The translations under genes and the position numbers were made by a program. Of a stretch of 64,000 nt of DNA, positions 1 through 64,000 are shown piece after piece. Location: IMG/VR virus record IMGVR_UViG_3300023296_000994. One strand, given 5' to 3'. The DNA comes from a virus. The notes beneath the pieces were generated by a model. That model was not told where the DNA came from. It did not search any database and saw nothing but the letters and a program-made list of their open reading frames with translations. How positions within the stretch are numbered: the stretch's first letter is position 1; the number at the start of each line of letters is the position of its first letter.

Positions 1-249
1 TGGTTTCCCGGAACTACGATGTTTCCAATTTTTATATCGTTCGAACGAAGTTCCGCAATTCAAACAATTTACAATTTCATGCGCTGTCGCCGATCTCCAA
101 TCATGCATTGTTTTAATATCTTTAAATCGCTGGTGTCTATATTTCCAATCTATCCAAAATTCTATATTAGTCCATTCACATATTTTTTTAACTCGTTTTG
201 GAGTACCACGATTAGATTTTTCTTTACTTATTGCTATAATTCCGTTCAT
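1..249 (-). CDS. Partial ORF running off the left end; possible homing endonuclease or zinc-ribbon protein downstream of the sheath gene
   Basis: Not in the ORF track. ATG at 249 reads MNGIIAISKEKSNRGTPKRVKKICEWTNIEFWIDWKYRHQRFKDIKTMHDWRSATAHEIVNCLNCGTSFERYKNWKHRSSGKP with no stop in the window. Basic, with CxxC. Confidence 0.55.
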   Translation of the reverse strand, partial: MNGIIAISKEKSNRGTPKRVKKICEWTNIEFWIDWKYRHQRFKDIKTMHDWRSATAHEIVNCLNCGTSFERYKNWKHRSSGKP

Positions 250-254
250 ACTTT

Positions 255-1982
255 TTAATCGCCAAATTGAGCACCTGTCGGCAATATCGAAAAATCAATG
301 ATAATAAATTCTGCTGCACGTGCTGGTTGGATGTAAATATCACCTTTAAGTATATTACGATCAATTACATCAGGAGTATTGTTGGTTTCGTCCATTATAA
401 CACGGAATGCATAAAGGCCCTGACCTTGTTGTACTGATTCCATATATGGATTAACAGTTGCCAAGAATCTATTTCTAAGAGCCGATGTGTTATTTTCGAA
501 TACTAAGAAACGTGATGTAGATGCAATAAACTTCTTAAGGTTAATTAACAATCTACGTACATTAACACGGTCAAGTGATGTAGCTTTCTTTTGAAGTGTC
601 TTTTGACCGAATACTGTAATTCCTTGTCCTGGGAATGTTGCAATTGGATTAATTCTACCATCATACAACGTATCACGGTTAGCTTTAGTCAACTTACGTT
701 CTGCTTCTACAGCAACGTCAATACCACCACGAGTTAAACCAGCGGGGGCAAACCATTCGGCAGAAACTGAATCATTATATGATAATACACCTGGCATAAC
801 AACCGAAGGTGGAACCCAAACGTTTTTATTAATTCTAGGCGCAGACATCTTAACCCAAGGCCAGTATGTAGCTGCGTATGATGAAATTAAGTTATTTGCC
901 TGTGACGTAACTGTGGCCAATGTAGTTTGACCATGTGCTACAGGGTCAATTACAAGGAAAAGGTCACCCCGTTCTTCTGCTACTGTTTGCATTAATGAAA
1001 CGGTAGTACCGTGGTCTTGAAGGGTAACACCAGGTGCAACCATCAAGTTAATATCATATTCATCTGAATTCTTTAGTAATCGAATTGCAGGAGCATATGC
1101 GGTATTTGGGTCATATCCTTGGACGTTGGTTGCATATGAAGCAGAAAAGAATTGCTGTGGGTGAGTTACTTCACCATCTGATCCGGCGGACATAGCTCCA
1201 CCATCTGACCCCGAACCGGCAGTTGGAAGCGAAGCGGACGCGGCAGGGACGCGGACGTTACCATTAGTATCCAAATAATCCACAGTATCAACCACAGCCG
1301 ATACACGAACATAATTTGAAATAGGTGGATAATCGCCTGTTAACTGAATAAATGGATCACTTGTAGATGCATCCATTAATGTGTAATATTGATCACCTAT
1401 AGCACGTGCTATATAATTGGTTGAATTCGGGTCAAGTGATATATTATTAAATTGTTCTAAATATATCTTTCTATTTTCAGTATCATCGCCACGTCTAACA
1501 GACAGGGTAAATGTACCTGTTTCATTATTTACGTTTGATACTTCGTATCGTAAATTATTTTCAGTACCATTAGCCAATGCTTCATTAGTACCAATGGTTC
1601 CGGCGGAATTCATAATCGCGCCATCGCCAAATGTTGTCAATTTAAACGATGCGGTTGATGAAGGCGTTCCATAATACACACTGGCTGTTGCTGGTGTATA
1701 ACTTCCGCTTAGAATTCTAACAACAGTTAATGCACCGGAGTTACGTAGATAGTAATCAGCGGTTAAGCTGGTAAAATATTCGTAGTATTTACTACCACTT
1801 TGAAACGTAGTACCAAATTTTGCAGCATATTCGGAAAACGAATTAACTGTGATTGGTATCATTGCTGGACCTTTTACGGTAGGGCCAACTATAGCAGCAC
1901 CTATTTCCGAAACACCCTGTGGTATAAAAGATAAATCATTCTCTCTAGTAAATACACCAGGACTAACTATTTTTTCTGCCAT
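255..1982 (-). CDS. gp18: Contractile tail sheath protein (T4 gp18-like)
   Basis: N-terminal SPGVFTRE; C-terminal YWPWV, WFAPAG, INPIATFPGQG..VFGQKTLQ, DRVNVRRL, IQPARAAEFI are sheath motifs. Confidence 0.95.
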   Translation of the reverse strand: MAEKIVSPGVFTRENDLSFIPQGVSEIGAAIVGPTVKGPAMIPITVNSFSEYAAKFGTTFQSGSKYYEYFTSLTADYYLRNSGALTVVRILSGSYTPATASVYYGTPSSTASFKLTTFGDGAIMNSAGTIGTNEALANGTENNLRYEVSNVNNETGTFTLSVRRGDDTENRKIYLEQFNNISLDPNSTNYIARAIGDQYYTLMDASTSDPFIQLTGDYPPISNYVRVSAVVDTVDYLDTNGNVRVPAASASLPTAGSGSDGGAMSAGSDGEVTHPQQFFSASYATNVQGYDPNTAYAPAIRLLKNSDEYDINLMVAPGVTLQDHGTTVSLMQTVAEERGDLFLVIDPVAHGQTTLATVTSQANNLISSYAATYWPWVKMSAPRINKNVWVPPSVVMPGVLSYNDSVSAEWFAPAGLTRGGIDVAVEAERKLTKANRDTLYDGRINPIATFPGQGITVFGQKTLQKKATSLDRVNVRRLLINLKKFIASTSRFLVFENNTSALRNRFLATVNPYMESVQQGQGLYAFRVIMDETNNTPDVIDRNILKGDIYIQPARAAEFIIIDFSILPTGAQFGD

Positions 1983-2033
1983 TTATAATCTCCGTTATGT
2001 TGTTTGTTCCTCTAATTAGAGTACTATTCACTA

Positions 2034-2042
2034 TATAAATAT
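2034..2042 (-). promoter_or_regulatory. Putative late promoter motif ATATTTATA upstream of the sheath gene
   Basis: One of about 18 intergenic copies of ATA(T/C)TTATA located just 5' of minus-strand genes. Confidence 0.65.
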
Positions 2043-2075
2043 ATAACTATTCTACAAACCACTACCACTATAATA

Positions 2076-2315
2076 TCAACTTGATATAAATTCCCCACTA
2101 TCAATGTCAATAGTACCTGAGCCATACTTATCAGTTAGTACTTGAGCTGCATTGGTTTCATCTTGTCTAAGTTTATTTAAATCAATAGTTAGTGTATTTT
2201 GTTTTCTATCTAGTTCAATACGATCTATTGATATTTTACCAAGTTCATACGAAATGACATTATATCGTTCGCGTATTTCTGTTACTGTGGCTAATTCTTC
2301 CTGTGTTAACTTCAT
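2076..2315 (-). CDS. Small coiled-coil hypothetical protein
   Basis: 79 aa, helical, ending KYGSGTIDIDSGEF; preceded by ATACTTATA at 2345-2353. Confidence 0.75.
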   Translation of the reverse strand: MKLTQEELATVTEIRERYNVISYELGKISIDRIELDRKQNTLTIDLNKLRQDETNAAQVLTDKYGSGTIDIDSGEFISS

Positions 2316-2355
2316 TTTTATTTTTTTTATTTTAAAATTCTATATATAAGTATCA

Positions 2356-4266
2356 TTATGTCGGTTGAACTATTAATGCTATAGCTCTGTTAAATGAGGG
2401 TAGCGTAACACTAGCAGTATTAGATGAAACTGTACCGGTTATTACAGTATCTTCAATTGAAGTATCGCAATCAAATGGCCTTGCATCAAATCCACCGGTA
2501 AAAGATACTGGAATAGATACTGATACACCCGTTCGAGCAGGACATTCAGCAGACGCTGTTAAATAATATGATGAAGAAATGTCGGCACTACCACTTTGTA
2601 TATCAAATATATACGCGGCGGTCTTGTTTTCATTTTGCATAGCCATCGCATAATACCCAGTATCCGTTGTTAAGTTATTTATTGCACTGTGTGTTTCTTC
2701 ATGAAAACTAGCGGATTTAGCAAATCTAATAGATGCGTAATTCATGGCTGGTGTATTAACCGTAGCTAAATGATTATTAATATCCCATGAACATCCGACG
2801 CCACATGCTCCAGAAAATGCGTTTTCCCAATATGCATGTTTATCATGTAATGCTCTGGTAATACCAAATAATTCCGAAGTCTTATCGGATTCTATATTAG
2901 CTGCTATCCACTGACCATTTCCCATCGAACCATTAATATATTTAGCAGTTGTAAGGTCAATATAATCAGAATTTGGATGGGTATAGTGATTGTATACAGC
3001 ATATAAGTTTTCTGAATCTGCGCTTATACTGATAATCTTGGGTTTAACTGGAGGATTGTGGTGTAGATGTGAACACCTAACATCCATATTAGCACCTGTG
3101 TGTTGTTCGGTGCCTGTTCCACCATCGCCTGTGGCTATCCACTGACCATATGGGTCGATAGATTCCATGTATGTTTTCATACCCTCATACCATGATTCCA
3201 AATCCGCTTTGCCGGTTGGTAATGTTGTATCATAATTGTGGCCGAATAAATAAACTTCAGCACATAATTCACGAATCATCCATCCAGTACGATATCCCCA
3301 CCGAGCTATTGAATATCGTAGTGAATTTTTAAAATAATCGGTTGCGGTATCAGTAGTAGTTAAATCTCGGGGGTGATTTAATGGACCGTTGTTATCTTCA
3401 TACCATATTGACGATGACCATTCTGAATTCCATGATGCTGTTACCTGATCGGAAAACGCGCTGGGTGCATCATCCCATAATAGTAACATTTGATTTAGGC
3501 CACCTCTATGAAAAAATACATTCCATGTTCCAATTCCCGCCGCATCACATGCAACATTTATATCATTTATGGCATTGGCCGCGAATCTACTTATAGTTCC
3601 TGGTATACCATTTGTATCCTGATTATCCAATAAATGTAAATCATTACTAAAGTTAAATCTAAGATAGTTCCACTCATCGGGATAATTTGACATTGAATCT
3701 ATAAGTACGGTATAGTCTGCGGGGTCAAAGTTGGCGGAACCCGAAACGTATTCTGGATCACCGGGCGTATATAACGTTGTACCGTATTGGGCATTAAATC
3801 CAGCGGGATAAAATGCTTGGCCACCTTTTAATGCTAATTGAGGTTCAGTGGGATGGTCCCTAATGAAATCAGTCATTAACCAACTAGAGCTATACTCAAT
3901 TACATCATTTTGTACAGTTGGAATTTCAGTATCTATTGCTACCGTTACATTATATATTCCATCTGGAAATCTAGTATTGGCCGTATATGTTTCACCATCA
4001 TTTTCATAATAAAATGGATGTGTATATACTTCCGCTTGTTGGCCGCTGGTGGATGCGAATGTGGCAATTACGCTTGCATTATCATAGTTACCCGGGTACC
4101 CTGCGTATGCAAATGATACCGGAAGATATTCAGATTCTAATGTACCCTGCTCTAATGTTATAAAATCTGATATATTAGTGATGGTAACGCCACTTATGTC
4201 GGTTTTACTGTTTATTATTATCATAATTACAATTACAATTACTACAGCTATAACTATAGGAATCAT
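2356..4266 (-). CDS. Glycoside hydrolase-like protein (clan GH-A TIM barrel with N-terminal Ig-like domain)
   Basis: FYPAGFN, NYLRF and RYSIARWGY...RELCAEV resemble the RYxxARWG...WExxNE motif of GH5-like proteins, with AE in place of NE. Hydrophobic N terminus. Confidence 0.6.
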   Translation of the reverse strand: MIPIVIAVVIVIVIMIIINSKTDISGVTITNISDFITLEQGTLESEYLPVSFAYAGYPGNYDNASVIATFASTSGQQAEVYTHPFYYENDGETYTANTRFPDGIYNVTVAIDTEIPTVQNDVIEYSSSWLMTDFIRDHPTEPQLALKGGQAFYPAGFNAQYGTTLYTPGDPEYVSGSANFDPADYTVLIDSMSNYPDEWNYLRFNFSNDLHLLDNQDTNGIPGTISRFAANAINDINVACDAAGIGTWNVFFHRGGLNQMLLLWDDAPSAFSDQVTASWNSEWSSSIWYEDNNGPLNHPRDLTTTDTATDYFKNSLRYSIARWGYRTGWMIRELCAEVYLFGHNYDTTLPTGKADLESWYEGMKTYMESIDPYGQWIATGDGGTGTEQHTGANMDVRCSHLHHNPPVKPKIISISADSENLYAVYNHYTHPNSDYIDLTTAKYINGSMGNGQWIAANIESDKTSELFGITRALHDKHAYWENAFSGACGVGCSWDINNHLATVNTPAMNYASIRFAKSASFHEETHSAINNLTTDTGYYAMAMQNENKTAAYIFDIQSGSADISSSYYLTASAECPARTGVSVSIPVSFTGGFDARPFDCDTSIEDTVITGTVSSNTASVTLPSFNRAIALIVQPT

Positions 4267-4278
4267 TATTATTAAATA

Positions 4279-6057
4279 TCACAGAAATGGATCTGTGGGT
4301 GTTATGGCGGTGGATGCTGATGCAATTGATGTTGACATTTCAGCGTATGTATGAAAGTCCTTACTTACTGCCGTTCCATTTATATCGCCATAGTGATGTA
4401 ACGAATAGTCCGTATAGTTACTTGGAAATGATTCGTTATTAGTTTGAAGTATTTTTTGGCCAATGGCATTAGATGCTATTTGATGCCTACGTGCTGATTC
4501 AGACATTACATATTCAATAGCAAGCCCAGTAGAATTACTTAAAACCAAAGATACACTTTGTGTTTCAAACGTACCTTCCACGGTAGAACTTGTGTAAAAC
4601 CAGGGAGTTGATATTCCTTTGGTAAATGGTATATCATAAAACATAGACGCTGTATTATACAATGAAAATATATCGCTATCTTCTGTTAAACTGGTATAGT
4701 ATCCAGGTCCGGGGTATTGTAACGATGAACTTAATAGAACCAATGTTGTATCAACCCTAGTAACCCAATGAGACGGTGGTAGGGTTTCGCCGCCAATACT
4801 TTTATTAATTATATTTAATGCAAAGTTCACATATTCTACTTCACGTAAATCATCAGTACCGAGTAAATTAAAAGTTACGTCCCAATTATCATAGCCGTGG
4901 CCGCCAAGTGGTGTATTATACCAATAGACATTTTTATTACTCTCACTTAAAGTGGCATATTGATCGTATGTTCCTTTGGCAACAGGCGCGTTTGTCTGAT
5001 AAAATAAATGGTTATCTCTAAATGGTACGAGCTTGTCTGCTCCAGCGCTTTGCATAATTACTGGATATGGTATTTCACGATTACGTATTATAGTGTCCAT
5101 TTCCACGGATGCAGTATATGATCCAAATGATTCTATGGACCCAATTACCTTTTTTTCCAAGCGATTTAATTTATTATTACCTAAATCATTTGCAAATGTA
5201 AGTTGTGCGGTCTGGGCGCCGCCTGCTGAATTACCCTGTATAATGTATTTTTTAATTGCGTTTGGTAATACTGTTTGAATATTATCATCAACCCAATCCC
5301 ATGCATCGATGGCGTCTATCGTTGCCATACCAGATGTTCCCAACGCAGTTTGTAAAAATTCAGTTCCATTATCAATACTAAATGACGGCGGCGTTGTATT
5401 TTGGTCGGTAAGACTATACCCCATAAGAGTCGACGTTACACCCAATAATCTTTCCGGTGATTGTACATCTGTAAGATTAAATAAAGACCCAGTAACTGCG
5501 GTCCATCCCCGTCTATATTCCACCGTTATACAATGGATTCCGGCCCGGCGAAACTGATTAATGGTTTCATCTGGAGTGGCCTCGAAATTAGAATACCCTA
5601 CGTCAAAGCCTCCGCCGTGGAAATAAAGTAATATCGGCGCGGCGACGGTGGGATCGCCAAAGCTTGATGTTGAATTAGTTGATTGTAATGGTGAAAACCC
5701 ATATGCTGGGTATACGTCCATATATAAAAGCTGGGCGTATCCCTTTGCATTAGTTCTAGTTAGTCCGCTATATCCTCTACTTCCAGTAACATCATTAATG
5801 AATTCCAAGAACTTAGCTTGTCTATCCCCTACAGCAGTAGCCTCTATATCGGAATTAATAGTAGCATAATTCGACGCGCTCCAAGTAGATGACGTAGGAA
5901 ATTCATCACTAGCTGTGGCCGTGTAGAATATTCTCTGGATACTGCCGCTGTTAAGTAGGGCTACTACCGTATCTAATTGACCTGTATTATTTCCTATTAC
6001 GTATGTATCTGGTTCAAATATACCTTTAGATACTACATTAGTCGTAAATTCAGCCAT
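4279..6057 (-). CDS. Alpha/beta-hydrolase (HSL-family esterase-like)
   Basis: LLYFHGGGF oxyanion motif, VEYR, nucleophile elbow GNSAGG, candidate Asp (DKLVP) and His (GGHG). Confidence 0.85.
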   Translation of the reverse strand: MAEFTTNVVSKGIFEPDTYVIGNNTGQLDTVVALLNSGSIQRIFYTATASDEFPTSSTWSASNYATINSDIEATAVGDRQAKFLEFINDVTGSRGYSGLTRTNAKGYAQLLYMDVYPAYGFSPLQSTNSTSSFGDPTVAAPILLYFHGGGFDVGYSNFEATPDETINQFRRAGIHCITVEYRRGWTAVTGSLFNLTDVQSPERLLGVTSTLMGYSLTDQNTTPPSFSIDNGTEFLQTALGTSGMATIDAIDAWDWVDDNIQTVLPNAIKKYIIQGNSAGGAQTAQLTFANDLGNNKLNRLEKKVIGSIESFGSYTASVEMDTIIRNREIPYPVIMQSAGADKLVPFRDNHLFYQTNAPVAKGTYDQYATLSESNKNVYWYNTPLGGHGYDNWDVTFNLLGTDDLREVEYVNFALNIINKSIGGETLPPSHWVTRVDTTLVLLSSSLQYPGPGYYTSLTEDSDIFSLYNTASMFYDIPFTKGISTPWFYTSSTVEGTFETQSVSLVLSNSTGLAIEYVMSESARRHQIASNAIGQKILQTNNESFPSNYTDYSLHHYGDINGTAVSKDFHTYAEMSTSIASASTAITPTDPFL

Positions 6058-6060
6058 ACA

Positions 6061-7659
6061 TTAAAATATATTTAAACTTTGACTCGAAATTAAATAATTG
6101 GCCGCGTTGCCTGATGATAAAATTACATCAACTTTAAACGGACCTGTTGTGTCCATTAATCCTACATTTGAAGATGCAGTTATTTCTAATTTTTCTCCAG
6201 CTAGTAATTGATAAAATGTATACCGGCGGCCGTTTGTTGCGGCCGATGGCGACGGTAATTTATAATTTACACTACCGCTTGCCACATGGGTTTCAGGGGA
6301 AAAATTAGTCAGTACAATATTTCCAGTTGTATTTTCATCGGGTGGGTGGATCGACCCACTCATATATCTAATAGTTCTATTTGCTTGTATACGTTGACTA
6401 TCGATACGATCGAGGCCGGTGTCGAATTGAATATCCAACACACTACCATTTTTGCTGCCGCTGGCACCAATAAAGTTTATAGTGTCATCATTAGTAAGTG
6501 CTAGTGAATCAAAACCTACGAGACCCACAGGATCTGATGATGACACGTTGAACCCACTAAATATAACTAACGGTCCATTTGTATATTTTTGTAACGCATT
6601 ATCCCATTTGATTACATGATTCGCGCCTTCTGATAGCGACCGCGTTACACCAAATAAATCATATACGGCTGATATTTCATTTGATCCTGTGAATGAATGG
6701 GCCACCACATTTGCACTAGTAGATATATACGCACTGCATGATATAACACCATCAACTATCAATGATTTACTAACAAATGTATTGGTATTACCAACACTAA
6801 ATAATGTTTGGCCCGTTGTGGTTTGAACATCAAGTAATACACCACCTACTGTATCTTGGACTCTGAATAATGTATCACCGTCACTATTACGAACGCGTAA
6901 AATATCAGAGCCGTCACCCGTTACATCATGTGAACCTGTAATATTAACTGAGCCTGTAACATGTGCTGGGCCCGTTAATATACTGGGACCTATATTAGTA
7001 AATCCGGTTGATCCGCTTACCGTAAATGAACCGGATAGTTCTAAATTATTTGTTGTAGCGTAATTTGATCCCGTTGGTAAAAATATGGATATATTTGACC
7101 CAGTGGGTGCCCATGAAGCAGATATTGTGTATGAAGATGATTCTGCATATGACGCTGATTCTATATATGATCCCGTGTCTGCATATGATGATGATTCTGC
7201 ATATGATGATGATTCAACGCTTGTTAAACCGGATCCATCACCAGTAAATGAACCCGTAAATGAACCAGTGAATGGTGCTGTTATTGCATTAAATTGTACT
7301 GAACTTGAAATTAATCCCGCACTATTTAATGTTGTAACATTAGTTTCATTAGTAGAAATCCGTATACTAAATGAAGATGAATCTGCGTTAAATGCACCGG
7401 TTATTTCAGATGCTATTTGTTCAGAGCTAGAAAGTATTCCGGCGGGGATTGAATCTAACCCATTCCAATCAAATGAACCTGTAATACCATTGGATACGTT
7501 TACTGAACCTGTTATTTGTATTTCGTTGGTAGTAGCATAAAATGAACCTGTCTGAATAAATATACCAGACCCGCCTCCACCTCCAGTTCCGGTTAACTGA
7601 GAACCATCACCCTTAAATGAACCGGAAAAGCTACCACTACGTAGTACAAAATCACCCAT
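6061..7659 (-). CDS. Ser/Gly-rich tail fibre-like virion protein
   Basis: Repeated SGSF/TGSF..GDGS.LT and ESSSYA units; lies in the structural region. Confidence 0.6.
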   Translation of the reverse strand: MGDFVLRSGSFSGSFKGDGSQLTGTGGGGGSGIFIQTGSFYATTNEIQITGSVNVSNGITGSFDWNGLDSIPAGILSSSEQIASEITGAFNADSSSFSIRISTNETNVTTLNSAGLISSSVQFNAITAPFTGSFTGSFTGDGSGLTSVESSSYAESSSYADTGSYIESASYAESSSYTISASWAPTGSNISIFLPTGSNYATTNNLELSGSFTVSGSTGFTNIGPSILTGPAHVTGSVNITGSHDVTGDGSDILRVRNSDGDTLFRVQDTVGGVLLDVQTTTGQTLFSVGNTNTFVSKSLIVDGVISCSAYISTSANVVAHSFTGSNEISAVYDLFGVTRSLSEGANHVIKWDNALQKYTNGPLVIFSGFNVSSSDPVGLVGFDSLALTNDDTINFIGASGSKNGSVLDIQFDTGLDRIDSQRIQANRTIRYMSGSIHPPDENTTGNIVLTNFSPETHVASGSVNYKLPSPSAATNGRRYTFYQLLAGEKLEITASSNVGLMDTTGPFKVDVILSSGNAANYLISSQSLNIF

Positions 7660-7668
7660 AGTTATCCG

Positions 7669-8772
7669 TTACGTTGTTACTGCATCTGACAATATCTTAA
7701 ATGCATTACCTTGTGCTGTTAATTCATCGTTTTCGTAATCATACAACCCTTGAGTGGGTTGGCCACCAAGAGATTGATAATATGCACCGACTACACGATC
7801 ACCCAGCGTGTTTTGGAAATAATCTAAGTAATCATTTATAACACGGCCTGTCGTTTGTGCATCAAATTGATGTTGATTTTTCTTAGCCCATTCAGTAATC
7901 GATACTTTTACATTACTTGTGTAAATAGAATCTAACTGCGACATGAACCAATCCATGTATTGTACTGGTGTATACGTATCAAAATTATCTGGTGCGAAAT
8001 ATGGGTGGATTTCTAAACACAACTTTTCAGCTGGGTCATTGAACCTACTAACAGGGATTGCTGCAATCAATAAATCATTATATTCTTTGGCGCGAGCTTC
8101 ACGGCCGGAACGGCCAAGACCAACTAATGTAGGTACACCAATGTATCCTTCAAATCCTAATTCTCGTAGCCATTGAATTTTTTGTGGGTACGCTGGGATT
8201 TCTTCTGATGGAAGATCGGCTTGATACATTTCAGGTGCATACGGTTCATTACTGATACCAACGCCATGAATTTCAACATCGTTTTCCATTACGTAATCAA
8301 TGACTTCTTTAATGTCATCCTTATCCATATGTACATGTATGGTTAACCAAACACCACATCCCGCTTGCTTAGCTGCTTCAATACAGATTTTAAAATAATT
8401 TGGTTCGCCGGCGGGAACGGGAGGATTATCTACGCCCTTAAAGCCAGCGTACTTACTTTCACCGTAACCTTCACCTGTAATCCAATATCCTACAGTTGGC
8501 GTTCCAGATGGAATTCTAACACTTTTGACATTCATTAAACTTAGTGAATTGGCAATACGTGTTGCTATAGTTGTAGCGTTTTTTGTTTTGTGTACTTTAC
8601 TTCTAAATGAACCTTGGGCGCATACACCGTGATAAAATACATCGAGTGATACTGGTGGTTCCACAGGTGGTTCCACAGGTGGTTCCACAGGTGGTTCCAC
8701 AGGTGGATCTACAGGTGTGTTATTACTATTCCACCAATTCATAAAGTGTTTCCAAAAGCCCATAATCATCAT
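7669..8772 (-). CDS. Clan GH-A glycoside hydrolase-like protein with N-terminal PPVE linker
   Basis: VRIPSG, GISNEP (acid/base), EIHPY, SITEW (nucleophile). Confidence 0.7.
   Translation of the reverse strand: MMIMGFWKHFMNWWNSNNTPVDPPVEPPVEPPVEPPVEPPVSLDVFYHGVCAQGSFRSKVHKTKNATTIATRIANSLSLMNVKSVRIPSGTPTVGYWITGEGYGESKYAGFKGVDNPPVPAGEPNYFKICIEAAKQAGCGVWLTIHVHMDKDDIKEVIDYVMENDVEIHGVGISNEPYAPEMYQADLPSEEIPAYPQKIQWLRELGFEGYIGVPTLVGLGRSGREARAKEYNDLLIAAIPVSRFNDPAEKLCLEIHPYFAPDNFDTYTPVQYMDWFMSQLDSIYTSNVKVSITEWAKKNQHQFDAQTTGRVINDYLDYFQNTLGDRVVGAYYQSLGGQPTQGLYDYENDELTAQGNAFKILSDAVTT
8654..8715. repeat. 12-bp tandem repeat (GGTGGTTCCACA x4 plus one degenerate copy) encoding (PPVE)n
   Basis: Directly visible in the sequence. 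Confidence 0.95.
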
Positions 8773-8792
8773 CCTTTTTAGTTGTTATCTTA

Positions 8793-8801
8793 TATAAATA
8801 T
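8793..8801 (-). promoter_or_regulatory. Putative late promoter motif ATATTTATA
   Basis: About 20 nt upstream of the 367-aa hydrolase gene. Confidence 0.65.
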
Positions 8802-8811
8802 CATCGACAAA

Positions 8812-9228
8812 CTAATAAATTACACTATAATCTGCTTCGTTAATAGGCATTACTTTTGTTGGGGAACCAATCGTGTCTTGAAATGGAAATTTACCCTGTA
8901 ATGACCACATTGTTTCAACACCATTATCAGTTAACATCTGTAAATACTCATCGGTAAAGTAGCCTTGAGGCATTCTTTGTGGTATGAATATGTTAGCGCT
9001 AGCCGAATTGGAAGCAGCGGTTCCGCCGCCTGCTACATATCTGCGATTATCTACGAAATGTCTATGTAGTTTTATATTTAATAATCGATTAACATAATTT
9101 GATGTATCACGTGGATCATACAATTCATTACCTGACCCATAATTTAAATACGTTGTTACACCTGATTGCTGACTTAATCTTACTTGGGTTTGAGCTTGTG
9201 ATATTCTTGGTCCGCCTATTGTTGTCAT
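8812..9228 (-). pseudogene. Truncated paralog of the N terminus of the 509-aa glycoside hydrolase (12478-14007)
   Basis: Shares QQSGVTTYLNYGS...NYVNRLLNIKLHRHFVDNRRYVAGGG...WSLQGKFPFQDTIG..KVMPINEADY, then stops 4 codons later, before both catalytic Glu motifs. Confidence 0.8.
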
Positions 9229-9240
9229 TGTATTATCCGT

Positions 9241-9939
9241 TTATGATGGTATATCTGTAGTAAATGTAGATAATGCTGTTAATATAGAAATTTCGGCTCT
9301 TATTCCTGAATCAATAGAATCGTTTTCAAGGCGCCACCAATTTAAAGGTGATAATGAAGTAAGATCACCTGGTAACCCACCATTATATATCACTTCAGCA
9401 GATGGGTTGGAATTAAATATTGCAAATTCGTCGATATAATATCCCGTGTTATTAGAACTTAATACAGAGCCCCCCGTTAAAATTTCATTACTTGTCCCTG
9501 AACCATTACTATCTGGGCCGACGAATGCCAACAAAGCCCCGTCTTGATAGAGCGTCCACTTACCAAAAACGCCTAAATCACCTGTCCCATCGTAACACCA
9601 TAAATGATGGTGCCAATTACCGTCCCTATGTGAATTATCTCTAGTTCTAATTGTTGATATTCCAGTTGATGTTGTTACTTGTATATAAGACCCAAAATTT
9701 GAAGCTACATTTGAAGTAAATCCTATTCTTGGAATGGCTGCCGGTGCACCGATGTTAGCTATAAATCCAGATGTAGCTGAACCAACTGGTATTTTTAACC
9801 AAAAACTAGTTGCGAATGGGGTATTATCATTGAAACCAGACCATCCAATGGGAGGTCGTATTTGTTGTGAACCATTAGATACGGCTGCATAGTTATTTGT
9901 AAATACTGATGATAATCTTGGTCCGAATGTAAATGCCAT
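9241..9939 (-). CDS. LamG/concanavalin A-like domain protein
   Basis: SFWLK, WHHHLWCYDG, LYQDG, IDEFAIFN, IYNGG.PGDL, NWWRLE. Confidence 0.8.
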   Translation of the reverse strand: MAFTFGPRLSSVFTNNYAAVSNGSQQIRPPIGWSGFNDNTPFATSFWLKIPVGSATSGFIANIGAPAAIPRIGFTSNVASNFGSYIQVTTSTGISTIRTRDNSHRDGNWHHHLWCYDGTGDLGVFGKWTLYQDGALLAFVGPDSNGSGTSNEILTGGSVLSSNNTGYYIDEFAIFNSNPSAEVIYNGGLPGDLTSLSPLNWWRLENDSIDSGIRAEISILTALSTFTTDIPS

Positions 9940-9955
9940 AAACTGTTTTCTTTTA

Positions 9956-10654
9956 TTAAATTCCGAAGCGGTGCTTAAATATGTTAAAAATTCGTGTTAG
10001 TTCTGAGTCTGTGATTGGACGATTATAAATAAGCGTGGGGCCAATGTCACCATCAATTTCTCCGGCGTTTTGCCCGCGTTCGCCAACTTGGAAGTCGTTA
10101 CCATTGTCGATCGTATTAGCGGGAGCGCTCGTAGTGTTTACAGACACTTGTACGGCGTTTACGCCATAGTCGATATAATTTGAAGGGTCGTATCTGCCTG
10201 ACATCATCACCCAGCGGTCGGACACGTCAAATGTGGCGACGCCGGAATTTCTGAGCGTTGATACGGTTTCGGCAACGTAGAACCGGGCAGCGTCAGTTAA
10301 TGAATTACCCAGCGCCCACCCTCGATTTCCGCCGCCTCCCAGTACACCTACCCCGCCAACGTTTACGTTTGTAAATGGACTCTTAACAAAAAACACAACA
10401 GTCATACCTGTCGTTGGGTGCAAGGTTGCGTGATACGGTGTAGTGATTTTGTCGTCTACACCGGGCATCCTAAACACTCCGCCAAAGTCGGTAGATATTA
10501 GTCCATTAAGCATTATTTCGCCATGATTGCCATTAACCGATAAATCAAAAACATCTGTGCCGGTGCCGGGATAGCATCGTGGATTACCATAATCATAATA
10601 TAACATCAGACCATTTCTGGGTGGTATGTCTCGTATGCCAATTACTCCGGACAT
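9956..10654 (-). CDS. LamG/concanavalin A-like domain protein
   Basis: GLMLYYDYGNPRCYPGTG..DLS.NGNHG and GDIG...IYNRPIT..E...IFN. Start reassigned to MSGVIG at 10654 (TAATG overlap with the upstream stop). Confidence 0.8.
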   Translation of the reverse strand: MSGVIGIRDIPPRNGLMLYYDYGNPRCYPGTGTDVFDLSVNGNHGEIMLNGLISTDFGGVFRMPGVDDKITTPYHATLHPTTGMTVVFFVKSPFTNVNVGGVGVLGGGGNRGWALGNSLTDAARFYVAETVSTLRNSGVATFDVSDRWVMMSGRYDPSNYIDYGVNAVQVSVNTTSAPANTIDNGNDFQVGERGQNAGEIDGDIGPTLIYNRPITDSELTRIFNIFKHRFGI

Positions 10655-12372
10655 TATATTGACCTTACGATTGTTTTGATTTTCCAACTATCTGTATCTG
10701 TCTTACTTAATAAGTGAAGTTGAGATGCAGAAATTTCAGCCGATAAAAATACATTAGATGTAACGCCAATATCAGCTGTAGTTACTTCATTGAATGACGC
10801 GGTGCCATTATTCCATATTGCTGTTATATTTCCGGCACGTGCGTTAGATGCCGACGATACTGTATAATCGAAGAATGCTCCTTCATATGAAGATGTACTA
10901 ATTGAAAATACTGATTCCGTAACAGACGATGTAGTTGATGATATTAATGCTGTCGTATATAATGAACGTGCATTATATGTTCCAATATATGTTTCGTCAT
11001 TCGAATCAACTTCTAATATCGGTAAACCATATTCATTATTTACTGAGAATAGAGAACCCGTTAAACTGTCTGTGATACTGAATAATTCGCCGGATGTACC
11101 CTTAACCAAGAATACTGGATTAGCTGACCCTGATCCTTCAAGCGTTAGTATTGAATGTGATACAACTGACCCTGATAAATATATTGAACCTGTTATGTCA
11201 ATATCAGCTGATGCTGTTAAGTACGAACCTGACTGATACCAATCTGTATCTGAACCACCGCCGGCGGATGGAGCATATGATGCTGAAACGGCGTTTAATA
11301 CGTATGATGCTGTAACTGCATTTAGAATATAAGATGCTGTAACGGCTGTGTCACTGTATGATGCGGAAGCTATTCCAGTTAAACCAGAACCATCACCCAC
11401 ATGTGACCCACTAAATACAGACCCACTAAATGTAGTTCCATATACTGTATTCCATATTGCGGCCGTATGGCCTAAATCACTAATGTTTGTATATAATGGT
11501 ATCAACGCAGGCCCATCGATTACAACTGTAGTCGAACCACTTAATATTATTGTCTTTGCTTTTAGTTGAATATCATCTAATGCATTAACACTTATTATTG
11601 TTTCTTGTCCTGGGGTATTAGCATTTACATAAAATGTTGCACCATCACCATATAATTCTGAGGCATAAAAAGTTTTGTATTTATATCCATCATTAATTTG
11701 TACATCACCTGCTACAGATACACTTCCTGTTACAGTTAATGAACCGCTTATTATCGCACTTCCTGTATATGGGAATGTTGCTCCTGATCCGCCACTTAAA
11801 GCATAAGATGCTGTTACTGCGTGTGAGGCTGATAACACCGTCATTGACGATGATTGATCGGAGAATAAAATACTTCCCGAATCCATATAGTTCAATCTAC
11901 CGAAATCTCCGTAGGTTACAATTTTAGATTTATCGGTTGAATCCGATAGACTACCGAATAAAAAACTAGATGCCGAAAATGAACCCTGAAGTATAACATT
12001 ACGTGATGCAGTTAAAAACGTGCCATCATCATTCCAATCATAATCATCAGGAGCATATGATGCCGACAATACAGACATTGATGATGTCTGCGAATTAGTA
12101 ACAAAGGAACCAGTATCTATTGTAGCAGCCGATCCCGTATCAACTGTAATATCAAATGTAGTTGCGTTACCTTTCGTAAAAGTGATTACGTTACTGGCGG
12201 CAGAGGCAGTAACTAATAATGACCCAGTTATAACTCCTGATGCGGATCCGGATGGCCCTTGCGGTCCTGTTGGTCCCTGCGGTCCAAGTTCAACTACCGT
12301 AATAACAGTATCTAAACCGTTTATTACGGTCACTATATTACTTGTAGTATTTACATTTACACTATTAGACAT
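10654..12372 (-). CDS. Tail fibre-like virion protein with short collagen-like segment
   Basis: GPQGPTGPQGPSG, TASY/SASY repeats, V.GTSGELFSITDSLTGSLFSV module. Confidence 0.65.
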   Translation of the reverse strand: MSNSVNVNTTSNIVTVINGLDTVITVVELGPQGPTGPQGPSGSASGVITGSLLVTASAASNVITFTKGNATTFDITVDTGSAATIDTGSFVTNSQTSSMSVLSASYAPDDYDWNDDGTFLTASRNVILQGSFSASSFLFGSLSDSTDKSKIVTYGDFGRLNYMDSGSILFSDQSSSMTVLSASHAVTASYALSGGSGATFPYTGSAIISGSLTVTGSVSVAGDVQINDGYKYKTFYASELYGDGATFYVNANTPGQETIISVNALDDIQLKAKTIILSGSTTVVIDGPALIPLYTNISDLGHTAAIWNTVYGTTFSGSVFSGSHVGDGSGLTGIASASYSDTAVTASYILNAVTASYVLNAVSASYAPSAGGGSDTDWYQSGSYLTASADIDITGSIYLSGSVVSHSILTLEGSGSANPVFLVKGTSGELFSITDSLTGSLFSVNNEYGLPILEVDSNDETYIGTYNARSLYTTALISSTTSSVTESVFSISTSSYEGAFFDYTVSSASNARAGNITAIWNNGTASFNEVTTADIGVTSNVFLSAEISASQLHLLSKTDTDSWKIKTIVRSI

Positions 12373-12405
12373 TTATGCGTAGGTATCCCAATATATTGAT
12401 TTACA

Positions 12406-12414
12406 TATAAATAT
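12406..12414 (-). promoter_or_regulatory. Putative late promoter motif ATATTTATA
   Basis: Upstream of the gene starting at 12372. Confidence 0.6.
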
Positions 12415-12477
12415 CAATTTATATTAATTAACTACACAAAATATAGCGTAGTAACTATAGTATTCATACGGAAACTA

Positions 12478-14007
12478 TTAAACGACTGAGCCTGATATTA
12501 CGAATCTAATATTTTCAGTTTCAGTTTCAAATGTAATAGATTTCAATGATGTGAAATCAACTTCAATAGTAGGTTTTTCACTTCCTGTTGGAGGTAGGCT
12601 ACCTGTCGGTACTGGGTCAGGCAAAATGACTGTAGATACAATGGTTGGGTCTGGTGTAAGTTCTCCAGAATTATCTTTATCGCTCCAACCCAACGTAATA
12701 AAATCGCCGGTAGGTCCAAGTAACGTAGCATAATATTCATTAGTTAATGAATTTGGATAGTATCCTGTAACGTCATATTCACCCCAACTTGAAATAAAGT
12801 CTTCATATATTCTAAGTGATGGCTTACGTGTTGATTCAGCATCCTTATATAACAATCCGCCGTTAAAATATGCACCCGAATCATATGCATCCTTACAATG
12901 CCAAAACGTAGTAGCCATATGCTTATCCAATGAACTCCACATTAATACTAATCGCGTCATTAATACACCATGAGATTCCAATTGTGTGAATCCTTCCTGT
13001 ATAGGAGCTGCATTTTTACTTGTATCTATATTGGGCGATGATGACCAGCCGGTTTCAGTACAATACCAACCTGCAATATCAAATTCATGGCAGAGGTCAT
13101 TTACCCATAGTCCTAGTTCGTATGCATCAACAAATTCAGGAGAAGCGCCTGTGTCAGTACCACCTTGCCCTTGATTTTGGTTAAGTTCTCGCATGTACCA
13201 ATGGAACGAAATATAAACATCGGATGGTACTTTACCACCGAATAATACTTTCAAATGGTCTAGCATTCTACGTAGGAATTCCCTATCATTTTTAATTCCA
13301 ATTGGAGGACCGGTCACTATCTTAATTGTTTGAGAGTACTTACGAACTTCAGTATAAACTGCGTAATAAGCTGCTGCTGTTCCTTCGGCTGTAATACTAT
13401 TTGTTGCACCTATCCAATCGGGGTTTACGTTTGGTTCGTTTAATACTTGGATAATTTGAACTAGTCCCATACCTGCCTTTGGTGTGTTACTTAAATAACT
13501 TGGATGGAGATTAGTAATAGAATTAGGGTCATGTTGCCATACATCAGCTGAGTCAATAAATGCTGATGAATCATCTGCGTATCTAATTGCCACTTGTCCG
13601 GCGTATTTTCCAAGTTCAAACCATACACCAGGATTACCCTGATCTGGATAATCTGCTTCATTGATTGGCATTACTTTGGAAGGTGTACCTATTGTATCTT
13701 GAAACGGAAACTTACCTTGTAATGACCATATATTTTCAACACCTGCGTCTTTTAATAGCTGTAGGTATTCGTCGGTCCAAAAGCCCTGAGGCATACGTGC
13801 TGGCATAAATTGATTAATACTATCTACATTGAATCCAGGAGGGCCACCTCCTGCAACATATCTACGATTATCAACAAAGTGTCGATGTAGTTTTATGTTT
13901 AATAATCGATTGACGTAATTACCAGGTCTTACTGGATTATATAATGTATTACTTGATCCGTAATTTAAATACGTTGTTACACCTGATTGTTGTTTTAATT
14001 TTATCAT
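12478..14007 (-). CDS. Clan GH-A glycoside hydrolase-like protein
   Basis: QVLNEPN (acid/base), ISFHWY, YCTETGWS (nucleophile), GLL....RKPS; Pro/Thr linker at the C terminus. Confidence 0.75.
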   Translation of the reverse strand: MIKLKQQSGVTTYLNYGSSNTLYNPVRPGNYVNRLLNIKLHRHFVDNRRYVAGGGPPGFNVDSINQFMPARMPQGFWTDEYLQLLKDAGVENIWSLQGKFPFQDTIGTPSKVMPINEADYPDQGNPGVWFELGKYAGQVAIRYADDSSAFIDSADVWQHDPNSITNLHPSYLSNTPKAGMGLVQIIQVLNEPNVNPDWIGATNSITAEGTAAAYYAVYTEVRKYSQTIKIVTGPPIGIKNDREFLRRMLDHLKVLFGGKVPSDVYISFHWYMRELNQNQGQGGTDTGASPEFVDAYELGLWVNDLCHEFDIAGWYCTETGWSSSPNIDTSKNAAPIQEGFTQLESHGVLMTRLVLMWSSLDKHMATTFWHCKDAYDSGAYFNGGLLYKDAESTRKPSLRIYEDFISSWGEYDVTGYYPNSLTNEYYATLLGPTGDFITLGWSDKDNSGELTPDPTIVSTVILPDPVPTGSLPPTGSEKPTIEVDFTSLKSITFETETENIRFVISGSVV

Positions 14008-14031
14008 CTATTAACTTTAGTTTTGCTTTAT

Positions 14032-14058
14032 TATAAATATCAGTGAAATTGATTATAA
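14032..14058 (-). promoter_or_regulatory. 27-bp element TATAAATATCA-N5-ATTGATTATAA (plus strand), copy 1; contains the late promoter motif
   Basis: Both 11-bp arms are identical to those at 15307-15333. Confidence 0.7.
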
Positions 14059-14145
14059 ATAGGGTCTTTTCATTGTCCCTGCGACGTTCTCGGTAAATTT
14101 CTTGTCCAGCGAAAGTGTCCGCCGTTGTTCTAATGTAAATGCCAT
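14053..14145 (-). pseudogene. Gene stub or small ORF, copy 1 (MAFTLEQRRTLSLDKKFTENVAGTMKRPYL)
   Basis: Not in the ORF track. Near-identical 5' end to 15334-15417; terminates inside the 27-bp element. Confidence 0.65.
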
Positions 14146-14154
14146 GATGTTAGA

Positions 14155-14868
14155 TTATGGTACGTCAGTTGAGTAGATTGGCGGGTTGGTACTAACCTGG
14201 GTTATTGTGTCTGCTAAAGTGCCGGAATCTGTTAGGTTGTTTTCGCCCCTCAGCCAGTTTAACGGGCTGGTCGGGAGTAGGTCTAAATTGCCGGGGGTGC
14301 CGCCATTGTATAGGTCCGCAATGGCCGGGGCATAGTCAAAAAATGCCCACTCGTCTAAATATATCTCCCCTGATTTGCTCGACGCCAATATCTCAGCATC
14401 CCCCGTTGCTGACCAAGGCAGCGATGCGGGCGTGATCTGGGTGAATTTACTGCCCACCGCAAGACCATCAATATATAAATCAACATCGGCAAAGTCGTAT
14501 GTGTAGCTATTAGCAATAACAGCCACATGGTGCCAAGTGTTGTCATTTATCCCATAACTTGTTATTATCCTGTTTCTTAGGTTGCCGCCAAATTGTACAA
14601 GGTGGTCAAAATAGATATAGGTCGGGGCAAAACGAAGCCGCCAATAACCGGCACCCGGCGTGGATACCATTGTCAAAAATGGCAATTCAGTAGCAAATGC
14701 AACAGATGTTTTAATCCACATTGATAAGGCCCACGAATCGCCGGGGGCAACATTTGCTAAACAAGTCGCACCCGTCATTCTCCAAATCGAAGACTCGTAA
14801 AATGAATAGTCATTCGCAAAAGGTGGCGTTGCCTCATGCCCATGCCATGAATGATAAATTCTCGCCAT
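14155..14868 (-). CDS. LamG/concanavalin A-like domain protein, visibly GC-richer than the backbone
   Basis: SMWIKT, WHHVAV, LYIDG, LDEWAFF, LYNGG.PGNL; C terminus paralogous to 9241-9939. Confidence 0.8.
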   Translation of the reverse strand: MARIYHSWHGHEATPPFANDYSFYESSIWRMTGATCLANVAPGDSWALSMWIKTSVAFATELPFLTMVSTPGAGYWRLRFAPTYIYFDHLVQFGGNLRNRIITSYGINDNTWHHVAVIANSYTYDFADVDLYIDGLAVGSKFTQITPASLPWSATGDAEILASSKSGEIYLDEWAFFDYAPAIADLYNGGTPGNLDLLPTSPLNWLRGENNLTDSGTLADTITQVSTNPPIYSTDVP

Positions 14869-14869
14869 A

Positions 14870-15295
14870 TTATTCTAAATTTAAAAGAACCTTAAATACC
14901 GAACCTGTATCGGTTGGTGTATAATTGAATTGAATTGCATCACCATCTGAAATACTTTGTGATATAAATTCACTTAATCCATTTGAACTTGAAATGTATA
15001 ATGAACCGGAATCAATAGTTCCATTAACAATTGATTGTGTTGCAACTGTAAGCGTTGATGAATCTCTAAATGATGCTGTCGTTGCATATGATGTATTCGA
15101 TCCCAATGAAATCATATCAACATAATGTACGTCAGGTACTAGCCATTGAGACCCTGATAATTCACCTACTAATGATCCTGTTCCATTTACTACTTGTATA
15201 TTAACTGACCCGGTTGGTATTATTGTAGTGAATGGAGTATTATTCACATTAATTGAACCGGTTGGTATATTATTTACGCGTATTATTAAAGACAT
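14870..15295 (-). CDS. Hypothetical virion protein
   Basis: 141 aa, rich in TGS/SGS; resembles the C-terminal extension of the 466-aa protein (V.NGTGSLVGELSGS vs VINTAADPVGEISAS). Confidence 0.65.
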   Translation of the reverse strand: MSLIIRVNNIPTGSINVNNTPFTTIIPTGSVNIQVVNGTGSLVGELSGSQWLVPDVHYVDMISLGSNTSYATTASFRDSSTLTVATQSIVNGTIDSGSLYISSSNGLSEFISQSISDGDAIQFNYTPTDTGSVFKVLLNLE

Positions 15296-15306
15296 TTGTT
15301 ATTTTA

Positions 15307-15333
15307 TATAAATATCAATTAGATTGATTATAA
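15307..15333 (-). promoter_or_regulatory. 27-bp element TATAAATATCA-N5-ATTGATTATAA (plus strand), copy 2
   Basis: Arms identical to copy 1; only the 5-nt core differs (GTGAA vs ATTAG). Confidence 0.7.
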
Positions 15334-15417
15334 TCAGTTCTTCATGGTGCCCGCGATGCGTTCGGTGGTTTTCTTGTCCAGCGAAAGTGTACGCCTTTGT
15401 TCTAATGTAAATGCCAT
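15334..15417 (-). pseudogene. Gene stub or small ORF, copy 2 (MAFTLEQRRTLSLDKKTTERIAGTMKN)
   Basis: Not in the ORF track. Its stop codon abuts the 27-bp element. Confidence 0.65.
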
Positions 15418-15426
15418 GATTTGATT

Positions 15427-16242
15427 TTAATAAATCGTGTAGTAATTGTTGATGTTTGCCCTAATCCCGGCCTCGTTTGAAAATTGGTCTGTTTCGTACG
15501 TAATTATCTCGGCCATACAAGACCTGAACCCACGGCCAATTGAAGATGGTGGCCTAAAAAGAGAAGTTATTGTGATGTCTTTTATGACATCGGAATTAGT
15601 TGTTTGGGAATTGTTTATGTAGATGCTATTGGTTGGCCCATAGTTTACAAAGGTCTCTATGTAGGGGGAATTACTAGCAACAGTGTCAATTGAAAACAAA
15701 TTTTGTGCCCCCTTTGCGACGAATGGGAACCTCCCGGCAGAGGTACCGCCAATTGAGTAGCCATATGAAAGCAATGCGCCGGACAATATGTAATTCTGTG
15801 CGGATTGGGCGACTGGTTTTATAGCACAAAAAAGAGCATTGGTAACAAAAGAAGATGGATAATCATAGTACATAGTGCCTAGTTCAGCACTTATGGCAGG
15901 CTTCCCGGAAACATCATAAAACACTCCGTTTTTGAAATATGGCTTTTTCCCGGCTAAGAAAACAGCGTCCCTAGCATTACCAGACTGGTCGTAAATTATA
16001 TCAACATAGGTAATCCCGCCGTCAAGGTTGGAAAATGTTTGCGCCAACACGTCATCCACATCTTCACCTATAAATCCTACATCCAATGTGCCAGAAGAAT
16101 TGGATAGTTTATAAGCGTAAGTAGCTGTATTTTTTAGTTTTCTTGCACTTGAATACGCAAGATTCGCGCCTGGATACGTATCAAGTATCGGCGTGAACGC
16201 TGGCGCTGCCTCATGCCCAAAAAGGTAGTATCGCTTCGCCAT
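15427..16242 (-). CDS. Putative receptor-binding or concanavalin-like virion protein
   Basis: ILDTYPGA..AYS.ARKL, DVGF, IYDQSGNAR, MAEIITY...NINNYY; shares an N-terminal GHEA.P.F motif with 14155-14868. Confidence 0.65.
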   Translation of the reverse strand: MAKRYYLFGHEAAPAFTPILDTYPGANLAYSSARKLKNTATYAYKLSNSSGTLDVGFIGEDVDDVLAQTFSNLDGGITYVDIIYDQSGNARDAVFLAGKKPYFKNGVFYDVSGKPAISAELGTMYYDYPSSFVTNALFCAIKPVAQSAQNYILSGALLSYGYSIGGTSAGRFPFVAKGAQNLFSIDTVASNSPYIETFVNYGPTNSIYINNSQTTNSDVIKDITITSLFRPPSSIGRGFRSCMAEIITYETDQFSNEAGIRANINNYYTIY

Positions 16243-16358
16243 TAGAACTCCAAAGTTAAGGTAGTAACCGTGCCCGTGATGTCGAACGTAATATCTGCCA
16301 AACGTGCTGAGGCCGGCTTCCTACCTTGATTAATAAATAAGATTCTGTGTAAATTCAT
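16242..16358 (-). pseudogene. 38-aa chimeric ORF (MNLHRILFINQGRKPASARLADITFDITGTVTTLTLEF)
   Basis: Not in the ORF track. Its end (FDITGTVTTLTLEF) resembles the end of the adjacent 466-aa protein (FSISGSVTSVTLTF); TAATG-coupled to the next gene. Confidence 0.5.
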
Positions 16359-16364
16359 AGTGGA

Positions 16365-17765
16365 TTAAAATGTAAGTGTAACCGATGTAACAGAACCGGA
16401 AATACTAAAACTAGATGAAACCGATGCTGCAATAGATTGAGAAATAAATGAACCAGATGCTGGATTGCCATCAACTACAACAGTTGATATTGAGCCGGCA
16501 CCTGCTAAACTTTGTGACGTTACTGTATATGAACCAGACCAAGCAGGTGATATGAATGTATATGTTGTTTCCGTTCCAGCCAATGAAATTACGAGTTCAG
16601 GGTCTATACTGACTGCTAGACTTCCCGATGAAGCAATACTATATGAATCAGTTGTTCCATCGGGAAAACTTAATGATAATTGGGCGGGGTAACAATAACT
16701 GTTAATGTCAATTTCATAACTTGAGCTATATACGAATTGAGATGAAGTAATTACACTTGAATCTGGATTCAATACTGAAAATGTAACATCATCGATTAAT
16801 ACATTACTCGCGCTTATTTCTCCGACTGGATCGGCTGCAGTATTAATAACAGGTATGTCTTCGGTTGTAGATGCAGGAACAAGTGAATACAACACACCAT
16901 TAATATTAATTGTTGCATTCCCGCCTACCCCGGTACCGTTTGGTTGGCCGCCGCCTACTGTAAGCAATGAGTTGTTTTGAGTAATCAAATTACCATCTAC
17001 ACTTTCACCAAAATGAACAACGGCTCTGGTAAATACCTTTTGACTTTGTTCTGTGGCAGCTTTCTGTATATTATCAGGTATAATATATCCACGTAATTGT
17101 AACGAAAATGAAGTTCGAATTGCTCTATCTTCACCTTGATTTACTTCTACCGTGTTTGAAAAATTATCAATTGCTGTTGAAAAAATAAAACGTTTTGGGT
17201 CGCCCCAGAAGGCGCCTTCTGCATAATTTATAGCTTCAATAATTTTATTCATTTGGCCGATGAAATCAGTCCAAATAATAAATTCATATGTTAAAGTTAC
17301 ATAATCAGGAACAACAACTCTATGTAATTCCCTTACTGGAATTCTACCAATTAACCTATCTATGTCATCATACTTATTAACCGGTGAACGTTGGTTTGTT
17401 ATGTACTGATGAATTTGAGGATTATTTGCATCTACATTACGTGATAAACTTCTATCCTTTTCAATGGATGTGCGCTTATACATGATAAGAGGTACTTGTG
17501 TCTTTCCTTCTTTATCTCTATAGAATGTAGTTTTTTGTACTGATTTCCATCTTTCTGGGCTGCCATAGATAACAGGCACCATTGATGATTCGTTATTACT
17601 ATCAACTACATGTGGCTTTATATGATTATCTATATAATACTTCACGGCTTCATCATGCTCGTAAAGTCCTACGGTAATATTTGCAACGTCATCATTTCTT
17701 CTAATAACATTGGCTCTATTTACCGTTTCTTGTTTAGACTTGTTTGCAGTTGGTTTCTTTGCCAT
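16365..17765 (-). CDS. Tail completion/sheath stabiliser-like protein (gp15-like) with C-terminal extension
   Basis: VPVIYGSPERW, PLI, PDYVTLTYEFIIWT....MNKIIE, F.L.LRGYIIP; follows the neck genes. Confidence 0.65.
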   Translation of the reverse strand: MAKKPTANKSKQETVNRANVIRRNDDVANITVGLYEHDEAVKYYIDNHIKPHVVDSNNESSMVPVIYGSPERWKSVQKTTFYRDKEGKTQVPLIMYKRTSIEKDRSLSRNVDANNPQIHQYITNQRSPVNKYDDIDRLIGRIPVRELHRVVVPDYVTLTYEFIIWTDFIGQMNKIIEAINYAEGAFWGDPKRFIFSTAIDNFSNTVEVNQGEDRAIRTSFSLQLRGYIIPDNIQKAATEQSQKVFTRAVVHFGESVDGNLITQNNSLLTVGGGQPNGTGVGGNATININGVLYSLVPASTTEDIPVINTAADPVGEISASNVLIDDVTFSVLNPDSSVITSSQFVYSSSYEIDINSYCYPAQLSLSFPDGTTDSYSIASSGSLAVSIDPELVISLAGTETTYTFISPAWSGSYTVTSQSLAGAGSISTVVVDGNPASGSFISQSIAASVSSSFSISGSVTSVTLTF

Positions 17766-18283
17766 TAGCTGTAATATAGATTATCTGGATTTCCAGTGTT
17801 TGTTCTTTCAATTGAAAGATTTGAACGTCTTGTTAAATGAGCACTACATATGATTGAATGATTGCCACCAAATGTACCACCAACATGATCAGTATCAGGA
17901 TTCTTTCCTACCACAAATTGATTTTCAATAATCCCACCTACTTCCCAGAAATTTTCATTCCATTTTATAATATCACCTATTTCCATAACAATGTCCGCGT
18001 CATCTTTTAACGTGTCACGTAAAAATGCAAATGTCATGGATTGGTTTACATCTGACCCGAAGTCATCTGAATTCCATTGTTGATCATCTCTACCAATTAA
18101 ACATGGTATTCTAACAGGCTGCTTATATACTTTATTTATAGCTTCATCATATAGACTTTCTTGTACATCTGTGATGGATAGCTTAAATACATCTACAGTA
18201 ACATCGATGATGTTATTGATAAGTTCTTTATTTAAATGTCTGAAAAGAGAGATATCCCTTTCGCCACCATACATTGCACACAT
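17765..18283 (-). CDS. Neck/head-closure protein (gp14-like)
   Basis: ELIN, SLYDEA, FG.D, EIGDII.W....WEV; syntenic position. Confidence 0.6.
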   Translation of the reverse strand: MCAMYGGERDISLFRHLNKELINNIIDVTVDVFKLSITDVQESLYDEAINKVYKQPVRIPCLIGRDDQQWNSDDFGSDVNQSMTFAFLRDTLKDDADIVMEIGDIIKWNENFWEVGGIIENQFVVGKNPDTDHVGGTFGGNHSIICSAHLTRRSNLSIERTNTGNPDNLYYS

Positions 18284-18290
18284 TATAATT

Positions 18291-19448
18291 TTATCCTAAG
18301 TATATACCAAGTGGAATTCGACCTAAAGTATCTTGTTGAAATTCAGATATATCTTTTTGCTGTTCCATTGTATTTCTACTTGAAGCAGCTTCTAAATCTT
18401 CTCTCAATTGAGCTACAAGATTTTCCTTTTCAGTTGCGCCTTCTGTACGAAGTGTATCACCGTCAAGCGTTACATCAGCCCCTGGAATAGGAATAGAACT
18501 ATACTTACTTCTTATGTTACCTAATAATTCTTTAACTAACGCAACTGTATACTTACGTATCCATTGTTTTCCAGGGTCATTTATTTGAGAGTATACCATG
18601 TTATCATATGGCACATTCGAATAGTCTGATATTTCACCTTGACCGCCTGTTGGTCCGAATGGATTTGACCGGTCACTGTTAACTATATAATGGAACCAAA
18701 GATCGTAATTTGATGTACTTGTTGGTCGCGGGAATATAGTTACTTGATTATTTTTTATATTGAAACTAAAAGCAGATCGTCTAATTGTATCATTAAATTC
18801 AATAGACTGCATTCTTAGTAAGTCATCATACATCGGCATCATTAAATAATTAACTGCGGGACTAAATTGCCCCCAACCGAATCCCGATAGCATTTGAGAT
18901 GTTCCTTGGCCGGAGCCCATATATGGGTCAAAGAATCGTGTTATAGCAGGCGATGCTTCATGAAACACACGTTTAACTTCTATTCTATTTCCACTTTCCG
19001 ATACATCGGCCCAAAGTGCCTGTAGGTCATAGGTCTGTTTACCACCCACCACGTTGATTGAGCCGCTCTTATACGTGACATCTCCCCCAGAACCACCTTC
19101 ACTACCATAAGTTTTACTAATGTCTATAATACGTGACAGGTTAGGTGTTATGTTTCTATGAGTTAGATTGGAACCGGTTGATGCACCCTTTAAATTCAAT
19201 AGGTTTTCACGTATATTAAATTGATTGACTTGAGCACCATATTCATTTACAGCTTCCTCGAAGACAGCATAAAATGAACACGCCTGTAATTCAATATCTA
19301 CTATAGGATATCCAAGACGTTTTGCAGCCCAAACGGCCACGGCTTCGGCATCACATTGAAACGTAGTGTCACTATCATATAATCCAAACGGAGTATCTCC
19401 TGGATAAAATGATGAACTACCTGGCCAAATTGGAATTGATACACTCAC
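18291..19448 (-). CDS. Neck protein (gp13-like)
   Basis: RLGYPIVDIEL, WIRKYTVALVKELLGNIRSKY..IPIPG.DVTLDG. Confidence 0.8.
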   Translation of the reverse strand: MSVSIPIWPGSSSFYPGDTPFGLYDSDTTFQCDAEAVAVWAAKRLGYPIVDIELQACSFYAVFEEAVNEYGAQVNQFNIRENLLNLKGASTGSNLTHRNITPNLSRIIDISKTYGSEGGSGGDVTYKSGSINVVGGKQTYDLQALWADVSESGNRIEVKRVFHEASPAITRFFDPYMGSGQGTSQMLSGFGWGQFSPAVNYLMMPMYDDLLRMQSIEFNDTIRRSAFSFNIKNNQVTIFPRPTSTSNYDLWFHYIVNSDRSNPFGPTGGQGEISDYSNVPYDNMVYSQINDPGKQWIRKYTVALVKELLGNIRSKYSSIPIPGADVTLDGDTLRTEGATEKENLVAQLREDLEAASSRNTMEQQKDISEFQQDTLGRIPLGIYLG

Positions 19449-19675
19449 TTACTTAGTTCCTTATTAATTTTTTTGAGAATTGAATTTATTTGTTTAATCG
19501 ATTTTCCGCGTTTCACCGGAATAATGGTATTCGATGTTATATTTTTTTGTGCATTAAGATAGGATGATGCATTTCTTTTTTTAATAATACTGGACCTATC
19601 ATTTACACGGAGCCAATGACCCCGACACCAGGTACTATTTGTAGTACCACCACAACCACATTTACAAACATTCAT
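19445..19675 (-). CDS. Small basic protein with CxCGCG motif; possible homing endonuclease remnant
   Basis: MNVCKCGCGG....WCRGH; translationally coupled to both neighbours. Confidence 0.55.
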   Translation of the reverse strand: MNVCKCGCGGTTNSTWCRGHWLRVNDRSSIIKKRNASSYLNAQKNITSNTIIPVKRGKSIKQINSILKKINKELSK

Positions 19676-20073
19676 TAATACGTTACCTCTTTGGATAGTT
19701 TTATTTTTCCTTCTAATATTCTGGATACATATTCACAATTACCAGACCCACTATATATTTCTATATCATAGTATGCTCTATCGAACGTGAATTGACTGGA
19801 TGAATACGCCGATATATATACACCTATACTACCAGATGTTTTAGGTAATGTTGCTGATGCTGATGTAGGGGTTAAATTTAATCCCGTACCACATGTAGTT
19901 AAAGAAGATGATAAACTTGCGTACAAGTTCGAACCTTTCTTAGAATCTCTGATTTGCATCCTAGCTTCATAGTCAGTAAGGTCAATAGCGGACCCTGTTG
20001 AATCTTTGTAATCGATTCTAAAGTCTACTGTAGTACCTTGTTCTATTATGAATGTATAGTTTCCTGCTGCCAT
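19675..20073 (-). CDS. Small beta-sandwich virion protein
   Basis: IEQGTT, IDLTDYEARMQIR, YYDIEI, RILEGKI.LSKEVT. Confidence 0.7.
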   Translation of the reverse strand: MAAGNYTFIIEQGTTVDFRIDYKDSTGSAIDLTDYEARMQIRDSKKGSNLYASLSSSLTTCGTGLNLTPTSASATLPKTSGSIGVYISAYSSSQFTFDRAYYDIEIYSGSGNCEYVSRILEGKIKLSKEVTY

Positions 20074-20086
20074 ATTATTTCCCTAT

Positions 20087-20095
20087 TATAAATAT
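20087..20095 (-). promoter_or_regulatory. Putative late promoter motif ATATTTATA
   Basis: Immediately after the capsid terminator, upstream of the gene starting at 20073. Confidence 0.65.
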
Positions 20096-20107
20096 CAAAT
20101 TAGGTAC

Positions 20108-20138
20108 AAAAAAAGGAGAACCGAAGTTCTCCCTTTTT
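20108..20138 (-). terminator. Rho-independent terminator after the major capsid gene
   Basis: Minus strand GGAGAAC-TTCG-GTTCTCC followed by T7; cUUCGg tetraloop. Confidence 0.92.
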
Positions 20139-20164
20139 ATTTTCATATTTTAATCGGGTTAGGA

Positions 20165-21823
20165 TTAAACAGTATCTAAGCCACCGATATATATTTTCCC
20201 AAAAAATTCCGGACGGACTACCTTTTTCGCGTAACGTGTCATAACCCCTTTACGTGGTGTAAAGTTAGTTGGGTCATATACAAGAGGAGTCATAATCAAT
20301 GGAATATATGGAGCATAAACTGCACCTGTTTCCAAGAATTGTGCACCACGGAATCCCATTAATAGAACATTGTCTAAGAAATATGGATTCTTGTATACAG
20401 TGAATCTATTGGCCAACGAACCAACCTTAGTAACACCCATTGCGTATGTTGTAGCTGTACCATCTGTAGTAGCTGCATATCCAGGAATAGATTCCAAGAT
20501 AGTTGATACTTCAGGTGAAACTACAATAAAGTTAGCGTTTCCTCTCATGGTAGACTGGTAAATCTTGTTACTAATCTTCTGTACTTTAGTACCAAGAGTT
20601 TGATACCATGTTTGTTGTGTGTAAGCCGCTGCTGCCCCAACCGAAGTTGCTGCTGCCGATGCGCCTGTACCACTTAGAGTGAAACCTAAATCTGCTGACC
20701 ATTGGTCGATGTGCAATGCTGCTTGTTCAATCATTGACAAGATTTCCAAGTCAATTTCCATAGCAACATATTCTGAAAGCATTGAAGTTAATTCAGCTTC
20801 AGCATCGATACTGTGATAAGCGTTAAGGTCTTGAGCGAATTCTGGTGACCAAACAACTTTCAACTTACGTGTCTTAGCTATGATAGCTTCTTGACGTAGT
20901 TCAACGTTGATTTCTGGAATGTTTAAGTTCGTACCAGATGTTGGACCTTGAATTGGATCAGAATCTTCGAAATCGCCACGTGAGTAAGCGTTACGAGTAT
21001 CGTTGAAATAAGTAACAGTTACCGAACTTGCTTGAACAGCGGCACCGAGTGCTTGTGTAGTGAAGAACGATGCAGACACAGCGTTAGCTTGGTTGTATGT
21101 TCTATTTCCACTTGCGTCAGTAACGAAGTTATAAGTAGGTAAGTTTGTTGAATCAACGATGATTGACCCACTAACAACAACGAAGTGTTGTACAGCGTTC
21201 ACATCTACATCGGTGCTAAGCGCACTTAGAGGAAGTGAAATCTTAGCGATAAGTCCACCGGCTACTGATGCTGACAATGCAGCGTCAAACCCAACTTCAT
21301 CCCATGATGCAGATGCAGCGGTAGTAACGGTTACAGCACTAGCGGTTACAGCCTTAAGCGAATAACCACCTTTACCTTTTCCATACAAACCACCTGAAGG
21401 CGTTGATGATGCACTGGTGTTACCCATGATATCAGCACCTTGTGTGAATCTACTACCGTCTTGTGTAGTACCGTATTTGAAATCCAAATAGAAAATTAGA
21501 CCTGAAGGCAAGTTCATCGGTTGAACCGAAACGAATTCTTTAGCACTAATTTGGCCGAAAATACGTCTAACAAGCGGAAGGGCTACACCATTCCAATCTT
21601 CTTTAGAGTTACTTTCACCTGCATTAGTAGTAGATGCTTCATACATCAACTGACGGGCCTGGTTTTCTAATAGAATAGCGGTATTATGCTTTTCATATTC
21701 AGCATCGATACCTTCCAATAGACCCGATTGAGCCCATTTGTCAACGTATGCACGTGTTTGTTCACGTTGAGCGCGAAACGTTTTGTTTGAGTCTTGTAAG
21801 AGCTCTGAAATATTCTTATTCAT
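20165..21823 (-). CDS. gp23: Major capsid protein (T4 gp23-like)
   Basis: AILLENQ, LPLVRR, VSVQPM..PSGLIF, AKTRKLK..W..E.AQDL.AYH.IDAEAEL, YAPYIPL, FTPRKGVMTRY. Confidence 0.97.
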   Translation of the reverse strand: MNKNISELLQDSNKTFRAQREQTRAYVDKWAQSGLLEGIDAEYEKHNTAILLENQARQLMYEASTTNAGESNSKEDWNGVALPLVRRIFGQISAKEFVSVQPMNLPSGLIFYLDFKYGTTQDGSRFTQGADIMGNTSASSTPSGGLYGKGKGGYSLKAVTASAVTVTTAASASWDEVGFDAALSASVAGGLIAKISLPLSALSTDVDVNAVQHFVVVSGSIIVDSTNLPTYNFVTDASGNRTYNQANAVSASFFTTQALGAAVQASSVTVTYFNDTRNAYSRGDFEDSDPIQGPTSGTNLNIPEINVELRQEAIIAKTRKLKVVWSPEFAQDLNAYHSIDAEAELTSMLSEYVAMEIDLEILSMIEQAALHIDQWSADLGFTLSGTGASAAATSVGAAAAYTQQTWYQTLGTKVQKISNKIYQSTMRGNANFIVVSPEVSTILESIPGYAATTDGTATTYAMGVTKVGSLANRFTVYKNPYFLDNVLLMGFRGAQFLETGAVYAPYIPLIMTPLVYDPTNFTPRKGVMTRYAKKVVRPEFFGKIYIGGLDTV

Positions 21824-21844
21824 TATGAATAATTCTCCTGTTTT

Positions 21845-22681
21845 TTAGATTAGACCTGCAAGCTTTTTCATGCGGTCTGAAAAATCGTTACTTTCTGTAA
21901 TGATTTCTTTTGGTTTTGTTGAGGCAATCGGCTTAGACGCGAGGCCTTCAGCGATTTTAACTTTCTTTGATGGTGCTTTGGACATCGATTGAGATAGTGT
22001 TTTGTACACCAACTTAATTTCTTTAAGTGTATCAGCGTCATCAAAGTTTTCGATTATTCTCATCTTTTGACTTTCATCAAGATTATGTAATCTAAACAAC
22101 TTATTAGAGAACAATAATTTAGCATTTAGAATGTTTACTTCGTTAAGTGTATCTTTCAATGTTCTGATTGTGTCGTATGCTTCTTGCAAGTCAGTTTCCA
22201 TCGTCGCAGTTTCATTACTTTCATCTACAGAATCATCTTCGGCCAATTCGCGAAGGATTTCATCTAAATCCAATTCATCGTCTTCGTCATCGCTTTCTTC
22301 ATCAGCATCATCTTCAACGTCAGATTCATGTACTGTGGCTACATCTTCAGCTTCTTCAAGCTCACGGATAATAGATTCAAGTTCTAAATCAGAATCGTCA
22401 TCGTCTTCTGCTGGCTTTGAATCTTCCTTTTCATCATCTTCGTCATCAGATTCATTTACTTCGGTAACATCTTCTGCTACTTCTGTAGTTTCATCTAATT
22501 CAAGATCATCATCTTCTAAATCTTCTACATCATCATCATCCATTTCGTTCAAATGTGCTGAAATCATGTCTTTGATTTTTGGTGAAAAAGTTTCTTCTAA
22601 TACTAATTTTGCGTTTGCGATTGCAGTTTCTCTAACAGCTTTAGCGTCAGCAATTGCTTCTTTTAAAAGGTCTTTTGACAT
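21845..22681 (-). CDS. Prohead scaffold/core protein
   Basis: Directly upstream of the capsid gene; acidic middle, coiled coil, C-terminal RMKKLAGL. Confidence 0.8.
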   Translation of the reverse strand: MSKDLLKEAIADAKAVRETAIANAKLVLEETFSPKIKDMISAHLNEMDDDDVEDLEDDDLELDETTEVAEDVTEVNESDDEDDEKEDSKPAEDDDDSDLELESIIRELEEAEDVATVHESDVEDDADEESDDEDDELDLDEILRELAEDDSVDESNETATMETDLQEAYDTIRTLKDTLNEVNILNAKLLFSNKLFRLHNLDESQKMRIIENFDDADTLKEIKLVYKTLSQSMSKAPSKKVKIAEGLASKPIASTKPKEIITESNDFSDRMKKLAGLI

Positions 22682-22799
22682 TTTAAATTCTCCTTAATTT
22701 AATTTGGAAATATAGCTATTGAGAGCTACAATGGGATAAAAACTGCGATTGATATTATATAAAAAAATAATATATTTTACGCAGTGTACATATAAGTAT
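22682..22799 (-). promoter_or_regulatory. Promoter motif (ATACTTATA, 22791-22799) and structured 5' leader with SD AAGGAG for the scaffold-capsid operon
   Basis: Inverted repeats ACTGCG/CGCAGT (22742-22747/22780-22785), ATATTAT/ATAATAT (22752-22758/22767-22773) and TAGCT/AGCTA (22713-22717/22724-22728). Confidence 0.6.
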
Positions 22800-22818
22800 A
22801 CAGTATTTCTACAAACCC

Positions 22819-23103
22819 TTAATCATTGGCAAGTAATACAATATACGAATCAGACCAGCAAGTAGACTTTTTTCTGTCTAATTTAATGCGGTCAGCGTCA
22901 CATTTCTGATAGAATACTGCTCTATTGTTTCGTTCCCTTTTAGATGCAGATTTCTTTTCATAGTATGACTTCTTTTTTAATTTTGTAAATATGTCGCTTT
23001 CTTTTGAATTGCGCTTCCATATTTTTAATGCGGTATCTAATCCGCCGGTTGGTACACCAACTGAGTTGGAATTACCATATGTGTTATAACTTTTGTATTT
23101 CAT
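22819..23103 (-). CDS. rpsU: Phage-encoded ribosomal protein bS21 homolog
   Basis: V.V..GGLDTALKIWKRNSKESDIFTKLKKKSYYEKKSASKR matches the bS21 pattern (ALR.FKR....G...E.R.R.YYEKPS..R). Start reassigned to the ATG at 23103. Confidence 0.8.
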   Translation of the reverse strand: MKYKSYNTYGNSNSVGVPTGGLDTALKIWKRNSKESDIFTKLKKKSYYEKKSASKRERNNRAVFYQKCDADRIKLDRKKSTCWSDSYIVLLAND

Positions 23104-23131
23104 ATTTTTATACTTTTTGTATTTTATTATT

Positions 23132-24136
23132 TTAAAATCCGACTGATATACTATCTTCTTTGCCGTCAACCCAACGTATACCAATACTAAGTAATGATTT
23201 TAAATCGCTGGATGCCAGGCGGCCACCTCTTATACCGGTATCGATGACTACAATATGTCCGTGAATACCATCAAATAAATCAAAATCTTTATTGTTGTAA
23301 AATAGCTTTACTATTTTTTTAGCTTTTGTTTGTGCTTTTGCTGGTAATTCATTAAGAGATACTTGGGATGCTTCATTAAGTATATCCTTAAGAGTTGGTA
23401 ATAATTTATCCATAGATTCAACGGTTATGTTCTTATCTTTTAAATGTTTCATTAGTTCTATCTTCGTATGTTTATTTCTAAGTTCCATGTAATCACCTTC
23501 GTAATCTACAAAATAAAGCTTTTGGGATGCTCTATCCCACCAAATATAATCATTACCAGGCATATACATTTTTGAAAATGACTTTTCTAGTTTGATTTTT
23601 TGCATTCCCTTTAAAAACTTCTTAGTATCTGATGTGGGAGTGGCTTCGATTAAATTGGCCAACAAAATATTATTTGATTCCTTAATTGGCGTCCATACAC
23701 CTTTATTTACATCAAAATCTACTTTTGGAAAAAATGTAGTTTTAGTTATTAGCTTTTTACCTCTTGGTTCTGTTTGCTTAACCTTATACCCTTTATTGGT
23801 AAAATCTAAAATTTCAGCAGAATAGCCATCCAAATGCTTATGCTTAAATTTATCACCTATATCTATTTCTGATAAATTGGATTTTTTATTAATAGATTCT
23901 TTTAACTTAAACTTAGATATAAATTCACGCTCATATTCATTTCCTGGTTTACCAGACAACGCCGATGAAAAATCCATTTTGGCCATAGCTCTTCCCTTTT
24001 TGTGAGGTCCGTTTACTATATAGCTAAATAGTGCTTCAGCATCCAGATTATTATCAACTATAAATTTATTAACAGCTGTAACTCTAGTTGCAGTCATATC
24101 AGCTATGTGTTTCACAAATCTACTATTAGGTTTCAT
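23132..24136 (-). CDS. Hypothetical multi-module protein; possible internal head polyprotein
   Basis: Short modules separated by LKES/LSE/IKES/LIEA/ILNEA/LNE motifs. Confidence 0.65.
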   Translation of the reverse strand: MKPNSRFVKHIADMTATRVTAVNKFIVDNNLDAEALFSYIVNGPHKKGRAMAKMDFSSALSGKPGNEYEREFISKFKLKESINKKSNLSEIDIGDKFKHKHLDGYSAEILDFTNKGYKVKQTEPRGKKLITKTTFFPKVDFDVNKGVWTPIKESNNILLANLIEATPTSDTKKFLKGMQKIKLEKSFSKMYMPGNDYIWWDRASQKLYFVDYEGDYMELRNKHTKIELMKHLKDKNITVESMDKLLPTLKDILNEASQVSLNELPAKAQTKAKKIVKLFYNNKDFDLFDGIHGHIVVIDTGIRGGRLASSDLKSLLSIGIRWVDGKEDSISVGF

Positions 24137-24771
24137 TATTTAGTACTCGTTGGTATTGAACATTGGCAAGTTAATTCACATAATATGTCTGACACCAATG
24201 TATTTATTTTTAAATATCGATCAGTTGCGGAAGATACTACAGATTCAGATATACCATTTGGTGCCATAAATGCACCATGAGTAGATGGATTACTTACGAA
24301 ATCCCAACACACAAGGTCAAAATCATCTTTAACAGTTACCGTATCTTGTCGGCCAGTAGCTTCAACCGAACCCATTCCTCTGGAACTAATACCAAGTGCT
24401 ACTTGACTTTTCAATAGTTCTCTTAAAATATTTCCGGATGGAGTTGACAGTACTTCAACTTTACCTATAACATCATTACCTTCCCACCATATATTTCTAA
24501 ATATATGGGATACGTTTTTTAGATTAACTACCGATGATTCCGGATGGTCAAGTTCACCGAGTGCACGATTTTCTTTTATTTCTCTACCAATATATTTGAT
24601 AACTTCACGCTCTAATATTCGCTTAGGATATACCCTACCGTTTTGGTTAGGAGCTTCAGCACGTTGGATTACGCCAGTTACTATAACCTTACCATTATTT
24701 TTTTGCTCTGACTCCAACACCATTGCGGGAGATATTTCAAAGGTAGTATAATCAATTAATAAAGTTTTCAT
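24136..24771 (-). CDS. gp21: Prohead maturation protease (T4 gp21-like)
   Basis: NQNGRVYP, ALGELDHP, VSH, TPSG, GISSRGMGS, DFVSNPS. Likely start is MKTLLIDY at 24771 (ATGA overlap). Confidence 0.95.
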   Translation of the reverse strand: MKTLLIDYTTFEISPAMVLESEQKNNGKVIVTGVIQRAEAPNQNGRVYPKRILEREVIKYIGREIKENRALGELDHPESSVVNLKNVSHIFRNIWWEGNDVIGKVEVLSTPSGNILRELLKSQVALGISSRGMGSVEATGRQDTVTVKDDFDLVCWDFVSNPSTHGAFMAPNGISESVVSSATDRYLKINTLVSDILCELTCQCSIPTSTK

Positions 24772-24905
24772 GGTGTTTTCCATACAGATCGTTTTACATA
24801 TAAATCAAAAAAAACTTCCGCTACTTCCTTTCGTATTATAGCTTGGATTCTTTTTATATCCTTACTTGTCAGTTCTTCTACAATATGAGTTTTCTTTGAC
24901 TTCAT
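24768..24905 (-). CDS. 45-aa hypothetical protein (MKSKKTHIVEELTSKDIKRIQAIIRKEVAEVFFDLYVKRSVWKTP)
   Basis: Not in the ORF track. Fills the gap exactly and is ATGA-coupled to the protease start. Confidence 0.7.
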   Translation of the reverse strand: MKSKKTHIVEELTSKDIKRIQAIIRKEVAEVFFDLYVKRSVWKTP

Positions 24906-24906
24906 A

Positions 24907-25716
24907 TTAGAATTTTCTTAGTTTTTCACTTATTCTATACATCTTTTCAGATATCTTTTTCAAGTTAGATCTAGTTGGCTTCCAATATCCATCTTTACCC
25001 ACACCATCTTCCTTTTTTAACTTTAGATTCTGGTTAATGGTATGTTCTATTTCAAATAATTTTAGATTTATTTCTTTGATTGCAATATTAACTTTTTGCT
25101 TTGATGATGTTGATTCATCAGATTTATAATCTTTGTATCTGGCTTCATTAACTACTGATTCACTTTTGAATGGATTAAACAATCCCCTCTTAATTATTTC
25201 TTTTTTAGTAGATGGCGCTGCTTTAGCTTTTGATTGGTGGTTAAATTTAATTGGATTAAATTTTTCCAATTCATCTACATTTACATTACCGTCTGCATCG
25301 GTTTTTACTTCACCTGATTTATCATCTGCAAGTCTTACAATACCAATTGTCTTAGTTCTTTTGTTATAAACTAAATCATCAACGCTGAATACGCCAGCGT
25401 ATTCTTTAATAATTGATTTAGAATCAATATCATATAGTTCGGCCATCATTCTTTTGTACATTGTCATTGGTGATGTTTCATCATCTTTTCTAAGAGCGGT
25501 TTTTTCTTTTAGTTTTTTCACCTGCTTATATCCGGCAGATTCTATATCTTTTTTCTTAGCCTTACCAAAGGCCTTTGGAGTATTATATGCTCCAGCGCCA
25601 GCGGTTGTACTGATTTCTTCTACTGAATCTTCATCTTCAATATCTTCAACGTCATCAATATCGTCTGCTTCTAACAACAATTTAAATTTAGCGTCTAATG
25701 TTTCACTTAATTTCAT
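24907..25716 (-). CDS. Hypothetical head-region protein
   Basis: EEISTTAGAGAYNTPKAF motif, LLLEA leader, helical C terminus; between portal and protease. Confidence 0.7.
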   Translation of the reverse strand: MKLSETLDAKFKLLLEADDIDDVEDIEDEDSVEEISTTAGAGAYNTPKAFGKAKKKDIESAGYKQVKKLKEKTALRKDDETSPMTMYKRMMAELYDIDSKSIIKEYAGVFSVDDLVYNKRTKTIGIVRLADDKSGEVKTDADGNVNVDELEKFNPIKFNHQSKAKAAPSTKKEIIKRGLFNPFKSESVVNEARYKDYKSDESTSSKQKVNIAIKEINLKLFEIEHTINQNLKLKKEDGVGKDGYWKPTRSNLKKISEKMYRISEKLRKF

Positions 25717-26554
25717 TATTCAGTTCCCTTAGTAATTCATACGAACACATTACAGATAAGATGTGCTTATCCCTAACAACGTCATCGTCTTTAATATTGT
25801 TAAATTGGTTTTTGACTTCAGATAATTTTATTTTTAATATATTATCGTCAACTTTATTTATATAATAATTTAGCTTTTTATTTACGTCATTGACGCAGCT
25901 ATTAATATATGTTTTAAGCTTAGTAGTATTGGTTACATTATTAATGTATTCTCTTAAAATCGACTTTTGATTTTCATCTAAATCACCATACTTATCATTA
26001 AACTTACTTACAAGTATTTTGTATGTTAGGGCCCGTAGGTCTTTATCCTGCTTATTATATTCTTCTATTACAGCATCTTGTACATTATCACTTGCAGGTT
26101 GGGTACCTGTTATGGTTTCTACTAACGAATATCGAACGTTTATTTTATCCACAGGCGATGAAAACGTATTTTCGAACAGACGGTATGTAGATGCATTTAC
26201 TTTGTAATTAGGTATTTTGGTTTTAAAAAATACAATTTCATCAAAGCTATTTCGTATTTCTTTAATTAAATTGTATTTTTGGCGTCGTAACGTACTTTTG
26301 TTTAATTTACCATATTGTTCCAATACCGCATCGATAAACCGATTGGCTTTTTCTTCTGTATTGAAAGTAGCTTTCTGTAGTGCTTGGTACAATAAGAGTT
26401 CTTTTCTGAGTATATTATCAGATTTAAAGAATTCTCTAACTATACGTATGGCCGGAGAATTATCTACGTTATCAAGTGTGTCATTGGTAATTTGTCTTAC
26501 CAATAACTCAAATAAAATACCAGTATTTTTGTATTTTTTATGCTTTGTATTCAT
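25703..26554 (-). CDS. Hypothetical helical head-region protein
   Basis: KHKKYKNTGILFELLVRQIT start; follows portal; promoter motif at 26585-26593. Confidence 0.75.
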   Translation of the reverse strand: MNTKHKKYKNTGILFELLVRQITNDTLDNVDNSPAIRIVREFFKSDNILRKELLLYQALQKATFNTEEKANRFIDAVLEQYGKLNKSTLRRQKYNLIKEIRNSFDEIVFFKTKIPNYKVNASTYRLFENTFSSPVDKINVRYSLVETITGTQPASDNVQDAVIEEYNKQDKDLRALTYKILVSKFNDKYGDLDENQKSILREYINNVTNTTKLKTYINSCVNDVNKKLNYYINKVDDNILKIKLSEVKNQFNNIKDDDVVRDKHILSVMCSYELLRELNNEIK

Positions 26555-26597
26555 GAAGGTCTACCTTATGTAAGTATACTCTGATATAAATATAGTG

Positions 26598-28370
26598 TTA
26601 TACTTTTTCCAGTATATTGTCTTCGTTTAACATTCCACCTATTTTCTTGTCATCTGATTTTTTATTAAACAATGATTTTGCTATATATCGTTTTTCAGCT
26701 TCACTTATAGAGCGGTCTTTGTTTTTTGCATCCCTTGCCCGTGTTTCATCACCCACTGGGTCTCTGCCACGCGCAGAATCTTGAGTGCCAAACTTAGGGC
26801 CTTCTTTTGGTCTACCACCGAAATCAGTATCATCATTAGGTGTATCGGTTGGGACCGGTGTGGCTGATGTGTCATCTTTAGAAGGATCCATGCCTTCATT
26901 TTCAATTGAAGTTAGTATAAACTTACGTTTTGTATCTTCAACTACATTGGCCTTTTCTTTGGTAATATCATCATCTGATAATTTCCATATATTTTCATAT
27001 ATCCATTTTTCAGACAATAGTTTATTATCACGGAGCGATTGTGCCAAATCAGTTTTTTGTGACCACAATTCAATCATTTCTTGTTCGTGAATTGTAGATG
27101 AGTTTGTCAAATTCAATTCAAAGTCAACCAAATCAGCATCTTTGTATCCCTGAGAATACAAATGTACTATAGCAACTTTGGTTAATTCACTTACCATAAT
27201 TCGTTGAATACGCTCGATGGTTCTTGCAAATCGAACATCCATTGCAGCTAAAGTTGCTTTACCGTCAACACCTTCCTCATATCCAATAAATGCCTTTGGT
27301 ATTTTAAGAGCCGCAAACATTTTTTCTTTTAGATAATTTATGTCATCAATACCACTCCATTCCATTCCAGGAAGAGTATCTATTTCGGTACCTGTTTGAC
27401 CGCCACGTACTGGAAGATAATAGTCTTCCATCATATTTGATAAATTAAACTTAAGGTCGTATTGGCCTGTATTTTTATCTATGTATGGGGCTTTCTTTGT
27501 TTGATTAATAATATTTTGCATGTGGGTATCCACTTCATTAGGAGGGATATTACCAATGTCAATTTTAAATATTCGCTTTTCGGGAGCTCTCATAATTCTA
27601 TGAATCATCATTGAATCTTCCATCAATGTGAGCTGCTTCCATATTTTTCTGGCCGGTTCTACCATAGATTTACCATATGGTAAAAAATTGGCGTCTGATA
27701 GTAATCTAAAATGTGCTACTTCATAGTTTTCAAATCTACGTTGTGACTGTACAAGTGACCTACCCATACCGCCGCCGGCTTGGCCGCCAATAGTTGGGTC
27801 TTGTGTAAACCTAACATATTCAGGGTTATTTGGATCTAAGTCTTCTTCCCTAAGCATTTCATATGTTGAAATTGGAATTACATTAATAATACCAAGTTCT
27901 TCTACTATTTCTAATTTCAAATAAAAATCACCATACTTACACATGTTTCTACACCAGGGATATAGATTGAATTCAATATTCATTATATTATAAAATAGAT
28001 TATTTAACGTTTCTTCTATTTTACTATTCGAACTTTTTATAGTTAGAATATCACCAAATTCATCTCTAAGTGTAGATTCTTCTGAATATATGTCAAGAGC
28101 CGATGATATGATAGGATCTTGATCCATAGTTTCATAGTCACTAAACAAAATTAATCGTTGTGTATGATAATTAGATTTTTGATTATATCCAAGAGCCTGC
28201 GAACTTTGATGTAATCGATTATATCTGTCAACTAATCTATTGGTGGCTAGCTTATCGGTAGCCTGGACTTTATTAATATCAACTACCTGGAGACCCTCTT
28301 TTCCTTTCACCACCAGAGTTGATGTTGAAAACATTGTTTCGAGCCTACCAAAAAAAGTTTTATCTACCAT
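26598..28370 (-). CDS. gp20: Portal protein (T4 gp20-like)
   Basis: LMEDSMMIHRIMRAPEKRIFKIDIGN, EDYYLPVRGG..GTEIDTLPG, ALKIPK, RFARTIERIQ. Confidence 0.95.
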   Translation of the reverse strand: MVDKTFFGRLETMFSTSTLVVKGKEGLQVVDINKVQATDKLATNRLVDRYNRLHQSSQALGYNQKSNYHTQRLILFSDYETMDQDPIISSALDIYSEESTLRDEFGDILTIKSSNSKIEETLNNLFYNIMNIEFNLYPWCRNMCKYGDFYLKLEIVEELGIINVIPISTYEMLREEDLDPNNPEYVRFTQDPTIGGQAGGGMGRSLVQSQRRFENYEVAHFRLLSDANFLPYGKSMVEPARKIWKQLTLMEDSMMIHRIMRAPEKRIFKIDIGNIPPNEVDTHMQNIINQTKKAPYIDKNTGQYDLKFNLSNMMEDYYLPVRGGQTGTEIDTLPGMEWSGIDDINYLKEKMFAALKIPKAFIGYEEGVDGKATLAAMDVRFARTIERIQRIMVSELTKVAIVHLYSQGYKDADLVDFELNLTNSSTIHEQEMIELWSQKTDLAQSLRDNKLLSEKWIYENIWKLSDDDITKEKANVVEDTKRKFILTSIENEGMDPSKDDTSATPVPTDTPNDDTDFGGRPKEGPKFGTQDSARGRDPVGDETRARDAKNKDRSISEAEKRYIAKSLFNKKSDDKKIGGMLNEDNILEKV

Positions 28371-28385
28371 GTTTTTATTTTTATT

Positions 28386-30407
28386 TTATAATAGCCACTT
28401 CAAGCTTTCTTCGTTTCCGTTCACATTCATATTCAATGAATTATGAGCATTTGCATTGTTGCCGGTGTAAACGCCCGATGGGCCACCTACTTTCTGAAAT
28501 AATCTAAGTGAATTTTTATTGAGTTCTATGCCGTCATTACGAAGTTTAAGTGCATAGTCTCTGATATATAATCCTATTGACCATGCCATTGTTAGGTCAT
28601 CATTATACCCACGTTGAGCTTCACATCTTGATCCTTTCCAAATAAACATGTACCATTCATCAACTAATCGTTGAGATTTGATAATACATGATTTTTCTCT
28701 ACTATACATATCAAGTTTTGATATCAAAAGCGGGCGGGTTTTGCCGGACGTTGTAAATCCTGGCGTCATTTGCGCCTTATCTTTTATATCATATCCTTTT
28801 TCCAATTGTACCGCGGCGTCCGTAACTCCTTCGTGTCTGTACGTGTAATATAAATTATTATATTCTCTGTCGATTGCAGGTTGTATCGCTGCCCAACCAA
28901 TATTTGCATTTTCAATAACCAAAAGCGCATTATTGTATTCGGTGGCCACGTTGACCATCATATTACCGAATTCTTTTGTTCCAATTAGCCCCTTATATTC
29001 AGCTACCTGCTCACACGCTTCAACATCTACTACGTGAAACGCAGAATAATCTGATGCGTCACCCCTTGCAACGTCAGCTACCAACATATAATCGCGTGAG
29101 TAATCGGGGTCTTTCCATACCCACAATTCACCGCCAGGACCTCTTTTTTCTTTTGGTTCGGAAACTTGGTTATCTTCATACCACTTTATTAATTCACCAC
29201 GTATAAGTGTGTTACCAGATGAAATAAAATCACAATTATGAGAAACCACACCATCCACATTAAAGATATTACCATTATCTACTTCAACTATATCATATAA
29301 TTCAATGGATTTATGTATCAATTGTATGTTTACTACGGTTACATATTGTGTATCCGGTACATCGGAATCAATTAGAGATCCTACTTCCAATTTATTTGCT
29401 AATATTTCCGCGCCATTATACATAAATGGATGCGTAGTAGAACATTTTAAAACGATATTATTGGATAATGATATAACGTAATGAGAAGCTTTTTCTAATT
29501 TACGGATACCAGTAAATGGCTGATATCCACTTGGCGTTGATATTTCATACTGTAAGTTCTGTTTAAATATCATATTTGTATTATAAAGTTCCGATAATGT
29601 AATATAAAATTCTTCTTTGGTTTTAGAATCACGTACTTTAATTCGGCTTTCGCCCCACAAACAATCGCATTCTTGAGCTGCCGCTCTTTCACCTAATAAT
29701 TCGTCTTGTTCGTCTCTCCAAGATTGGTCTCTATCTGGGTGTACTGACCAATGGAGTCTAAGTGAATTAAACTGGGCTTTGGTTGAACCCTCTTCTGAGA
29801 ACTTCCATTGCTTATGAAACCAATTACCAGTACCGTTTGGTGTTGATAATGCAATACACCTACCACCAGTAGCCAATGTTTGTTGCGCTGCAATCCAAAT
29901 ATCATCGATATAATCAATGAACGCTGCTTCATCAAAAATAAGAAGCGAAAGCGCTTCCGATCTTCCTGATTGCGGAGTCGATGAAATGGCTTTTATTTGA
30001 GACCCGTTTTTGAATCTAAGCGACAATTTATTATCTGTATCCGTTTGTTCTTTTAACCAAGATGGTAAATAGTCATACATGACACGAACTTTAGTAACCA
30101 TGTTTTTTGCTACATCCCTTGATGTAGCAATTACAAGTACGTTAAAGTCTTCTTTGAATGTCATTTGGTGTAATGCGTATCCAGCAACAAGCGTAGATAT
30201 ACCAAGCTGCCTAGACTTTAATATAATTTCATATCTATGAGATTGAATATCATCTAATGCTTTTTCTTGAAATGGATAAAGATTAAACAGCATTTTGCCC
30301 TGTGTTGGGTGCTGAATATGACAATACTTACGCATAAAGTATATTGGATCAGCTGCACACTTTTTGTACTCCGATGCTATAAGCTGTTTTAAATTAGGAT
30401 TGCTCAT
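28386..30407 (-). CDS. gp17: Terminase large subunit containing a mini-intein
   Basis: LYPFQ, KSRQLGIST, LLIFDEAAF, STPNG, ADVARG..SDYSA, IENAN, NDDLTMA. Confidence 0.95.
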   Translation of the reverse strand: MSNPNLKQLIASEYKKCAADPIYFMRKYCHIQHPTQGKMLFNLYPFQEKALDDIQSHRYEIILKSRQLGISTLVAGYALHQMTFKEDFNVLVIATSRDVAKNMVTKVRVMYDYLPSWLKEQTDTDNKLSLRFKNGSQIKAISSTPQSGRSEALSLLIFDEAAFIDYIDDIWIAAQQTLATGGRCIALSTPNGTGNWFHKQWKFSEEGSTKAQFNSLRLHWSVHPDRDQSWRDEQDELLGERAAAQECDCLWGESRIKVRDSKTKEEFYITLSELYNTNMIFKQNLQYEISTPSGYQPFTGIRKLEKASHYVISLSNNIVLKCSTTHPFMYNGAEILANKLEVGSLIDSDVPDTQYVTVVNIQLIHKSIELYDIVEVDNGNIFNVDGVVSHNCDFISSGNTLIRGELIKWYEDNQVSEPKEKRGPGGELWVWKDPDYSRDYMLVADVARGDASDYSAFHVVDVEACEQVAEYKGLIGTKEFGNMMVNVATEYNNALLVIENANIGWAAIQPAIDREYNNLYYTYRHEGVTDAAVQLEKGYDIKDKAQMTPGFTTSGKTRPLLISKLDMYSREKSCIIKSQRLVDEWYMFIWKGSRCEAQRGYNDDLTMAWSIGLYIRDYALKLRNDGIELNKNSLRLFQKVGGPSGVYTGNNANAHNSLNMNVNGNEESLKWLL
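29235..29663 (-). mobile_element. 143-aa cis mini-intein in the terminase (no endonuclease domain)
   Basis: QECD|CLWGESRIKV...CSTTHPF...LYDIVEV...FNVDGVVSHN|CDFISSG; removal restores QECDCDF. Confidence 0.92.
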
Positions 30408-30415
30408 ATTTCTAT

Positions 30416-30928
30416 TTATTCAGCTGCTTCAGCTGCTCTGGCTGCTCTACGTCTACGTCTACGTGTTGGCTTTTTATTAAAATCTTCGTCTGTTAGTTCC
30501 ATTTCCATATCTATTTTATCATACACAGACACGTTATTATTCACAGCGTGTGATTTTTCATAGGTTCTACCTGCAAAATATGCACCGTAGACTGTTAACA
30601 ATAACGTTTGATATATTGGCTTATAAGCATCATCCAACGTAAATTGACCTACATTGCCGTCAAAAAACGTAATGAATACAAATACAACCGTTAAGAAAAT
30701 CAATGCAACGGGCCGTATGTTTTTTGATAGTTTGTTATCGGATGTCATATCGGCTTCCCAACGAGCAGTTACGTTGTTGGCAGCTTGTGCCTCCGCATTC
30801 AATACCATCTTCTTAAATTCTGATTTGACTTGTAGTTTTTCTTCTTTAGTAGTAACTACATCGTCTATAATACCACCAACCTTTTCAATTAATTCTGAAC
30901 CAGCTGAGGTTAAAAGTCCTCCTAACAT
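30416..30928 (-). CDS. Putative holin (3TM/GTA holin-like)
   Basis: IIDDVVTTKEEK, RWEADM.SD..LSKNIRP, hydrophobic helices, AYFAGRTYEK; basic C terminus. Confidence 0.7.
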   Translation of the reverse strand: MLGGLLTSAGSELIEKVGGIIDDVVTTKEEKLQVKSEFKKMVLNAEAQAANNVTARWEADMTSDNKLSKNIRPVALIFLTVVFVFITFFDGNVGQFTLDDAYKPIYQTLLLTVYGAYFAGRTYEKSHAVNNNVSVYDKIDMEMELTDEDFNKKPTRRRRRRAARAAEAAE

Positions 30929-31025
30929 ATCATATCTCCTATTTATTATTGTTTCGTTTGAATGAATAATTCAATGATTACACTTATTATAACCATTACA
31001 AATATCCATCCAAGTGCATTCATTA

Positions 31026-31382
31026 TTAAAACAAATCGTTTGCTATTTTAATAATCATACCTACTATAGCTGCATAAGCTACCCATAGTGCTTTTTGAAC
31101 ACTACCTTTCCATTCCGTTACATGGCCCATTTTACTTGTCAGTGTATCAACGGCTTTAAGCTTTTGTACGGTCGTTTCTATGTTCGATGTATTTTCATTC
31201 ACCTTTACAATTATACCATCATCAGGATTTAGTAATCGCGTTTCTATCCGCTTTACATCAGATGAAAGAGAGGATAACGAGCGTTGAATGGTTGGGAAGT
31301 CATTTGCTTCCCATTCTCCATTTTCTTTTCTATTATTTATATCGTCATATAACGATTGAATCATTTCTTTTTGTGTAGGCAT
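31026..31382 (-). CDS. Hypothetical coiled-coil protein with C-terminal transmembrane helix
   Basis: LLNPDDGIIVKVN; ALWVAYAAIVGMII. Confidence 0.7.
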   Translation of the reverse strand: MPTQKEMIQSLYDDINNRKENGEWEANDFPTIQRSLSSLSSDVKRIETRLLNPDDGIIVKVNENTSNIETTVQKLKAVDTLTSKMGHVTEWKGSVQKALWVAYAAIVGMIIKIANDLF

Positions 31383-31933
31383 TATTCAGTTTCCATGTTT
31401 TTTAGTTTATCTTCAAAGTCCGTTAAATTTGACTGCTTGTTGGCCCATTTTTCAACGTGCCCTGCTTCGGAAATATATGACTTTGCTGACGTATCCAACC
31501 ATTCGGAATACTCATCTTTAATTTCTGATAACCAAAAATCAAGGTTATCTTTTCTAGTTTGATTTACATATTCATCCCACTTGCCGTCAATCTTAAGTTT
31601 AGTATGAAATTTGGATACACAACTACCACACATCTGTAGTACATTCCAATAATACTTAGAAATCTGATCATTCATGGAGCCGGTACACTTAGGACATGAT
31701 ACTGGTCTTTGAATAATACTTCTGGCTTTACTTAATTTAGTAACTGTTTTCTTTATACCATTTTTAATAGTCCACTGCTTTCCTGCCTCGTCCCATACAT
31801 CACCTTCAATTCTTGGTGTGTTCTGCCTAATGGCATTATACCCCGTTTGGATTTTAGTTTTGGTTGTATATTTCCCCATAACGATATTTCTCATACGTTC
31901 TGCTTTGTGGGATGGAACTCCTTTAATTGCCAT
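31382..31933 (-). CDS. Hypothetical zinc-binding protein
   Basis: EGDVW.E.GKQWTIKNGIK, CPKC...CGSC. Confidence 0.75.
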   Translation of the reverse strand: MAIKGVPSHKAERMRNIVMGKYTTKTKIQTGYNAIRQNTPRIEGDVWDEAGKQWTIKNGIKKTVTKLSKARSIIQRPVSCPKCTGSMNDQISKYYWNVLQMCGSCVSKFHTKLKIDGKWDEYVNQTRKDNLDFWLSEIKDEYSEWLDTSAKSYISEAGHVEKWANKQSNLTDFEDKLKNMETE

Positions 31934-31937
31934 AATT

Positions 31938-32477
31938 TTAAACTTTTGGTTTACCGAATACGGTTTCTTTTATTTTTTTACCACCGGTTAATATACGAAT
32001 ATATTTTCTTCTATCACCGGTTAGCTTTAGATCTGATTTCGGAAATAATTTTTGTAGAAATGATTCGTCTTCTATATACGAAACACTTGATTTATATAAT
32101 ACATGTTCTAAGGCATCTGAGGCTTCTACCCAATAACCAGGCTTAGTTAATAACTTTTTAAGTTCAACTAATACTTTATCAATTGCCTTACGAGATCCAT
32201 CATGGCCGATACCTTGTATTTTACTTCCTTTCCACGGTTCACCTGATCTATGATTACGGTAAAATATAGTTGCATCTATATCAGGATCATTATCAATGTC
32301 AATTGAATGCCAGTCCGGTTCAGCCAAATCACGCTTGGTGTTAATAAAAGATACCTTTGGAGTTTTACTATAAGCTGTTTGCACAACTGATATTAAATCA
32401 TCCGAATATTTGTCGGAATCCACTTGCATCCATTTGTTCTTTGGAATTTCGTTTAATATGTCTATTAATTTAATCAA
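31938..32477 (-). CDS. Hypothetical protein with capsid-targeting-like leader MIKLIDILNE
   Basis: Ten-residue leader ending in L-N-E. Confidence 0.7.
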   Translation of the reverse strand: MIKLIDILNEIPKNKWMQVDSDKYSDDLISVVQTAYSKTPKVSFINTKRDLAEPDWHSIDIDNDPDIDATIFYRNHRSGEPWKGSKIQGIGHDGSRKAIDKVLVELKKLLTKPGYWVEASDALEHVLYKSSVSYIEDESFLQKLFPKSDLKLTGDRRKYIRILTGGKKIKETVFGKPKV

Positions 32478-33642
32478 AATTCATTAATCCTGCTATTTGA
32501 TTCACGGGGCCGAAGCTGCCGGTTAATTTATAAGTCTTACCATTGGATACAAATACCAATCCTTCGGATGGAATAATAGTATCAAATCCACCAATTGCTT
32601 TGATTCTAGCCAATTGCGTATCTATTCTTTTAAGTTTCTTTAAATCACCACCCTTTCGAACATCTGTAATTGCTTTGGCAACTTGATTGCGTATATTCTG
32701 TACAGCCTTATCTGGATTAACAGCGAGGAAACTCTCTACGTTTTTAAGTACGTCTACGCCGAGTTCAAAAAACAATACTTCAAATGGAAACATATTTTTC
32801 TTTACTTGATCTGAATGTGACCCTTTATCAAATTCAATTGCTTTCGCAAGAACGGCTTCATCAGGTATATTTTGGCGATTTAACCTAAAACTTTTGTCAA
32901 AGAAGGCCCAGCGATTTACCAATCCTACTTTAATATTATTGTCAAGAGCACCAAATTTAGATTCTATGAAAGCTTCCCACCAAGCTTGATGATATTCAGC
33001 GAGGGTTGACGTATCTAACAATTTAAATTTCTTTCTGAGAGTATCTACTTTAGAAATATAATACGAACTCTTTTCGGCGAAGTCTTTATTTTTAAGAAGC
33101 TTCAGTACATTGGGACCAATGATAGCAAAGTTTTTTTGTAAATTCTTATTTACCTGCTTAATCATACCGGCCAACATACGAGCGCCATCCTTTACTTCGC
33201 CATTAGCTTGGCTACCAGAATACTGTAATACATTGTGGAATTGAAGATATGGTGCATCATATGAAATAACATTTTCAGATGGTGGATAAATGATTTCCAT
33301 GTTTACCCAATTACCACCGTTATCAAATATTTTCTGTCGTTGCTTATCATTTATGGATGATATGGCCGAAGATAAATCTTTCATAGCAAGAGTAAAAGCT
33401 TTTTCTATATTACCACGTCCTGCGAATTTTGCAGCAATTGCTTTATAGTCCATACCACCACGTTTTAAGTCACCGGTATTTCTTGCTGCCATTAACTTAC
33501 CATTAGCCCAAGTAATAAATAAATTTTGACCATCAGTATTATGCACTAAAATACCATTAGCATAATAACACTTGCGGCCTTCAACTTGAATATCATATCT
33601 AGTTTGTAGCTTATTTACTTTCGTGATAGATTTTATTTTCAT
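32470..33642 (-). CDS. C-terminal half of a fractured gene: split intein IntC plus ligase-like nucleotidyltransferase C-extein
   Basis: MKIKSITK...YDIQVEG...YYANGILVHN|TDGQNLFITW; the extein has ARN, EII, and EGLVF....TYKLTG. Confidence 0.88.
   Translation of the reverse strand: MKIKSITKVNKLQTRYDIQVEGRKCYYANGILVHNTDGQNLFITWANGKLMAARNTGDLKRGGMDYKAIAAKFAGRGNIEKAFTLAMKDLSSAISSINDKQRQKIFDNGGNWVNMEIIYPPSENVISYDAPYLQFHNVLQYSGSQANGEVKDGARMLAGMIKQVNKNLQKNFAIIGPNVLKLLKNKDFAEKSSYYISKVDTLRKKFKLLDTSTLAEYHQAWWEAFIESKFGALDNNIKVGLVNRWAFFDKSFRLNRQNIPDEAVLAKAIEFDKGSHSDQVKKNMFPFEVLFFELGVDVLKNVESFLAVNPDKAVQNIRNQVAKAITDVRKGGDLKKLKRIDTQLARIKAIGGFDTIIPSEGLVFVSNGKTYKLTGSFGPVNQIAGLMNFD
33538..33642 (-). mobile_element. 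Split intein C-fragment (35 aa), +1 residue Thr
   Basis: Block F (YDIQV) and block G (LVHN) present; typical basic MKIKSI start. Confidence 0.92.
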
Positions 33643-34465
33643 AATTAATCCGTATAAATTTACAATTCAATTCATTCATTATAATATATTGACGTTGAAT
33701 ATTTTTATCTTTTAATTTACCGTTTCTGAAATGATATTTTTCATCATACTCAAAAACTGTATTAGTTTCTTTACTATACCCATCCACAAAATAGCCACAA
33801 ATTTGAAATTCGCCGCCATTTTCAGCGTGTTGTATATCAGTTATTCCGAGTTCTTTAGCTTTGGCTTCAAGAATCGAAATTGAATTTTTGTTATAACAAT
33901 ATTGTTTACATTTATCCAATGTATTACGATATTTTATATTACTTTCTCTCATTTTCAGTTTGGTAACTGTTGAATGTTTATGTCCTAACGTAGAATGGCC
34001 GTTTTCGTCACGCCAAACTCGAAGTTTTTTCTTTATTTTATCAATAATCACAGGAGCCTTTCTAACATTATCAACACCATATTTAGTTAATACTGTTTTG
34101 TTTTTCGTATGGTATGGTATAGTATTTTTACTTAATGGATTTACTGCCCCATACTTTTCTAAATTAGTAGAGTTTATTCGATCTCTATATAATTTCATAT
34201 TATTAGATTCTTTAACCGATCTAGTTGGGATTTCAAATTTACATAGTGCTTTAATAATTGGGTTTACCCCAATTCCGATTTCTTGTGAAATTTGATTAGC
34301 AGCCTTACCAACATTAACATATTCATTATACAGAAATTCTTTAGTTAAGATTCTATTTTTGTATAATTTATATTGATTACAGCTCTTATAATGATTTGAT
34401 ATTTGTTGTTTATTAATCACACCTATTTTTGCAGAACAATATGTACATTTCCAAAGTTTATTCAT
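33611..34465 (-). mobile_element. Free-standing homing endonuclease (Vsr-like/PD-(D/E)xK type) between the split-intein halves
   Basis: N-terminal CxxC..H...C, KYGxxN repeats, NUMOD3-like GHKHSTVTKLKMRES, C-terminal GYFVDGY......FEYDEKYH...RQ...CKFIRI; own promoter motif at 34472-34480. Confidence 0.8.
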
Positions 34466-34504
34466 ATTATATATAAATATCTAATTTCCGAAAAACGGAT
34501 GGTA

Positions 34505-34801
34505 TCAAATAACAGTTAAATCATCTCCAAGTATTAATTCATCTGCTCGAACAAATCCTCTATTCTTTATATATATTTTATGGTTAGGTGTTACTTGTAT
34601 AATACTATCATCATCAAGTACAATTTCAAGCCATTCATCAGAATCACCGTTATTAAATTTATTAGTTACAGGTCTATACTCAATAGAATCTGTATCCGAG
34701 TCATATGATAATACATCATCTGTTATACCACTGTCAACAAAATCAGAAATCTTCATTCGGCCGTTGTTTTTCAACTGTAATATCGCGTCTGGATATATAC
34801 A
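34505..34801 (-). mobile_element. Split intein N-fragment (98 aa)
   Basis: Block A CIYPDAIL and block B IQVTPNHKIY, ending VRADELILGDDLTVI-stop; acidic. Confidence 0.92.
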
Positions 34802-36817
34802 TTTTTCAGTGGGCATTGTATTCATACTTAAATTACCTTGTAATGATGTAGTTATAATATGCTTCATATCACCGAAGGTTAACTCTTTATCATCAAATGG
34901 GTGCGACATGTGTCCGTATGCTCCGCCACAAGTGAGTAATTGCTTGATATTACGAGATCCCATTGGATGATTGGATGATTCTATATCAACAATCAATTCT
35001 CTTAATGATATTGTTGAATTACCCCCTTTACTTTCATTCAACCTACCACACATCATTTCAAAGTTTGTATAATGAGAGATAATTTCAACTGGAATATTTT
35101 TATTAAAGCCATCATGTATTGATAACTTATGGTCTAAATGAAAATCTCTACTCCGCTTTTTAGCATTCGGTATTTCATTGAAATATGTTTGATAGTTTTC
35201 ATTAGATAAACGTCTAACTTTTTCTTGGTAACGTTCAAATGCTGGCTTATCTTCCAATAAAGTCCAATTTCGAGCTTTAGCTATTTTATCTTGTGTCTTA
35301 CTATTACCAAATCCATATTTCTTACCAGTTATCGAACTCTTTTCTCTCAACGATGGTTCTTTCTCATATGATTTCCGAACACCATCCGATACCTTTTTTT
35401 TGTTTTCAGAAGAATGCATCGAATTATTTTCAGACATTTTTTTCTTAGCTTCATCGCTTGCGATTCTGCCAGTAGAACCAATTCTTTGTTTTTTTCGGTA
35501 TTCATCTGTGGTTACACTTTTTTTATGTGTTTCCCTAACAGTGGAATTAGCCATCGGATTTTTATTACCTGTGTTTTTAACGGAGTCTGCTATAAGTGGT
35601 GCATTTGGGTATTTATCTTTATATTCCACCATAGTCATATCATTATGGCTATATTTTAAATGTCTGTATTGAATTTGTTTCATCATACACCCACACACCA
35701 TACACTGTACTTTTCCCTCATCATCATTGGGAAACTCGACAAGGAGCCCCTCAGATACCAAGTCATCGGTCTGAGTGTTTGGCTCCGAATAATCAGTTGA
35801 CATTTCAGCGCCAAGGTAATCCAAAAATTGCATTCCCACTGATGACGCAATATTTTTTATATATTTTGCCCATTCTGCAAATGCTTCTACAGATTCAAAG
35901 TCGTCCTGGTTAATTGTAGTTGTCTTTCCAGCTACACCTGCGGGGAAAAATGATGGTGATCTAGTTATATGTGAAAATCTAGATGATAAGTTATTAAGTG
36001 ACATATCAGAATCTCCGGTTATGTAATTTATTACTTTCATTCCGAGCTTTTCTGCTACATGATTTGTTGCCGATTTATATGAATTGGTTGTACGATACCA
36101 CATCTGCGGGCCATCATCCACATCACCCAATGATGATAAACTTGATAAACTTGCTTCGGTTATACTATCCGAGAAATCACTATTATTTATAAATTTTTCT
36201 AATAATTCATTTACACGTAATCTACTTGATATCATTTTATGGATAGAATGGTCGTGCCATCCCATAATACTTTTAAATGTTTTTTTAGCTTCGGGTGTAT
36301 TCGGGTCTTGAGCCAAAGCTTGGCGAATTGTAGTACCCGACATTTCACCATAACCAGCAACGTTAAGAGATATATGCGGAGCAATTAATGTATACGCGCC
36401 TTTTCTATATCCTACCGATGCTACTCCCTTCCACGGGGAGAAAAACTTACTGCCAAGCCGTTCCTGATCTTTTTTTCCAACTATAAATACAGCAGCAGTT
36501 GTTTCTGGGTCGTATTTACTTAATAGCTCTGTAGCTTGATATGGATTTTTTACTTGTATAATTTTACGAATACCGTGCTTATTAAATATTTTCTTTTTTT
36601 CGTTAAAATTCATCGGCGACTTCGGCAACTGTACTTTGTCGCTGGTTACTACCCATGCTTCATCAAAAAGGGTTTCTACCCACTTGAATGTTTTAACGTG
36701 ATGTTTACCAGCGGGTTGAAATCGGCCTGGGTATATAGCAACTATAGTCTTTATACCATTTGATTTTCTATCCGCTTCAGATAAAATATTATGTGCTATC
36801 CATTCACCGTAATTCAT
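34505..36817 (-). CDS. N-terminal half of a fractured gene: HIGH-type nucleotidyltransferase-like domain, in-frame HNH module, ligase-like N-extein and split intein IntN
   Basis: IYPGRFQPAGKHH...MSGTTIR; CMVC/NUMOD3/HLDH..N......NESK; GGAYGHMSHPFD...TEK|CIYPD. Confidence 0.85.
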   Translation of the reverse strand: MNYGEWIAHNILSEADRKSNGIKTIVAIYPGRFQPAGKHHVKTFKWVETLFDEAWVVTSDKVQLPKSPMNFNEKKKIFNKHGIRKIIQVKNPYQATELLSKYDPETTAAVFIVGKKDQERLGSKFFSPWKGVASVGYRKGAYTLIAPHISLNVAGYGEMSGTTIRQALAQDPNTPEAKKTFKSIMGWHDHSIHKMISSRLRVNELLEKFINNSDFSDSITEASLSSLSSLGDVDDGPQMWYRTTNSYKSATNHVAEKLGMKVINYITGDSDMSLNNLSSRFSHITRSPSFFPAGVAGKTTTINQDDFESVEAFAEWAKYIKNIASSVGMQFLDYLGAEMSTDYSEPNTQTDDLVSEGLLVEFPNDDEGKVQCMVCGCMMKQIQYRHLKYSHNDMTMVEYKDKYPNAPLIADSVKNTGNKNPMANSTVRETHKKSVTTDEYRKKQRIGSTGRIASDEAKKKMSENNSMHSSENKKKVSDGVRKSYEKEPSLREKSSITGKKYGFGNSKTQDKIAKARNWTLLEDKPAFERYQEKVRRLSNENYQTYFNEIPNAKKRSRDFHLDHKLSIHDGFNKNIPVEIISHYTNFEMMCGRLNESKGGNSTISLRELIVDIESSNHPMGSRNIKQLLTCGGAYGHMSHPFDDKELTFGDMKHIITTSLQGNLSMNTMPTEKCIYPDAILQLKNNGRMKISDFVDSGITDDVLSYDSDTDSIEYRPVTNKFNNGDSDEWLEIVLDDDSIIQVTPNHKIYIKNRGFVRADELILGDDLTVI
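34931..35734 (-). mobile_element. In-frame HNH homing endonuclease-like module (about 268 aa)
   Basis: CMVCG...HLKYSH...EYKDKYP zinc module, GRIASDEAKKKMSE NUMOD3-like, FHLDHKLSI...NFEMM....NESKG. Boundaries approximate. Confidence 0.7.
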
Positions 36818-37560
36818 TTTATATTTAGGCTCTTCAATTTTAATTCATTTTCAATCCATTGTCTACCTATATTATTATCAATTGGTTTATTAACAAATTT
36901 AGTAGTCAATGATATCTTTCTTTTATGTATTTTATTAAAATCACCTATTTCGGTGTTATCAACTATGTACATATATTTACCAAATAAAGTTTGGAACTTT
37001 CCAATATTAGCTTGCGTTTTTTTCCAATAAGCGGCGACCAGGTCATCTTTGATTACGCGTTCGCGCTGTCGGTTTCTTTGTAGTGCTGTCTTTAAATCTG
37101 TATTTACAAAAACCATAGCAGTATCATACCCAATTGATTCCAAGCGACTTTGTTCGTTAGCTATTTTATTATAATCCTTACCCGTACCATCCAATACCAT
37201 GCCCAATCTACCAAGTTCATAAATCTTTTTTAATTTAGTGACGGTTTCCTTTGCTTTGATGCGGGGTGATTCAGGTCGTGTTGTATAGTACTGAAATAAT
37301 TTATCTGTCATTTGTCCTAATTTGGTTGGATCAATGTGTACCTTTTTAAGTAATCGTTCGAACTGTATGTCCGAATTTATTACTTTCAATCCGAGGGTAC
37401 TTGTACCAGACATAATCGTATCAACACCGAATATTTTATCAGCAGCAAATGACTTTCCTGATACTGGACCTCCAGCCATAAAAACAGCCTTTAATACACC
37501 TTTGTCATTAACGCCTTCAAATAAGAAGTTATTCAATACATTTATGTCAGTTACAATCAC
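36814..37560 (-). CDS. P-loop kinase (polynucleotide kinase/zeta toxin-like fold)
   Basis: AVFMAGGPVSGKS Walker A, INSD, MVLDGTG, lid ALQRNRQRER; promoter motif at 37588-37596. Confidence 0.85.
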   Translation of the reverse strand: MIVTDINVLNNFLFEGVNDKGVLKAVFMAGGPVSGKSFAADKIFGVDTIMSGTSTLGLKVINSDIQFERLLKKVHIDPTKLGQMTDKLFQYYTTRPESPRIKAKETVTKLKKIYELGRLGMVLDGTGKDYNKIANEQSRLESIGYDTAMVFVNTDLKTALQRNRQRERVIKDDLVAAYWKKTQANIGKFQTLFGKYMYIVDNTEIGDFNKIHKRKISLTTKFVNKPIDNNIGRQWIENELKLKSLNIK

Positions 37561-37604
37561 TTATCAATACTCCCGTTTAACTTTGTATATAAATATCAAA
37601 AAAA

Positions 37605-38474
37605 TTAAATAACATATTCTAGTAAGATAGTTCCCCTATTCGACCCGGTTGCGTCAAAATCGGTACTATCAAACGTTCCAGATGCTTTCCGGAAAATAGT
37701 TACATTTGTAGCATCATATGACACTACAGAAGCTTCAATATTACCATTAGATGTATTCAGATATGGGAGACAATACCCAATTGTTTGTACATCATTAATT
37801 ATGGACGCATTTGCTGTACGGATACTTGTCACTGCATTACCCAGACCATGTGGGATTGTTACACTTTGCGTCGCGTCCATGTCCCAAATACCAATCGGAA
37901 TTTCTTTTGATGATATACCATTAATATCAAGTGATCCAGTTATACTTACTGACCCGCTGATTTGGTGAATATCAGATATATCATTACCCAATTTAGTATT
38001 TGCCCTGAGCTGGACATTGCCCTTAAATGCGGAAGTTGACAACGGGTCCGATGCAAGAAACGCTGATGCTGATACGAATGAATCGGCAGAGCTACTTGCG
38101 TTTGTTACTTGAAGACCGTTATTATTAAATGATAATCGTACGCCGTTTTGGCCGCCATCAGGATTTTCCCTATCATCAGTAAATAGAATATCAAATGTGC
38201 CACCCGCGTACATCGTAAGAGGATATGTATCGCTGGGAACCGTTCCTATACCAATATGACCGGATGAACTCATAACTAGCATCGGTGCCATTTCTCTATT
38301 ACTTCCACTTATTGTATAAAATGAAACACTATCTGGTTCGGAACCATATAACATCATGACCGCGCTTGAGGTCTGGGGTACACCTGGCTTACCTGATTCG
38401 GTTTCATACGTAGTACTTCCATTACTACCGCTCGGTATGAAAAACATTTTATCGTCTGTAAATCTAATTGGCAT
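37605..38474 (-). CDS. Putative virion/fibre protein
   Basis: SSGHIGIGT, TKLGNDISDIHQISGSVSITGSL repeats. Confidence 0.6.
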   Translation of the reverse strand: MPIRFTDDKMFFIPSGSNGSTTYETESGKPGVPQTSSAVMMLYGSEPDSVSFYTISGSNREMAPMLVMSSSGHIGIGTVPSDTYPLTMYAGGTFDILFTDDRENPDGGQNGVRLSFNNNGLQVTNASSSADSFVSASAFLASDPLSTSAFKGNVQLRANTKLGNDISDIHQISGSVSITGSLDINGISSKEIPIGIWDMDATQSVTIPHGLGNAVTSIRTANASIINDVQTIGYCLPYLNTSNGNIEASVVSYDATNVTIFRKASGTFDSTDFDATGSNRGTILLEYVI

Positions 38475-38477
38475 TTA

Positions 38478-40151
38478 TTATAGTGTTGGTGGCGGAGTTG
38501 GTGGTAAGCTGGCACCTACCGTAATATCACTGAATGATGCGGTGGCGGCGGAACTAATTTCTCCGTCACCGTATTGAGCGTAATATGTGTTAGACCCTGA
38601 TATTTGGAACATTAATTGATTTGTACCAGCTGCTGCTCCGTTCATAAATGAATCTATATTTCCAAGGTACATATTACCTGCTAAAAAGTTATCCGGTCCG
38701 TTCATATAAACGTTCGACCCAGTAAAGAATAAACTAGAAGTAAGAAAAGATACATTTGATGGTTCTTTTGTGTTACCTAAAAATTCCAATTTAAAATCTA
38801 TTCTATCGTTTTGTTGATATGACGGAATTCTAATTAATGATTTAAAATGGGTTGGGGTTCTACCATCTAATGTATACGGTTTTATTGAAACATCGGAAAT
38901 ATACCACGTACCAGTGTTTAATCTAAATACAGGGGTTACATTTCCATCTTTATCAGCCTTAAACCTATACGCAAGAATGTTCTTTACATCCGTACCATTG
39001 ACGGCGTTATTAGTAATATATGATGATTGACTTTGATTTAATGGATATGGGATAATCGCTGGATTATCTACTGTATTATATTCAAATTGGTTTGTAAATA
39101 TAATATTGTTACCATTGATTGATGCTGTCCCAAATGTAGCTGGGTTATATTCATCTATTATTCTACCGTATGTACGGTTTGTATCTCTAATTGCCGAGCC
39201 GGATAACCAGAAGTCAAGCTTAGGCGATTTAATAATAGTGCCGTCCCAGTCATTAGCAGCATTAGCGGCTAATTTAAAAGAAATAATGTATTCATTATCT
39301 TTATAAATGGCTATGGGATTAGTTGACGTTAATTTAGTAAATACGTCATTTCTGGCAGGCGTTGTAAGCGTAGGAACGGCCATACCAATTTTGTAAGAAT
39401 TCAATATAATAGAATTATCGATACCATTACTCACATTCGATAGTCCGCCCATTACACTAGAAGTCCAATAATAATTTGCATTGTTTGCGGAAATCATCTG
39501 CCCTACATTTACAAACTGATTATTACTTGATGTTAAATTAACAAATAATTCTTGGGTTGTTACTTCATCTTCAGATATAACATCGAAATTCCGAAGGCCA
39601 GTGGTTCTCATCGAAGTTCGTATATAAGATACATTTCCAATTACAGGAATCATATCAGCAATTTCAATATTTACATATGATTGAAAATTGAAAGAACCGG
39701 TGTTCGGTGATTCTATGATTGACCTATACGTTATTTCGTATGAACTTCCACTAAATTCCGATGGAAAGAAGTCATATTTTAAAGACGGAACCTGACCATT
39801 ACTATTATATTCAACTTTAAATGTATACGGAGGTGATACTATGGCCAACCTATCATTCAAAATAGAAACAATAGTAGCTTCATATTTTGTATCAAATCCA
39901 TCACTAATAGTAGATGATCCGGTGTTGGGACGCATTTCTTGTGGTGAAGCAACAGTAATTCTACCGCCTACATAATTTCGGCCGAAAACCGAGTCGGATG
40001 ATTCTATTATGGGTTGGCCGCCTATGACTCTATAAGCTACATTACCACCTGCTTGTTCGGTGATTTCCGACACGGTGGAAGCAGAATAATACTCAAGCCT
40101 TAGCTCGGATATATTTACTCGTGGTTGATGTGTAAAGGCTGGTCCTGGCAT
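38478..40151 (-). CDS. Hypothetical virion protein
   Basis: 557-aa beta-rich ORF with SGS/TGS motifs; promoter motif at 40165-40173. Confidence 0.6.
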   Translation of the reverse strand: MPGPAFTHQPRVNISELRLEYYSASTVSEITEQAGGNVAYRVIGGQPIIESSDSVFGRNYVGGRITVASPQEMRPNTGSSTISDGFDTKYEATIVSILNDRLAIVSPPYTFKVEYNSNGQVPSLKYDFFPSEFSGSSYEITYRSIIESPNTGSFNFQSYVNIEIADMIPVIGNVSYIRTSMRTTGLRNFDVISEDEVTTQELFVNLTSSNNQFVNVGQMISANNANYYWTSSVMGGLSNVSNGIDNSIILNSYKIGMAVPTLTTPARNDVFTKLTSTNPIAIYKDNEYIISFKLAANAANDWDGTIIKSPKLDFWLSGSAIRDTNRTYGRIIDEYNPATFGTASINGNNIIFTNQFEYNTVDNPAIIPYPLNQSQSSYITNNAVNGTDVKNILAYRFKADKDGNVTPVFRLNTGTWYISDVSIKPYTLDGRTPTHFKSLIRIPSYQQNDRIDFKLEFLGNTKEPSNVSFLTSSLFFTGSNVYMNGPDNFLAGNMYLGNIDSFMNGAAAGTNQLMFQISGSNTYYAQYGDGEISSAATASFSDITVGASLPPTPPPTL

Positions 40152-40172
40152 TGTATTTTCCAGATATAAGTA

Positions 40173-43100
40173 TCAATATATTACTTTACTAAATCCTTTT
40201 ATCTTATCGATTTCAATTAAGTCATCTGTCATGTCACGCATTACATCAATATGAGATATAATGAATATAAAATCAAATTGGACCTTCAAACAATCGAATA
40301 ACGTATCCAATGATGATATGTTTTGTGAGTCCAAATTTCCAAATCCTTCATCAACGCAAAGAAAGTTAGGCCTTGGTAAGTTAGATATATTAATTAAGGC
40401 CACACGAATTGCTAATGACGCAACAAATTTTTCCATGCCGGACGTTAATTCAAGAGGCCATTTATCATCACCATACGCAATATGAGTCAATATATTTTTT
40501 CCATCAACATTAAACTCAATTCTAAAATCAACTATCTGAGATAATATTTGATTTACTTCACTTTCAATGTGAGGTAATACATCAGATATTATTGTGTATG
40601 GTATACCATTACGCTTAACAGCATCGAGATAATATTCATACGCTTTTAATTTCAATTCTAATTGGTGTGCTTGATTTATATGATTATTAATATCGCTTAC
40701 CTTTGTAGTCGATACTTTCATATCACTTATTATATCTTGTAATTCTGAATTAATCTTATCATATGCTATATCCAATAAATCAACATTACGTATACACTCA
40801 TCAATCTTTAATTGAACACGTTGGTTATGTATGATTGATTTCTTATGTGTTTCATATAGAGTTATATCAGATACAATTGATTGTATTTTGCTTTTTGATT
40901 TTACTATATTAGATTCTATAACAGAATAATTAGATTTTATATTCATCAGTACATTGGAATACTTACTTAATTCTGATATTAAATTATTATAATCTTCTAT
41001 ATCAGAATATCTATTGGCGCATGTATCCAATTTAGACTTTAATATATCTCTGTCCGATAGTAGATTGGAAACAATACCCTTATCATTATCCAAATCCTTT
41101 TTGATTTTGAATGCACTTTGAACAAACGGTGTATTTTTACAAAAATCACAATCGGGGTCGAATTGACCTATGGCATTCAACTTATCTATTTTAGCTTTAA
41201 CCGATACTTTTAAAAGTTCGATCTTTTGAATTACGGTATTATGACCTGTGTTATGTTGTTCCCATGCTTTATGTTCGGTTTTTATTTTATCTATATCAAT
41301 TAAATTCAGCTTATCATTGATAACTATTAACTTAGATTCAATGTTAACCTTACTTTCAATTTCGTCTGATAGATGTTCTTCTAATGTTATTAGATTTGCC
41401 TCTTCTAATGATTTATTTTCATTTAGACTATCTATGTCCAATTTAGAAGACAGATTAATAAGATCTTTATTTAAACTAGCTATGGTATCCGTAACAGACT
41501 TTATTTCATCTTTTTTTAATTTAAGCTTATCAGATACATCAATTTTATTAGATGCTAAAGATAAAAGTTTGGTTTCTTGATCTATTAATTGTTCATCATA
41601 ATCTACGTTCTTAAATGTTTTCAGTAAAACCGAAACTTCCTTCACCTCATCGTTTGCAAGTTGATATAATTCCTCGAATATAGATATATCCAAAAACTGA
41701 GCAAGGAGATCTTTCTTTTCTGTTTGTGATTTATCAATAAATCCGGTACTATTATTTTGCACTGAAAGTGATGTTAGTACAAAGTCATCGTATGTTCCAA
41801 GTAGTGATCTAATCGATCTATTAGTATCTCTACGTTGTTCACCATTTAAAGATATTATGTTACCGGATTCTATTGTCCAGAAATTAACAAGTACCTTTAC
41901 CGATCCATTTTTTTGCTTCTTTGCTTCTCTTTCTATGAAGTAGTCTTGGCCGGAAATTTCAAATGTAAATTTACACTGGAATGATGCCTTCCTATTGTTC
42001 ATAATATCAAGAGCAGTACGACCTCTAGAGCACTTATCAAATATACAAAATGATAGTGAATCAAGTATAGATGACTTGCCAGAATGATTGGATGCAAATA
42101 GCCCTACAATACCGTTAGCCTTCGTAAAGTCTATTTTGTTATTTCCTCCGTAACTAAACATGTTGGAAAATTCAAATAGCTTTGCTTTCCAATTAACATT
42201 TCTAGTTATTTCGATACCGCTTAATCCAGTATTTAGATTTTTATTAATCTTATGAACTTCATCTATTACCGAGTCATCAACGTTGTGATTAGTATATATG
42301 TATTCATACAGTAATTCATTTTGATAATTAACATCTCTAATATTTCGTGATAATACCTGTGATGTTTTACTTGCGCCCAACGTAGATATTTTATCCATAC
42401 GAATAGGAATAACATCGGTAGGTCTACATACAGTTCTAATTTCCTTTACTATTGTTTTTAGTTGGGCCTGCGTTGTATTTGAATGACGAATTCTTATACG
42501 TGGAAATTTCGGTATATCATTTATACTGGGTAATTTTCCATTGGATATTTCCAATGTATAAAATCCAAATTCATTTTTAATATTAGTGAATTTGGGTGTA
42601 CGGGTTTCAACGTCCCATATTGTACAGCCATGATTTTCATATGATTCACCAAAATTCTGCTGTATAAGTGACCCGGGCTGTAATATGGTACTATCATCAT
42701 TATAAAATTGGCGCTTGTGAATGTCACCAAGCATAGACATATCATACCCATCAAACATTGATATTGGTAAATCTTTATTGGACACTCTATATCCCGTATC
42801 AGTTACGGATTTGTCAACAGCGCCGTGAAATAAAGCTACCTTTGTGTCAGCCTCAAAGTCTTTTGATTTTATAAAAGAAGATGGTGAATCAAATATACCA
42901 AACACAGTAAAGTGAACATTACCTATTTTATAAACGCCCGAATCCTTTAAATAATGTAAATTATCATTATCAATACGTTCTATGATTGGCGACAGTGCAT
43001 CTAACCTTGATAAATTATTCAGGTTGGCATCGTGATTACCAGCGATGACTATAGTAGTTCTACGTGATGCCAGCGCATCCAAAAAATCAGATACAATTCT

Positions 43101-43313
43101 GATTAATTCCGGTGATATATCAGTCTTACTATGTACTATGTCACCACCGACATACACAATCGATTCAGGAGGTAATTTATCTATTATCGAATATAGCTTT
43201 TTAAAAATGCTTTTATATTCTTTATGGCGCTGATAGTTCCTAATATGAATATCTGCGATATGCAATATCTTATTTACAGTATCAAAACTGTATGGTATTT
43301 TATTAATTTTCAA
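40173..43313 (-). CDS. Fused Mre11/SbcD nuclease - Rad50/SbcC ATPase (gp47-gp46-like)
   Basis: HIADIH, GGDIVH, IAGNHD, FHG, LGDIH, PGS; then NMFSY, SNHSGKSS, zinc hook CDFC, signature SGMEK, Walker B LCVDEGFGNLD, IISH. Confidence 0.92.
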   Translation of the reverse strand: MKINKIPYSFDTVNKILHIADIHIRNYQRHKEYKSIFKKLYSIIDKLPPESIVYVGGDIVHSKTDISPELIRIVSDFLDALASRRTTIVIAGNHDANLNNLSRLDALSPIIERIDNDNLHYLKDSGVYKIGNVHFTVFGIFDSPSSFIKSKDFEADTKVALFHGAVDKSVTDTGYRVSNKDLPISMFDGYDMSMLGDIHKRQFYNDDSTILQPGSLIQQNFGESYENHGCTIWDVETRTPKFTNIKNEFGFYTLEISNGKLPSINDIPKFPRIRIRHSNTTQAQLKTIVKEIRTVCRPTDVIPIRMDKISTLGASKTSQVLSRNIRDVNYQNELLYEYIYTNHNVDDSVIDEVHKINKNLNTGLSGIEITRNVNWKAKLFEFSNMFSYGGNNKIDFTKANGIVGLFASNHSGKSSILDSLSFCIFDKCSRGRTALDIMNNRKASFQCKFTFEISGQDYFIEREAKKQKNGSVKVLVNFWTIESGNIISLNGEQRRDTNRSIRSLLGTYDDFVLTSLSVQNNSTGFIDKSQTEKKDLLAQFLDISIFEELYQLANDEVKEVSVLLKTFKNVDYDEQLIDQETKLLSLASNKIDVSDKLKLKKDEIKSVTDTIASLNKDLINLSSKLDIDSLNENKSLEEANLITLEEHLSDEIESKVNIESKLIVINDKLNLIDIDKIKTEHKAWEQHNTGHNTVIQKIELLKVSVKAKIDKLNAIGQFDPDCDFCKNTPFVQSAFKIKKDLDNDKGIVSNLLSDRDILKSKLDTCANRYSDIEDYNNLISELSKYSNVLMNIKSNYSVIESNIVKSKSKIQSIVSDITLYETHKKSIIHNQRVQLKIDECIRNVDLLDIAYDKINSELQDIISDMKVSTTKVSDINNHINQAHQLELKLKAYEYYLDAVKRNGIPYTIISDVLPHIESEVNQILSQIVDFRIEFNVDGKNILTHIAYGDDKWPLELTSGMEKFVASLAIRVALINISNLPRPNFLCVDEGFGNLDSQNISSLDTLFDCLKVQFDFIFIISHIDVMRDMTDDLIEIDKIKGFSKVIY

Positions 43314-44220
43314 TTTTTAATGTCATAATTTGATAGGAATCCGTTGGCGTGGATGACGTAATAATGTCAGCCATACCTTTCTTTCCAATTTCGTTTGGGT
43401 CTTTATCCCCAAGGCCAATTAGGTGGACGGATATTCCGTTGTTCATAAAATATTCAGAATGAGCAATAGACCGTTTTATTGCATCGCCGTCAAGTATAAT
43501 GTTTATTCTACTTACATTATTCTGTACTATTTTTAATTTCAATTCTGATAATATATTTGTACCGTATAGCGGTACTGTATTGTCTCCTGTAGATATAGCG
43601 TCTATAGGTGATTCCACTATGTTTATAGGTTCATTCCAATTAATAAGTAATTCGTTTCCTATTATATCCTTAGTTACATTGGGGAGTTTATGTTTAAACC
43701 CAGATTCATAATATGCCCTTCCTACAAAAAAATTAACTTTTCCATTTGAATCATATGATGGGAATATTATCATATTCGAATATGCTCCTGTTTCACAATA
43801 TCCTATATTATAACGTAGTATATCGTACTTAGTAATGTTACGTTTTTTTAAATATTTAACTGCATTTCTATAGTTCATTGAATTGTATGACCCGGCGGTA
43901 ATGGGTATAAATTCCAATGGGAGGGAAACCGTAGTATTGTTTTCTTTTTTATCACCGTCTATATTATAGGACGTTTTAGGTACTAATTTAATCAGAGCTT
44001 TAAGATTCGAATCAGATGCTCCAAACTTATAAAACAACGTTGATAATCTGTTACCGGCTTGCGCGCATATCCAACAATGCCACTTATGACTCACAAGGTT
44101 AATTGCTAGCTTCTTTTTTCTATGGAAACAATACGGACAATGAACCATATATTCATCGGCCTTCGGTATTGACGGTTCAATTACCGTTGACAATAAACTT
44201 ACCAGTTTTTGTTGCAGCAT
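43303..44220 (-). CDS. DNA primase (zinc finger plus TOPRIM)
   Basis: CPYC.H...WHCWIC, YLKKRNI, IIFPSY...FVGR, IVES.IDA, LDGDA, KDPNE. Likely ATG start at 44220. Confidence 0.9.
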   Translation of the reverse strand: MLQQKLVSLLSTVIEPSIPKADEYMVHCPYCFHRKKKLAINLVSHKWHCWICAQAGNRLSTLFYKFGASDSNLKALIKLVPKTSYNIDGDKKENNTTVSLPLEFIPITAGSYNSMNYRNAVKYLKKRNITKYDILRYNIGYCETGAYSNMIIFPSYDSNGKVNFFVGRAYYESGFKHKLPNVTKDIIGNELLINWNEPINIVESPIDAISTGDNTVPLYGTNILSELKLKIVQNNVSRINIILDGDAIKRSIAHSEYFMNNGISVHLIGLGDKDPNEIGKKGMADIITSSTPTDSYQIMTLKIEN

Positions 44221-44223
44221 ATA

Positions 44224-44255
44224 CAAATATAAGAAAAAAGAATCGATTATCCAAA
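44224..44255 (-). promoter_or_regulatory. Bacteroidota primary-sigma-type promoter (TTTG-N20-TATATTTG)
   Basis: Matches the -33 TTTG / -7 TAnnTTTG consensus with a 20-nt spacer; ends 3 nt before the primase ATG. Confidence 0.65.
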
Positions 44256-44714
44256 CATTTCTTTACTATTTTCAGAAATAATTGATTTTTCAGGTGAAGT
44301 GTGCTTAACACCAATAAATTTACGGCTACCTATACTTGAATTATAATATTCCCTCGTACCATTTGAAAGTAATGACGTAAGTACATTTAATTTGTGCTGG
44401 TAGTTTTCTTCTAAATAATTAACTTCACCTTTACTAAATCCAATATGTAGTATTTGAAATGAAAACTTATCAATACCAATCGAATCAATATCAGCCTTAA
44501 GTTCATCGGACGATGATGTATATTCTTTCCAATTACTTTCAGACCAAGTAACGCGTTTTCTTTTTTTCCCTTTTAACGGTGGACGCGATAACTTCCGAGT
44601 AAAATACTTTCTACCTACGTATTTTCTATCGGTAATAGTATTTGTAATTAAATAAACAAACCCATGGGCTCCGGGCGGAACATCAGTAAATGCCGTACTA
44701 TTAAACATCCACAT
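44247..44714 (-). CDS. GIY-YIG nuclease
   Basis: GFVYLITN....KYVGRK, ESNWKEYTSSS, FQIL, E, YYN..I. Confidence 0.85.
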   Translation of the reverse strand: MWMFNSTAFTDVPPGAHGFVYLITNTITDRKYVGRKYFTRKLSRPPLKGKKRKRVTWSESNWKEYTSSSDELKADIDSIGIDKFSFQILHIGFSKGEVNYLEENYQHKLNVLTSLLSNGTREYYNSSIGSRKFIGVKHTSPEKSIISENSKEMFG

Positions 44715-44717
44715 GTA

Positions 44718-45386
44718 TTATATTCCATTTAGTCTTTCTAATACATCATCAATTGCTTCGTGTCTGTGGTTATCCAGTAGATGTACTATATTAATATATT
44801 CCGAACCTTTCAATTTAGCCAATTCATTTATAGCTGAATAGTTACGGTCTCTTAAGTCTACTTGTTGCTGGTCGCCTGTAAATATCATGTATGACCCTTT
44901 ACCAAGTCTACCCAATACCATTGCTAATTGAGCTTTACTTAAGTTTTGAAATTCATCAATTATGCAAATTGCGTTTTCGAACGTTCTACCTCGGAAGTGG
45001 GCAAGTGATACAAGTTCAATGTCCTCGTTTACTTCCATTTTCTCAAGTACATCAGGCTTATTATACACCTTACGCATGTTACTACGAATTGGTATAAGCC
45101 ACGGCGCCATTTTTTCCTTTTCTGTTCCAGGAAGAAACCCATTATCTTCAGTTGATACCGTTGGTCGCGTAATAATTATTTTATCTACTGTACGTTTGAA
45201 GAAACAATCAAGTGCAATTTGAACGGCAAGTAACGTCTTACCACTTCCAGCCTTACCAATAAGGAATGAAAATGGATGGATTAATACACTGGCCTTTGCA
45301 ATTTTTTGTTCGTCCGATAGCTGTAGTGAAAATTTAATGTTGCCTTTGGGCACACGTTTTTCAGAGTTTTGTTTTTTAGGTTCCAT
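44718..45386 (-). CDS. phoH: PhoH-family ATPase
   Basis: GKAGSGKT, ITRP, GFLPG..EKM.PW, RGRTF, IDEFQN, RLG, GD..Q.D, HRH. Confidence 0.95.
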   Translation of the reverse strand: MEPKKQNSEKRVPKGNIKFSLQLSDEQKIAKASVLIHPFSFLIGKAGSGKTLLAVQIALDCFFKRTVDKIIITRPTVSTEDNGFLPGTEKEKMAPWLIPIRSNMRKVYNKPDVLEKMEVNEDIELVSLAHFRGRTFENAICIIDEFQNLSKAQLAMVLGRLGKGSYMIFTGDQQQVDLRDRNYSAINELAKLKGSEYINIVHLLDNHRHEAIDDVLERLNGI

Positions 45387-45389
45387 AAT

Positions 45390-47168
45390 TTAAGTATCAA
45401 ATCGTATCATAAATGTTATATCGTAATCAATTGGCTTTTTTACTGCCTGAGCCAATTTACCGATGGCTAATAATTCATTTGAATCATTATATAGTCCTAC
45501 CGTAGTGATGTACGGTGAAAATTCTTCTGAGTCAACAAACGATGAACTAATTATACCGAATGAAGATGATGCTGGGTCTAATGTAGTAGGATTTTGAGTT
45601 ATTGAGAATTCAGAATCTAGCACCTGGCATAAATAAATATGCTCTGATATGTCATGACTTCCTTTGAATGATAATTCAAATTCAGAATCCTTTATACTGT
45701 GATAATGGCCAGACGGAATAGAATTAATTGGTGGAGTGATGGTTGCTATACCATGTTCGTAAAACACATTACCTACAATATTTGTTGCACTTTCGGATAC
45801 ATATAAACTTGATGTAGCCGTACTATCTATAGCAGAATCCCATAATCTAAATTGAGACATTTCGAATTGACCCGGTCGTATTATGTTTCTGTTCTTTTTA
45901 TATTCTACATGTTTTGCTAGCCCTGGATCGTAATAGTTATTTTTATATCCATATGGCCTTCCGCCAATATGTACATTGGTTGGTGTTGTTACCGATACGC
46001 CATCTGCGGGATCAGCTACTGTCGAGCTATAGACACCGCCCGTTGATTGTAATCCTATTGTTAAATTGGATCCTGATTTTTGAAATAATACTGAATACCA
46101 AGTTGCAGACGATAATTTTAATGCCGCTGATTCAAACATTTCACCGTTGGTTCTACTCTTTCGCCTAAAAATAATATCTCTATTAGTAGAACCGGATATA
46201 GCTATTTCAAACGGAATATGTTCGTTGTCAAATTCACGCTTAGTTACAATTATATTTTCTTCGTGTGGTACTAATGTTCGTCTTGTAGCTGAGGGAGAAC
46301 CAGCGGCGATGGCTTCGCCGGGCGGGTCTGTATCTATTTCGTATCCACCTTCATAACTTTCTTCGGTTGGTTGGAATATAGGAATTCTAATCATAAACGA
46401 AACGGCGAAGTCTCTATCAAATATAAAGTCCTTTGAATTTTCTATTTCTATAAATTGATTATCAGTTGGGTCTTCAATTGTACCCGGACCGTATGACCCT
46501 GTGCCACCAAAGAAAGCGTAGCTTCTACTTAATTCAGAACTTAAAGAGTCATCTTTGAATTGAATTCTATACGCAGATGGAACTACTTTATACTTAGATA
46601 CATAATCAACGGGTGTTACATTAACCTGATTATCATTATTATATAAATACCCCTCGTTGAATCCAATATACAAAGATAAATCATCTATACTTTGGTAAGT
46701 AGACGGTGAAGTTGAATCATATAGATTTCCATTACCATCATCTTTAATTACAGTTGAACCGGATGTTATACTAAATGTATTCGGTTGTATGGAATTACCA
46801 AAAATACCCGACGGAATAGACATAACGGTTATGTCTCTATTTAATTCTTTGTATTGGCCAACACGGGAGCAAAACGTTTTGGGTGGATTATCATATGGAT
46901 AATCAACGTCCTTTGGAGACTGATAATATAGGTTATTAATGGACCTATGAATCAAGTGCTTATATTGACCATTTGATGTTGTTTCTTCAATGGGTGTGTC
47001 GCCCAGTGAAGTATCAATTGTGTTAAAAGACCCTGTTATATATTTCCCTTCATAGAAAACAATCCCATAACTACCAGTTTCTTCGTTTTGAATTACCCAA
47101 TTTTTATGGGCCGTATGGTTAGTTATGTTCTTAGTTTCAGGAAGGAGTGTTTTGAAAACTAGAGACAT
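45390..47168 (-). CDS. Tail/baseplate-associated protein with LamG-like domain
   Basis: DDGNGNLYD, VGNVFYEHGI, PYITTVGLYNDSNELLAIGKL; promoter motif at 47189-47197. Confidence 0.7.
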   Translation of the reverse strand: MSLVFKTLLPETKNITNHTAHKNWVIQNEETGSYGIVFYEGKYITGSFNTIDTSLGDTPIEETTSNGQYKHLIHRSINNLYYQSPKDVDYPYDNPPKTFCSRVGQYKELNRDITVMSIPSGIFGNSIQPNTFSITSGSTVIKDDGNGNLYDSTSPSTYQSIDDLSLYIGFNEGYLYNNDNQVNVTPVDYVSKYKVVPSAYRIQFKDDSLSSELSRSYAFFGGTGSYGPGTIEDPTDNQFIEIENSKDFIFDRDFAVSFMIRIPIFQPTEESYEGGYEIDTDPPGEAIAAGSPSATRRTLVPHEENIIVTKREFDNEHIPFEIAISGSTNRDIIFRRKSRTNGEMFESAALKLSSATWYSVLFQKSGSNLTIGLQSTGGVYSSTVADPADGVSVTTPTNVHIGGRPYGYKNNYYDPGLAKHVEYKKNRNIIRPGQFEMSQFRLWDSAIDSTATSSLYVSESATNIVGNVFYEHGIATITPPINSIPSGHYHSIKDSEFELSFKGSHDISEHIYLCQVLDSEFSITQNPTTLDPASSSFGIISSSFVDSEEFSPYITTVGLYNDSNELLAIGKLAQAVKKPIDYDITFMIRFDT

Positions 47169-47230
47169 AAAGTGTGTACCTTATTTAGTATAAATATATC
47201 AGTGTCTAGTTAAACACCAATTGTTAATTA

Positions 47231-48301
47231 TCAAAACAAGCCGGCCATGCCGTGCAGTAATCCTTGCAACGTAACGCTGGCAACTGCAAATAGAGCCCAA
47301 ACGAAATCGAGCTTCACCCTAACGGTTGTTTCACGTTCGAAATTCTTAAGAAACGGCTTACTTAATTTAGCTACCGCTAATAATTCATTTGAGTCATTAT
47401 ATAGCCCAACTGTAGTAATGTATACCTCGGGGTCATCATCCATAAATGAATATCGTAAGTATCCGCCAGAACCGGTAATGAACGTAGGATTATTAGAATA
47501 ATTTAGTTCACTATTTCTAAGCCTTACAAAATAATGTGTTGACGAAACATCTTCCTGTGACCTTCCTGTGAAGGAATTACCACCTGTAACAGCCGTCCAT
47601 ATTTTATTTATATTATCACCACTTGCGTTACTTCCTGTTTCAAATGTAGAAGCAATACCAGACTGTGACAATAGCGTAGTTGGCATTGCCAATACACCAA
47701 TTTCAGGATAAAATACTCCATATTTTGTAGATACCGTGCCGTATACACCGTCAGTAATAGAACCACTTACAATATTATATACGCTTGACCCATTTACAGA
47801 ATCAGCAGTTACCCTAGATGATTCATCTATTAATGTAATTGGTGGTAATGTATCTACCGATGCGGACAATGTTAATTCCCACCCGCCAGGGTTCATTTGT
47901 TCTTTGAATCTGGCGCGGTTGACTGATATAAACGCCATATCATTATAATCTGCTCCGTCTACTGTAAATACGCCGTCTGTGGGATTTAATAATAGATTGG
48001 CAAACTGACTATAAACAGCCTTTGATGGTGTAATACCATCGGTTGCACCTGTCCATTTTGCTGAACCGGAACCAAGCCTATGACCCCAGGCTACGCTGTA
48101 TTGTACAGCGGCAGTTGTATCCGTGTCCGGGTGACCATCGTATACAAACCACTGATAGTTTCCTGAATCGGACCCAGTTTGAGTTGATGATGTATATGCG
48201 GCCATAAGTGTACTTACTGTACCAGACCACAAATTAGATGTTAGGTCTCTGGATACAAATCCTTCCACTATATCGTCGCTATCAAATGTTTTAAATGACA
48301 T
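47231..48301 (-). CDS. Tail/baseplate-associated protein, paralogous C terminus with 45390-47168
   Basis: YGVFYPEIG, NYSNNPTF, YITTVGLYNDSNELLAVAKLSKP; resembles a tail-collar fibre C-terminal motif. Confidence 0.7.
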   Translation of the reverse strand: MSFKTFDSDDIVEGFVSRDLTSNLWSGTVSTLMAAYTSSTQTGSDSGNYQWFVYDGHPDTDTTAAVQYSVAWGHRLGSGSAKWTGATDGITPSKAVYSQFANLLLNPTDGVFTVDGADYNDMAFISVNRARFKEQMNPGGWELTLSASVDTLPPITLIDESSRVTADSVNGSSVYNIVSGSITDGVYGTVSTKYGVFYPEIGVLAMPTTLLSQSGIASTFETGSNASGDNINKIWTAVTGGNSFTGRSQEDVSSTHYFVRLRNSELNYSNNPTFITGSGGYLRYSFMDDDPEVYITTVGLYNDSNELLAVAKLSKPFLKNFERETTVRVKLDFVWALFAVASVTLQGLLHGMAGLF

Positions 48302-48323
48302 ATTCTTTCAAGTTTATTTTATA

Positions 48324-49079
48324 TTATGCGGTTGCCGTAGAACCAGGACCCGTATCAGTACCAATCGATACACCTTCAATTAAACTATCCACATTTACAG
48401 TTATAGGAATTGTTACCGAACCTCCGGTTTCATTTCCGAAAATAGTAATTGTAGATGTTGTAGTTCTTAGTAATGATTTTCCGGTTATGGTGAATGTTGC
48501 GCCGAATTTAGTAACCGATATTCTTTCATCACTTGGGTCGCCTGATGTCCCGCCGGTTTCAATTACAGACAAACCACGGTCACCCGAAGAGAATCGGCCG
48601 GTTCCGTCGCCGCCAGTACGTGTTGCGGGGAAAGCAGCGGAAGCGTCGCTAAGAGTAACACCCGATGGGGTAATAGTAGCTATTTTTGAATTATCAAGTG
48701 TAATGGTATATGATTGTCTAATTGTAGTATCATTTGTAACTCTTGGTGTTATAGTAATACTTTCACCTGTTGTTAGACTGATAGATGAAATACCAATACC
48801 AATGACAGGAAGACGTGTTGTACCGCGAGGAAGCGTAATTAGCTTATGTCTCATCATTTGAGTTTCATCTGCAAATGCTTCCAACATTGGTAATTTTTCA
48901 ATGGCTTCACCATAATAGTTACTACCGTTTCCGTGTGACGGATCATACAATCTATAATCCACTTCGTCATCAGATATAGAAAACTTAGTTATATTCAGAT
49001 TTCCTCTAGACAAAAGCTGGCGACCTCGTTTAGTCAATATCGCATCGATTGTTAGTGTTGTATTATCAAGATATCCCAT
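48324..49079 (-). CDS. Tail/baseplate-associated protein
   Basis: MGYLDN....DAILTKRGRQLL....NITKFSISDDEVDY.LY; resembles a tail-collar fibre N-terminal motif. Confidence 0.7.
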   Translation of the reverse strand: MGYLDNTTLTIDAILTKRGRQLLSRGNLNITKFSISDDEVDYRLYDPSHGNGSNYYGEAIEKLPMLEAFADETQMMRHKLITLPRGTTRLPVIGIGISSISLTTGESITITPRVTNDTTIRQSYTITLDNSKIATITPSGVTLSDASAAFPATRTGGDGTGRFSSGDRGLSVIETGGTSGDPSDERISVTKFGATFTITGKSLLRTTTSTITIFGNETGGSVTIPITVNVDSLIEGVSIGTDTGPGSTATA

Positions 49080-49133
49080 ATAAATTTCCTTTTAGTTATT
49101 AATAAATATACAGTATTTTTGTTTGTAGGTTTA

Positions 49134-52100
49134 TTATAATGGCGATGGTGGTGGTATAATACCAATTGCTACGCTTCCAGATGTTAATGTATTCCATTCA
49201 ACTACCGGGCCGCCGTCTATAGTATCAAAGCTATCAATATTGAAGTCCGCACTAGTTACTTTACTTCCTATGTAAAATGAATTTGGATTATACGGATGAA
49301 TTCTGGAAAGTTCCAATGAACTTGAAAATGAATCATCTCTTGACCTACTGTGTGAACTACTATAGAAGTAGTTTTTCTTATATAGAAATTCCGATTGTAT
49401 TGATTCAGATATAAACGGCTGTATACCATCTATTGTACGTATATTCAATTTGAATTGAACCGGACCAAAGAAACTACCAGAACCTGCGACGAACCCGCTG
49501 GCGATAGATAATGAAGTCAATTCATCGTTAGGAGCGCTACCACTATGTACTATTATAGTATTGGCCCGGGGCGAATTCAATGTAGTAAATGAAACTTTAA
49601 TATTGCCGCCTCCTAGTGACGAAGCAGATAAAGGAATTTCAATTAATTCGGAATTAGTATTTATTGCATCGCGGAGTGCATTGACCATTGCACCGGCGGT
49701 TCCGGTTGTATTATCAACGTGAATTAAATTTGATGTATCAGTACCGAAGTCGGCTGAACTAGTGTACAAAAATTGTACATTACTACCAACAAAAAACAGT
49801 GAACCAATTGGGGCTACAGATGGAGCAGTAAATTCGAATATAACCGACGAAGTACCGTATAATGCAGTTGATTCATCATACGTATATCTTGACCCAAATC
49901 TACGATCATAATCACCTATTTCCCACGTTGGAATTGTATCTGTCAACGTAGAAAATATAGAGCTTCCGCCGAAGCGATCTATGTATGTCATAGAATCTGA
50001 ATCGTCGGCTGTTATGAATGTAGAATCGGAATATAAATCGATACTAGCCGAATACGTTGGCACTTCTAATGATAACGATGCTTCTGTTACTATCTTAGGA
50101 CGTTCGAGTACGGATGGTTTTATCAACACACCTACAATTTTATGGGCTCTAGCTGGCAACAATTGTTCAATTTGCTTGAATATAGCAGAATTGAAAAGAC
50201 CTATCAGCCTCAAAAATGCAAAGACGTTGTTTTCTTTGTTGAATTTTTTGAAATAGGTATCACGGAGTATTCTGAGAGAATTATATTCCGACTCAAATCT
50301 ATCACGGGGGTCGCCCACAATATCATCCAATATGATGCCACCGAATTGATATGCAATATCCAAGTCAATATTATCTTGTGGCGAAAATGCCACAGAAATC
50401 ATATTAGAATCTAATGGATAGTTATCAAACGAGCTACTTTCATAGCTGTTAAATGGATCCAATACATTGTCATTACTATTATCTTCTATTCTAATCTTAG
50501 ATGATTGAGGTCTTAACCCAATTGAATTAGGAACATGTACATAATATGTGTCATCTACTGTATTCCAACTTGAAGTTGTATACCCATATGCCTTTGATAA
50601 ATATGTAGGTGAACCTGCATATTGCATAATTTGACTTGGGTGGCTAGATGTCAAAATCAAACCGCTTTGTGATATAGGAACTAAATTATTGTCCGTTCCA
50701 ATTGGAATTCTGAATACTAAATTATCATATGATTCGCTGTACGTAGCTCCATAGTAACTTGTTGGGGCTTGTGTATGACCATCCAATACATGATTAGGAA
50801 GTTCGGTTCTCCATATTTTGAATTCCTGAATGGCGCCATTTAGTGATGTAGTATAATTGGTAATGTTGGCGAACACAGACCCGGATGAATGTACTTCACC
50901 TAAATGAATACCTTCTATAGATCCATTACCCCATGCGTCAATATACGATTGACTAACTGATGCCAATAAATCGTCCGATTCTATTGATGCGCTGATTGCA
51001 TGAGTGATTCTTCCCGAAGCGTGATTCGGGGCCTTCTTTACATCTAATTTCCAAACAACATTTGGACCATCTATAACCGTACCTGATACTTTTATTTTAT
51101 TTTCTTGTCTAAGAAATACGCTCCAATAATCATTGTCATATATAGGAGAATAAGTAGTTGACGCTGATACATACCCATCACTACCACTTAATGAAAAGTG
51201 CATGCGACCGTAATTCGAAGTAGCATTGGACGATGAATGTTCCATCCATATACCCCAATCTTCTTCTTTACCAATAATACCCTGAGTAGATTTGGTATTT
51301 GTTCTAAATCTGAATTCTATGGTACGGGGTAAATATAAATTAGTTGTAAATAAAAAGCTACCATCGCCGGAAAATTCTATATTATTCCACGGTGCAGTTA
51401 TATAACTGGCGCTGGTGATCAGTTCATTATTAGCAATTTCAATATATCTAAGTTGTGACCCAGATATTGAATTAATGGGATCAGGGCCCCCAAATTCCTG
51501 TATTCTAAGAATACTGGTTGGTATTCCATAGCATGTAAGGAACGCTTTTATACTTCGTTCCGTACCTTTCGTTTTATAGATGTACGGCAGATTGTTAAAT
51601 AGTCGTGAATATGGTTCGAGTTCTAAATCTCTGTACGATAGGGATTCCGTAGCGGCGTAATTTAGGGTTGCGCCGGTTGGATATTCAATAGATGATGTCG
51701 ATTGATAACTACCACTACTATTGTACCCTAAAAAGTAAGACCAAAGTTCTTCTTTGTCCCATCCCGATACAGCTTCCCATCCCATCGATTTAAGTACACT
51801 GTATAGTAAATCTTTGGAAATACCAATATCTACGTTTTCATCTCGTTTATTTATTGATCCTAAATGGTCAATATAATTATACAGTACATCAAAGTGCTGC
51901 GCTACCATATCCACAAACAATATAAATCCATTGTTTTGTGAATCAAGTCTAACGTGAAATGGTAATAAATCACGTAGTATATTTTGATTTTTGCCATCAT
52001 ATAAAGATGCCACTTCTATTGCATCTGGATACCAATTAGTGACGGCCGATGATGATATACTTGCGTTCGTATATGGCTTAATAGAAGTTTCCTTTGGCCA

Positions 52101-53252
52101 TGTAGTCTGCGAGTAGTTGCCATACGTATCCGATTCAATTGAAGCTGAATCATAATAAAGATAATTTTCATAACTATCGAAGTTACCAATTACTTCATCT
52201 ACCTTTCTATCAAACACACTTTTATTATGAATATATTCGTATGATGATGTGGCTCCGGTACCCGATAGTCCGACTAAATCAATTGAAATTGCCTGTGATT
52301 GTGACGTATACAATTCAATTGACTTCATTTTAGAATAAAAATTTGTCAATCGTTGTTTGGCGGAACTAAAATGTATGAAGTTACTGTAGTCACGGTAATC
52401 AATGTTTAATTCAGCGCCATTTGTATCAATGGAACCACTAAACATTTTATTTATTATTCGATTTCTTACATCAGGAACAGCATTTAATATTAATTCTTCG
52501 GTTAATACCCCGGTGGCCTTGCCAACTCTACGATTTAAATCTATGTAAAAATCCGGCCCGCGTAGCGCATTATAATCTTCACTTACTTCTACAACGGGCA
52601 GCGATATTCTTACACTAAAATTGAATGGATTTAAAACTTGGTCCCAGATTTCAATTTCATCCTTTGGTCTTATATCTCTGGGGAAAGTTAATACATTATC
52701 GTGTGGTGTATGCTTAACTATAAGATATTTTTCTTCAGTGTATTTATCATTAACCCAATTAACAATTGGATATGATTTTTGTGTTGGGACGTGAAAGATA
52801 TATAACGGAATTGGATCAGTACCCAATTCACGTAAATCAACCAACGAATTATTTATTTTAATTTCAGTTTTATTTCGCGATATATCTATCACGGATAAAT
52901 CTGATATCTTATCTATAATGAACCCTTGTACTTCAAACGTACCTGATGTTAATGATAATTCATTAACTATTATTTCGTATATATCTAACTGTAATGAACC
53001 ATCTGCATCAGATAAATATGATTTTGCAATACCTTCAAATGTATCAATTAACGTACCTTCGGAATAAAATTCCAAACGTAATACATCAGTATCTGCAATT
53101 GAAACCATTGGATATGATAATGCCGTATCACGAGTTCCGCCGGAAGTAATTCTACTTCTAGTTCCACTGATATCAAATCCTGTTGCACCAGATCTTACAA
53201 TATCTACATTAGCTAATCCAACATCTTTTATATTATATACTACAGTTTCCAT
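49134..53252 (-). CDS. Large baseplate wedge/tail protein with LamG-like insert
   Basis: FVDMVAQHFD, NNLPYIYKTKGTERSIKA...YGIP...I.EFGG (gp7/P2-I-like), QLLPARA. Confidence 0.7.
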   Translation of the reverse strand: METVVYNIKDVGLANVDIVRSGATGFDISGTRSRITSGGTRDTALSYPMVSIADTDVLRLEFYSEGTLIDTFEGIAKSYLSDADGSLQLDIYEIIVNELSLTSGTFEVQGFIIDKISDLSVIDISRNKTEIKINNSLVDLRELGTDPIPLYIFHVPTQKSYPIVNWVNDKYTEEKYLIVKHTPHDNVLTFPRDIRPKDEIEIWDQVLNPFNFSVRISLPVVEVSEDYNALRGPDFYIDLNRRVGKATGVLTEELILNAVPDVRNRIINKMFSGSIDTNGAELNIDYRDYSNFIHFSSAKQRLTNFYSKMKSIELYTSQSQAISIDLVGLSGTGATSSYEYIHNKSVFDRKVDEVIGNFDSYENYLYYDSASIESDTYGNYSQTTWPKETSIKPYTNASISSSAVTNWYPDAIEVASLYDGKNQNILRDLLPFHVRLDSQNNGFILFVDMVAQHFDVLYNYIDHLGSINKRDENVDIGISKDLLYSVLKSMGWEAVSGWDKEELWSYFLGYNSSGSYQSTSSIEYPTGATLNYAATESLSYRDLELEPYSRLFNNLPYIYKTKGTERSIKAFLTCYGIPTSILRIQEFGGPDPINSISGSQLRYIEIANNELITSASYITAPWNNIEFSGDGSFLFTTNLYLPRTIEFRFRTNTKSTQGIIGKEEDWGIWMEHSSSNATSNYGRMHFSLSGSDGYVSASTTYSPIYDNDYWSVFLRQENKIKVSGTVIDGPNVVWKLDVKKAPNHASGRITHAISASIESDDLLASVSQSYIDAWGNGSIEGIHLGEVHSSGSVFANITNYTTSLNGAIQEFKIWRTELPNHVLDGHTQAPTSYYGATYSESYDNLVFRIPIGTDNNLVPISQSGLILTSSHPSQIMQYAGSPTYLSKAYGYTTSSWNTVDDTYYVHVPNSIGLRPQSSKIRIEDNSNDNVLDPFNSYESSSFDNYPLDSNMISVAFSPQDNIDLDIAYQFGGIILDDIVGDPRDRFESEYNSLRILRDTYFKKFNKENNVFAFLRLIGLFNSAIFKQIEQLLPARAHKIVGVLIKPSVLERPKIVTEASLSLEVPTYSASIDLYSDSTFITADDSDSMTYIDRFGGSSIFSTLTDTIPTWEIGDYDRRFGSRYTYDESTALYGTSSVIFEFTAPSVAPIGSLFFVGSNVQFLYTSSADFGTDTSNLIHVDNTTGTAGAMVNALRDAINTNSELIEIPLSASSLGGGNIKVSFTTLNSPRANTIIVHSGSAPNDELTSLSIASGFVAGSGSFFGPVQFKLNIRTIDGIQPFISESIQSEFLYKKNYFYSSSHSRSRDDSFSSSLELSRIHPYNPNSFYIGSKVTSADFNIDSFDTIDGGPVVEWNTLTSGSVAIGIIPPPSPL

Positions 53253-53255
53253 ATA

Positions 53256-54032
53256 TTAAAGTATAGGTCCATCGGGCATTATTACATCTGTTAATGGCGA
53301 TTGTCTAGCTGCTTCTGATAACGATTCATCGTTAAATACATTAACATCGAAATCAGTATACTGTCTCAGAGTTCGTCGTAAATTAGAATAATATATATTG
53401 TCTTCTACATTCTGTGTATTACGGCCGCCAGTGCGAGCAGTAAATCTACCATCACCCATACCCATAATGTCATCACACTTGAAATAAGCGCTTTGACGAG
53501 TTTCCCGACCACGGACATCAGTAGCGATGCAGCTAACGTCTACGAGGTCGCCAAACCCTTCGTAGGCACCTTCTAATACATCAGGTGCATTATCATTAAA
53601 TTCCGTGTCGATATATACATCAGGAGATAAATTATACAACATTAAAGATGGACCCGTACCCTTTTCCTCACCATTAACTTCCCATTTATACGTAAATAGA
53701 TTGCGCTCGGGCTTTAATGTCTTTACGTAAAATAAAGCATGTTCACCAGCCATAAATCCATAAAAGAAATTAGTTGGATTACCATCGGGAAAATAAGGAT
53801 CTTCTAACCATCTATACGGATCATCGATGGTATTTGGATATTTACTATTTCCCCTTGTATCATATAATAAATAATAATTAGCTGCCTGAATCCTTAATTC
53901 AGACGGAGCCGGTATAGTTAATAATTGTGATATATCTGTATCAATATTATCATAATATGATTCCGACGCATAACTAGATCGTCGGGATACAATATCGATT
54001 CTATCACTTATGCTTGATATTACAAATGCCAT
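53256..54032 (-). CDS. Hypothetical protein with Ig-like segment
   Basis: FTYKWEVNG, VSCIATD; lies in the baseplate operon. Confidence 0.6.
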   Translation of the reverse strand: MAFVISSISDRIDIVSRRSSYASESYYDNIDTDISQLLTIPAPSELRIQAANYYLLYDTRGNSKYPNTIDDPYRWLEDPYFPDGNPTNFFYGFMAGEHALFYVKTLKPERNLFTYKWEVNGEEKGTGPSLMLYNLSPDVYIDTEFNDNAPDVLEGAYEGFGDLVDVSCIATDVRGRETRQSAYFKCDDIMGMGDGRFTARTGGRNTQNVEDNIYYSNLRRTLRQYTDFDVNVFNDESLSEAARQSPLTDVIMPDGPIL

Positions 54033-54034
54033 AA

Positions 54035-55096
54035 TTATCTGATTACCTTAAATATGTGGTCATTGTCGAAATATTCAACTTGACCAGTATAAATTCTATC
54101 TTCAATCTTAAATACTAATCTATAGTATCTTTCAGGTTGTAATCCGTCTAACCATAGATTAACATAGTTTCCGCTGGAATTGCAACTTACTTTAGTATAA
54201 TTATCATCAAATGGGATAACTACGTCTTCGGTCAGCGCGTCTTTTACTGAATAGTATGATGATGATGGTAAGTACTTAATATCCAATTGTGCCGAACTTG
54301 TGGTATACGTTTTTACTGGATAAGTTTCCCTACCAACTACACCTATTTGAATTCTTGAATTTTCTCTGTAAATACCAGCATTGTCCTTTAGATACAATAT
54401 GATGTTACTGGCAGTTAATTCATCAAGACTTCCTGTATTATATACGGAATCGTCCCATAATACTTCTAATTTAGGAACATATATTGTATGTGTGTCTCTT
54501 GAAAAATACTTAAGGGAACCATATAAATTGGCGTCAGTTTCTTCGGACCCACTACGTAATAATAGGAAGCCATTATTTTCAGTTGTATTTGAAAGCCAAT
54601 CTGCAACGGACTGTGATACGCTCATTCTAATATCAGTCAAGTTATAATTAAATGACTGGGTATGTACATTACCACTTGACCCTGTGGTGCCGCCAGGCGA
54701 CAACCATTCCGTTGCGTCGATTTCACCGAATCTATATTTCCAACTTGCACCCTCAGTTGTAATTGGATTGTTTGTAGTTCTACCAACACCCATACCCCAT
54801 GATTCTGATAACGGTATAGCCATAACACCATATTCCAATGGTATTGCTGTAGCTTCCGTTGTGTATAGATTAAGGTAGAATTGAATACCATTGGTTGAAT
54901 CAATAGTTCCTGCTGCTAATGATTGTGATACTCCATCCAAATCAAATTGAATGGTAGCTCTGGTATTACTAATACCCGGTTGTAAAGACGAAGATACTAT
55001 CTTTTCAATGAATAGAATTTCATCAATACCTGTGTTCATACTTTCCGATACTTCGAATAAAGTAGAATCTTTCGTGGGGAAAATTGAATATATCAT
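54035..55096 (-). CDS. Virion protein with DNRLRE-like domain
   Basis: FPTKDSTLFE, NTGIDEIL, R..IQFD, SW..G.G, NNGFLL, FSRDT....PKLEV.W. Confidence 0.65.
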   Translation of the reverse strand: MIYSIFPTKDSTLFEVSESMNTGIDEILFIEKIVSSSLQPGISNTRATIQFDLDGVSQSLAAGTIDSTNGIQFYLNLYTTEATAIPLEYGVMAIPLSESWGMGVGRTTNNPITTEGASWKYRFGEIDATEWLSPGGTTGSSGNVHTQSFNYNLTDIRMSVSQSVADWLSNTTENNGFLLLRSGSEETDANLYGSLKYFSRDTHTIYVPKLEVLWDDSVYNTGSLDELTASNIILYLKDNAGIYRENSRIQIGVVGRETYPVKTYTTSSAQLDIKYLPSSSYYSVKDALTEDVVIPFDDNYTKVSCNSSGNYVNLWLDGLQPERYYRLVFKIEDRIYTGQVEYFDNDHIFKVIR

Positions 55097-55113
55097 AATA
55101 CTTAACTTTTTAA

Positions 55114-55400
55114 TTAGGCATAACCGGCCGCTTTGATGTAGTCTAAAAAGTCGGCTACCAAGGCTTTGTATGAATTAACACCACCTTCATCAAAATCCAT
55201 AATATATTCGGAAACGGCGTTATCCCAATTGGATTCCAAATCTATTCCTTTTTTCTTTAATTGTGCGACAACCTTTTTCATTTCTTTTTTAAGGACGGTG
55301 GCCTTAACGGTATCATTGCTGTTAAAAATTTATCAGAATATAATTCCGATATAAGGGATTTTAACATTATTTTCTTGGGGGTTTTAGTTTGATTTTTCAT
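55114..55400 (-). pseudogene. Frameshifted gene of about 95 aa (one base short at a T5 run)
   Basis: MKNQTKTPKKIMLKSLISELYSDKF continues in the -1 frame as FNSNDTVKATVLKKEMKK...DYIKAAGYA-stop; the span is 287 nt. Confidence 0.6.
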
Positions 55401-55423
55401 TTTGGGGTTTTTTAATTTATAGG

Positions 55424-57304
55424 TTAATAAGTTACTGCTTTACCTCGAATGTCACGTTCTGGGTATTTTATTTCAAATACAGATGGGTCCAATGAAGGAT
55501 ATAATATGCCACTTCTGTTTGCAGCTGTTAGATTATATTTGTTACCTGAGTAGCCTTCACTTTCTCGCCATTTGTTTAGTATTGTTACGTCTATAACAGA
55601 TTGTACACCATCAGTACTAGCCAATGCCAACACAATATCTTTTGTAATTATTGGTTGACGGAACTGCATATTTTCGATATTGAAAAATGCCTTTAATGTG
55701 TCGATACATCTTAATATGATTTCTCTCGAATTTCGTCCAGGAAGAACTACAACCTTAAAGTCAACGCCAATATTAATAATATATCCGTTTTTAATATTGA
55801 CAGCATCGGTTAATAATCTATACTGTGATAGATAGTTTCTTAAGTTTTCTTTGGACGCGCGAGAAACGTTGGTTAAATTTTTACTTTGGTTATATCCGAT
55901 TACATATAAATTCATAGCAAACGGATTTGCTACACTTAAACCGGTGGACGGTAGTACCTGTTGGTCTTGAGTTATATATGCTTTCGCGATTGACCCATAC
56001 CTAGCAGGAAGTGAATATGTACGTACAATATAATCTTCTCTGGTTACCGCTCGATTTTGTGTTGAAAAATAAGCCAAAGCATTTTGACGAATTTCTTCTA
56101 ATGTTTCGGTTGATTTTCCGCCGGTTGCCGGCGATGGATTATTTACTTGTAAGCTAGCTACAACTGTAGCTAATGTAGTTGAATTTAATAGTTCTTCTGT
56201 TGTCTGTTGTGTAGTTTTACTATTAATTACTACAATCGTATTAGATGGAACGTTACCATCAATACCATATCCAATTGTATAATTTATTGTTAATGTTGTT
56301 GATGACGGTACCTGACCATATGTTCTACTACGTAGGAAATTAGATGGGTCAAATGCTATATCCAATCCATCGATTGAAGCCGGTAAGTTTGATCCAACAT
56401 TTTCTGGATTAGGTAAAATACTGATATCACTGTTCGTTGATATTCCGGAACCAAATTGTAATTCCATATTATTATCCGGCGTAATTCGTGTTATAAATCG
56501 GCGGCCGGTTTTTCTTAATGAAAGTATATATGGTACTGCAACCGAATCAGGTGCAAGTAAAGGATCAAAATCAAAGTTGTTAACTGTTTCTTCAAATATA
56601 GTATCTTGTGCCAAATATGGTACTTCGGTCCAGACATTTTCATCAGTATCCGTTACCGTTTCAATACCAATGATATCATCATCGGTTATTTTTATTTTTA
56701 AATTCTTTTTTGGGTCGGTTACACTTATATTTAATGTTTTAAGTTCGCCGGAAGTTGCCGATACTGTTTTTTTAAGTAGATAGTATTCGGGAATTCCTGT
56801 AGTTAAATTAAGTTGATATACCGTTGTTTCGGTTGGGGATAACGAACTTGATTCTGCGAAATTAACATCTCTACTTGTACGAAATATAGTTCCTGTTTCG
56901 GTTTGTACTTCCATTCCACCTTCAACCAACAACGCATATCTATAATCTGGCTTTGAACTCGAACCATCACCACCAGTATCAGTTGATGGTACTAATTGGT
57001 ATACATCTATATCGGTGGATGAAGCTACCGATAGCTTTGGCTTATATCCAAATGACTGAGCAATATTAAGTAAATTTTTACGTTCACTTGCGTGCTGAAT
57101 CATGTTTTCTTTTAACGTATAGTCTGTGTAAAATGAAAGTACGTCACCTACATAAGCAGCCATTTCGATAAACATGGTACCCGGTGATGCATCGGTAAAA
57201 TCATTATACGTATCGGGAAAATAATTCTTAGCATAATCAACAAGATTTTTCTTAAATTCAGGAAAAGTCTTATTTAAATACTTTATTTCTTTTGTAGTAG
57301 CCAT
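55424..57304 (-). CDS. Baseplate wedge protein (T4 gp6/P2 J-like)
   Basis: YNDF.DASPG.MFIEMAAYVGDVLSFY, AQSFGYKP, LQFGSG, QNRAVTREDY. Confidence 0.9.
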   Translation of the reverse strand: MATTKEIKYLNKTFPEFKKNLVDYAKNYFPDTYNDFTDASPGTMFIEMAAYVGDVLSFYTDYTLKENMIQHASERKNLLNIAQSFGYKPKLSVASSTDIDVYQLVPSTDTGGDGSSSKPDYRYALLVEGGMEVQTETGTIFRTSRDVNFAESSSLSPTETTVYQLNLTTGIPEYYLLKKTVSATSGELKTLNISVTDPKKNLKIKITDDDIIGIETVTDTDENVWTEVPYLAQDTIFEETVNNFDFDPLLAPDSVAVPYILSLRKTGRRFITRITPDNNMELQFGSGISTNSDISILPNPENVGSNLPASIDGLDIAFDPSNFLRSRTYGQVPSSTTLTINYTIGYGIDGNVPSNTIVVINSKTTQQTTEELLNSTTLATVVASLQVNNPSPATGGKSTETLEEIRQNALAYFSTQNRAVTREDYIVRTYSLPARYGSIAKAYITQDQQVLPSTGLSVANPFAMNLYVIGYNQSKNLTNVSRASKENLRNYLSQYRLLTDAVNIKNGYIINIGVDFKVVVLPGRNSREIILRCIDTLKAFFNIENMQFRQPIITKDIVLALASTDGVQSVIDVTILNKWRESEGYSGNKYNLTAANRSGILYPSLDPSVFEIKYPERDIRGKAVTY

Positions 57305-57306
57305 TA

Positions 57307-57711
57307 TTATCCTCGGTTAACATCTATGAGTAATATATCATCGAACCTAAAATCAGGCACAGAATATGAAACATGTATAGACAATGAGTTTCCATTTTCA
57401 ATTACAGATACATCTACAAGTGTAATATATGACATAAATTCAGCAATACTAGTTTTTATAGATGTTTGTATTGAATTTACAAGCGCTGGTGTATTTGGTT
57501 CAAATATCTTTTTATATAAATCAGATCCAAATCTAGGATTAAATACTCGTTCACCTTTAATAGTTAATAGTAAATTTCGGAGATTATCTTTTACTTGTTC
57601 TTTTGTTTCATAGTTCAAATTAAAATTATTATTGGTGCCGAACGGCAGACCAATGCCGATTGCTACATCGGGTTCAAAATCAAGTCTATTTATTTTTCTA
57701 ATTGTGCTCAT
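57307..57711 (-). CDS. Baseplate wedge subunit (gp25-like)
   Basis: NLRNLLLTIKGERVFNPRFGSDL...IFEP. Confidence 0.92.
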   Translation of the reverse strand: MSTIRKINRLDFEPDVAIGIGLPFGTNNNFNLNYETKEQVKDNLRNLLLTIKGERVFNPRFGSDLYKKIFEPNTPALVNSIQTSIKTSIAEFMSYITLVDVSVIENGNSLSIHVSYSVPDFRFDDILLIDVNRG

Positions 57712-58124
57712 TTAGGTTTATCCATAGCCTTTATCATGGATGAGTAGTCTTTCGTAAGCGCGGTTTGCAAGGTAGCCGGTAATGTATTTATATCAACCGG
57801 GCGACCATTTACATCCTGCATTGGCATCATAGCGACCGGAGTAGCTGTATCGATATCGGCATTATCATTTAAACTTCGGAAACTTGCATGTAAAGCAGAG
57901 CGCGCAGCCACAGCATCGGGTGATGTTACCGTCTTATTATTTAATGTGGGCCATTCTTCGGTTGTGGATTCTGATAGTGGGTTACTATCATAATCTTCAG
58001 TAAGTATAGACAATTGTAAATCTACCTGCCTCTTAACTTCCTCATTAATAACTTCACGTAATGAAGCTTTTATTTCTTTTTTGATTACAACCTTAATCAA
58101 TTTTACTAATTTGTCTATTTTCAT
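57708..58124 (-). CDS. Hypothetical protein
   Basis: Helical N terminus; C-terminal ALTKDYS.MIKAM. Confidence 0.7.
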   Translation of the reverse strand: MKIDKLVKLIKVVIKKEIKASLREVINEEVKRQVDLQLSILTEDYDSNPLSESTTEEWPTLNNKTVTSPDAVAARSALHASFRSLNDNADIDTATPVAMMPMQDVNGRPVDINTLPATLQTALTKDYSSMIKAMDKPK

Positions 58125-58160
58125 ATCTGTAATGTTCTTATTGTAATAAATAGTATTATA

Positions 58161-59156
58161 TTAACTTTTCATTCGTTCTAATGATGTCTTTAGGGATGAA
58201 ATATTGGACTTTATTCTATTTGTTTGTGTAGAAATAGCCTTAAACGATCCGGCGTTTGTTGGTAAGCCGGAGGGTCCATTGGGTGTAGGTACTATTATCA
58301 GCGATGTATTTTCTGCTTGTTTTGATAGTTCACCGGCTACTGCATCTAATGCTTTAACCGTATCTAATATCACATCCAATAATGTAGTTATATCTATATT
58401 CCATTTGTCAGTTTTTATACCAACGTCTCTCTTTGAAGACAATATTATATTATCGTCTTTACTATAAAATACAATTCGGTCTGCTCCGATGACAGCCTGC
58501 GAACCTACATATCTGTCGGGTCGTTCATATGTACTATATGATTCATTTTCAATCGGTAATGATTGGTCTGATGTTAAATATAAAAACGAATTATCGTTTG
58601 ATAAACTTTCTTGGTCTCCCTTTCCGTTTCTAACACATATGATAGGAGTTCCATCGGCGCCGTCCAAATTCCATTCGTTACTATTTTCAGCATGCTTGGA
58701 CCCTAACCTAATTGAATTACCAAATCTACCTTGCATTAATACATCGCCCTCGTATTTCTTTAACGATGGTAAGTCATTGGGTATATAGTTTGTTCCAAAT
58801 GTAATATTACCAGATGCATCAATTATATTGATATCACCGGCTTTACTGTTGGATATGATAGATGTATTATTACTAATTACATCTAAGTATACCCATCCTG
58901 TTTCTCGTTTCTGAACACATAATATATATTCATTAACGAGGGGTAATACAGTTATATTCTTAGCCGCAGGATATACTTTAACGTTTCTTGCACGATCAGG
59001 AATATATGCAATGATTTCATCTACACTACCATCATCTTCATTAATGACAACTGAATTAACTATACCATATGATATACTTAAATCAATTACTGGTAATGAT
59101 TGATTTTGATTATTAGATAAGGGCGCCTTTATATTTTTATTATTCCAAAAGATCAC
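58161..59156 (-). CDS. Putative baseplate spike/hub protein (gp5-like)
   Basis: LPLVNEYI (OB-like), EGDVLMQGRFGNSIRLGS, ADRIVFYSK, C-terminal PNGPSGLPTN. Confidence 0.6.
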   Translation of the reverse strand: MIFWNNKNIKAPLSNNQNQSLPVIDLSISYGIVNSVVINEDDGSVDEIIAYIPDRARNVKVYPAAKNITVLPLVNEYILCVQKRETGWVYLDVISNNTSIISNSKAGDINIIDASGNITFGTNYIPNDLPSLKKYEGDVLMQGRFGNSIRLGSKHAENSNEWNLDGADGTPIICVRNGKGDQESLSNDNSFLYLTSDQSLPIENESYSTYERPDRYVGSQAVIGADRIVFYSKDDNIILSSKRDVGIKTDKWNIDITTLLDVILDTVKALDAVAGELSKQAENTSLIIVPTPNGPSGLPTNAGSFKAISTQTNRIKSNISSLKTSLERMKS

Positions 59157-59488
59157 TTACTATTATCCTCCATTTCATGTACCGTATCCAAAATCTGCTT
59201 TTTTTCTATATCACTTAACCCCGTTCCGGCATCTGGTCCTGATACAGCATTCATTGACCTCTGAACAATAGCCGCCATTTTTATTAAGTGTTCATCATTT
59301 TTAACAGCCACTTCCATATAATCTTTTATCAATGGTACAATTATAGTAGCATCTGATAACGTTTTTATCAATGGCTTCAATTCAAGTATAAGAGATGATA
59401 TTTGTAATTCTTTTTTCTTAGAATTAGAATATATATCTTTCATTAAACCTGAGAATGTTTTACCTTTAAAAATTTCTTCTTGATCCAT
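59153..59488 (-). CDS. Hypothetical protein
   Basis: IVPLIKDYMEVAVKNDEHLIKMAAIVQR. Likely start MDQEE at 59488, 3 nt after the promoter motif at 59492-59500. Confidence 0.7.
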   Translation of the reverse strand: MDQEEIFKGKTFSGLMKDIYSNSKKKELQISSLILELKPLIKTLSDATIIVPLIKDYMEVAVKNDEHLIKMAAIVQRSMNAVSGPDAGTGLSDIEKKQILDTVHEMEDNSK

Positions 59489-59499
59489 ACATATAAGTA

Positions 59500-60291
59500 T
59501 CAATCATCCAAATTAGATAAAAATATATCATAATAATCATTGAAATCACGCTTGATAACATTAACCACGTTCGTTATGTATTCCGTTTTGGTATCGGTCA
59601 TTTCACGTATCATTATATATAATGCCTTCTTATTATAGTTTTGAATATTTACCCTACTCTTGAAAAGGTCAAGGATGGAATACGCTATATTAATATCACG
59701 TTGACTTTGAAATTTATTTTCAACTTGGGATTCATATTCTTCTATGAATTTATCAACGAAAGCTTCCTTTAGTAATTCAAAACTTTCATCCAAATCAGTT
59801 TCAATTGTATCTGAATATCTACTATCAATGTAATTTGGGTCTATACCACTTAGGTGCGTTTTAATAAGACGCTCTTTATACTTTTTGGTATTATTTTGAA
59901 TGAGATAATTTTTTGCAATTATACTGAAATATGAAAATGCTCTACCCTTTCCTTGTGAATATTTATTAAGTTTCTGTAGTATGAAACAAATAACTTCGTG
60001 TTGAATTTCCTGCGTGGTTCCATCCATGTATGGAAACTTAAACGTGTTAATTATATTTTCTGTCAACTTAAAAAGAGGATAGTATATATATTCATTAAAT
60101 ATTTTATTCTTTTTACTATCCGATTCTTCTTCGTTGTAAGCTACAATGGCGTGTTCCGTAATGGGAGTAAAATACATTTTATTCTTTTTCGGTCTGCCTG
60201 GCTTCTTTTTATTGGGGTCCACTATAAGCGATTCTTCTAGGTCGCGTTGATACTGTGGTAAGTTAATATAAAATAAATCTACAGTACTCAT
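59500..60291 (-). CDS. Putative phage sigma factor for late transcription (gp55-like)
   Basis: Region-2-like LTENII..F....KLNKY...KGRAFSYFSIIAKNYLI. Confidence 0.65.
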   Translation of the reverse strand: MSTVDLFYINLPQYQRDLEESLIVDPNKKKPGRPKKNKMYFTPITEHAIVAYNEEESDSKKNKIFNEYIYYPLFKLTENIINTFKFPYMDGTTQEIQHEVICFILQKLNKYSQGKGRAFSYFSIIAKNYLIQNNTKKYKERLIKTHLSGIDPNYIDSRYSDTIETDLDESFELLKEAFVDKFIEEYESQVENKFQSQRDINIAYSILDLFKSRVNIQNYNKKALYIMIREMTDTKTEYITNVVNVIKRDFNDYYDIFLSNLDD

Positions 60292-60593
60292 ATATTTGGT
60301 TTGTTTGAATTAAATTTAGTATTCAATCGAGTTATTAAATCTTTCAATGAATTAAAAATAACACCTACGTCATCATCACTTTGAAACATTGCACGTTTAT
60401 CAACATTAACCATTTGATTATATGTGGAATTCACCGATTCGATAACATCAGCCACAAATAATAAATATTCGCGGTTGGCTTCTTCGGCCTGATCCATAAT
60501 GGATTCCGTTTTGAATAATAAATTTACTACTGAATATCCCAGACCAACTAATATAATGGCCACGGGTATTAGAATGTATAATGAAATGTACAT
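60288..60593 (-). CDS. Small membrane-anchored protein
   Basis: N-terminal transmembrane segment; FQSDDDVGVIF. Confidence 0.7.
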   Translation of the reverse strand: MYISLYILIPVAIILVGLGYSVVNLLFKTESIMDQAEEANREYLLFVADVIESVNSTYNQMVNVDKRAMFQSDDDVGVIFNSLKDLITRLNTKFNSNKPNI

Positions 60594-60599
60594 AAAATT

Positions 60600-61340
60600 T
60601 TATTTAAATAAATTATTAAAAATAGCTACGTTCTTAGAATCCGATGTACTCAATACTTTCTTAACATGCTTCGATGGTGGAGCCTTTACAGTGGTACTAT
60701 CTTCTTTTTTCCAACGTTCAAATTCAATTCTACTAGCCATTAAATCAGCGTGATGTAAAACCAATGGCATGTTATTTTTGAAACCTCCATTTTTACTTTT
60801 GGATTTATAATAGAACCAATTACCTTCCACATACATTCCGTCATGAGTCATAATTGCAATGTATTCATTTTGTGTTACTTTAACACCATGTTCTTGTAAC
60901 ATCCACAGCCCTCTGTGTGGTACTTCCATTGTAACTATATCACTATTATAATCATAGATTTTGCCTTGATTTTTTCTGTGCCATTCCGATGTATTTGGCT
61001 CATAATATGGATTATCTATATCACCTACTTTTCCAAGGTCATGATTTATAGCAGCGAAGGCAAGTTCTTCAATAGTATATCCGTCCATGTCAGCGCCCAT
61101 TTCTCCCCATGTAGTATGTAACTTCATCGCGCATTTGTATACACGTAAAACATGGTCTACATACCCTCCAGGAAATGCGTTATGATAATGTTCGATGGCC
61201 GATCCAGGGGCAAACATTATACGTTCTTCCAAACCGGAATATAATTTAGTTAGTGATTCGCTTCGGGTAGATAATACATTAGTAATTATATCACCAAGCT
61301 TTATCCAATTTTCACTTAATTGGTTGGCTGTAAGGTCCAT
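60600..61340 (-). CDS. HD-domain phosphohydrolase
   Basis: HNAFPGGYVDH, NHDLGKVG, H, HDG, LHHADLMAS. Confidence 0.9.
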   Translation of the reverse strand: MDLTANQLSENWIKLGDIITNVLSTRSESLTKLYSGLEERIMFAPGSAIEHYHNAFPGGYVDHVLRVYKCAMKLHTTWGEMGADMDGYTIEELAFAAINHDLGKVGDIDNPYYEPNTSEWHRKNQGKIYDYNSDIVTMEVPHRGLWMLQEHGVKVTQNEYIAIMTHDGMYVEGNWFYYKSKSKNGGFKNNMPLVLHHADLMASRIEFERWKKEDSTTVKAPPSKHVKKVLSTSDSKNVAIFNNLFK

Positions 61341-61401
61341 CTTTTTGATTTTGTTTAAAACTATTAACTATAGTAGTAAGTACTAATATAGTGAAAATAT
61401 A

Positions 61402-61908
61402 TCACAATACATAATTATCAGGTATCTTTCCTGATATTATCTTATTGTACTTTTTGATTTCTCTGATAAATAATGCTTTGTCTTTTTTAGTAGACGCCTT
61501 ATTTAGTTTCTTTTTTAAAGCGTACGCTTTCTGAGATGCATCATCGATGATTTTCCGTTTTTGTGCTTTAGACCGCTTTACCTTTTCTTTTATTTTAGTA
61601 GGAGAAAACTTATCTTTTAAATCAGGAAGCTCCTTACCCTTATTAAAAACATTACCATCCTTATCAACATATTGTTCCATTAAATGCCAACCCCGAGGGC
61701 GGCCGGATGATACTTTCTGTTTAATAACTGGCGGATTACATTTTTCATTTATACATAAAAAACAAATAACGGATACTACAGAATCCGAGGTAGTGGTCAT
61801 CTGCCCACATTCACTACATTCAAGATATCGGTATGATTTATCTGGATCTTGATTCCACTTAGTACCTAATCTGAATTCTTCTCTATACGTAACTATTTGC
61901 TTTGACAT
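61402..61908 (-). CDS. Hypothetical basic zinc-binding protein
   Basis: CSEC...CFLC, GRPRGWH.M.QYVD.DGNVF.KG.E. Confidence 0.7.
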   Translation of the reverse strand: MSKQIVTYREEFRLGTKWNQDPDKSYRYLECSECGQMTTTSDSVVSVICFLCINEKCNPPVIKQKVSSGRPRGWHLMEQYVDKDGNVFNKGKELPDLKDKFSPTKIKEKVKRSKAQKRKIIDDASQKAYALKKKLNKASTKKDKALFIREIKKYNKIISGKIPDNYVL

Positions 61909-61914
61909 AATTGA

Positions 61915-62673
61915 TTATAGGATATCCGATAATTTATATAAAATAGTATGAATTACAATATCTTCGTTATTAACCTTTTTTCTATAATCATGTAATTTAA
62001 TATTGGCATTAATCATTGTTGATTTTATGTAATTCAATTTAATAATGTCACTACAACTGATAGCTAATATTCCATTGAAAGAAGTGATGTTAATAAATTC
62101 AGTATTAGTAACACTATTCAATATACTTGTTATAAAATCCTGTGCATTAAACTGATATAATGGTTTATTATTTTCTATTCGTAAAATAACATCCGCTAAC
62201 TTATGTTCATCTAATTTATCAATCCACTGTACGAACGATTGTATCTTGTTATTGAACAAATAATGTCTATCAGATTCTTTTAATTTATCCCACAAAGCGG
62301 CCGTGTCTAAGCCCGCGGAGTTCGGTAATACTGAATTACCGTTTCCACTCGACAGATGTTTAAGAAAAGTAATAATTTTATTTACGGAATCATCAGTATC
62401 AACCGGTACTTCTTTTACAATTAATTTATTTTCATAATCTAATTTAGATTCGGTTGGTACGTCTGCCGTACTGATATTAGGTATGATCGATGTATCGTCA
62501 ATATCAGGAAAAGACCACTTGTACATAGTCAGTCGTTGATTAGAATTCTTCAACTTGTTAATCTGAGCAACTATGATATGTTCTTCCATATCTAAAAGAG
62601 AATCGCTTAACCACATATGGCTGTACCATTTATTAGTAGTTATCTTATTTTTGGCCTTACTCATATTATTCAC
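61915..62673 (-). CDS. Hypothetical protein
   Basis: 252-aa ORF in the operon; no motif recognised. Confidence 0.6.
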   Translation of the reverse strand: MNNMSKAKNKITTNKWYSHMWLSDSLLDMEEHIIVAQINKLKNSNQRLTMYKWSFPDIDDTSIIPNISTADVPTESKLDYENKLIVKEVPVDTDDSVNKIITFLKHLSSGNGNSVLPNSAGLDTAALWDKLKESDRHYLFNNKIQSFVQWIDKLDEHKLADVILRIENNKPLYQFNAQDFITSILNSVTNTEFINITSFNGILAISCSDIIKLNYIKSTMINANIKLHDYRKKVNNEDIVIHTILYKLSDIL

Positions 62674-62965
62674 TCCATAAAAGTTTATCTAGCCAATCAC
62701 TGTCATCTTTGACTAGAGTTAATAATTTAACTAATTCAGAACATTTTTCATATTGTTCCATTTCTTCAAAATACAATATCAAATTACCCATGATTTCTTC
62801 TGCTGCTAATTTACTATCGAACGGGTCAAATAGTAATGCTAAAAAGTTATCGTTCTGACTGTACAGTTCAATTATATTCTTTTTACCCGTTAATACATCG
62901 AACGTTTCATTAGCTGCTAAGCTAAGTAGTGAATCATCATCATCTTCGTTTAAATAGAATTTCAT
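62666..62965 (-). CDS. Hypothetical protein with UVR-like helix motif
   Basis: YFEEMEQYEKCSEL; promoter motif at 62970-62978. Confidence 0.65.
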   Translation of the reverse strand: MKFYLNEDDDDSLLSLAANETFDVLTGKKNIIELYSQNDNFLALLFDPFDSKLAAEEIMGNLILYFEEMEQYEKCSELVKLLTLVKDDSDWLDKLLWSE

Positions 62966-62989
62966 TACATATAAATATAAAGTCAGAAT

Positions 62990-63193
62990 TTAATCCAATA
63001 ACAACTCCGGCTGAATTGGTTTGGATTTATCAAGTCGTTCGGTTTCAATTAATCTAAACTGTAATAAATTAATTACAATGTTCTTGTCAGTTATGGTACG
63101 TTTTAGTATATCCCGTTTGGCACTAATAAACGCAATTACCAGCAACAAAATTAATATTATTACCAATAATAATATCATTATTAAATAATTCAT
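62990..63193 (-). CDS. Small membrane protein
   Basis: Long hydrophobic N terminus. Confidence 0.55.
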   Translation of the reverse strand: MNYLIMILLLVIILILLLVIAFISAKRDILKRTITDKNIVINLLQFRLIETERLDKSKPIQPELLLD

Positions 63194-63194
63194 T

Positions 63195-63473
63195 TCAATA
63201 TTCTCTGTATGTACCGTTATTGGATTCTAATTGGCCAAGTGAACGTGCCACTTTATATTTATGCTTTCCATCTTCCAATGTTTCACATATTCTATTAGCT
63301 TCTGATTCTGTAATTTCGAATCGTCTGTTACCTATAATCAAGAAACCAATCGTAGGCTTAACATCTTGATTTGGTCTTGAATCCGGGTCGCCTGTTTGCG
63401 GTAATTCGAAATCAATTGAATTCCAAAATTTGCCATATTTGGCTCCGTTGAAACTTTCACTACTTCTATTCAT
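63195..63473 (-). CDS. Hypothetical protein
   Basis: 92-aa ORF; promoter motif at 63502-63510. Confidence 0.65.
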   Translation of the reverse strand: MNRSSESFNGAKYGKFWNSIDFELPQTGDPDSRPNQDVKPTIGFLIIGNRRFEITESEANRICETLEDGKHKYKVARSLGQLESNNGTYREY

Positions 63474-63604
63474 AATAACGTTTATTTTAAGTGTTATATA
63501 ATATAAGTATTATTCTTTGGATAAACAAGTAAATCACCATGTTTATTATTCAAAATCAAAAATAAATATTGAAAACGTACCTGGTTTTAAATTACTGGAC
63601 GATA

Positions 63605-63713
63605 TGTATTAATACACTGATCATGTGATTAATTGATCAATATTGATCATGATCAAATTTGATCATTATTAATTAAGTTAATTAGATTAATAGATCAATA
63701 GATCTATAGATCT
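63605..63713. repeat. Chain of overlapping palindromes with 8 GATC sites
   Basis: TGTATTAATACA, TGATCAATATTGATCA, TTGATCATGATCAA, ATGATCAAATTTGATCAT, AGATCTATAGATCT. Confidence 0.85.
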
Positions 63714-64000
63714 TTAACTCGGTTTAACGATAGTTCAACACGGTTCCAATATGATAAAGTCACGGTTTTTTTCATTCCTTTTGGACCTCCATTCCAACAC
63801 CGGGCGATATCTTCGTAGCTATGAAGGTTATAATGATTTATATAAATTTTCAGCATTTCAATTGAGGATGTCCGGTTCCACCTATCCTCTAATTTATAGT
63901 TTATAGTTTTCAATATTCGGTTAATGTCTTTGACCATACATGGTCTTATTTGTAGACAACCAACAGCATTTTCTTTTTTACAGTAAGCAGAATCATTATT
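63704..64000 (-). CDS. Partial lysozyme/lytic transglycosylase-like protein (5' end outside the window)
   Basis: Frame is open to the window edge: NNDSAYCKKENAVGCLQIRPCMVKDINRIL...DR...ARCWNGGPKG. Confidence 0.75.
   Translation of the reverse strand, partial: NNDSAYCKKENAVGCLQIRPCMVKDINRILKTINYKLEDRWNRTSSIEMLKIYINHYNLHSYEDIARCWNGGPKGMKKTVTLSYWNRVELSLNRVKDL

What the first reader, a model, noticed from the sequence alone, without database searches (positions are those of the whole stretch)
20165..23103. Phage bS21 paired with strong Shine-Dalgarno sites on high-demand late genes
Seen: a bS21 homolog sits just upstream of scaffold and capsid. AGGAG/GGAG occurs 7-11 nt before the scaffold (22681), capsid (21823), sheath (1982) and holin (30928) starts, while many other genes have only A/T-rich or nearly absent leaders. 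Established: Bacteroidota ribosomes largely ignore SD sequences because bS21, bS18 and bS6 sequester the anti-SD, and phage bS21 genes have been reported next to structural genes. Inference: the divergent phage bS21 replaces the host protein and frees the anti-SD, creating a translation switch that favours SD-bearing virion mRNAs.
Basis: partly seen in the sequence, partly recalled or inferred. Interest (0 to 1): 0.78.

Follow-up and report, generated by a model that had tools for sequence, protein, structure and literature searches.

The report
Phage bS21 beside SD-led capsid genes
A marine T4-like phage carries its own copy of ribosomal protein bS21 just before its scaffold and capsid genes, which are among its few genes with classic ribosome-binding sites, but the protein looks like a faithful copy of its probable host's version, so the proposed translation switch stays untested.

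Summary
Window 22819-23103 (-) encodes a real bS21 (NCBIfam TIGR00030, 40.6 bits against a cut-off of 28.95). It lies in the late head operon, directly upstream of the scaffold and Gp23 capsid genes. AAGGAG, AGGAG and GGAG sit 7-11 nt before the scaffold, capsid, sheath and holin starts.

Across all 64 genes, Shine-Dalgarno (SD) strength equals background. A small real subset exists: 5 of 64 genes at -7 kcal/mol or stronger against about 2% expected, with a G peak at -12 to -10.

- A Bacteroidota host is likely but not proven.
- The protein is not divergent where it matters. Phe64 aligns with F. johnsoniae Tyr54, the residue that helps hold the anti-SD, and all 7 subfamily members have an aromatic there.
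- In the two closest relatives only the scaffold SD is kept. The capsid SD decays and the holin SD is present in one of the two.
- Across the clade, bS21 type tracks SD usage as host mimicry predicts.

Best reading: a late-made host-type bS21 replacement, plus inherited strong ribosome-binding sites. The SD switch remains possible (about 0.2). I found no paper that proposes it. Other first readers noted this stretch twice, without follow-up.

The parts
22819..23103 (-). Phage bS21 gene, 94 aa. Core helices 22-35 and 38-43, plus a long helix 51-81. About 20 phage-specific N-terminal residues. A C-terminal tail KKSTCWSDSYIVLLAND.
   Evidence: NCBIfam TIGR00030 at 40.6 bits, above the 28.95 cut-off. 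Pfam S21 at 26.8 bits against 27. Subfamily profile against PDB bS21 chains, E=1.7e-8. AF2 model with mean pLDDT 71.
23104..23131 (-). A-rich leader of the bS21 gene, with no SD, running from the stop of the upstream gene.
   Evidence: SD energy -0.6 kcal/mol. The leader is also SD-less in L002, L087, L003 and L039.
22791..22799 (-). Late-promoter motif ATACTTATA, 109 nt before the scaffold ATG. It heads the scaffold-capsid transcript.
   Evidence: The motif ATAYTTATA occurs 16 times on the coding strand, always between genes. No terminator-like site lies between bS21 and the scaffold gene.
22690..22695 (-). SD AAGGAG, 8 nt before the scaffold start.
   Evidence: Energy -8.2 kcal/mol. Conserved in nearly all relatives while the flanks vary, including the SD-poor L002 and L087.
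21845..22681 (-). Acidic scaffold (prohead core) gene, 278 aa.
   Evidence: Position directly upstream of the capsid gene. N-terminus MSKDLLKEAIADAKA is shared across the clade. No Pfam or PHROG match.
21835..21839 (-). SD AGGAG, 11 nt before the capsid start.
   Evidence: Energy -7.4 kcal/mol. TAGGAGA or AAGGAGA sits 7-9 nt upstream in about 40 relatives. It is degenerate in the closest relatives L002 (AAGAG) and L087 (AAGAA).
20165..21823 (-). Major capsid protein, Gp23 family, 552 aa.
   Evidence: PF07068, E=2.6e-72.
24136..24783 (-). Prohead core serine protease (gp21-like).
   Evidence: PF03420, E=2.9e-33.
26585..26593 (-). Late-promoter motif heading the transcript that contains the protease and bS21 genes.
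   Evidence: No further motif and no terminator-like site was found before bS21. The terminator scan covered 21700-24300 only.
1990..1993 (-). SD GGAG, 7 nt before the tail sheath start (gene 255-1982). The late promoter lies 51 nt upstream.
   Evidence: (-6.6 kcal/mol).
30936..30940 (-). SD AGGAG, 7 nt before the holin start (gene 30416-30928).
   Evidence: -7.3 kcal/mol. Holin by phrog_3427, E=2.3e-27. The SD is present in G009 and absent in G004.
19685..19689 (-). SD-like GAGGT before a 76-aa ORF. The ORF sits between this site and the head-tail adaptor gene (18291-19448).
   Evidence: -7.2 kcal/mol. In G004 the homologous AAGGAGGT (-12.5 kcal/mol) directly precedes the adaptor gene.

Best explanation
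The ORF is a phage-encoded bS21 of the Bacteroidia type, carried by a marine T4-like phage that most likely infects a member of the Bacteroidota.

How it most likely works:
1. It is transcribed late, from the head-operon promoter, together with the protease.
2. Ordinary SD-blind host ribosomes translate it from an A-rich leader that has no SD.
3. It then takes the bS21 site on host 30S subunits. It keeps the aromatic residue (Phe64, equivalent to Tyr54) and its neighbours, so it probably still helps hold the 16S 3' tail. It therefore acts as a replacement for the host protein.
4. That keeps ribosomes complete, or retunes them through the phage-specific N- and C-terminal extensions, while the bulk of virion protein is made.

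The few strong SDs (scaffold, capsid, sheath, holin and a few others) are real ribosome-binding sites inherited from an SD-rich ancestry of this phage clade. In this lineage most have been lost, and only the scaffold SD is kept firmly.

Shown: the identity of the gene, its place in the operon, the SD statistics and the pattern in relatives. Inferred: incorporation into ribosomes, the host, and any effect on which mRNAs are translated.
For: bS21 identity.

Aromatic residue at the Tyr54 position: a gap-free alignment to 7jil_z places F64, Y65 and Q66 on Y54, I55 and Q56. It is F or Y in 7 of 7 subfamily members.

Late operon context: promoter motifs and no terminator-like site.

Host clues:
- The closest cultured relatives by capsid and portal proteins are Flavobacterium phage immuto (48-53% aa identity) and Rhodothermus phage RM378.
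- Overall SD strength equals background.
- The nearest relative, G004, has a permuted tmRNA (Rfam RF04321, 56 bits). Its ARAGORN tag GEYSYAVAA resembles the native Bacteroides tag GETNYALAA.

Inheritance of the SDs:
- The same syntenic bS21-scaffold-capsid block occurs in about 33 IMG/VR relatives and in Microcystis phage Mel-JY01.
- Most of these relatives have SD on 38-65% of genes.
- In the window's own lineage (window, G004, G009) SD falls to 17-18% of genes. The scaffold SD is kept in 3 of 3 and the capsid SD in 1 of 3.

Literature: phage bS21 beside structural genes, expressed late and keeping Tyr54, was read as mimicry (PMC9723584). A viral bS21 enters E. coli ribosomes (PMC6375957, as cited in PMC9976891).
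Against: - The SD subset shows position-specific selection: a G peak at -12 to -10, and the scaffold AAGGAG conserved while its flanks diverge. That is hard to explain if every ribosome in the infected cell is SD-blind.
- Wild-type F. johnsoniae ribosomes need an SD stronger than -13 kcal/mol (PMC13000457). The phage's SDs are -6.6 to -8.2 kcal/mol.
- Flavobacterium phage immuto has no bS21 and no SD on any of its head genes. So bS21 presence and SD presence do go together within the nearest cultured comparison.
- The effect of the roughly 20 extra C-terminal residues on the platform pocket is unknown.
- The host is not proven.
Confidence: 0.45

Rival explanations
1. SD switch. The phage bS21 replaces the host protein but fails to hold the 16S 3' tail. 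For example, its longer helix and its STCWSD-Y tail may occupy or disturb the bS18/bS6 pocket. Late ribosomes would then gain a free anti-SD and favour the SD-led scaffold, capsid, sheath and holin mRNAs.
For: - Strong SDs are rare and fall on the most abundant virion and scaffold proteins. The G peak sits at the right distance from the start.
- The scaffold SD is conserved in 3 of 3 members of the SD-poor lineage while its flanks vary.
- The bS21 gene is itself SD-less, so unmodified ribosomes can make it.
- bS21-free immuto has no SDs.
- Short SDs work in F. johnsoniae only when the pocket is compromised or bS21 is absent (PMC13000457, PMC9976891).
- The C-terminal tail is conserved in P0001, P0002 and P0004.
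Against: - The aromatic residue at the Tyr54 position is kept in 7 of 7 subfamily members.
- The capsid and holin SDs are not conserved in the closest relatives.
- LR756508 has a syntenic bS21 without that aromatic residue, yet its leaders are SD-depleted.
- SD-rich relatives use SD in every genome region, so nothing in the clade points to a temporal switch.
- No structural or functional data exist.
Confidence: 0.2
2. The host is not SD-blind. The phage infects a marine bacterium that uses SD weakly. The SDs are then ordinary strong ribosome-binding sites on abundant proteins. The bS21 is a general ribosome-takeover or maintenance gene, as in pelagiphage and cyanophage examples.
For: - The window shows a real G peak at the SD position.
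- The syntenic bS21 block occurs in phages with general SD use, including one deposited as a Microcystis phage.
- No direct host link was obtained.
- Two-piece tmRNAs are, to my knowledge, typical of Alphaproteobacteria, some Betaproteobacteria and cyanobacteria.
Against: - Only about 18% of genes score -5.5 kcal/mol or stronger, against 12% in controls.
- The bS21 carries the Bacteroidia-type aromatic residue.
- The tmRNA tag of the nearest relative starts with GE, like the Bacteroides tag.
- The nearest cultured relative infects Flavobacterium.
Confidence: 0.2
3. The SDs are neutral relics. After a move from an SD-using host to an SD-blind one they no longer act and are simply decaying. The strongest ancestral sites, on the most expressed genes, survive longest. 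The bS21 is unrelated to them.
For: - The capsid leader runs AGGAG, then AAGAG, then AAGAA across the window, L002 and L087.
- There is turnover between the window and G004.
- immuto, L022 and LR756508 have lost their SDs altogether.
Against: - The scaffold AAGGAG is invariant while its flanks differ.
- Strong SDs occur at different genes in sister genomes: G004 gene 48720 and the G009 holin. That suggests gains as well as losses.
- Strong SDs exceed the background expectation.
Confidence: 0.15

Closest known systems
bS21-encoding freshwater phages predicted to infect Bacteroidetes (Chen et al. 2022, ISME Commun, PMC9723584)
   Same: The bS21 gene lies inside the conserved head module (terminase, portal, protease, capsid). 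It belongs with late-expressed genes. An aromatic residue is kept at the Tyr54 position. The C-termini are divergent and clade-specific. A Bacteroidota host is inferred.
   Different: - There the bS21 gene is on the strand opposite the structural genes. Here it is on the same strand and in the same operon, between the protease region and the scaffold gene.
- Here the protein has N- and C-terminal extensions (94 aa) and very few relatives: 9 hits among 1.84 billion representatives.
- That paper did not analyse SD motifs on the phage genes.
F. johnsoniae bS21 and the rpsU autoregulation circuit (Jha 2021, PMC7797042; McNutt 2023, PMC9976891; Arpin 2026, PMC13000457; Naeem 2026, PMC13000453)
   Same: The two-helix bS21 core is shared. 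Phe64, Tyr65 and Gln66 align with Tyr54, Ile55 and Gln56, the residues that contact the 16S 3' tail. The idea that ribosome composition decides whether an SD is read comes from this system.
   Different: - The host rpsU has an extended SD stronger than -13 kcal/mol. The phage gene has none.
- The phage protein is 30 residues longer.
- The phage SDs are short (-6.6 to -8.2 kcal/mol) and sit on structural genes.
- No functional data exist for the phage protein.
Pelagibacter phage HTVC008M bS21 and other viral ribosomal proteins (Mizuno et al. 2019, PMC6375957)
   Same: A T4-like marine myophage that carries bS21. The viral protein can enter bacterial ribosomes.
   Different: No close sequence relationship. 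The window bS21 found no match in the phage collection by tblastn, and HTVC008M is not among the capsid matches.
Microcystis phage Mel-JY01 (PP395634) and about 30 IMG/VR relatives with a syntenic 71-75 aa bS21
   Same: The same gene order: protease, one or two small genes, bS21, scaffold, Gp23 capsid. There is an SD before the scaffold and capsid genes.
   Different: - Their bS21 is short and very basic, and has Arg or Leu at the Tyr54 position.
- In most, the bS21 gene carries one of the strongest SDs in the locus (-9 to -14 kcal/mol in 22 of 26 loci with the 71-72 aa form). Mel-JY01 has only a weak one (-5.5).
- 38-65% of their genes have an SD.
Flavobacterium phage vB_FspM_immuto (MW353175)
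   Same: The closest cultured relative by capsid (48% aa identity) and portal (53%). It has the same T4-like head module and PhoH.
   Different: There is no bS21 anywhere in the complete 160-kb genome. There is no SD on any head-module gene, and the capsid and scaffold leaders are A-rich.

Membership tests
Ribosomal protein bS21 (Pfam PF01165 / NCBIfam TIGR00030) | Sequence match to the family model above its curated cut-off. | tested here: met
   TIGR00030 at 40.6 bits against 28.95. Pfam at 26.8 bits against 27, borderline. Subfamily profile against PDB bS21 chains, E=1.7e-8.
Ribosomal protein bS21 (Pfam PF01165 / NCBIfam TIGR00030) | Small basic protein with two alpha-helices joined by a short linker. 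| tested here: met
   The AF2 model has helices 22-35 (and 38-43) and 51-81, with pLDDT 82-95 in the core. Foldseek against the PDB gave no match, which is uninformative for so small and extended a protein.
Ribosomal protein bS21 (Pfam PF01165 / NCBIfam TIGR00030) | Binds the 30S platform next to the 16S 3' end. | not testable with these tools
   This needs ribosome purification or cryo-EM.
Bacteroidia-type, anti-SD-sequestering bS21 (Jha et al. 2021) | Signature aromatic residue at position 54, which stacks on A1534. | tested here: met
   A gap-free HMM alignment to 7jil_z puts Phe64 on Tyr54. The residue is F or Y in 7 of 7 subfamily members. Chen 2022 reports one Phe54 case among phage proteins.
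Bacteroidia-type, anti-SD-sequestering bS21 (Jha et al. 2021) | C-terminal part less basic than in other phyla. | tested here: inconclusive
   From the serine of the KPS-like motif onward, net charge is +4 over 43 residues. The type A relatives have +8 to +10 over 30 residues. The 20 extra residues make the comparison loose.
Bacteroidia-type, anti-SD-sequestering bS21 (Jha et al. 2021) | Actually holds the 16S 3' tail in the bS18/bS6 pocket. | not testable with these tools
   This needs a structure of host 30S carrying the phage protein.
Phage bS21 in a late structural module (Chen et al. 2022) | The gene lies among the terminase, portal, protease and capsid genes. | tested here: met
   The order is TerL, portal, two unknown genes and a 45-aa ORF, protease, one unknown gene, bS21, scaffold, capsid.
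Phage bS21 in a late structural module (Chen et al. 2022) | The gene is on the strand opposite the structural genes. | tested here: not met
   It is on the same strand as all its neighbours.
SD-dependent translation regulon | SD enriched on a defined gene class and conserved in relatives. | tested here: inconclusive
   The scaffold SD is kept in 3 of 3 relatives, the capsid SD in 1 of 3 and the holin SD in 2 of 3. The sheath could not be checked. Strong SDs exceed background overall, p=0.009.

The most novel reading that the evidence does not exclude
In an SD-blind Bacteroidia host, the phage bS21 binds in place of the host protein, and its longer C-terminal helix and STCWSD-Y tail release the 16S 3' tail. 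This would create a late class of ribosomes that read short SDs and boost the scaffold and other head and tail mRNAs. It would be the first virus-encoded ribosomal protein shown to change the rules of start-site selection.
Probability: 0.2. Interest if true: 0.85.

Novelty: new member of a known kind. Interest (0 to 1): 0.5.

Why it matters
Bacteroidia ribosomes ignore Shine-Dalgarno (SD) sequences because bS21, bS18 and bS6 hide the anti-SD. Work from 2023-2026 shows that losing bS21, or weakening the pocket, switches SD reading back on. bS21 is the ribosomal protein most often encoded by phages, and what it does there is unknown.

This phage, its two close relatives and the bS21-free phage immuto form a compact natural test set. 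They share one head module. Some have bS21 and some do not. Some have an SD on the scaffold gene and some do not. The aromatic anti-SD contact is kept in the bS21 of this phage and its two close relatives.

A simple reporter experiment in F. johnsoniae would say whether phage bS21 preserves or breaks SD blindness. Either answer would settle an open question raised in PMC9976891 and PMC9723584.

Tried and rejected
- tblastn of the bS21 against the phage collection: no match.
- Pattern scans of IMG/VR with the window bS21, P0004 and P0005: nothing. P0003 gave L087.
- The word-indexed protein search returned only the query itself.
The contexts of P0004, P0005, P0006 and P0010 could therefore not be seen.
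No bacterial-genome link was obtained.
- No whole genome is held for the window. The early-versus-late SD scan was limited to the 64-kb window plus the relatives' genomes.
- Foldseek of the AF2 model against the PDB: no hit.
- PHROGs and Pfam left most SD-bearing genes unnamed.
- The Bacteroidetes -7 promoter motif TAnnTTTG touches intergenic DNA only 4 times, too few to use as a host marker.
- The ORF at 1-249 could not be shown to be the tail tube. The tube was therefore left out of the high-demand gene set.
It was repeated using references only.
- Rejected: that SD use in the SD-rich relatives is confined to late genes. G007 shows about 38% in all regions. G005 is lower only in one block of small genes.
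Full report
**What is in the window.** All credible genes lie on the minus strand. In the direction of transcription the head module reads as follows:
- large terminase, 28386-30407
- Gp20 portal, 26598-28370
- two unknown genes and a 45-aa ORF
- Gp21-type prohead protease, 24136-24783
- a 334-aa unknown gene
- the 94-aa ORF 22819-23103
- an acidic 278-aa scaffold, 21845-22681
- the Gp23 capsid protein, 20165-21823

The tail sheath is at 255-1982 and a holin at 30416-30928 (phrog_3427).

The 94-aa ORF is a bS21:
- NCBIfam TIGR00030 gives 40.6 bits against a cut-off of 28.95.
- Pfam gives 26.8 bits against 27.
- A subfamily profile matches solved bS21 chains at E=1.7e-8.
- The AF2 model shows the two-helix core, with the second helix running to residue 81 and a disordered tail at 82-94.

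**The SD observation.** AAGGAG lies 8 nt before the scaffold start, AGGAG 11 nt before the capsid start, GGAG 7 nt before the sheath start and AGGAG 7 nt before the holin start. The bS21 gene has an A-rich leader and no SD.

I scored every one of the 64 starts against the 16S tail.
- The mean is -2.39 kcal/mol. Internal in-frame ATGs give -2.19 and random positions -1.91. The genome as a whole does not use SD.
- 5 of 64 starts reach -7 or stronger, against about 2% expected (p=0.009).
- G frequency rises to 0.25-0.28 at -12 to -10, from about 0.09 on either side.
- A small, real class of SD-led genes therefore exists.
- Scaffold, capsid and sheath are three of the seven strongest sites. The chance for three named genes is about 8e-4, by my hand calculation, and the set was chosen after seeing the data.
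- The other strong sites precede a 331-aa unknown gene (59156), a 76-aa ORF (19675) and an ATPase-like gene (37560).

**Transcription context.** The motif ATAYTTATA occurs 16 times on the coding strand, always between genes.
- One copy lies 109 nt before the scaffold ATG and another 51 nt before the sheath ATG.
- Most other copies lie 3-33 nt before a start, which leaves little room for an SD.
- bS21 is reached from the motif at 26585-26593.
- No terminator-like site separates bS21 from the scaffold gene.
- bS21 is therefore a late gene, as in PMC9723584.

**Host.** No genome is held for the window and no direct link was found. The indirect evidence points to Bacteroidota.
- The closest cultured relatives by capsid and portal proteins are Flavobacterium phage immuto and Rhodothermus phage RM378. 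One phage deposited as a Microcystis phage is also close.
- The nearest relative, G004 (capsid 73% identical), has a permuted tmRNA (Rfam RF04321). Its predicted tag GEYSYAVAA resembles the native Bacteroides tag GETNYALAA.
- The bS21 has the Bacteroidia signature residue (see the next section).
- I put the probability of a Bacteroidota host at about 0.65-0.7.

**Is the phage bS21 divergent where it matters?** No.
- The subfamily profile aligns without gaps to F. johnsoniae bS21 (7jil_z). Phe64, Tyr65 and Gln66 fall on Tyr54, Ile55 and Gln56.
- Tyr54 stacks on A1534, and Ile55 touches the 3' tail (PMC7797042).
- All seven members of the subfamily have F or Y at this position.
- The new features are about 20 N-terminal residues and a C-terminal extension. 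The extension ends in a motif, K(K/R)STCWSD-Y, that is shared by three members. Its effect on the platform pocket is unknown.

**Relatives.** A capsid-based scan gave 70 IMG/VR loci. About 33 of them, plus Mel-JY01 and the huge phage LR756508, carry a bS21 at the same position on the same strand.

| bS21 type | Members | Residue at Tyr54 position | SD on the bS21 gene itself | Share of genes with SD |
|---|---|---|---|---|
| A: 71-72 aa, very basic | L008-like loci, G007 | Arg or Leu | -9 to -14 kcal/mol in 22 of 26 loci | 35-67% in the head-module loci; 38% over all of G007, evenly spread |
| B: long | L003/G005, L039 | no aromatic | none | 42% over G005, in two clear classes of leader |
| C: the window's type | window, L002/G004, L087/G009 | Phe or Tyr | none | 17-18% over the window and the G004 contig |
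| none | immuto (complete genome); L022 (incomplete contig) | not applicable | not applicable | SD-depleted |
| non-aromatic | LR756508 | no aromatic | none | no SD at all |

Sources by row:
- Type A.
- Type B.
- Type C.
- No bS21.
- LR756508.

This pattern is what host mimicry predicts. The phage bS21 looks like the host's, and the phage leaders follow the host's initiation rules. It gives no sign of a temporal switch.

**Conservation inside type C.**
- The scaffold SD is kept in all three genomes while the flanking bases differ.
- The capsid leader runs AGGAG (window), AAGAG (L002), AAGAA (L087).
- The holin SD is present in the window and G009 but not in G004.
- Orthologous leaders correlate in SD strength (Spearman 0.60 over 38 pairs). 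There is still turnover, including strong SDs that appear only in a sister genome.
- The "SD-bearing virion mRNAs" are therefore not a fixed set. The scaffold is the one firm case.

**Weighing the models.** Wild-type F. johnsoniae ribosomes initiate through the SD only when pairing is stronger than -13 kcal/mol. Weaker SDs work only when bS21 is missing or the pocket is compromised (PMC13000457). The phage SDs are -6.6 to -8.2 kcal/mol. If the host is a Bacteroidia member, a selected scaffold SD implies that some ribosomes in the infected cell have a free anti-SD. The sequence evidence, however, favours a protein that preserves sequestration.

My weights:
- Host-type replacement plus inherited ribosome-binding sites: 0.45.
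- The SD switch: 0.2.
- A host that is not SD-blind: 0.2.
- Neutral relic SDs: 0.15.

**Novelty.** Phage bS21 beside structural genes, late expression, Tyr54 retention and a Bacteroidota host are all published (PMC9723584, PMC6375957). The general idea of redirecting ribosomes to phage mRNA is in PMC7797042 and PMC9976891. Four full-text searches, two of them aimed at this question, found no paper that links phage bS21 to SD motifs on phage late genes. That link is a new and testable hypothesis, but it is not shown here. Other first readers noted the same stretch twice in this scan, without follow-up.

Noticed in passing
L008, L010, L027, L063 and about 20 other loci: the bS21 gene about 1.3-1.6 kb upstream of the capsid gene: In the 71-72 aa bS21 class, the phage bS21 gene carries one of the strongest SDs in its locus (-9 to -14.3 kcal/mol against a 15-nt 16S tail in 22 of 26 loci). 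This recalls the extended SD of Flavobacteriales rpsU, which underlies bS21 autoregulation. The hosts of these phages are unknown.
   Followed up: partly
L083:10152-10438 (G004, the closest relative): A phage-encoded permuted tmRNA (Rfam RF04321, 56 bits). ARAGORN predicts the tag GEYSYAVAA, which resembles the Bacteroides tag GETNYALAA.
   Followed up: partly
window 19445-19675 (-): A 76-aa Cys-rich ORF sits between an SD-like site and the head-tail adaptor gene, which here starts with GTG. In G004 the homologous AAGGAGGT directly precedes the adaptor gene, so the small ORF looks like an insertion that took over the ribosome-binding site.
   Followed up: partly
window, 16 sites, for example 22791-22799, 2034-2042, 62970-62978, 59492-59500: The late-promoter-like motif (TG)ATAYTTATA occurs only between genes: 16 of 16 copies, with none in 61.7 kb of coding sequence. 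Several copies lie 3-13 nt before an ATG, which implies leaderless or nearly leaderless late mRNAs.
   Followed up: partly
G005 (L075-L082), whole 145-kb genome: There are two sharply different kinds of leader in one phage. About 42% of genes have clear AGGAG-type SDs. Many others have pure A-rich leaders. A block of small genes at 10-30 kb has few SDs (7 of 38).
   Followed up: partly
window 32470-36817 (-): Intein N- and C-terminal splicing pieces end one gene and start another, with a 284-aa ORF between them (Pfam Intein_splicing). Another report in this scan already describes this as a split intein.
   Followed up: no
window 44247-44714 (-): A SegE-type GIY-YIG homing endonuclease (PF19835, E=4e-36) lies between a primase-like gene and PhoH.
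   Followed up: no
window 23132-24136 (-): The 334-aa gene between the protease and bS21 has no detectable ortholog in G004 or G009. Those genomes have different small genes at this spot, so it is a variable slot directly upstream of bS21.
   Followed up: no
L022:4797-7737: This relative has no bS21 at the syntenic site, and its leaders are strongly SD-depleted. Even so, its scaffold and capsid leaders keep the best remaining SD-like matches in the locus (AAGGA, -5.6 and -5.1 kcal/mol).
   Followed up: no

Follow-up and report, generated by a model that had tools for sequence, protein, structure and literature searches.

A split intein interrupts a predicted RNA-ligase-like phage gene directly after its probable catalytic lysine

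The window, a stretch of 64,000 nucleotides from virus record IMGVR_UViG_3300023296_000994, comes from a large phage whose relatives include Microcystis phage Mel-JY01 and the Flavobacterium "immuto" phages. An endonuclease gene on its minus strand separates two reading frames, one ending and the other beginning like part of an intein. This raises the question whether the two are halves of one gene, which protein that gene encodes and whether its product can be restored. The original prediction described a fractured gene, with a 98-aa IntN at the end of a 770-aa ORF, an endonuclease gene, and a 35-aa IntC at the start of a 390-aa ORF. This layout is present as described, and the three frames are all open and full-length:

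34505-36817, minus strand: N-half ORF, 770 aa; its C-terminal 98 aa are the IntN (CIYPD...TPNH...LTVI, then stop)
34802..36817, minus strand: N-extein, 672 aa, ending ...MPTEK
34802-34804, minus strand: Lys672, the Lys of EKxDG, conserved without exception across the aligned family (K52 of P0056) and the listed junctions
34508..34801, minus strand: IntN, 98 aa, with Cys1 and block B TPNH (PF14890, NrdJ-1 match, allele alignment)
34505-34507, minus strand: IntN stop codon
34466..34504, minus strand: non-coding spacer of 39 nt from the IntN stop to the endonuclease start
33611-34465, minus strand: endonuclease ORF, 284 aa, between the intein halves
32470-33642, minus strand: C-half ORF, 390 aa, opening with the 35-aa IntC (MKIKSI...YDIQV...LVHN/TDGQN)
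33538..33642, minus strand: IntC, 35 aa, MKIKSI...YDIQV...LVHN (PF14890 match)
32473..33537, minus strand: C-extein, 355 aa, remainder of the predicted RNA-ligase-like nucleotidyltransferase domain (1556-cluster homology and fold matches of a homologue model)
32470-32472, minus strand: C-half stop codon

The two intein fragments cover one Pfam intein profile, PF14890, in a complementary manner (positions 3-93 by IntN and 122-155 by IntC, of 155). The closest solved intein is the NrdJ-1 split intein (8ubs), matched by IntN with an E of 3.6e-10. IntN could be aligned with five further alleles, one of them contiguous, and the identical split residue recurs in independent metagenome contigs. Taken together with contiguous intein-free homologues, these profile matches, the NrdJ-1 match and the recurrence at the same residue place a split intein beyond chance. 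The sequence evidence thus confirms that a naturally split intein cuts the gene directly after the probable catalytic lysine, between K and x of the invariant EKxDG, in agreement with the predicted cut inside KxDG. With NrdJ-1 (8ubs, 9omb) the window intein shares the stretch TP(D/N)H-x-(V/I)Y-x-KNRG(Y/F)VRADEL, class 1 membership, Cys1, and a similar split point and similar fragment lengths, whereas it differs in host, insertion site, its IntN of 98 aa and its Thr at +1, which is Ser in NrdJ-1. That Thr+1 would be useful for protein engineering holds in part: the Thr is there, but since it stands alongside Cys1 this is not a cysteine-less intein, and its value is modest.

Homologues of the C-extein form 1556 representative clusters at E<=1e-3, and an uninterrupted EK(T/L/V)DGQ is present in over 1500 viral clusters. 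Intein-free homologues with an uninterrupted EKxDG, the check proposed originally, were found: the sequence reads TEKLDG in Mel-JY01, SEKLDG in LR756500 and REKTDG in LR756508, and 138 intein-free junctions were listed, contiguous across the splice point. Joining the 672-aa N-extein to the 355-aa C-extein gives the predicted 1027-aa product with the junction TEK-TDGQN, as originally calculated. A search for function annotation in the more than 1500 viral clusters found none. The longer homologues number more than 2646, and none of those listed (623-814 aa, 66-73% identity) bears a function name. The ligase-like domain of the host protein has neither a family name nor a Pfam model, and the ESM Atlas ties it loosely to DUF6267.

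This domain begins on the N half and continues through the C-extein:

34802..34927, minus strand: start of the ligase-like domain, 42 residues (GGAYGHMSHPFDD...TEK), aligning with P0056 residues ~11-52

Candidates for the nucleotidyltransferase motifs can be read in the order EKxDG (I), ARN (Ia), E-IIYP (III), FH (IIIa), EGxVF (IV) and K-L-T-G (V). In the C-extein, Thr+1 is followed by DGQN, ARN (aa 18-20), NMEIIYP (79-85), LQFHN (98-102) and, beyond a helical insert, SEGLVF (aa 324-329) and YKLTG (aa 336-340), the latter two containing the EGLV and downstream Lys of the original prediction. The family alignment shows no exceptions at K52, D54, G55, R71, E136 and G389, and few at E51, F155, H156, E388 and K400.

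Structure searches used the AlphaFold2 model of a stand-alone homologue, P0056 (pLDDT 92.2, pTM 0.88), which is 45% identical to the C-extein, and not the window protein. The first 11 rows of a wide VIA-align search all had the ligase nucleotidyltransferase fold; ten were RNA or tRNA ligases, the other a putative DNA ligase (3qwu). The best match was NgrRnl 5cot (Z 8.8, rmsd 4.0, 186 aligned), with Trl1 (Z 8.4), REL1 (Z 8.3), T4 Rnl1 (Z 7.8) and T4 Rnl2 (Z 7.7) also among the top rows, a Z of 7-8.8 being in the middling range of the tool. Foldseek against the PDB returned only RNA ligases in its top rows (best E 2.9e-3), and in BFVD RNA ligases were the first annotated matches outside the family itself. 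At the sequence level PF09414 (RNA_ligase) matched weakly in 2 of 38 family members (best E 1.1e-3), hhalign against T4 Rnl2 gave a probability of 3.7%, the family profile found no ligase in the PDB, and no significant match to any ligase family was found. The claim of a ligase-like enzyme is thus upheld by fold and motif order but not by significant sequence similarity, and the middling fold matches suggest a resemblance to the RNA ligase nucleotidyltransferase at fold level only.

The ATP-dependent RNA ligases (Rnl1 T4/Trl1, Rnl2 T4/REL1, Rnl3 Pab1020, Rnl5 NgrRnl) share with the window family the nucleotidyltransferase fold, as its best structural match, a motif I of the form EKxDGxN and the canonical order of the candidates for Ia, III, IIIa, IV and V. 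Differences are a motif V reading K-L-T (K-x-T) where characterised RNA ligases have K-x-K, a conserved N-terminal GGxxGHMxHPFDD element, fusion to a NadM-like adenylyltransferase, and a helical module of ~170 aa between motifs IIIa and IV in the P0056 model. To our knowledge this module is absent from characterised ligases.

The remainder of the N-extein, which includes an unassigned middle domain, and the gene upstream contain:

36158..36817, minus strand: NadM/PPAT-like HIGH-superfamily adenylyltransferase domain, ~aa 1-220 (GRFQPAGKHH ... SGTTIR)
34928..35734, minus strand: 269-codon insert, in frame (aa 362-630), just before GGAYGHMSHPFDD (comparison with P0005)
36814..37560, minus strand: gene for a P-loop kinase of 248 aa, with a stop codon that abuts the N-half start codon

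The adenylyltransferase domain scores 18.4 bits with PF01467, below the 21-bit cut-off, which is exceeded in the relatives P0013 and P0096. Its profile (A3) matches the Francisella NadM-Nudix NMNAT 2qjt (E 2.8e-7), PPAT 3k9w (E 1e-6) and the MJ0541 NMNAT (1.3e-6). It shares the GRFQP...H and S-x4-R signatures and profile matches to 2qjt, 1f9a, 2qjo and 3k9w with NadM-type NMN adenylyltransferases and PPAT, but in the window Gly replaces the first His of HxGH, a position that is Gly or variable across the lineage, and in this family the domain always occurs together with the ligase-like one. P0096, L009 and L010 carry the insert too, but P0005, the nearest homologue without an intein, lacks it. 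The insert contains a Ros/MucR-like Zn finger (ROS_MUCR 24.9 bits in P0096), basic repeats and an HNH-like DH...N...N motif, and matches phrog_5104 of unknown function (E 6.5e-9). A Pfam search of the insert gave no HNH match, so this label follows from the motif only. The upstream kinase lies just below the cut-offs of PF13671 AAA_33 (24.1 bits) and Zeta_toxin (21.2 bits) and has a weak PHROG polynucleotide-kinase match; in homologue P0012 a kinase is fused ahead of the same adenylyltransferase and ligase-like domains.

We consider it probable that the locus is a fractured gene for a multidomain enzyme of RNA-ligase fold, split by a NrdJ-1-related intein and an endonuclease and restored by trans-splicing. 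The enzyme would consist of a NadM/PPAT-like adenylyltransferase, the middle domain and a C-terminal covalent-nucleotidyltransferase domain, with a lysyl-NMP intermediate on Lys672 as the likely first step. Together with the upstream kinase, the product would most likely have the ends of nucleic acids as its target, serving RNA repair or the sealing of ends. A less likely reading, though one with some weight, leaves the split intein unchanged and keeps the ligase fold and lysyl-nucleotide chemistry but not polynucleotide ligation; the protein could instead be a capping-type guanylyltransferase, nucleotidylate proteins or small molecules, or draw on a dinucleotide supplied by the fused NadM-like domain. 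The single Lys of motif V, the helical module, the lack of a significant match to any ligase family and the constant fusion to an NMNAT- or PPAT-like domain, whose relatives are enzymes of small molecules, all fit this reading. It is opposed by the structural neighbours, all RNA ligases at the top and then DNA ligases, and by the polynucleotide-kinase/zeta-type P-loop kinase, which is either a neighbour or a fusion partner, an arrangement familiar from RNA repair systems such as Trl1 and T4 Pnkp/Rnl1.

For the origin of the fractured gene, the model of Dassa et al. 2009 suggests that a NrdJ-1-related class-1 mini-intein came to lie between the motif-I Lys (-1) and Thr (+1). A free-standing Vsr-like (EDxHD) endonuclease gene would then have landed at the usual endonuclease site, between intein blocks B and F, and thereby split both intein and host gene. 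The two half-proteins would be translated separately, neither with a complete nucleotidyltransferase domain; IntN and IntC would associate and trans-splice, giving the 1027-aa protein with its EK-TDG active site restored. The predicted IntN-IntC complex scored 0.63 (best control 0.01), passing a mark that was also attained by 51 of 78 solved complexes and by 2 of 108 mismatched pairs, with at least 93% contact agreement between runs and a partner pLDDT of at least 69; as split-intein complexes have already been solved, this pass may only mirror likeness to them.

It is improbable that the halves stay unspliced, the intein fragments acting as an association module only in a non-covalent heterodimer. 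The complex prediction, which speaks for association and not chemistry, would allow this, and a precedent is the fragmented NrdA of phage Aeh1, described as assembling without splicing (PMC3045599). However, the 6 IntN and 15 IntC alleles aligned retain Cys1, TxNH, the HN at the end and Thr+1 throughout, over large divergence, and a retained intein would separate the Lys from the DG of motif I. Moreover, +1 is Thr in 14 of 14 tallied intein-bearing homologues, and likewise in the window copy, whereas it is non-nucleophilic (L, V, I, Y or F) in 56 of 138 intein-free alleles, a difference to be expected only with a +1 nucleophile in use.

The endonuclease carries an N-terminal region with a CxxC...HxxxC Zn ribbon, HTH and NUMOD-like helices, followed by:

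33614-33907, minus strand: Vsr-like (EDxHD) nuclease domain, aa 187-284, C-terminal part of the endonuclease

Many of its 202 homologues have NUMOD3 or DUF7487, and one (P0175) matches DUF559 above cut-off (22.5 bits). The assignment as Vsr-like stands: the model (pLDDT 84.7) matches I-Bth0305I 3r3p (Foldseek prob 1.00, TMt 0.52; Z 6.2), Vsr 1cw0 (Z 6.4) and DUF559 3hrl (Z 5.7), while a sequence comparison with 3r3p gave no significant match. Both enzymes are bipartite, with an N-terminal DNA-binding HTH/NUMOD-like region and a C-terminal Vsr-like PD-(D/E)xK nuclease. Motif spacing is shared as well, E200, D228, H245 and position 255 corresponding to E170, D196, H213 and D222 of I-Bth0305I (PMC3239194). 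The window protein differs in its Zn ribbon, in being encoded by a free-standing gene inside an intein and not by an intron, and in its last motif residue, Asn255, a position at which all 20 aligned homologues carry Asp. It is probably a free-standing homing endonuclease of Vsr-like fold; the Asn may render it inactive, with no bearing on splicing.

Public metagenomes hold three forms of the element at the same site, namely a contiguous mini-intein of 139 aa (P0096), a split intein with endonuclease (L004, L009, L010) and a split intein without it (L005, L006). In the C-extein tree the intein label requires at least 11 changes among 15 bearers. In three pairs, a C-extein with the intein and one free of it share 99.4, 97.5 and 96.0% identity, so the element has been gained or lost recently. 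It is very improbable that the gene is in decay after breakage by a selfish endonuclease and yields no functional product, since the Asn255, the 269-codon insert and the missing His of HxGH that would fit it are outweighed by three open frames, the full set of ligase-like catalytic-motif candidates, at least 12 further clusters of intact IntC-extein half-genes starting like the window IntC, and the same architecture with open frames in L009, where both exteins (74% identity to the window) diverge more slowly than IntN (53%), IntC (69%) or the endonuclease (57%).

Fractured genes have been known since 2009 (Dassa, London, Stoddard, Pietrokovski, NAR; PMC2677866). The window locus shares with them the order of N part-IntN, short spacer (39 nt here, 27-51 nt after IntN there), Vsr-like endonuclease and IntC-C part on one strand. 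Also shared are an allele without endonuclease, L005 here resembling their gp41-7, and the gene-breaking stages, with mini-intein, invaded intein and lost endonuclease all seen at the window's site. It differs in that IntC overlaps the 3' end of the endonuclease gene by 32 nt, and in a host outside the listed gp41, IMPDH, DnaE, NrdA, NrdJ, DNA ligase and terminase. Dassa et al. also list a locus "of unknown function" that lies upstream of nrdB; in S-PM2, the gene immediately preceding the ORF annotated NrdB showed no similarity to the host family. A search confined to papers found none with a split intein at this site or in this host. The proposed novelty of host and site is thus not contradicted in the literature searched, although many unannotated alleles are present in public metagenomes. 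The layout of Dassa et al. 2009 is now seen in an unannotated, RNA-ligase-like host, cut directly after the candidate catalytic lysine.

Three minus-strand ORFs make up the interrupted gene, and a kinase gene adjoins them:

34505-36817 (-), N half, an ORF of 770 aa ending in a 98-residue IntN
33611-34465 (-), middle ORF, an endonuclease gene of 284 aa
32470-33642 (-), C half, an ORF of 390 aa opening with a 35-residue IntC
36814-37560, P-loop kinase gene of the AAA_33/zeta type, directly upstream of the N half

A spacer of 39 nt separates the N half from the endonuclease ORF, and the start of the C half overlaps the end of the endonuclease ORF by 32 nt. IntN starts with a Cys, contains the sequence TPNH and extends to the stop codon, while IntC ends in LVHN and is followed directly by TDGQN. 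Removing the intein parts joins MPTEK to TDGQN and leaves a protein of 1027 aa (672 + 355). A check against the sequence found every coordinate and motif of the original prediction correct. Its description of the locus as a fractured gene, with a Vsr-like endonuclease between the two halves, also held. In known fractured genes the N-terminal host part with IntN, an endonuclease gene, and IntC with the C-terminal host part follow each other, with spacers of 27-51 nt (PMC2677866); the layout seen here matches, and its spacer lies within that range. The middle gene of fractured genes is either GIY-YIG or Vsr-like, and the one in the window has a Vsr-like fold, with a DUF559 match in a homologue. 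As in the published cases, uninterrupted homologs of the host gene exist.

The residues required for splicing are kept in all alleles aligned. Cys673 of the 770-aa ORF is intein residue 1 (TEK/CIYPD, the slash marking the junction) and is Cys in six of six aligned IntN alleles. Block B reads TPNH in the window and TPNH or TGNH across all alleles, and the C-terminal HN/T (LVHN/T in the window) is found in 15 of 15 IntC alleles, so that Cys1, TxNH, the terminal HN and Thr+1 are conserved throughout the 6 IntN and 15 IntC sequences. The two parts match complementary halves of PF14890, at positions 3-93 (24.5 bits) and 122-155 (22.6 bits) of 155, each alone falling below the cut-off of 35.8 bits. 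A homologous protein, P0096, carries a contiguous mini-intein of 139 aa at the identical position (EK/CIDGD...LVHN/TDGQN), which scores 42 bits and is thus above the cut-off. IntN and IntC of the window align to opposite ends of this mini-intein, placing the break where nested endonuclease domains are usually found. IntN matches the solved NrdJ-1 split intein (8ubs) with an E-value of 3.6e-10, and the window intein groups with NrdJ-1, which is among the original fractured-gene inteins (PMC2677866). Complementary profile matches, likeness to NrdJ-1 and retained splicing residues together bear out the split intein that had been proposed.

Structure prediction of IntN and IntC, with ten extein residues on each, gave a complex score of 0.63, a value attained by 51 of 78 solved complexes and by 2 of 108 mismatched pairs; the best control reached 0.01. 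At least 93% of the contacts were common to the runs, and partner pLDDT was at least 69. Split-intein complexes have already been solved, and the pass may only mirror likeness to them. IntN and IntC thus look like a working pair in the model; their association is predicted, and splicing is not thereby demonstrated. Threonine at position +1, another part of the original prediction, is present in the window copy and in all 14 intein-bearing homologs tallied. Since the residue at this position is non-nucleophilic in 56 of 138 intein-free alleles, its universality among intein bearers argues, at the level of sequence, that the +1 nucleophile is in use.

Five states were found at the insertion site, which are the stages that Dassa et al. 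2009 propose in their gene-breaking model. The great majority of the genes are intein-free. A contiguous mini-intein is present in P0096. The split intein with an endonuclease occurs in the window and on three further contigs: L009, where kinase, N half, endonuclease and C half follow in the same order as in the window, L010, and L004, which has a 136-aa version of the window-type nuclease. On contigs L005 and L006 the intein is split, the endonuclease is missing and the two halves overlap by 14 nt. Finally, on contig L008 the gene has no intein, and a homolog of the endonuclease gene follows it directly. A word-limited search revealed 12 further clusters of half-genes joining IntC to the C-extein.

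Every frame is intact in both the window and L009, and comparison of the two identified the exteins as the slowest-evolving parts (both 74% identical), followed by IntC (69%), the endonuclease (57%) and IntN (53%). The 15 intein bearers do not group together in a tree of 153 C-exteins made with FastTree; parsimony requires 13 changes, and at least 11 are forced by well-supported branches. The split intein is a presence/absence polymorphism in nearly identical phage genes. This is exemplified by pairs of an intein-bearing half-gene and an intein-free full gene whose C-exteins are 99.4% (P0283 and P0079), 97.5% (P0285 and P0055) and 96.0% (P0277 and P0018) identical. Because of these identities, the sequences indicate that gain or loss of the element in natural populations is very recent.

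The endonuclease has 202 homologs with a common C-terminal core (QHAENGGE...GYFVDGY...EYDExxH...D..RQ...C.F.R), and its relatives carry NUMOD3, DUF7487 and, weakly, DUF559. A profile search against PDB sequences gave no relevant match, and the family was therefore assigned by fold. The model (pLDDT 84.7) has a PD-(D/E)xK domain at residues 187-284. It resembles I-Bth0305I (3r3p; Foldseek probability 1.00, TMt 0.52, E 2.6e-2; Z 6.2), Vsr (1cw0; Z 6.4, rmsd 3.8, 85 residues aligned) and a DUF559 protein (3hrl; Z 5.7), these Vsr-type matches standing amid many other PD-(D/E)xK folds. As modelled, the C-terminal domain has a Vsr-like fold and belongs with the EDxHD family (PMC3239194). E200, D228 and H245 are present in the window endonuclease, and their spacing mirrors that of E170, D196 and H213 in I-Bth0305I. 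The last EDxHD position is Asn255 in the window (33701-33703, -), and Asp in 20 of 20 aligned homologs. Because of this replacement the window endonuclease may be weakened or dead. Loss of nuclease activity is expected late in the homing cycle. A scan for promoters and terminators gave sites no more frequent than in shuffles.

The free-standing endonuclease homolog on L008 (L008:2514-3353) is 51% identical to that of the window. The host gene directly before it, ending at L008:2455, is intein-free and contiguous, and reads EKTDGQA. This nuclease family is therefore tied to the host gene even when there is no intein.

A search with the C-extein revealed 1556 representative clusters at E<=1e-3. 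The original prediction had held that intein-free homologs with a contiguous EKxDG would support the junction. Such homologs exist: the match starts nearly always directly after a contiguous EK in the 150 best matches, and the residue after it is T (82 matches), L (46) or one of V, I, Y and F (10). EKxDG is found in nearly all listed homologs that reach the junction, the exceptions being MKYDG (two), IKLDG (one) and VKIDG (one). Longer homologs number more than 2646; the 120 that were listed are 623-814 aa long and 66-73% identical, several are from Tara, and none has a functional name. Annotated homologs include a 639-aa protein of Microcystis phage Mel-JY01, which reads TEKLDG and is named “cytidylyltransferase like protein”, and those of two uncultured huge phages. 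The C-terminal domain, searched as the C-extein and as the stand-alone ligase-like homolog P0056, matched no Pfam, NCBIfam or PHROGs family. DUF6267 is a minority label of the ESM Atlas clusters matching the host family, and no mention of it was found in the literature. The host family is without functional annotation in every source examined.

An AlphaFold2 model of the 419-aa P0056, built from a 38-sequence alignment, has a pLDDT of 92.2. In a wide structural search with this model the ligase nucleotidyltransferase fold is common to the first 11 matches, of which ten are RNA or tRNA ligases and one, 3qwu, is a putative DNA ligase. They have 183-209 residues aligned and Z scores of 7.0-8.8, which are middling on the search tool's own scale. 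Naegleria Rnl is at the top (Z 8.8, 186 residues aligned), followed by Trl1 (8.4), REL1 (8.3), T4 Rnl1 (7.8), T4 Rnl2 (7.7) and archaeal Rnl3 (7.0-7.3), with DNA ligases thereafter. Foldseek also ranked RNA ligases at the top, weakly (best E 2.9e-3, probability up to 0.96), and among viral models the first annotated matches beyond the host family are RNA ligases.

At the level of sequence, PF09414 (RNA_ligase) does not match the window halves and is found weakly in 2 of 38 relatives (best E 1.1e-3). Alignment with T4 Rnl2 by hhalign had a probability of 3.7%, although EKVDG was aligned with EKIHG. A phmmer search with the C-extein against solved ligases gave nothing, and the host-family profile gave nothing relevant against them. 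The ligase reading therefore rests on fold. On the strength of the model, we call the C-terminal domain a putative RNA-ligase-fold covalent nucleotidyltransferase of an undescribed clade.

Motif I (EK/TDGQN) spans the splice junction, and K52, D54 and G55 (P0056 numbering) are invariant in the 38 sequences. Invariant or nearly so in the same alignment are E51-K52-x-D54-G55-Q56, A70-R71-N72, E136, F155-H156, E388-G389-x-V391-F392 and K400-L-T402-G403. These conserved candidates run in the canonical order I, Ia, III, IIIa, IV and V, with a helical module (residues 209-383 of the P0056 model) between IIIa and IV. Of the ligase motifs originally predicted, KxDG is borne out; the assignment of motifs Ia to V is by order and conservation, not by residue-level structural alignment, and the candidate for motif V has a single Lys, not K-x-K.

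The N-terminal 220 residues of the host protein resemble HIGH-superfamily adenylyltransferases by profile, nearest to NadM-type NMNAT and PPAT (2qjt, E 2.8e-7; 3k9w, E 9.6e-7). The columns G31, R32, F33, Q34, P35, H40, S160 and R165 are invariant. The window motif is GRFQPAGKHH, the first His of HxGH being Gly in the lineage of the window. PF01467 scores 18.4 bits in the window, below its 21-bit cut-off, and is above the cut-off in relatives. In the homologous protein P0012 the kinase is fused to the adenylyltransferase and ligase-like domains. RNA ends are healed and sealed by T4 Pnkp/Rnl1 and by fungal Trl1. By analogy, our best guess is that the host protein may have a role in RNA end-healing and end-sealing.

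Domain arrangement varies among the phages. The huge phage LR756500 encodes the ligase-like domain on its own, as a 421-aa protein (L002:3818-5083), and the next gene (L002:5115-7076, 653 aa) has the NadM-like adenylyltransferase at its C terminus. Because the genes of LR756500 are separate and reordered, the two domains appear linked but shuffled across phages. On L004 the adenylyltransferase is a separate 204-aa gene. A split-intein allele on L005 (L005:2273-4279, P0137) has a C-terminal extension of 277 aa after the ligase-like domain (residues about 392-668), which gave no Pfam match.

Residues 362-630 of the N-extein (34928-35734, -) are an insert of 269 codons that keeps the frame and has neither a stop nor intein ends nor an Rfam intron. 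It contains a Zn finger resembling that of Ros/MucR, basic repeats and a DH...N...N motif similar to HNH, and is common to P0096, L009 and L010; the closest intein-free homolog, P0005, is without it. Searches of Pfam and PDB gave no HNH family match, and the Ros Zn-finger alignment was weak (E 0.48). From its sequence the insert looks like an endonuclease-like domain kept in the mature protein, “HNH” by motif only. A group I intron as the origin of either the insert or the split was rejected, as an Rfam search of 31500-38000 gave only a chance snoRNA match (E 0.49).

The window is phage DNA, and its large terminase shares 52-56% identity with the terminases of Mel-JY01 and of the “immuto” phages of Flavobacterium. 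The terminase gene (28386-30407) itself contains a contiguous mini-intein of 143 aa (29235-29663, -; QECD/CLWGES...VVSHN/CDFISS). Around it the alignment with the terminases of Mel-JY01 and of the Flavobacterium phages breaks into two pieces, and these terminases are therefore without it. Visual inspection revealed a small protein in which Cys-x2-Cys occurs twice, as in Zn ribbons, in the window (31382-31933, -) and on contigs L003 (L003:5294-5938) and L008 (L008:3396-3923). Its gene closely follows the host gene in L003 and L008; in the window it is placed one gene farther downstream. The block precedes the terminase by a few genes in the window, L001 and L005.

Hosts of fractured genes reported in 2009 were gp41, IMPDH, DnaE, NrdA, NrdJ, a Felix-01-like DNA ligase, terminase and one protein of unknown function (PMC2677866). 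For comparison with the last of these, a locus upstream of nrdB, we examined S-PM2p143, directly upstream of an ORF annotated as NrdB, and found no similarity to the host family; the S-PM2 cytidyltransferase is a weak match confined to the HIGH-motif region. A search confined to published papers turned up no description of an intein in the host family or at its site. The layout, the kin of the intein and the endonuclease family are thus known, and for the host family and the site the papers searched gave no earlier report.

The present analysis demonstrates how the locus is built, what its parts are homologous to, which folds they match, that the two halves are predicted to associate, and that the alleles form a series. 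In the mechanism that we propose, the N half and the C half would trans-splice and Lys672, at residue -1, would be the nucleotidyl acceptor. Neither half would be active alone, because the motif I Lys is on one chain and DG with motifs Ia-V on the other. The endonuclease would formerly have driven the spread of the element.

A broader reading, which we put forward tentatively, is that the host protein founds an unrecognised phage-specific RNA-ligase-like clade of more than 1500 sequence clusters, with an activity that in some phages depends on trans-splicing. Such a clade might be recognised by the helical module inserted after motif IIIa and before motif IV, by K-x-T as its motif V, and by its constant association with a NadM-like adenylyltransferase and with a P-loop kinase. 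Strict dependence on trans-splicing, a suggestion of the same doubtful standing, would follow from the placement of the catalytic Lys on one polypeptide and of the remaining active site on another. If this were true, there would be a new nucleic-acid end-joining or end-modifying pathway, and, among living alleles, every stage in the evolution of a split intein at a single site in one gene family.

A mini-intein, a fractured gene, a split intein after endonuclease loss and intein-free alleles as much as 99.4% identical to intein bearers are found at one site in one family, so that the 2009 gene-breaking model, and homing still in progress, could be tested there in a natural setting. For protein engineering, a use that had been anticipated, it provides a set of NrdJ-1-related split inteins with Lys at -1; the expected Thr at +1 was confirmed, but Cys1 is still used and the inteins are not cysteine-less. 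Inteins tend to lodge in essential motifs of active sites, so the position of this one points to EKxDG as the centre of function in the host family. The locus also draws attention to a very large unannotated family combining an RNA-ligase-like fold, a NadM-like adenylyltransferase and a kinase. The locus is of value mainly because its evolutionary series is complete, because the element shows signs of current mobility, and because it directs attention to a large enzyme family.
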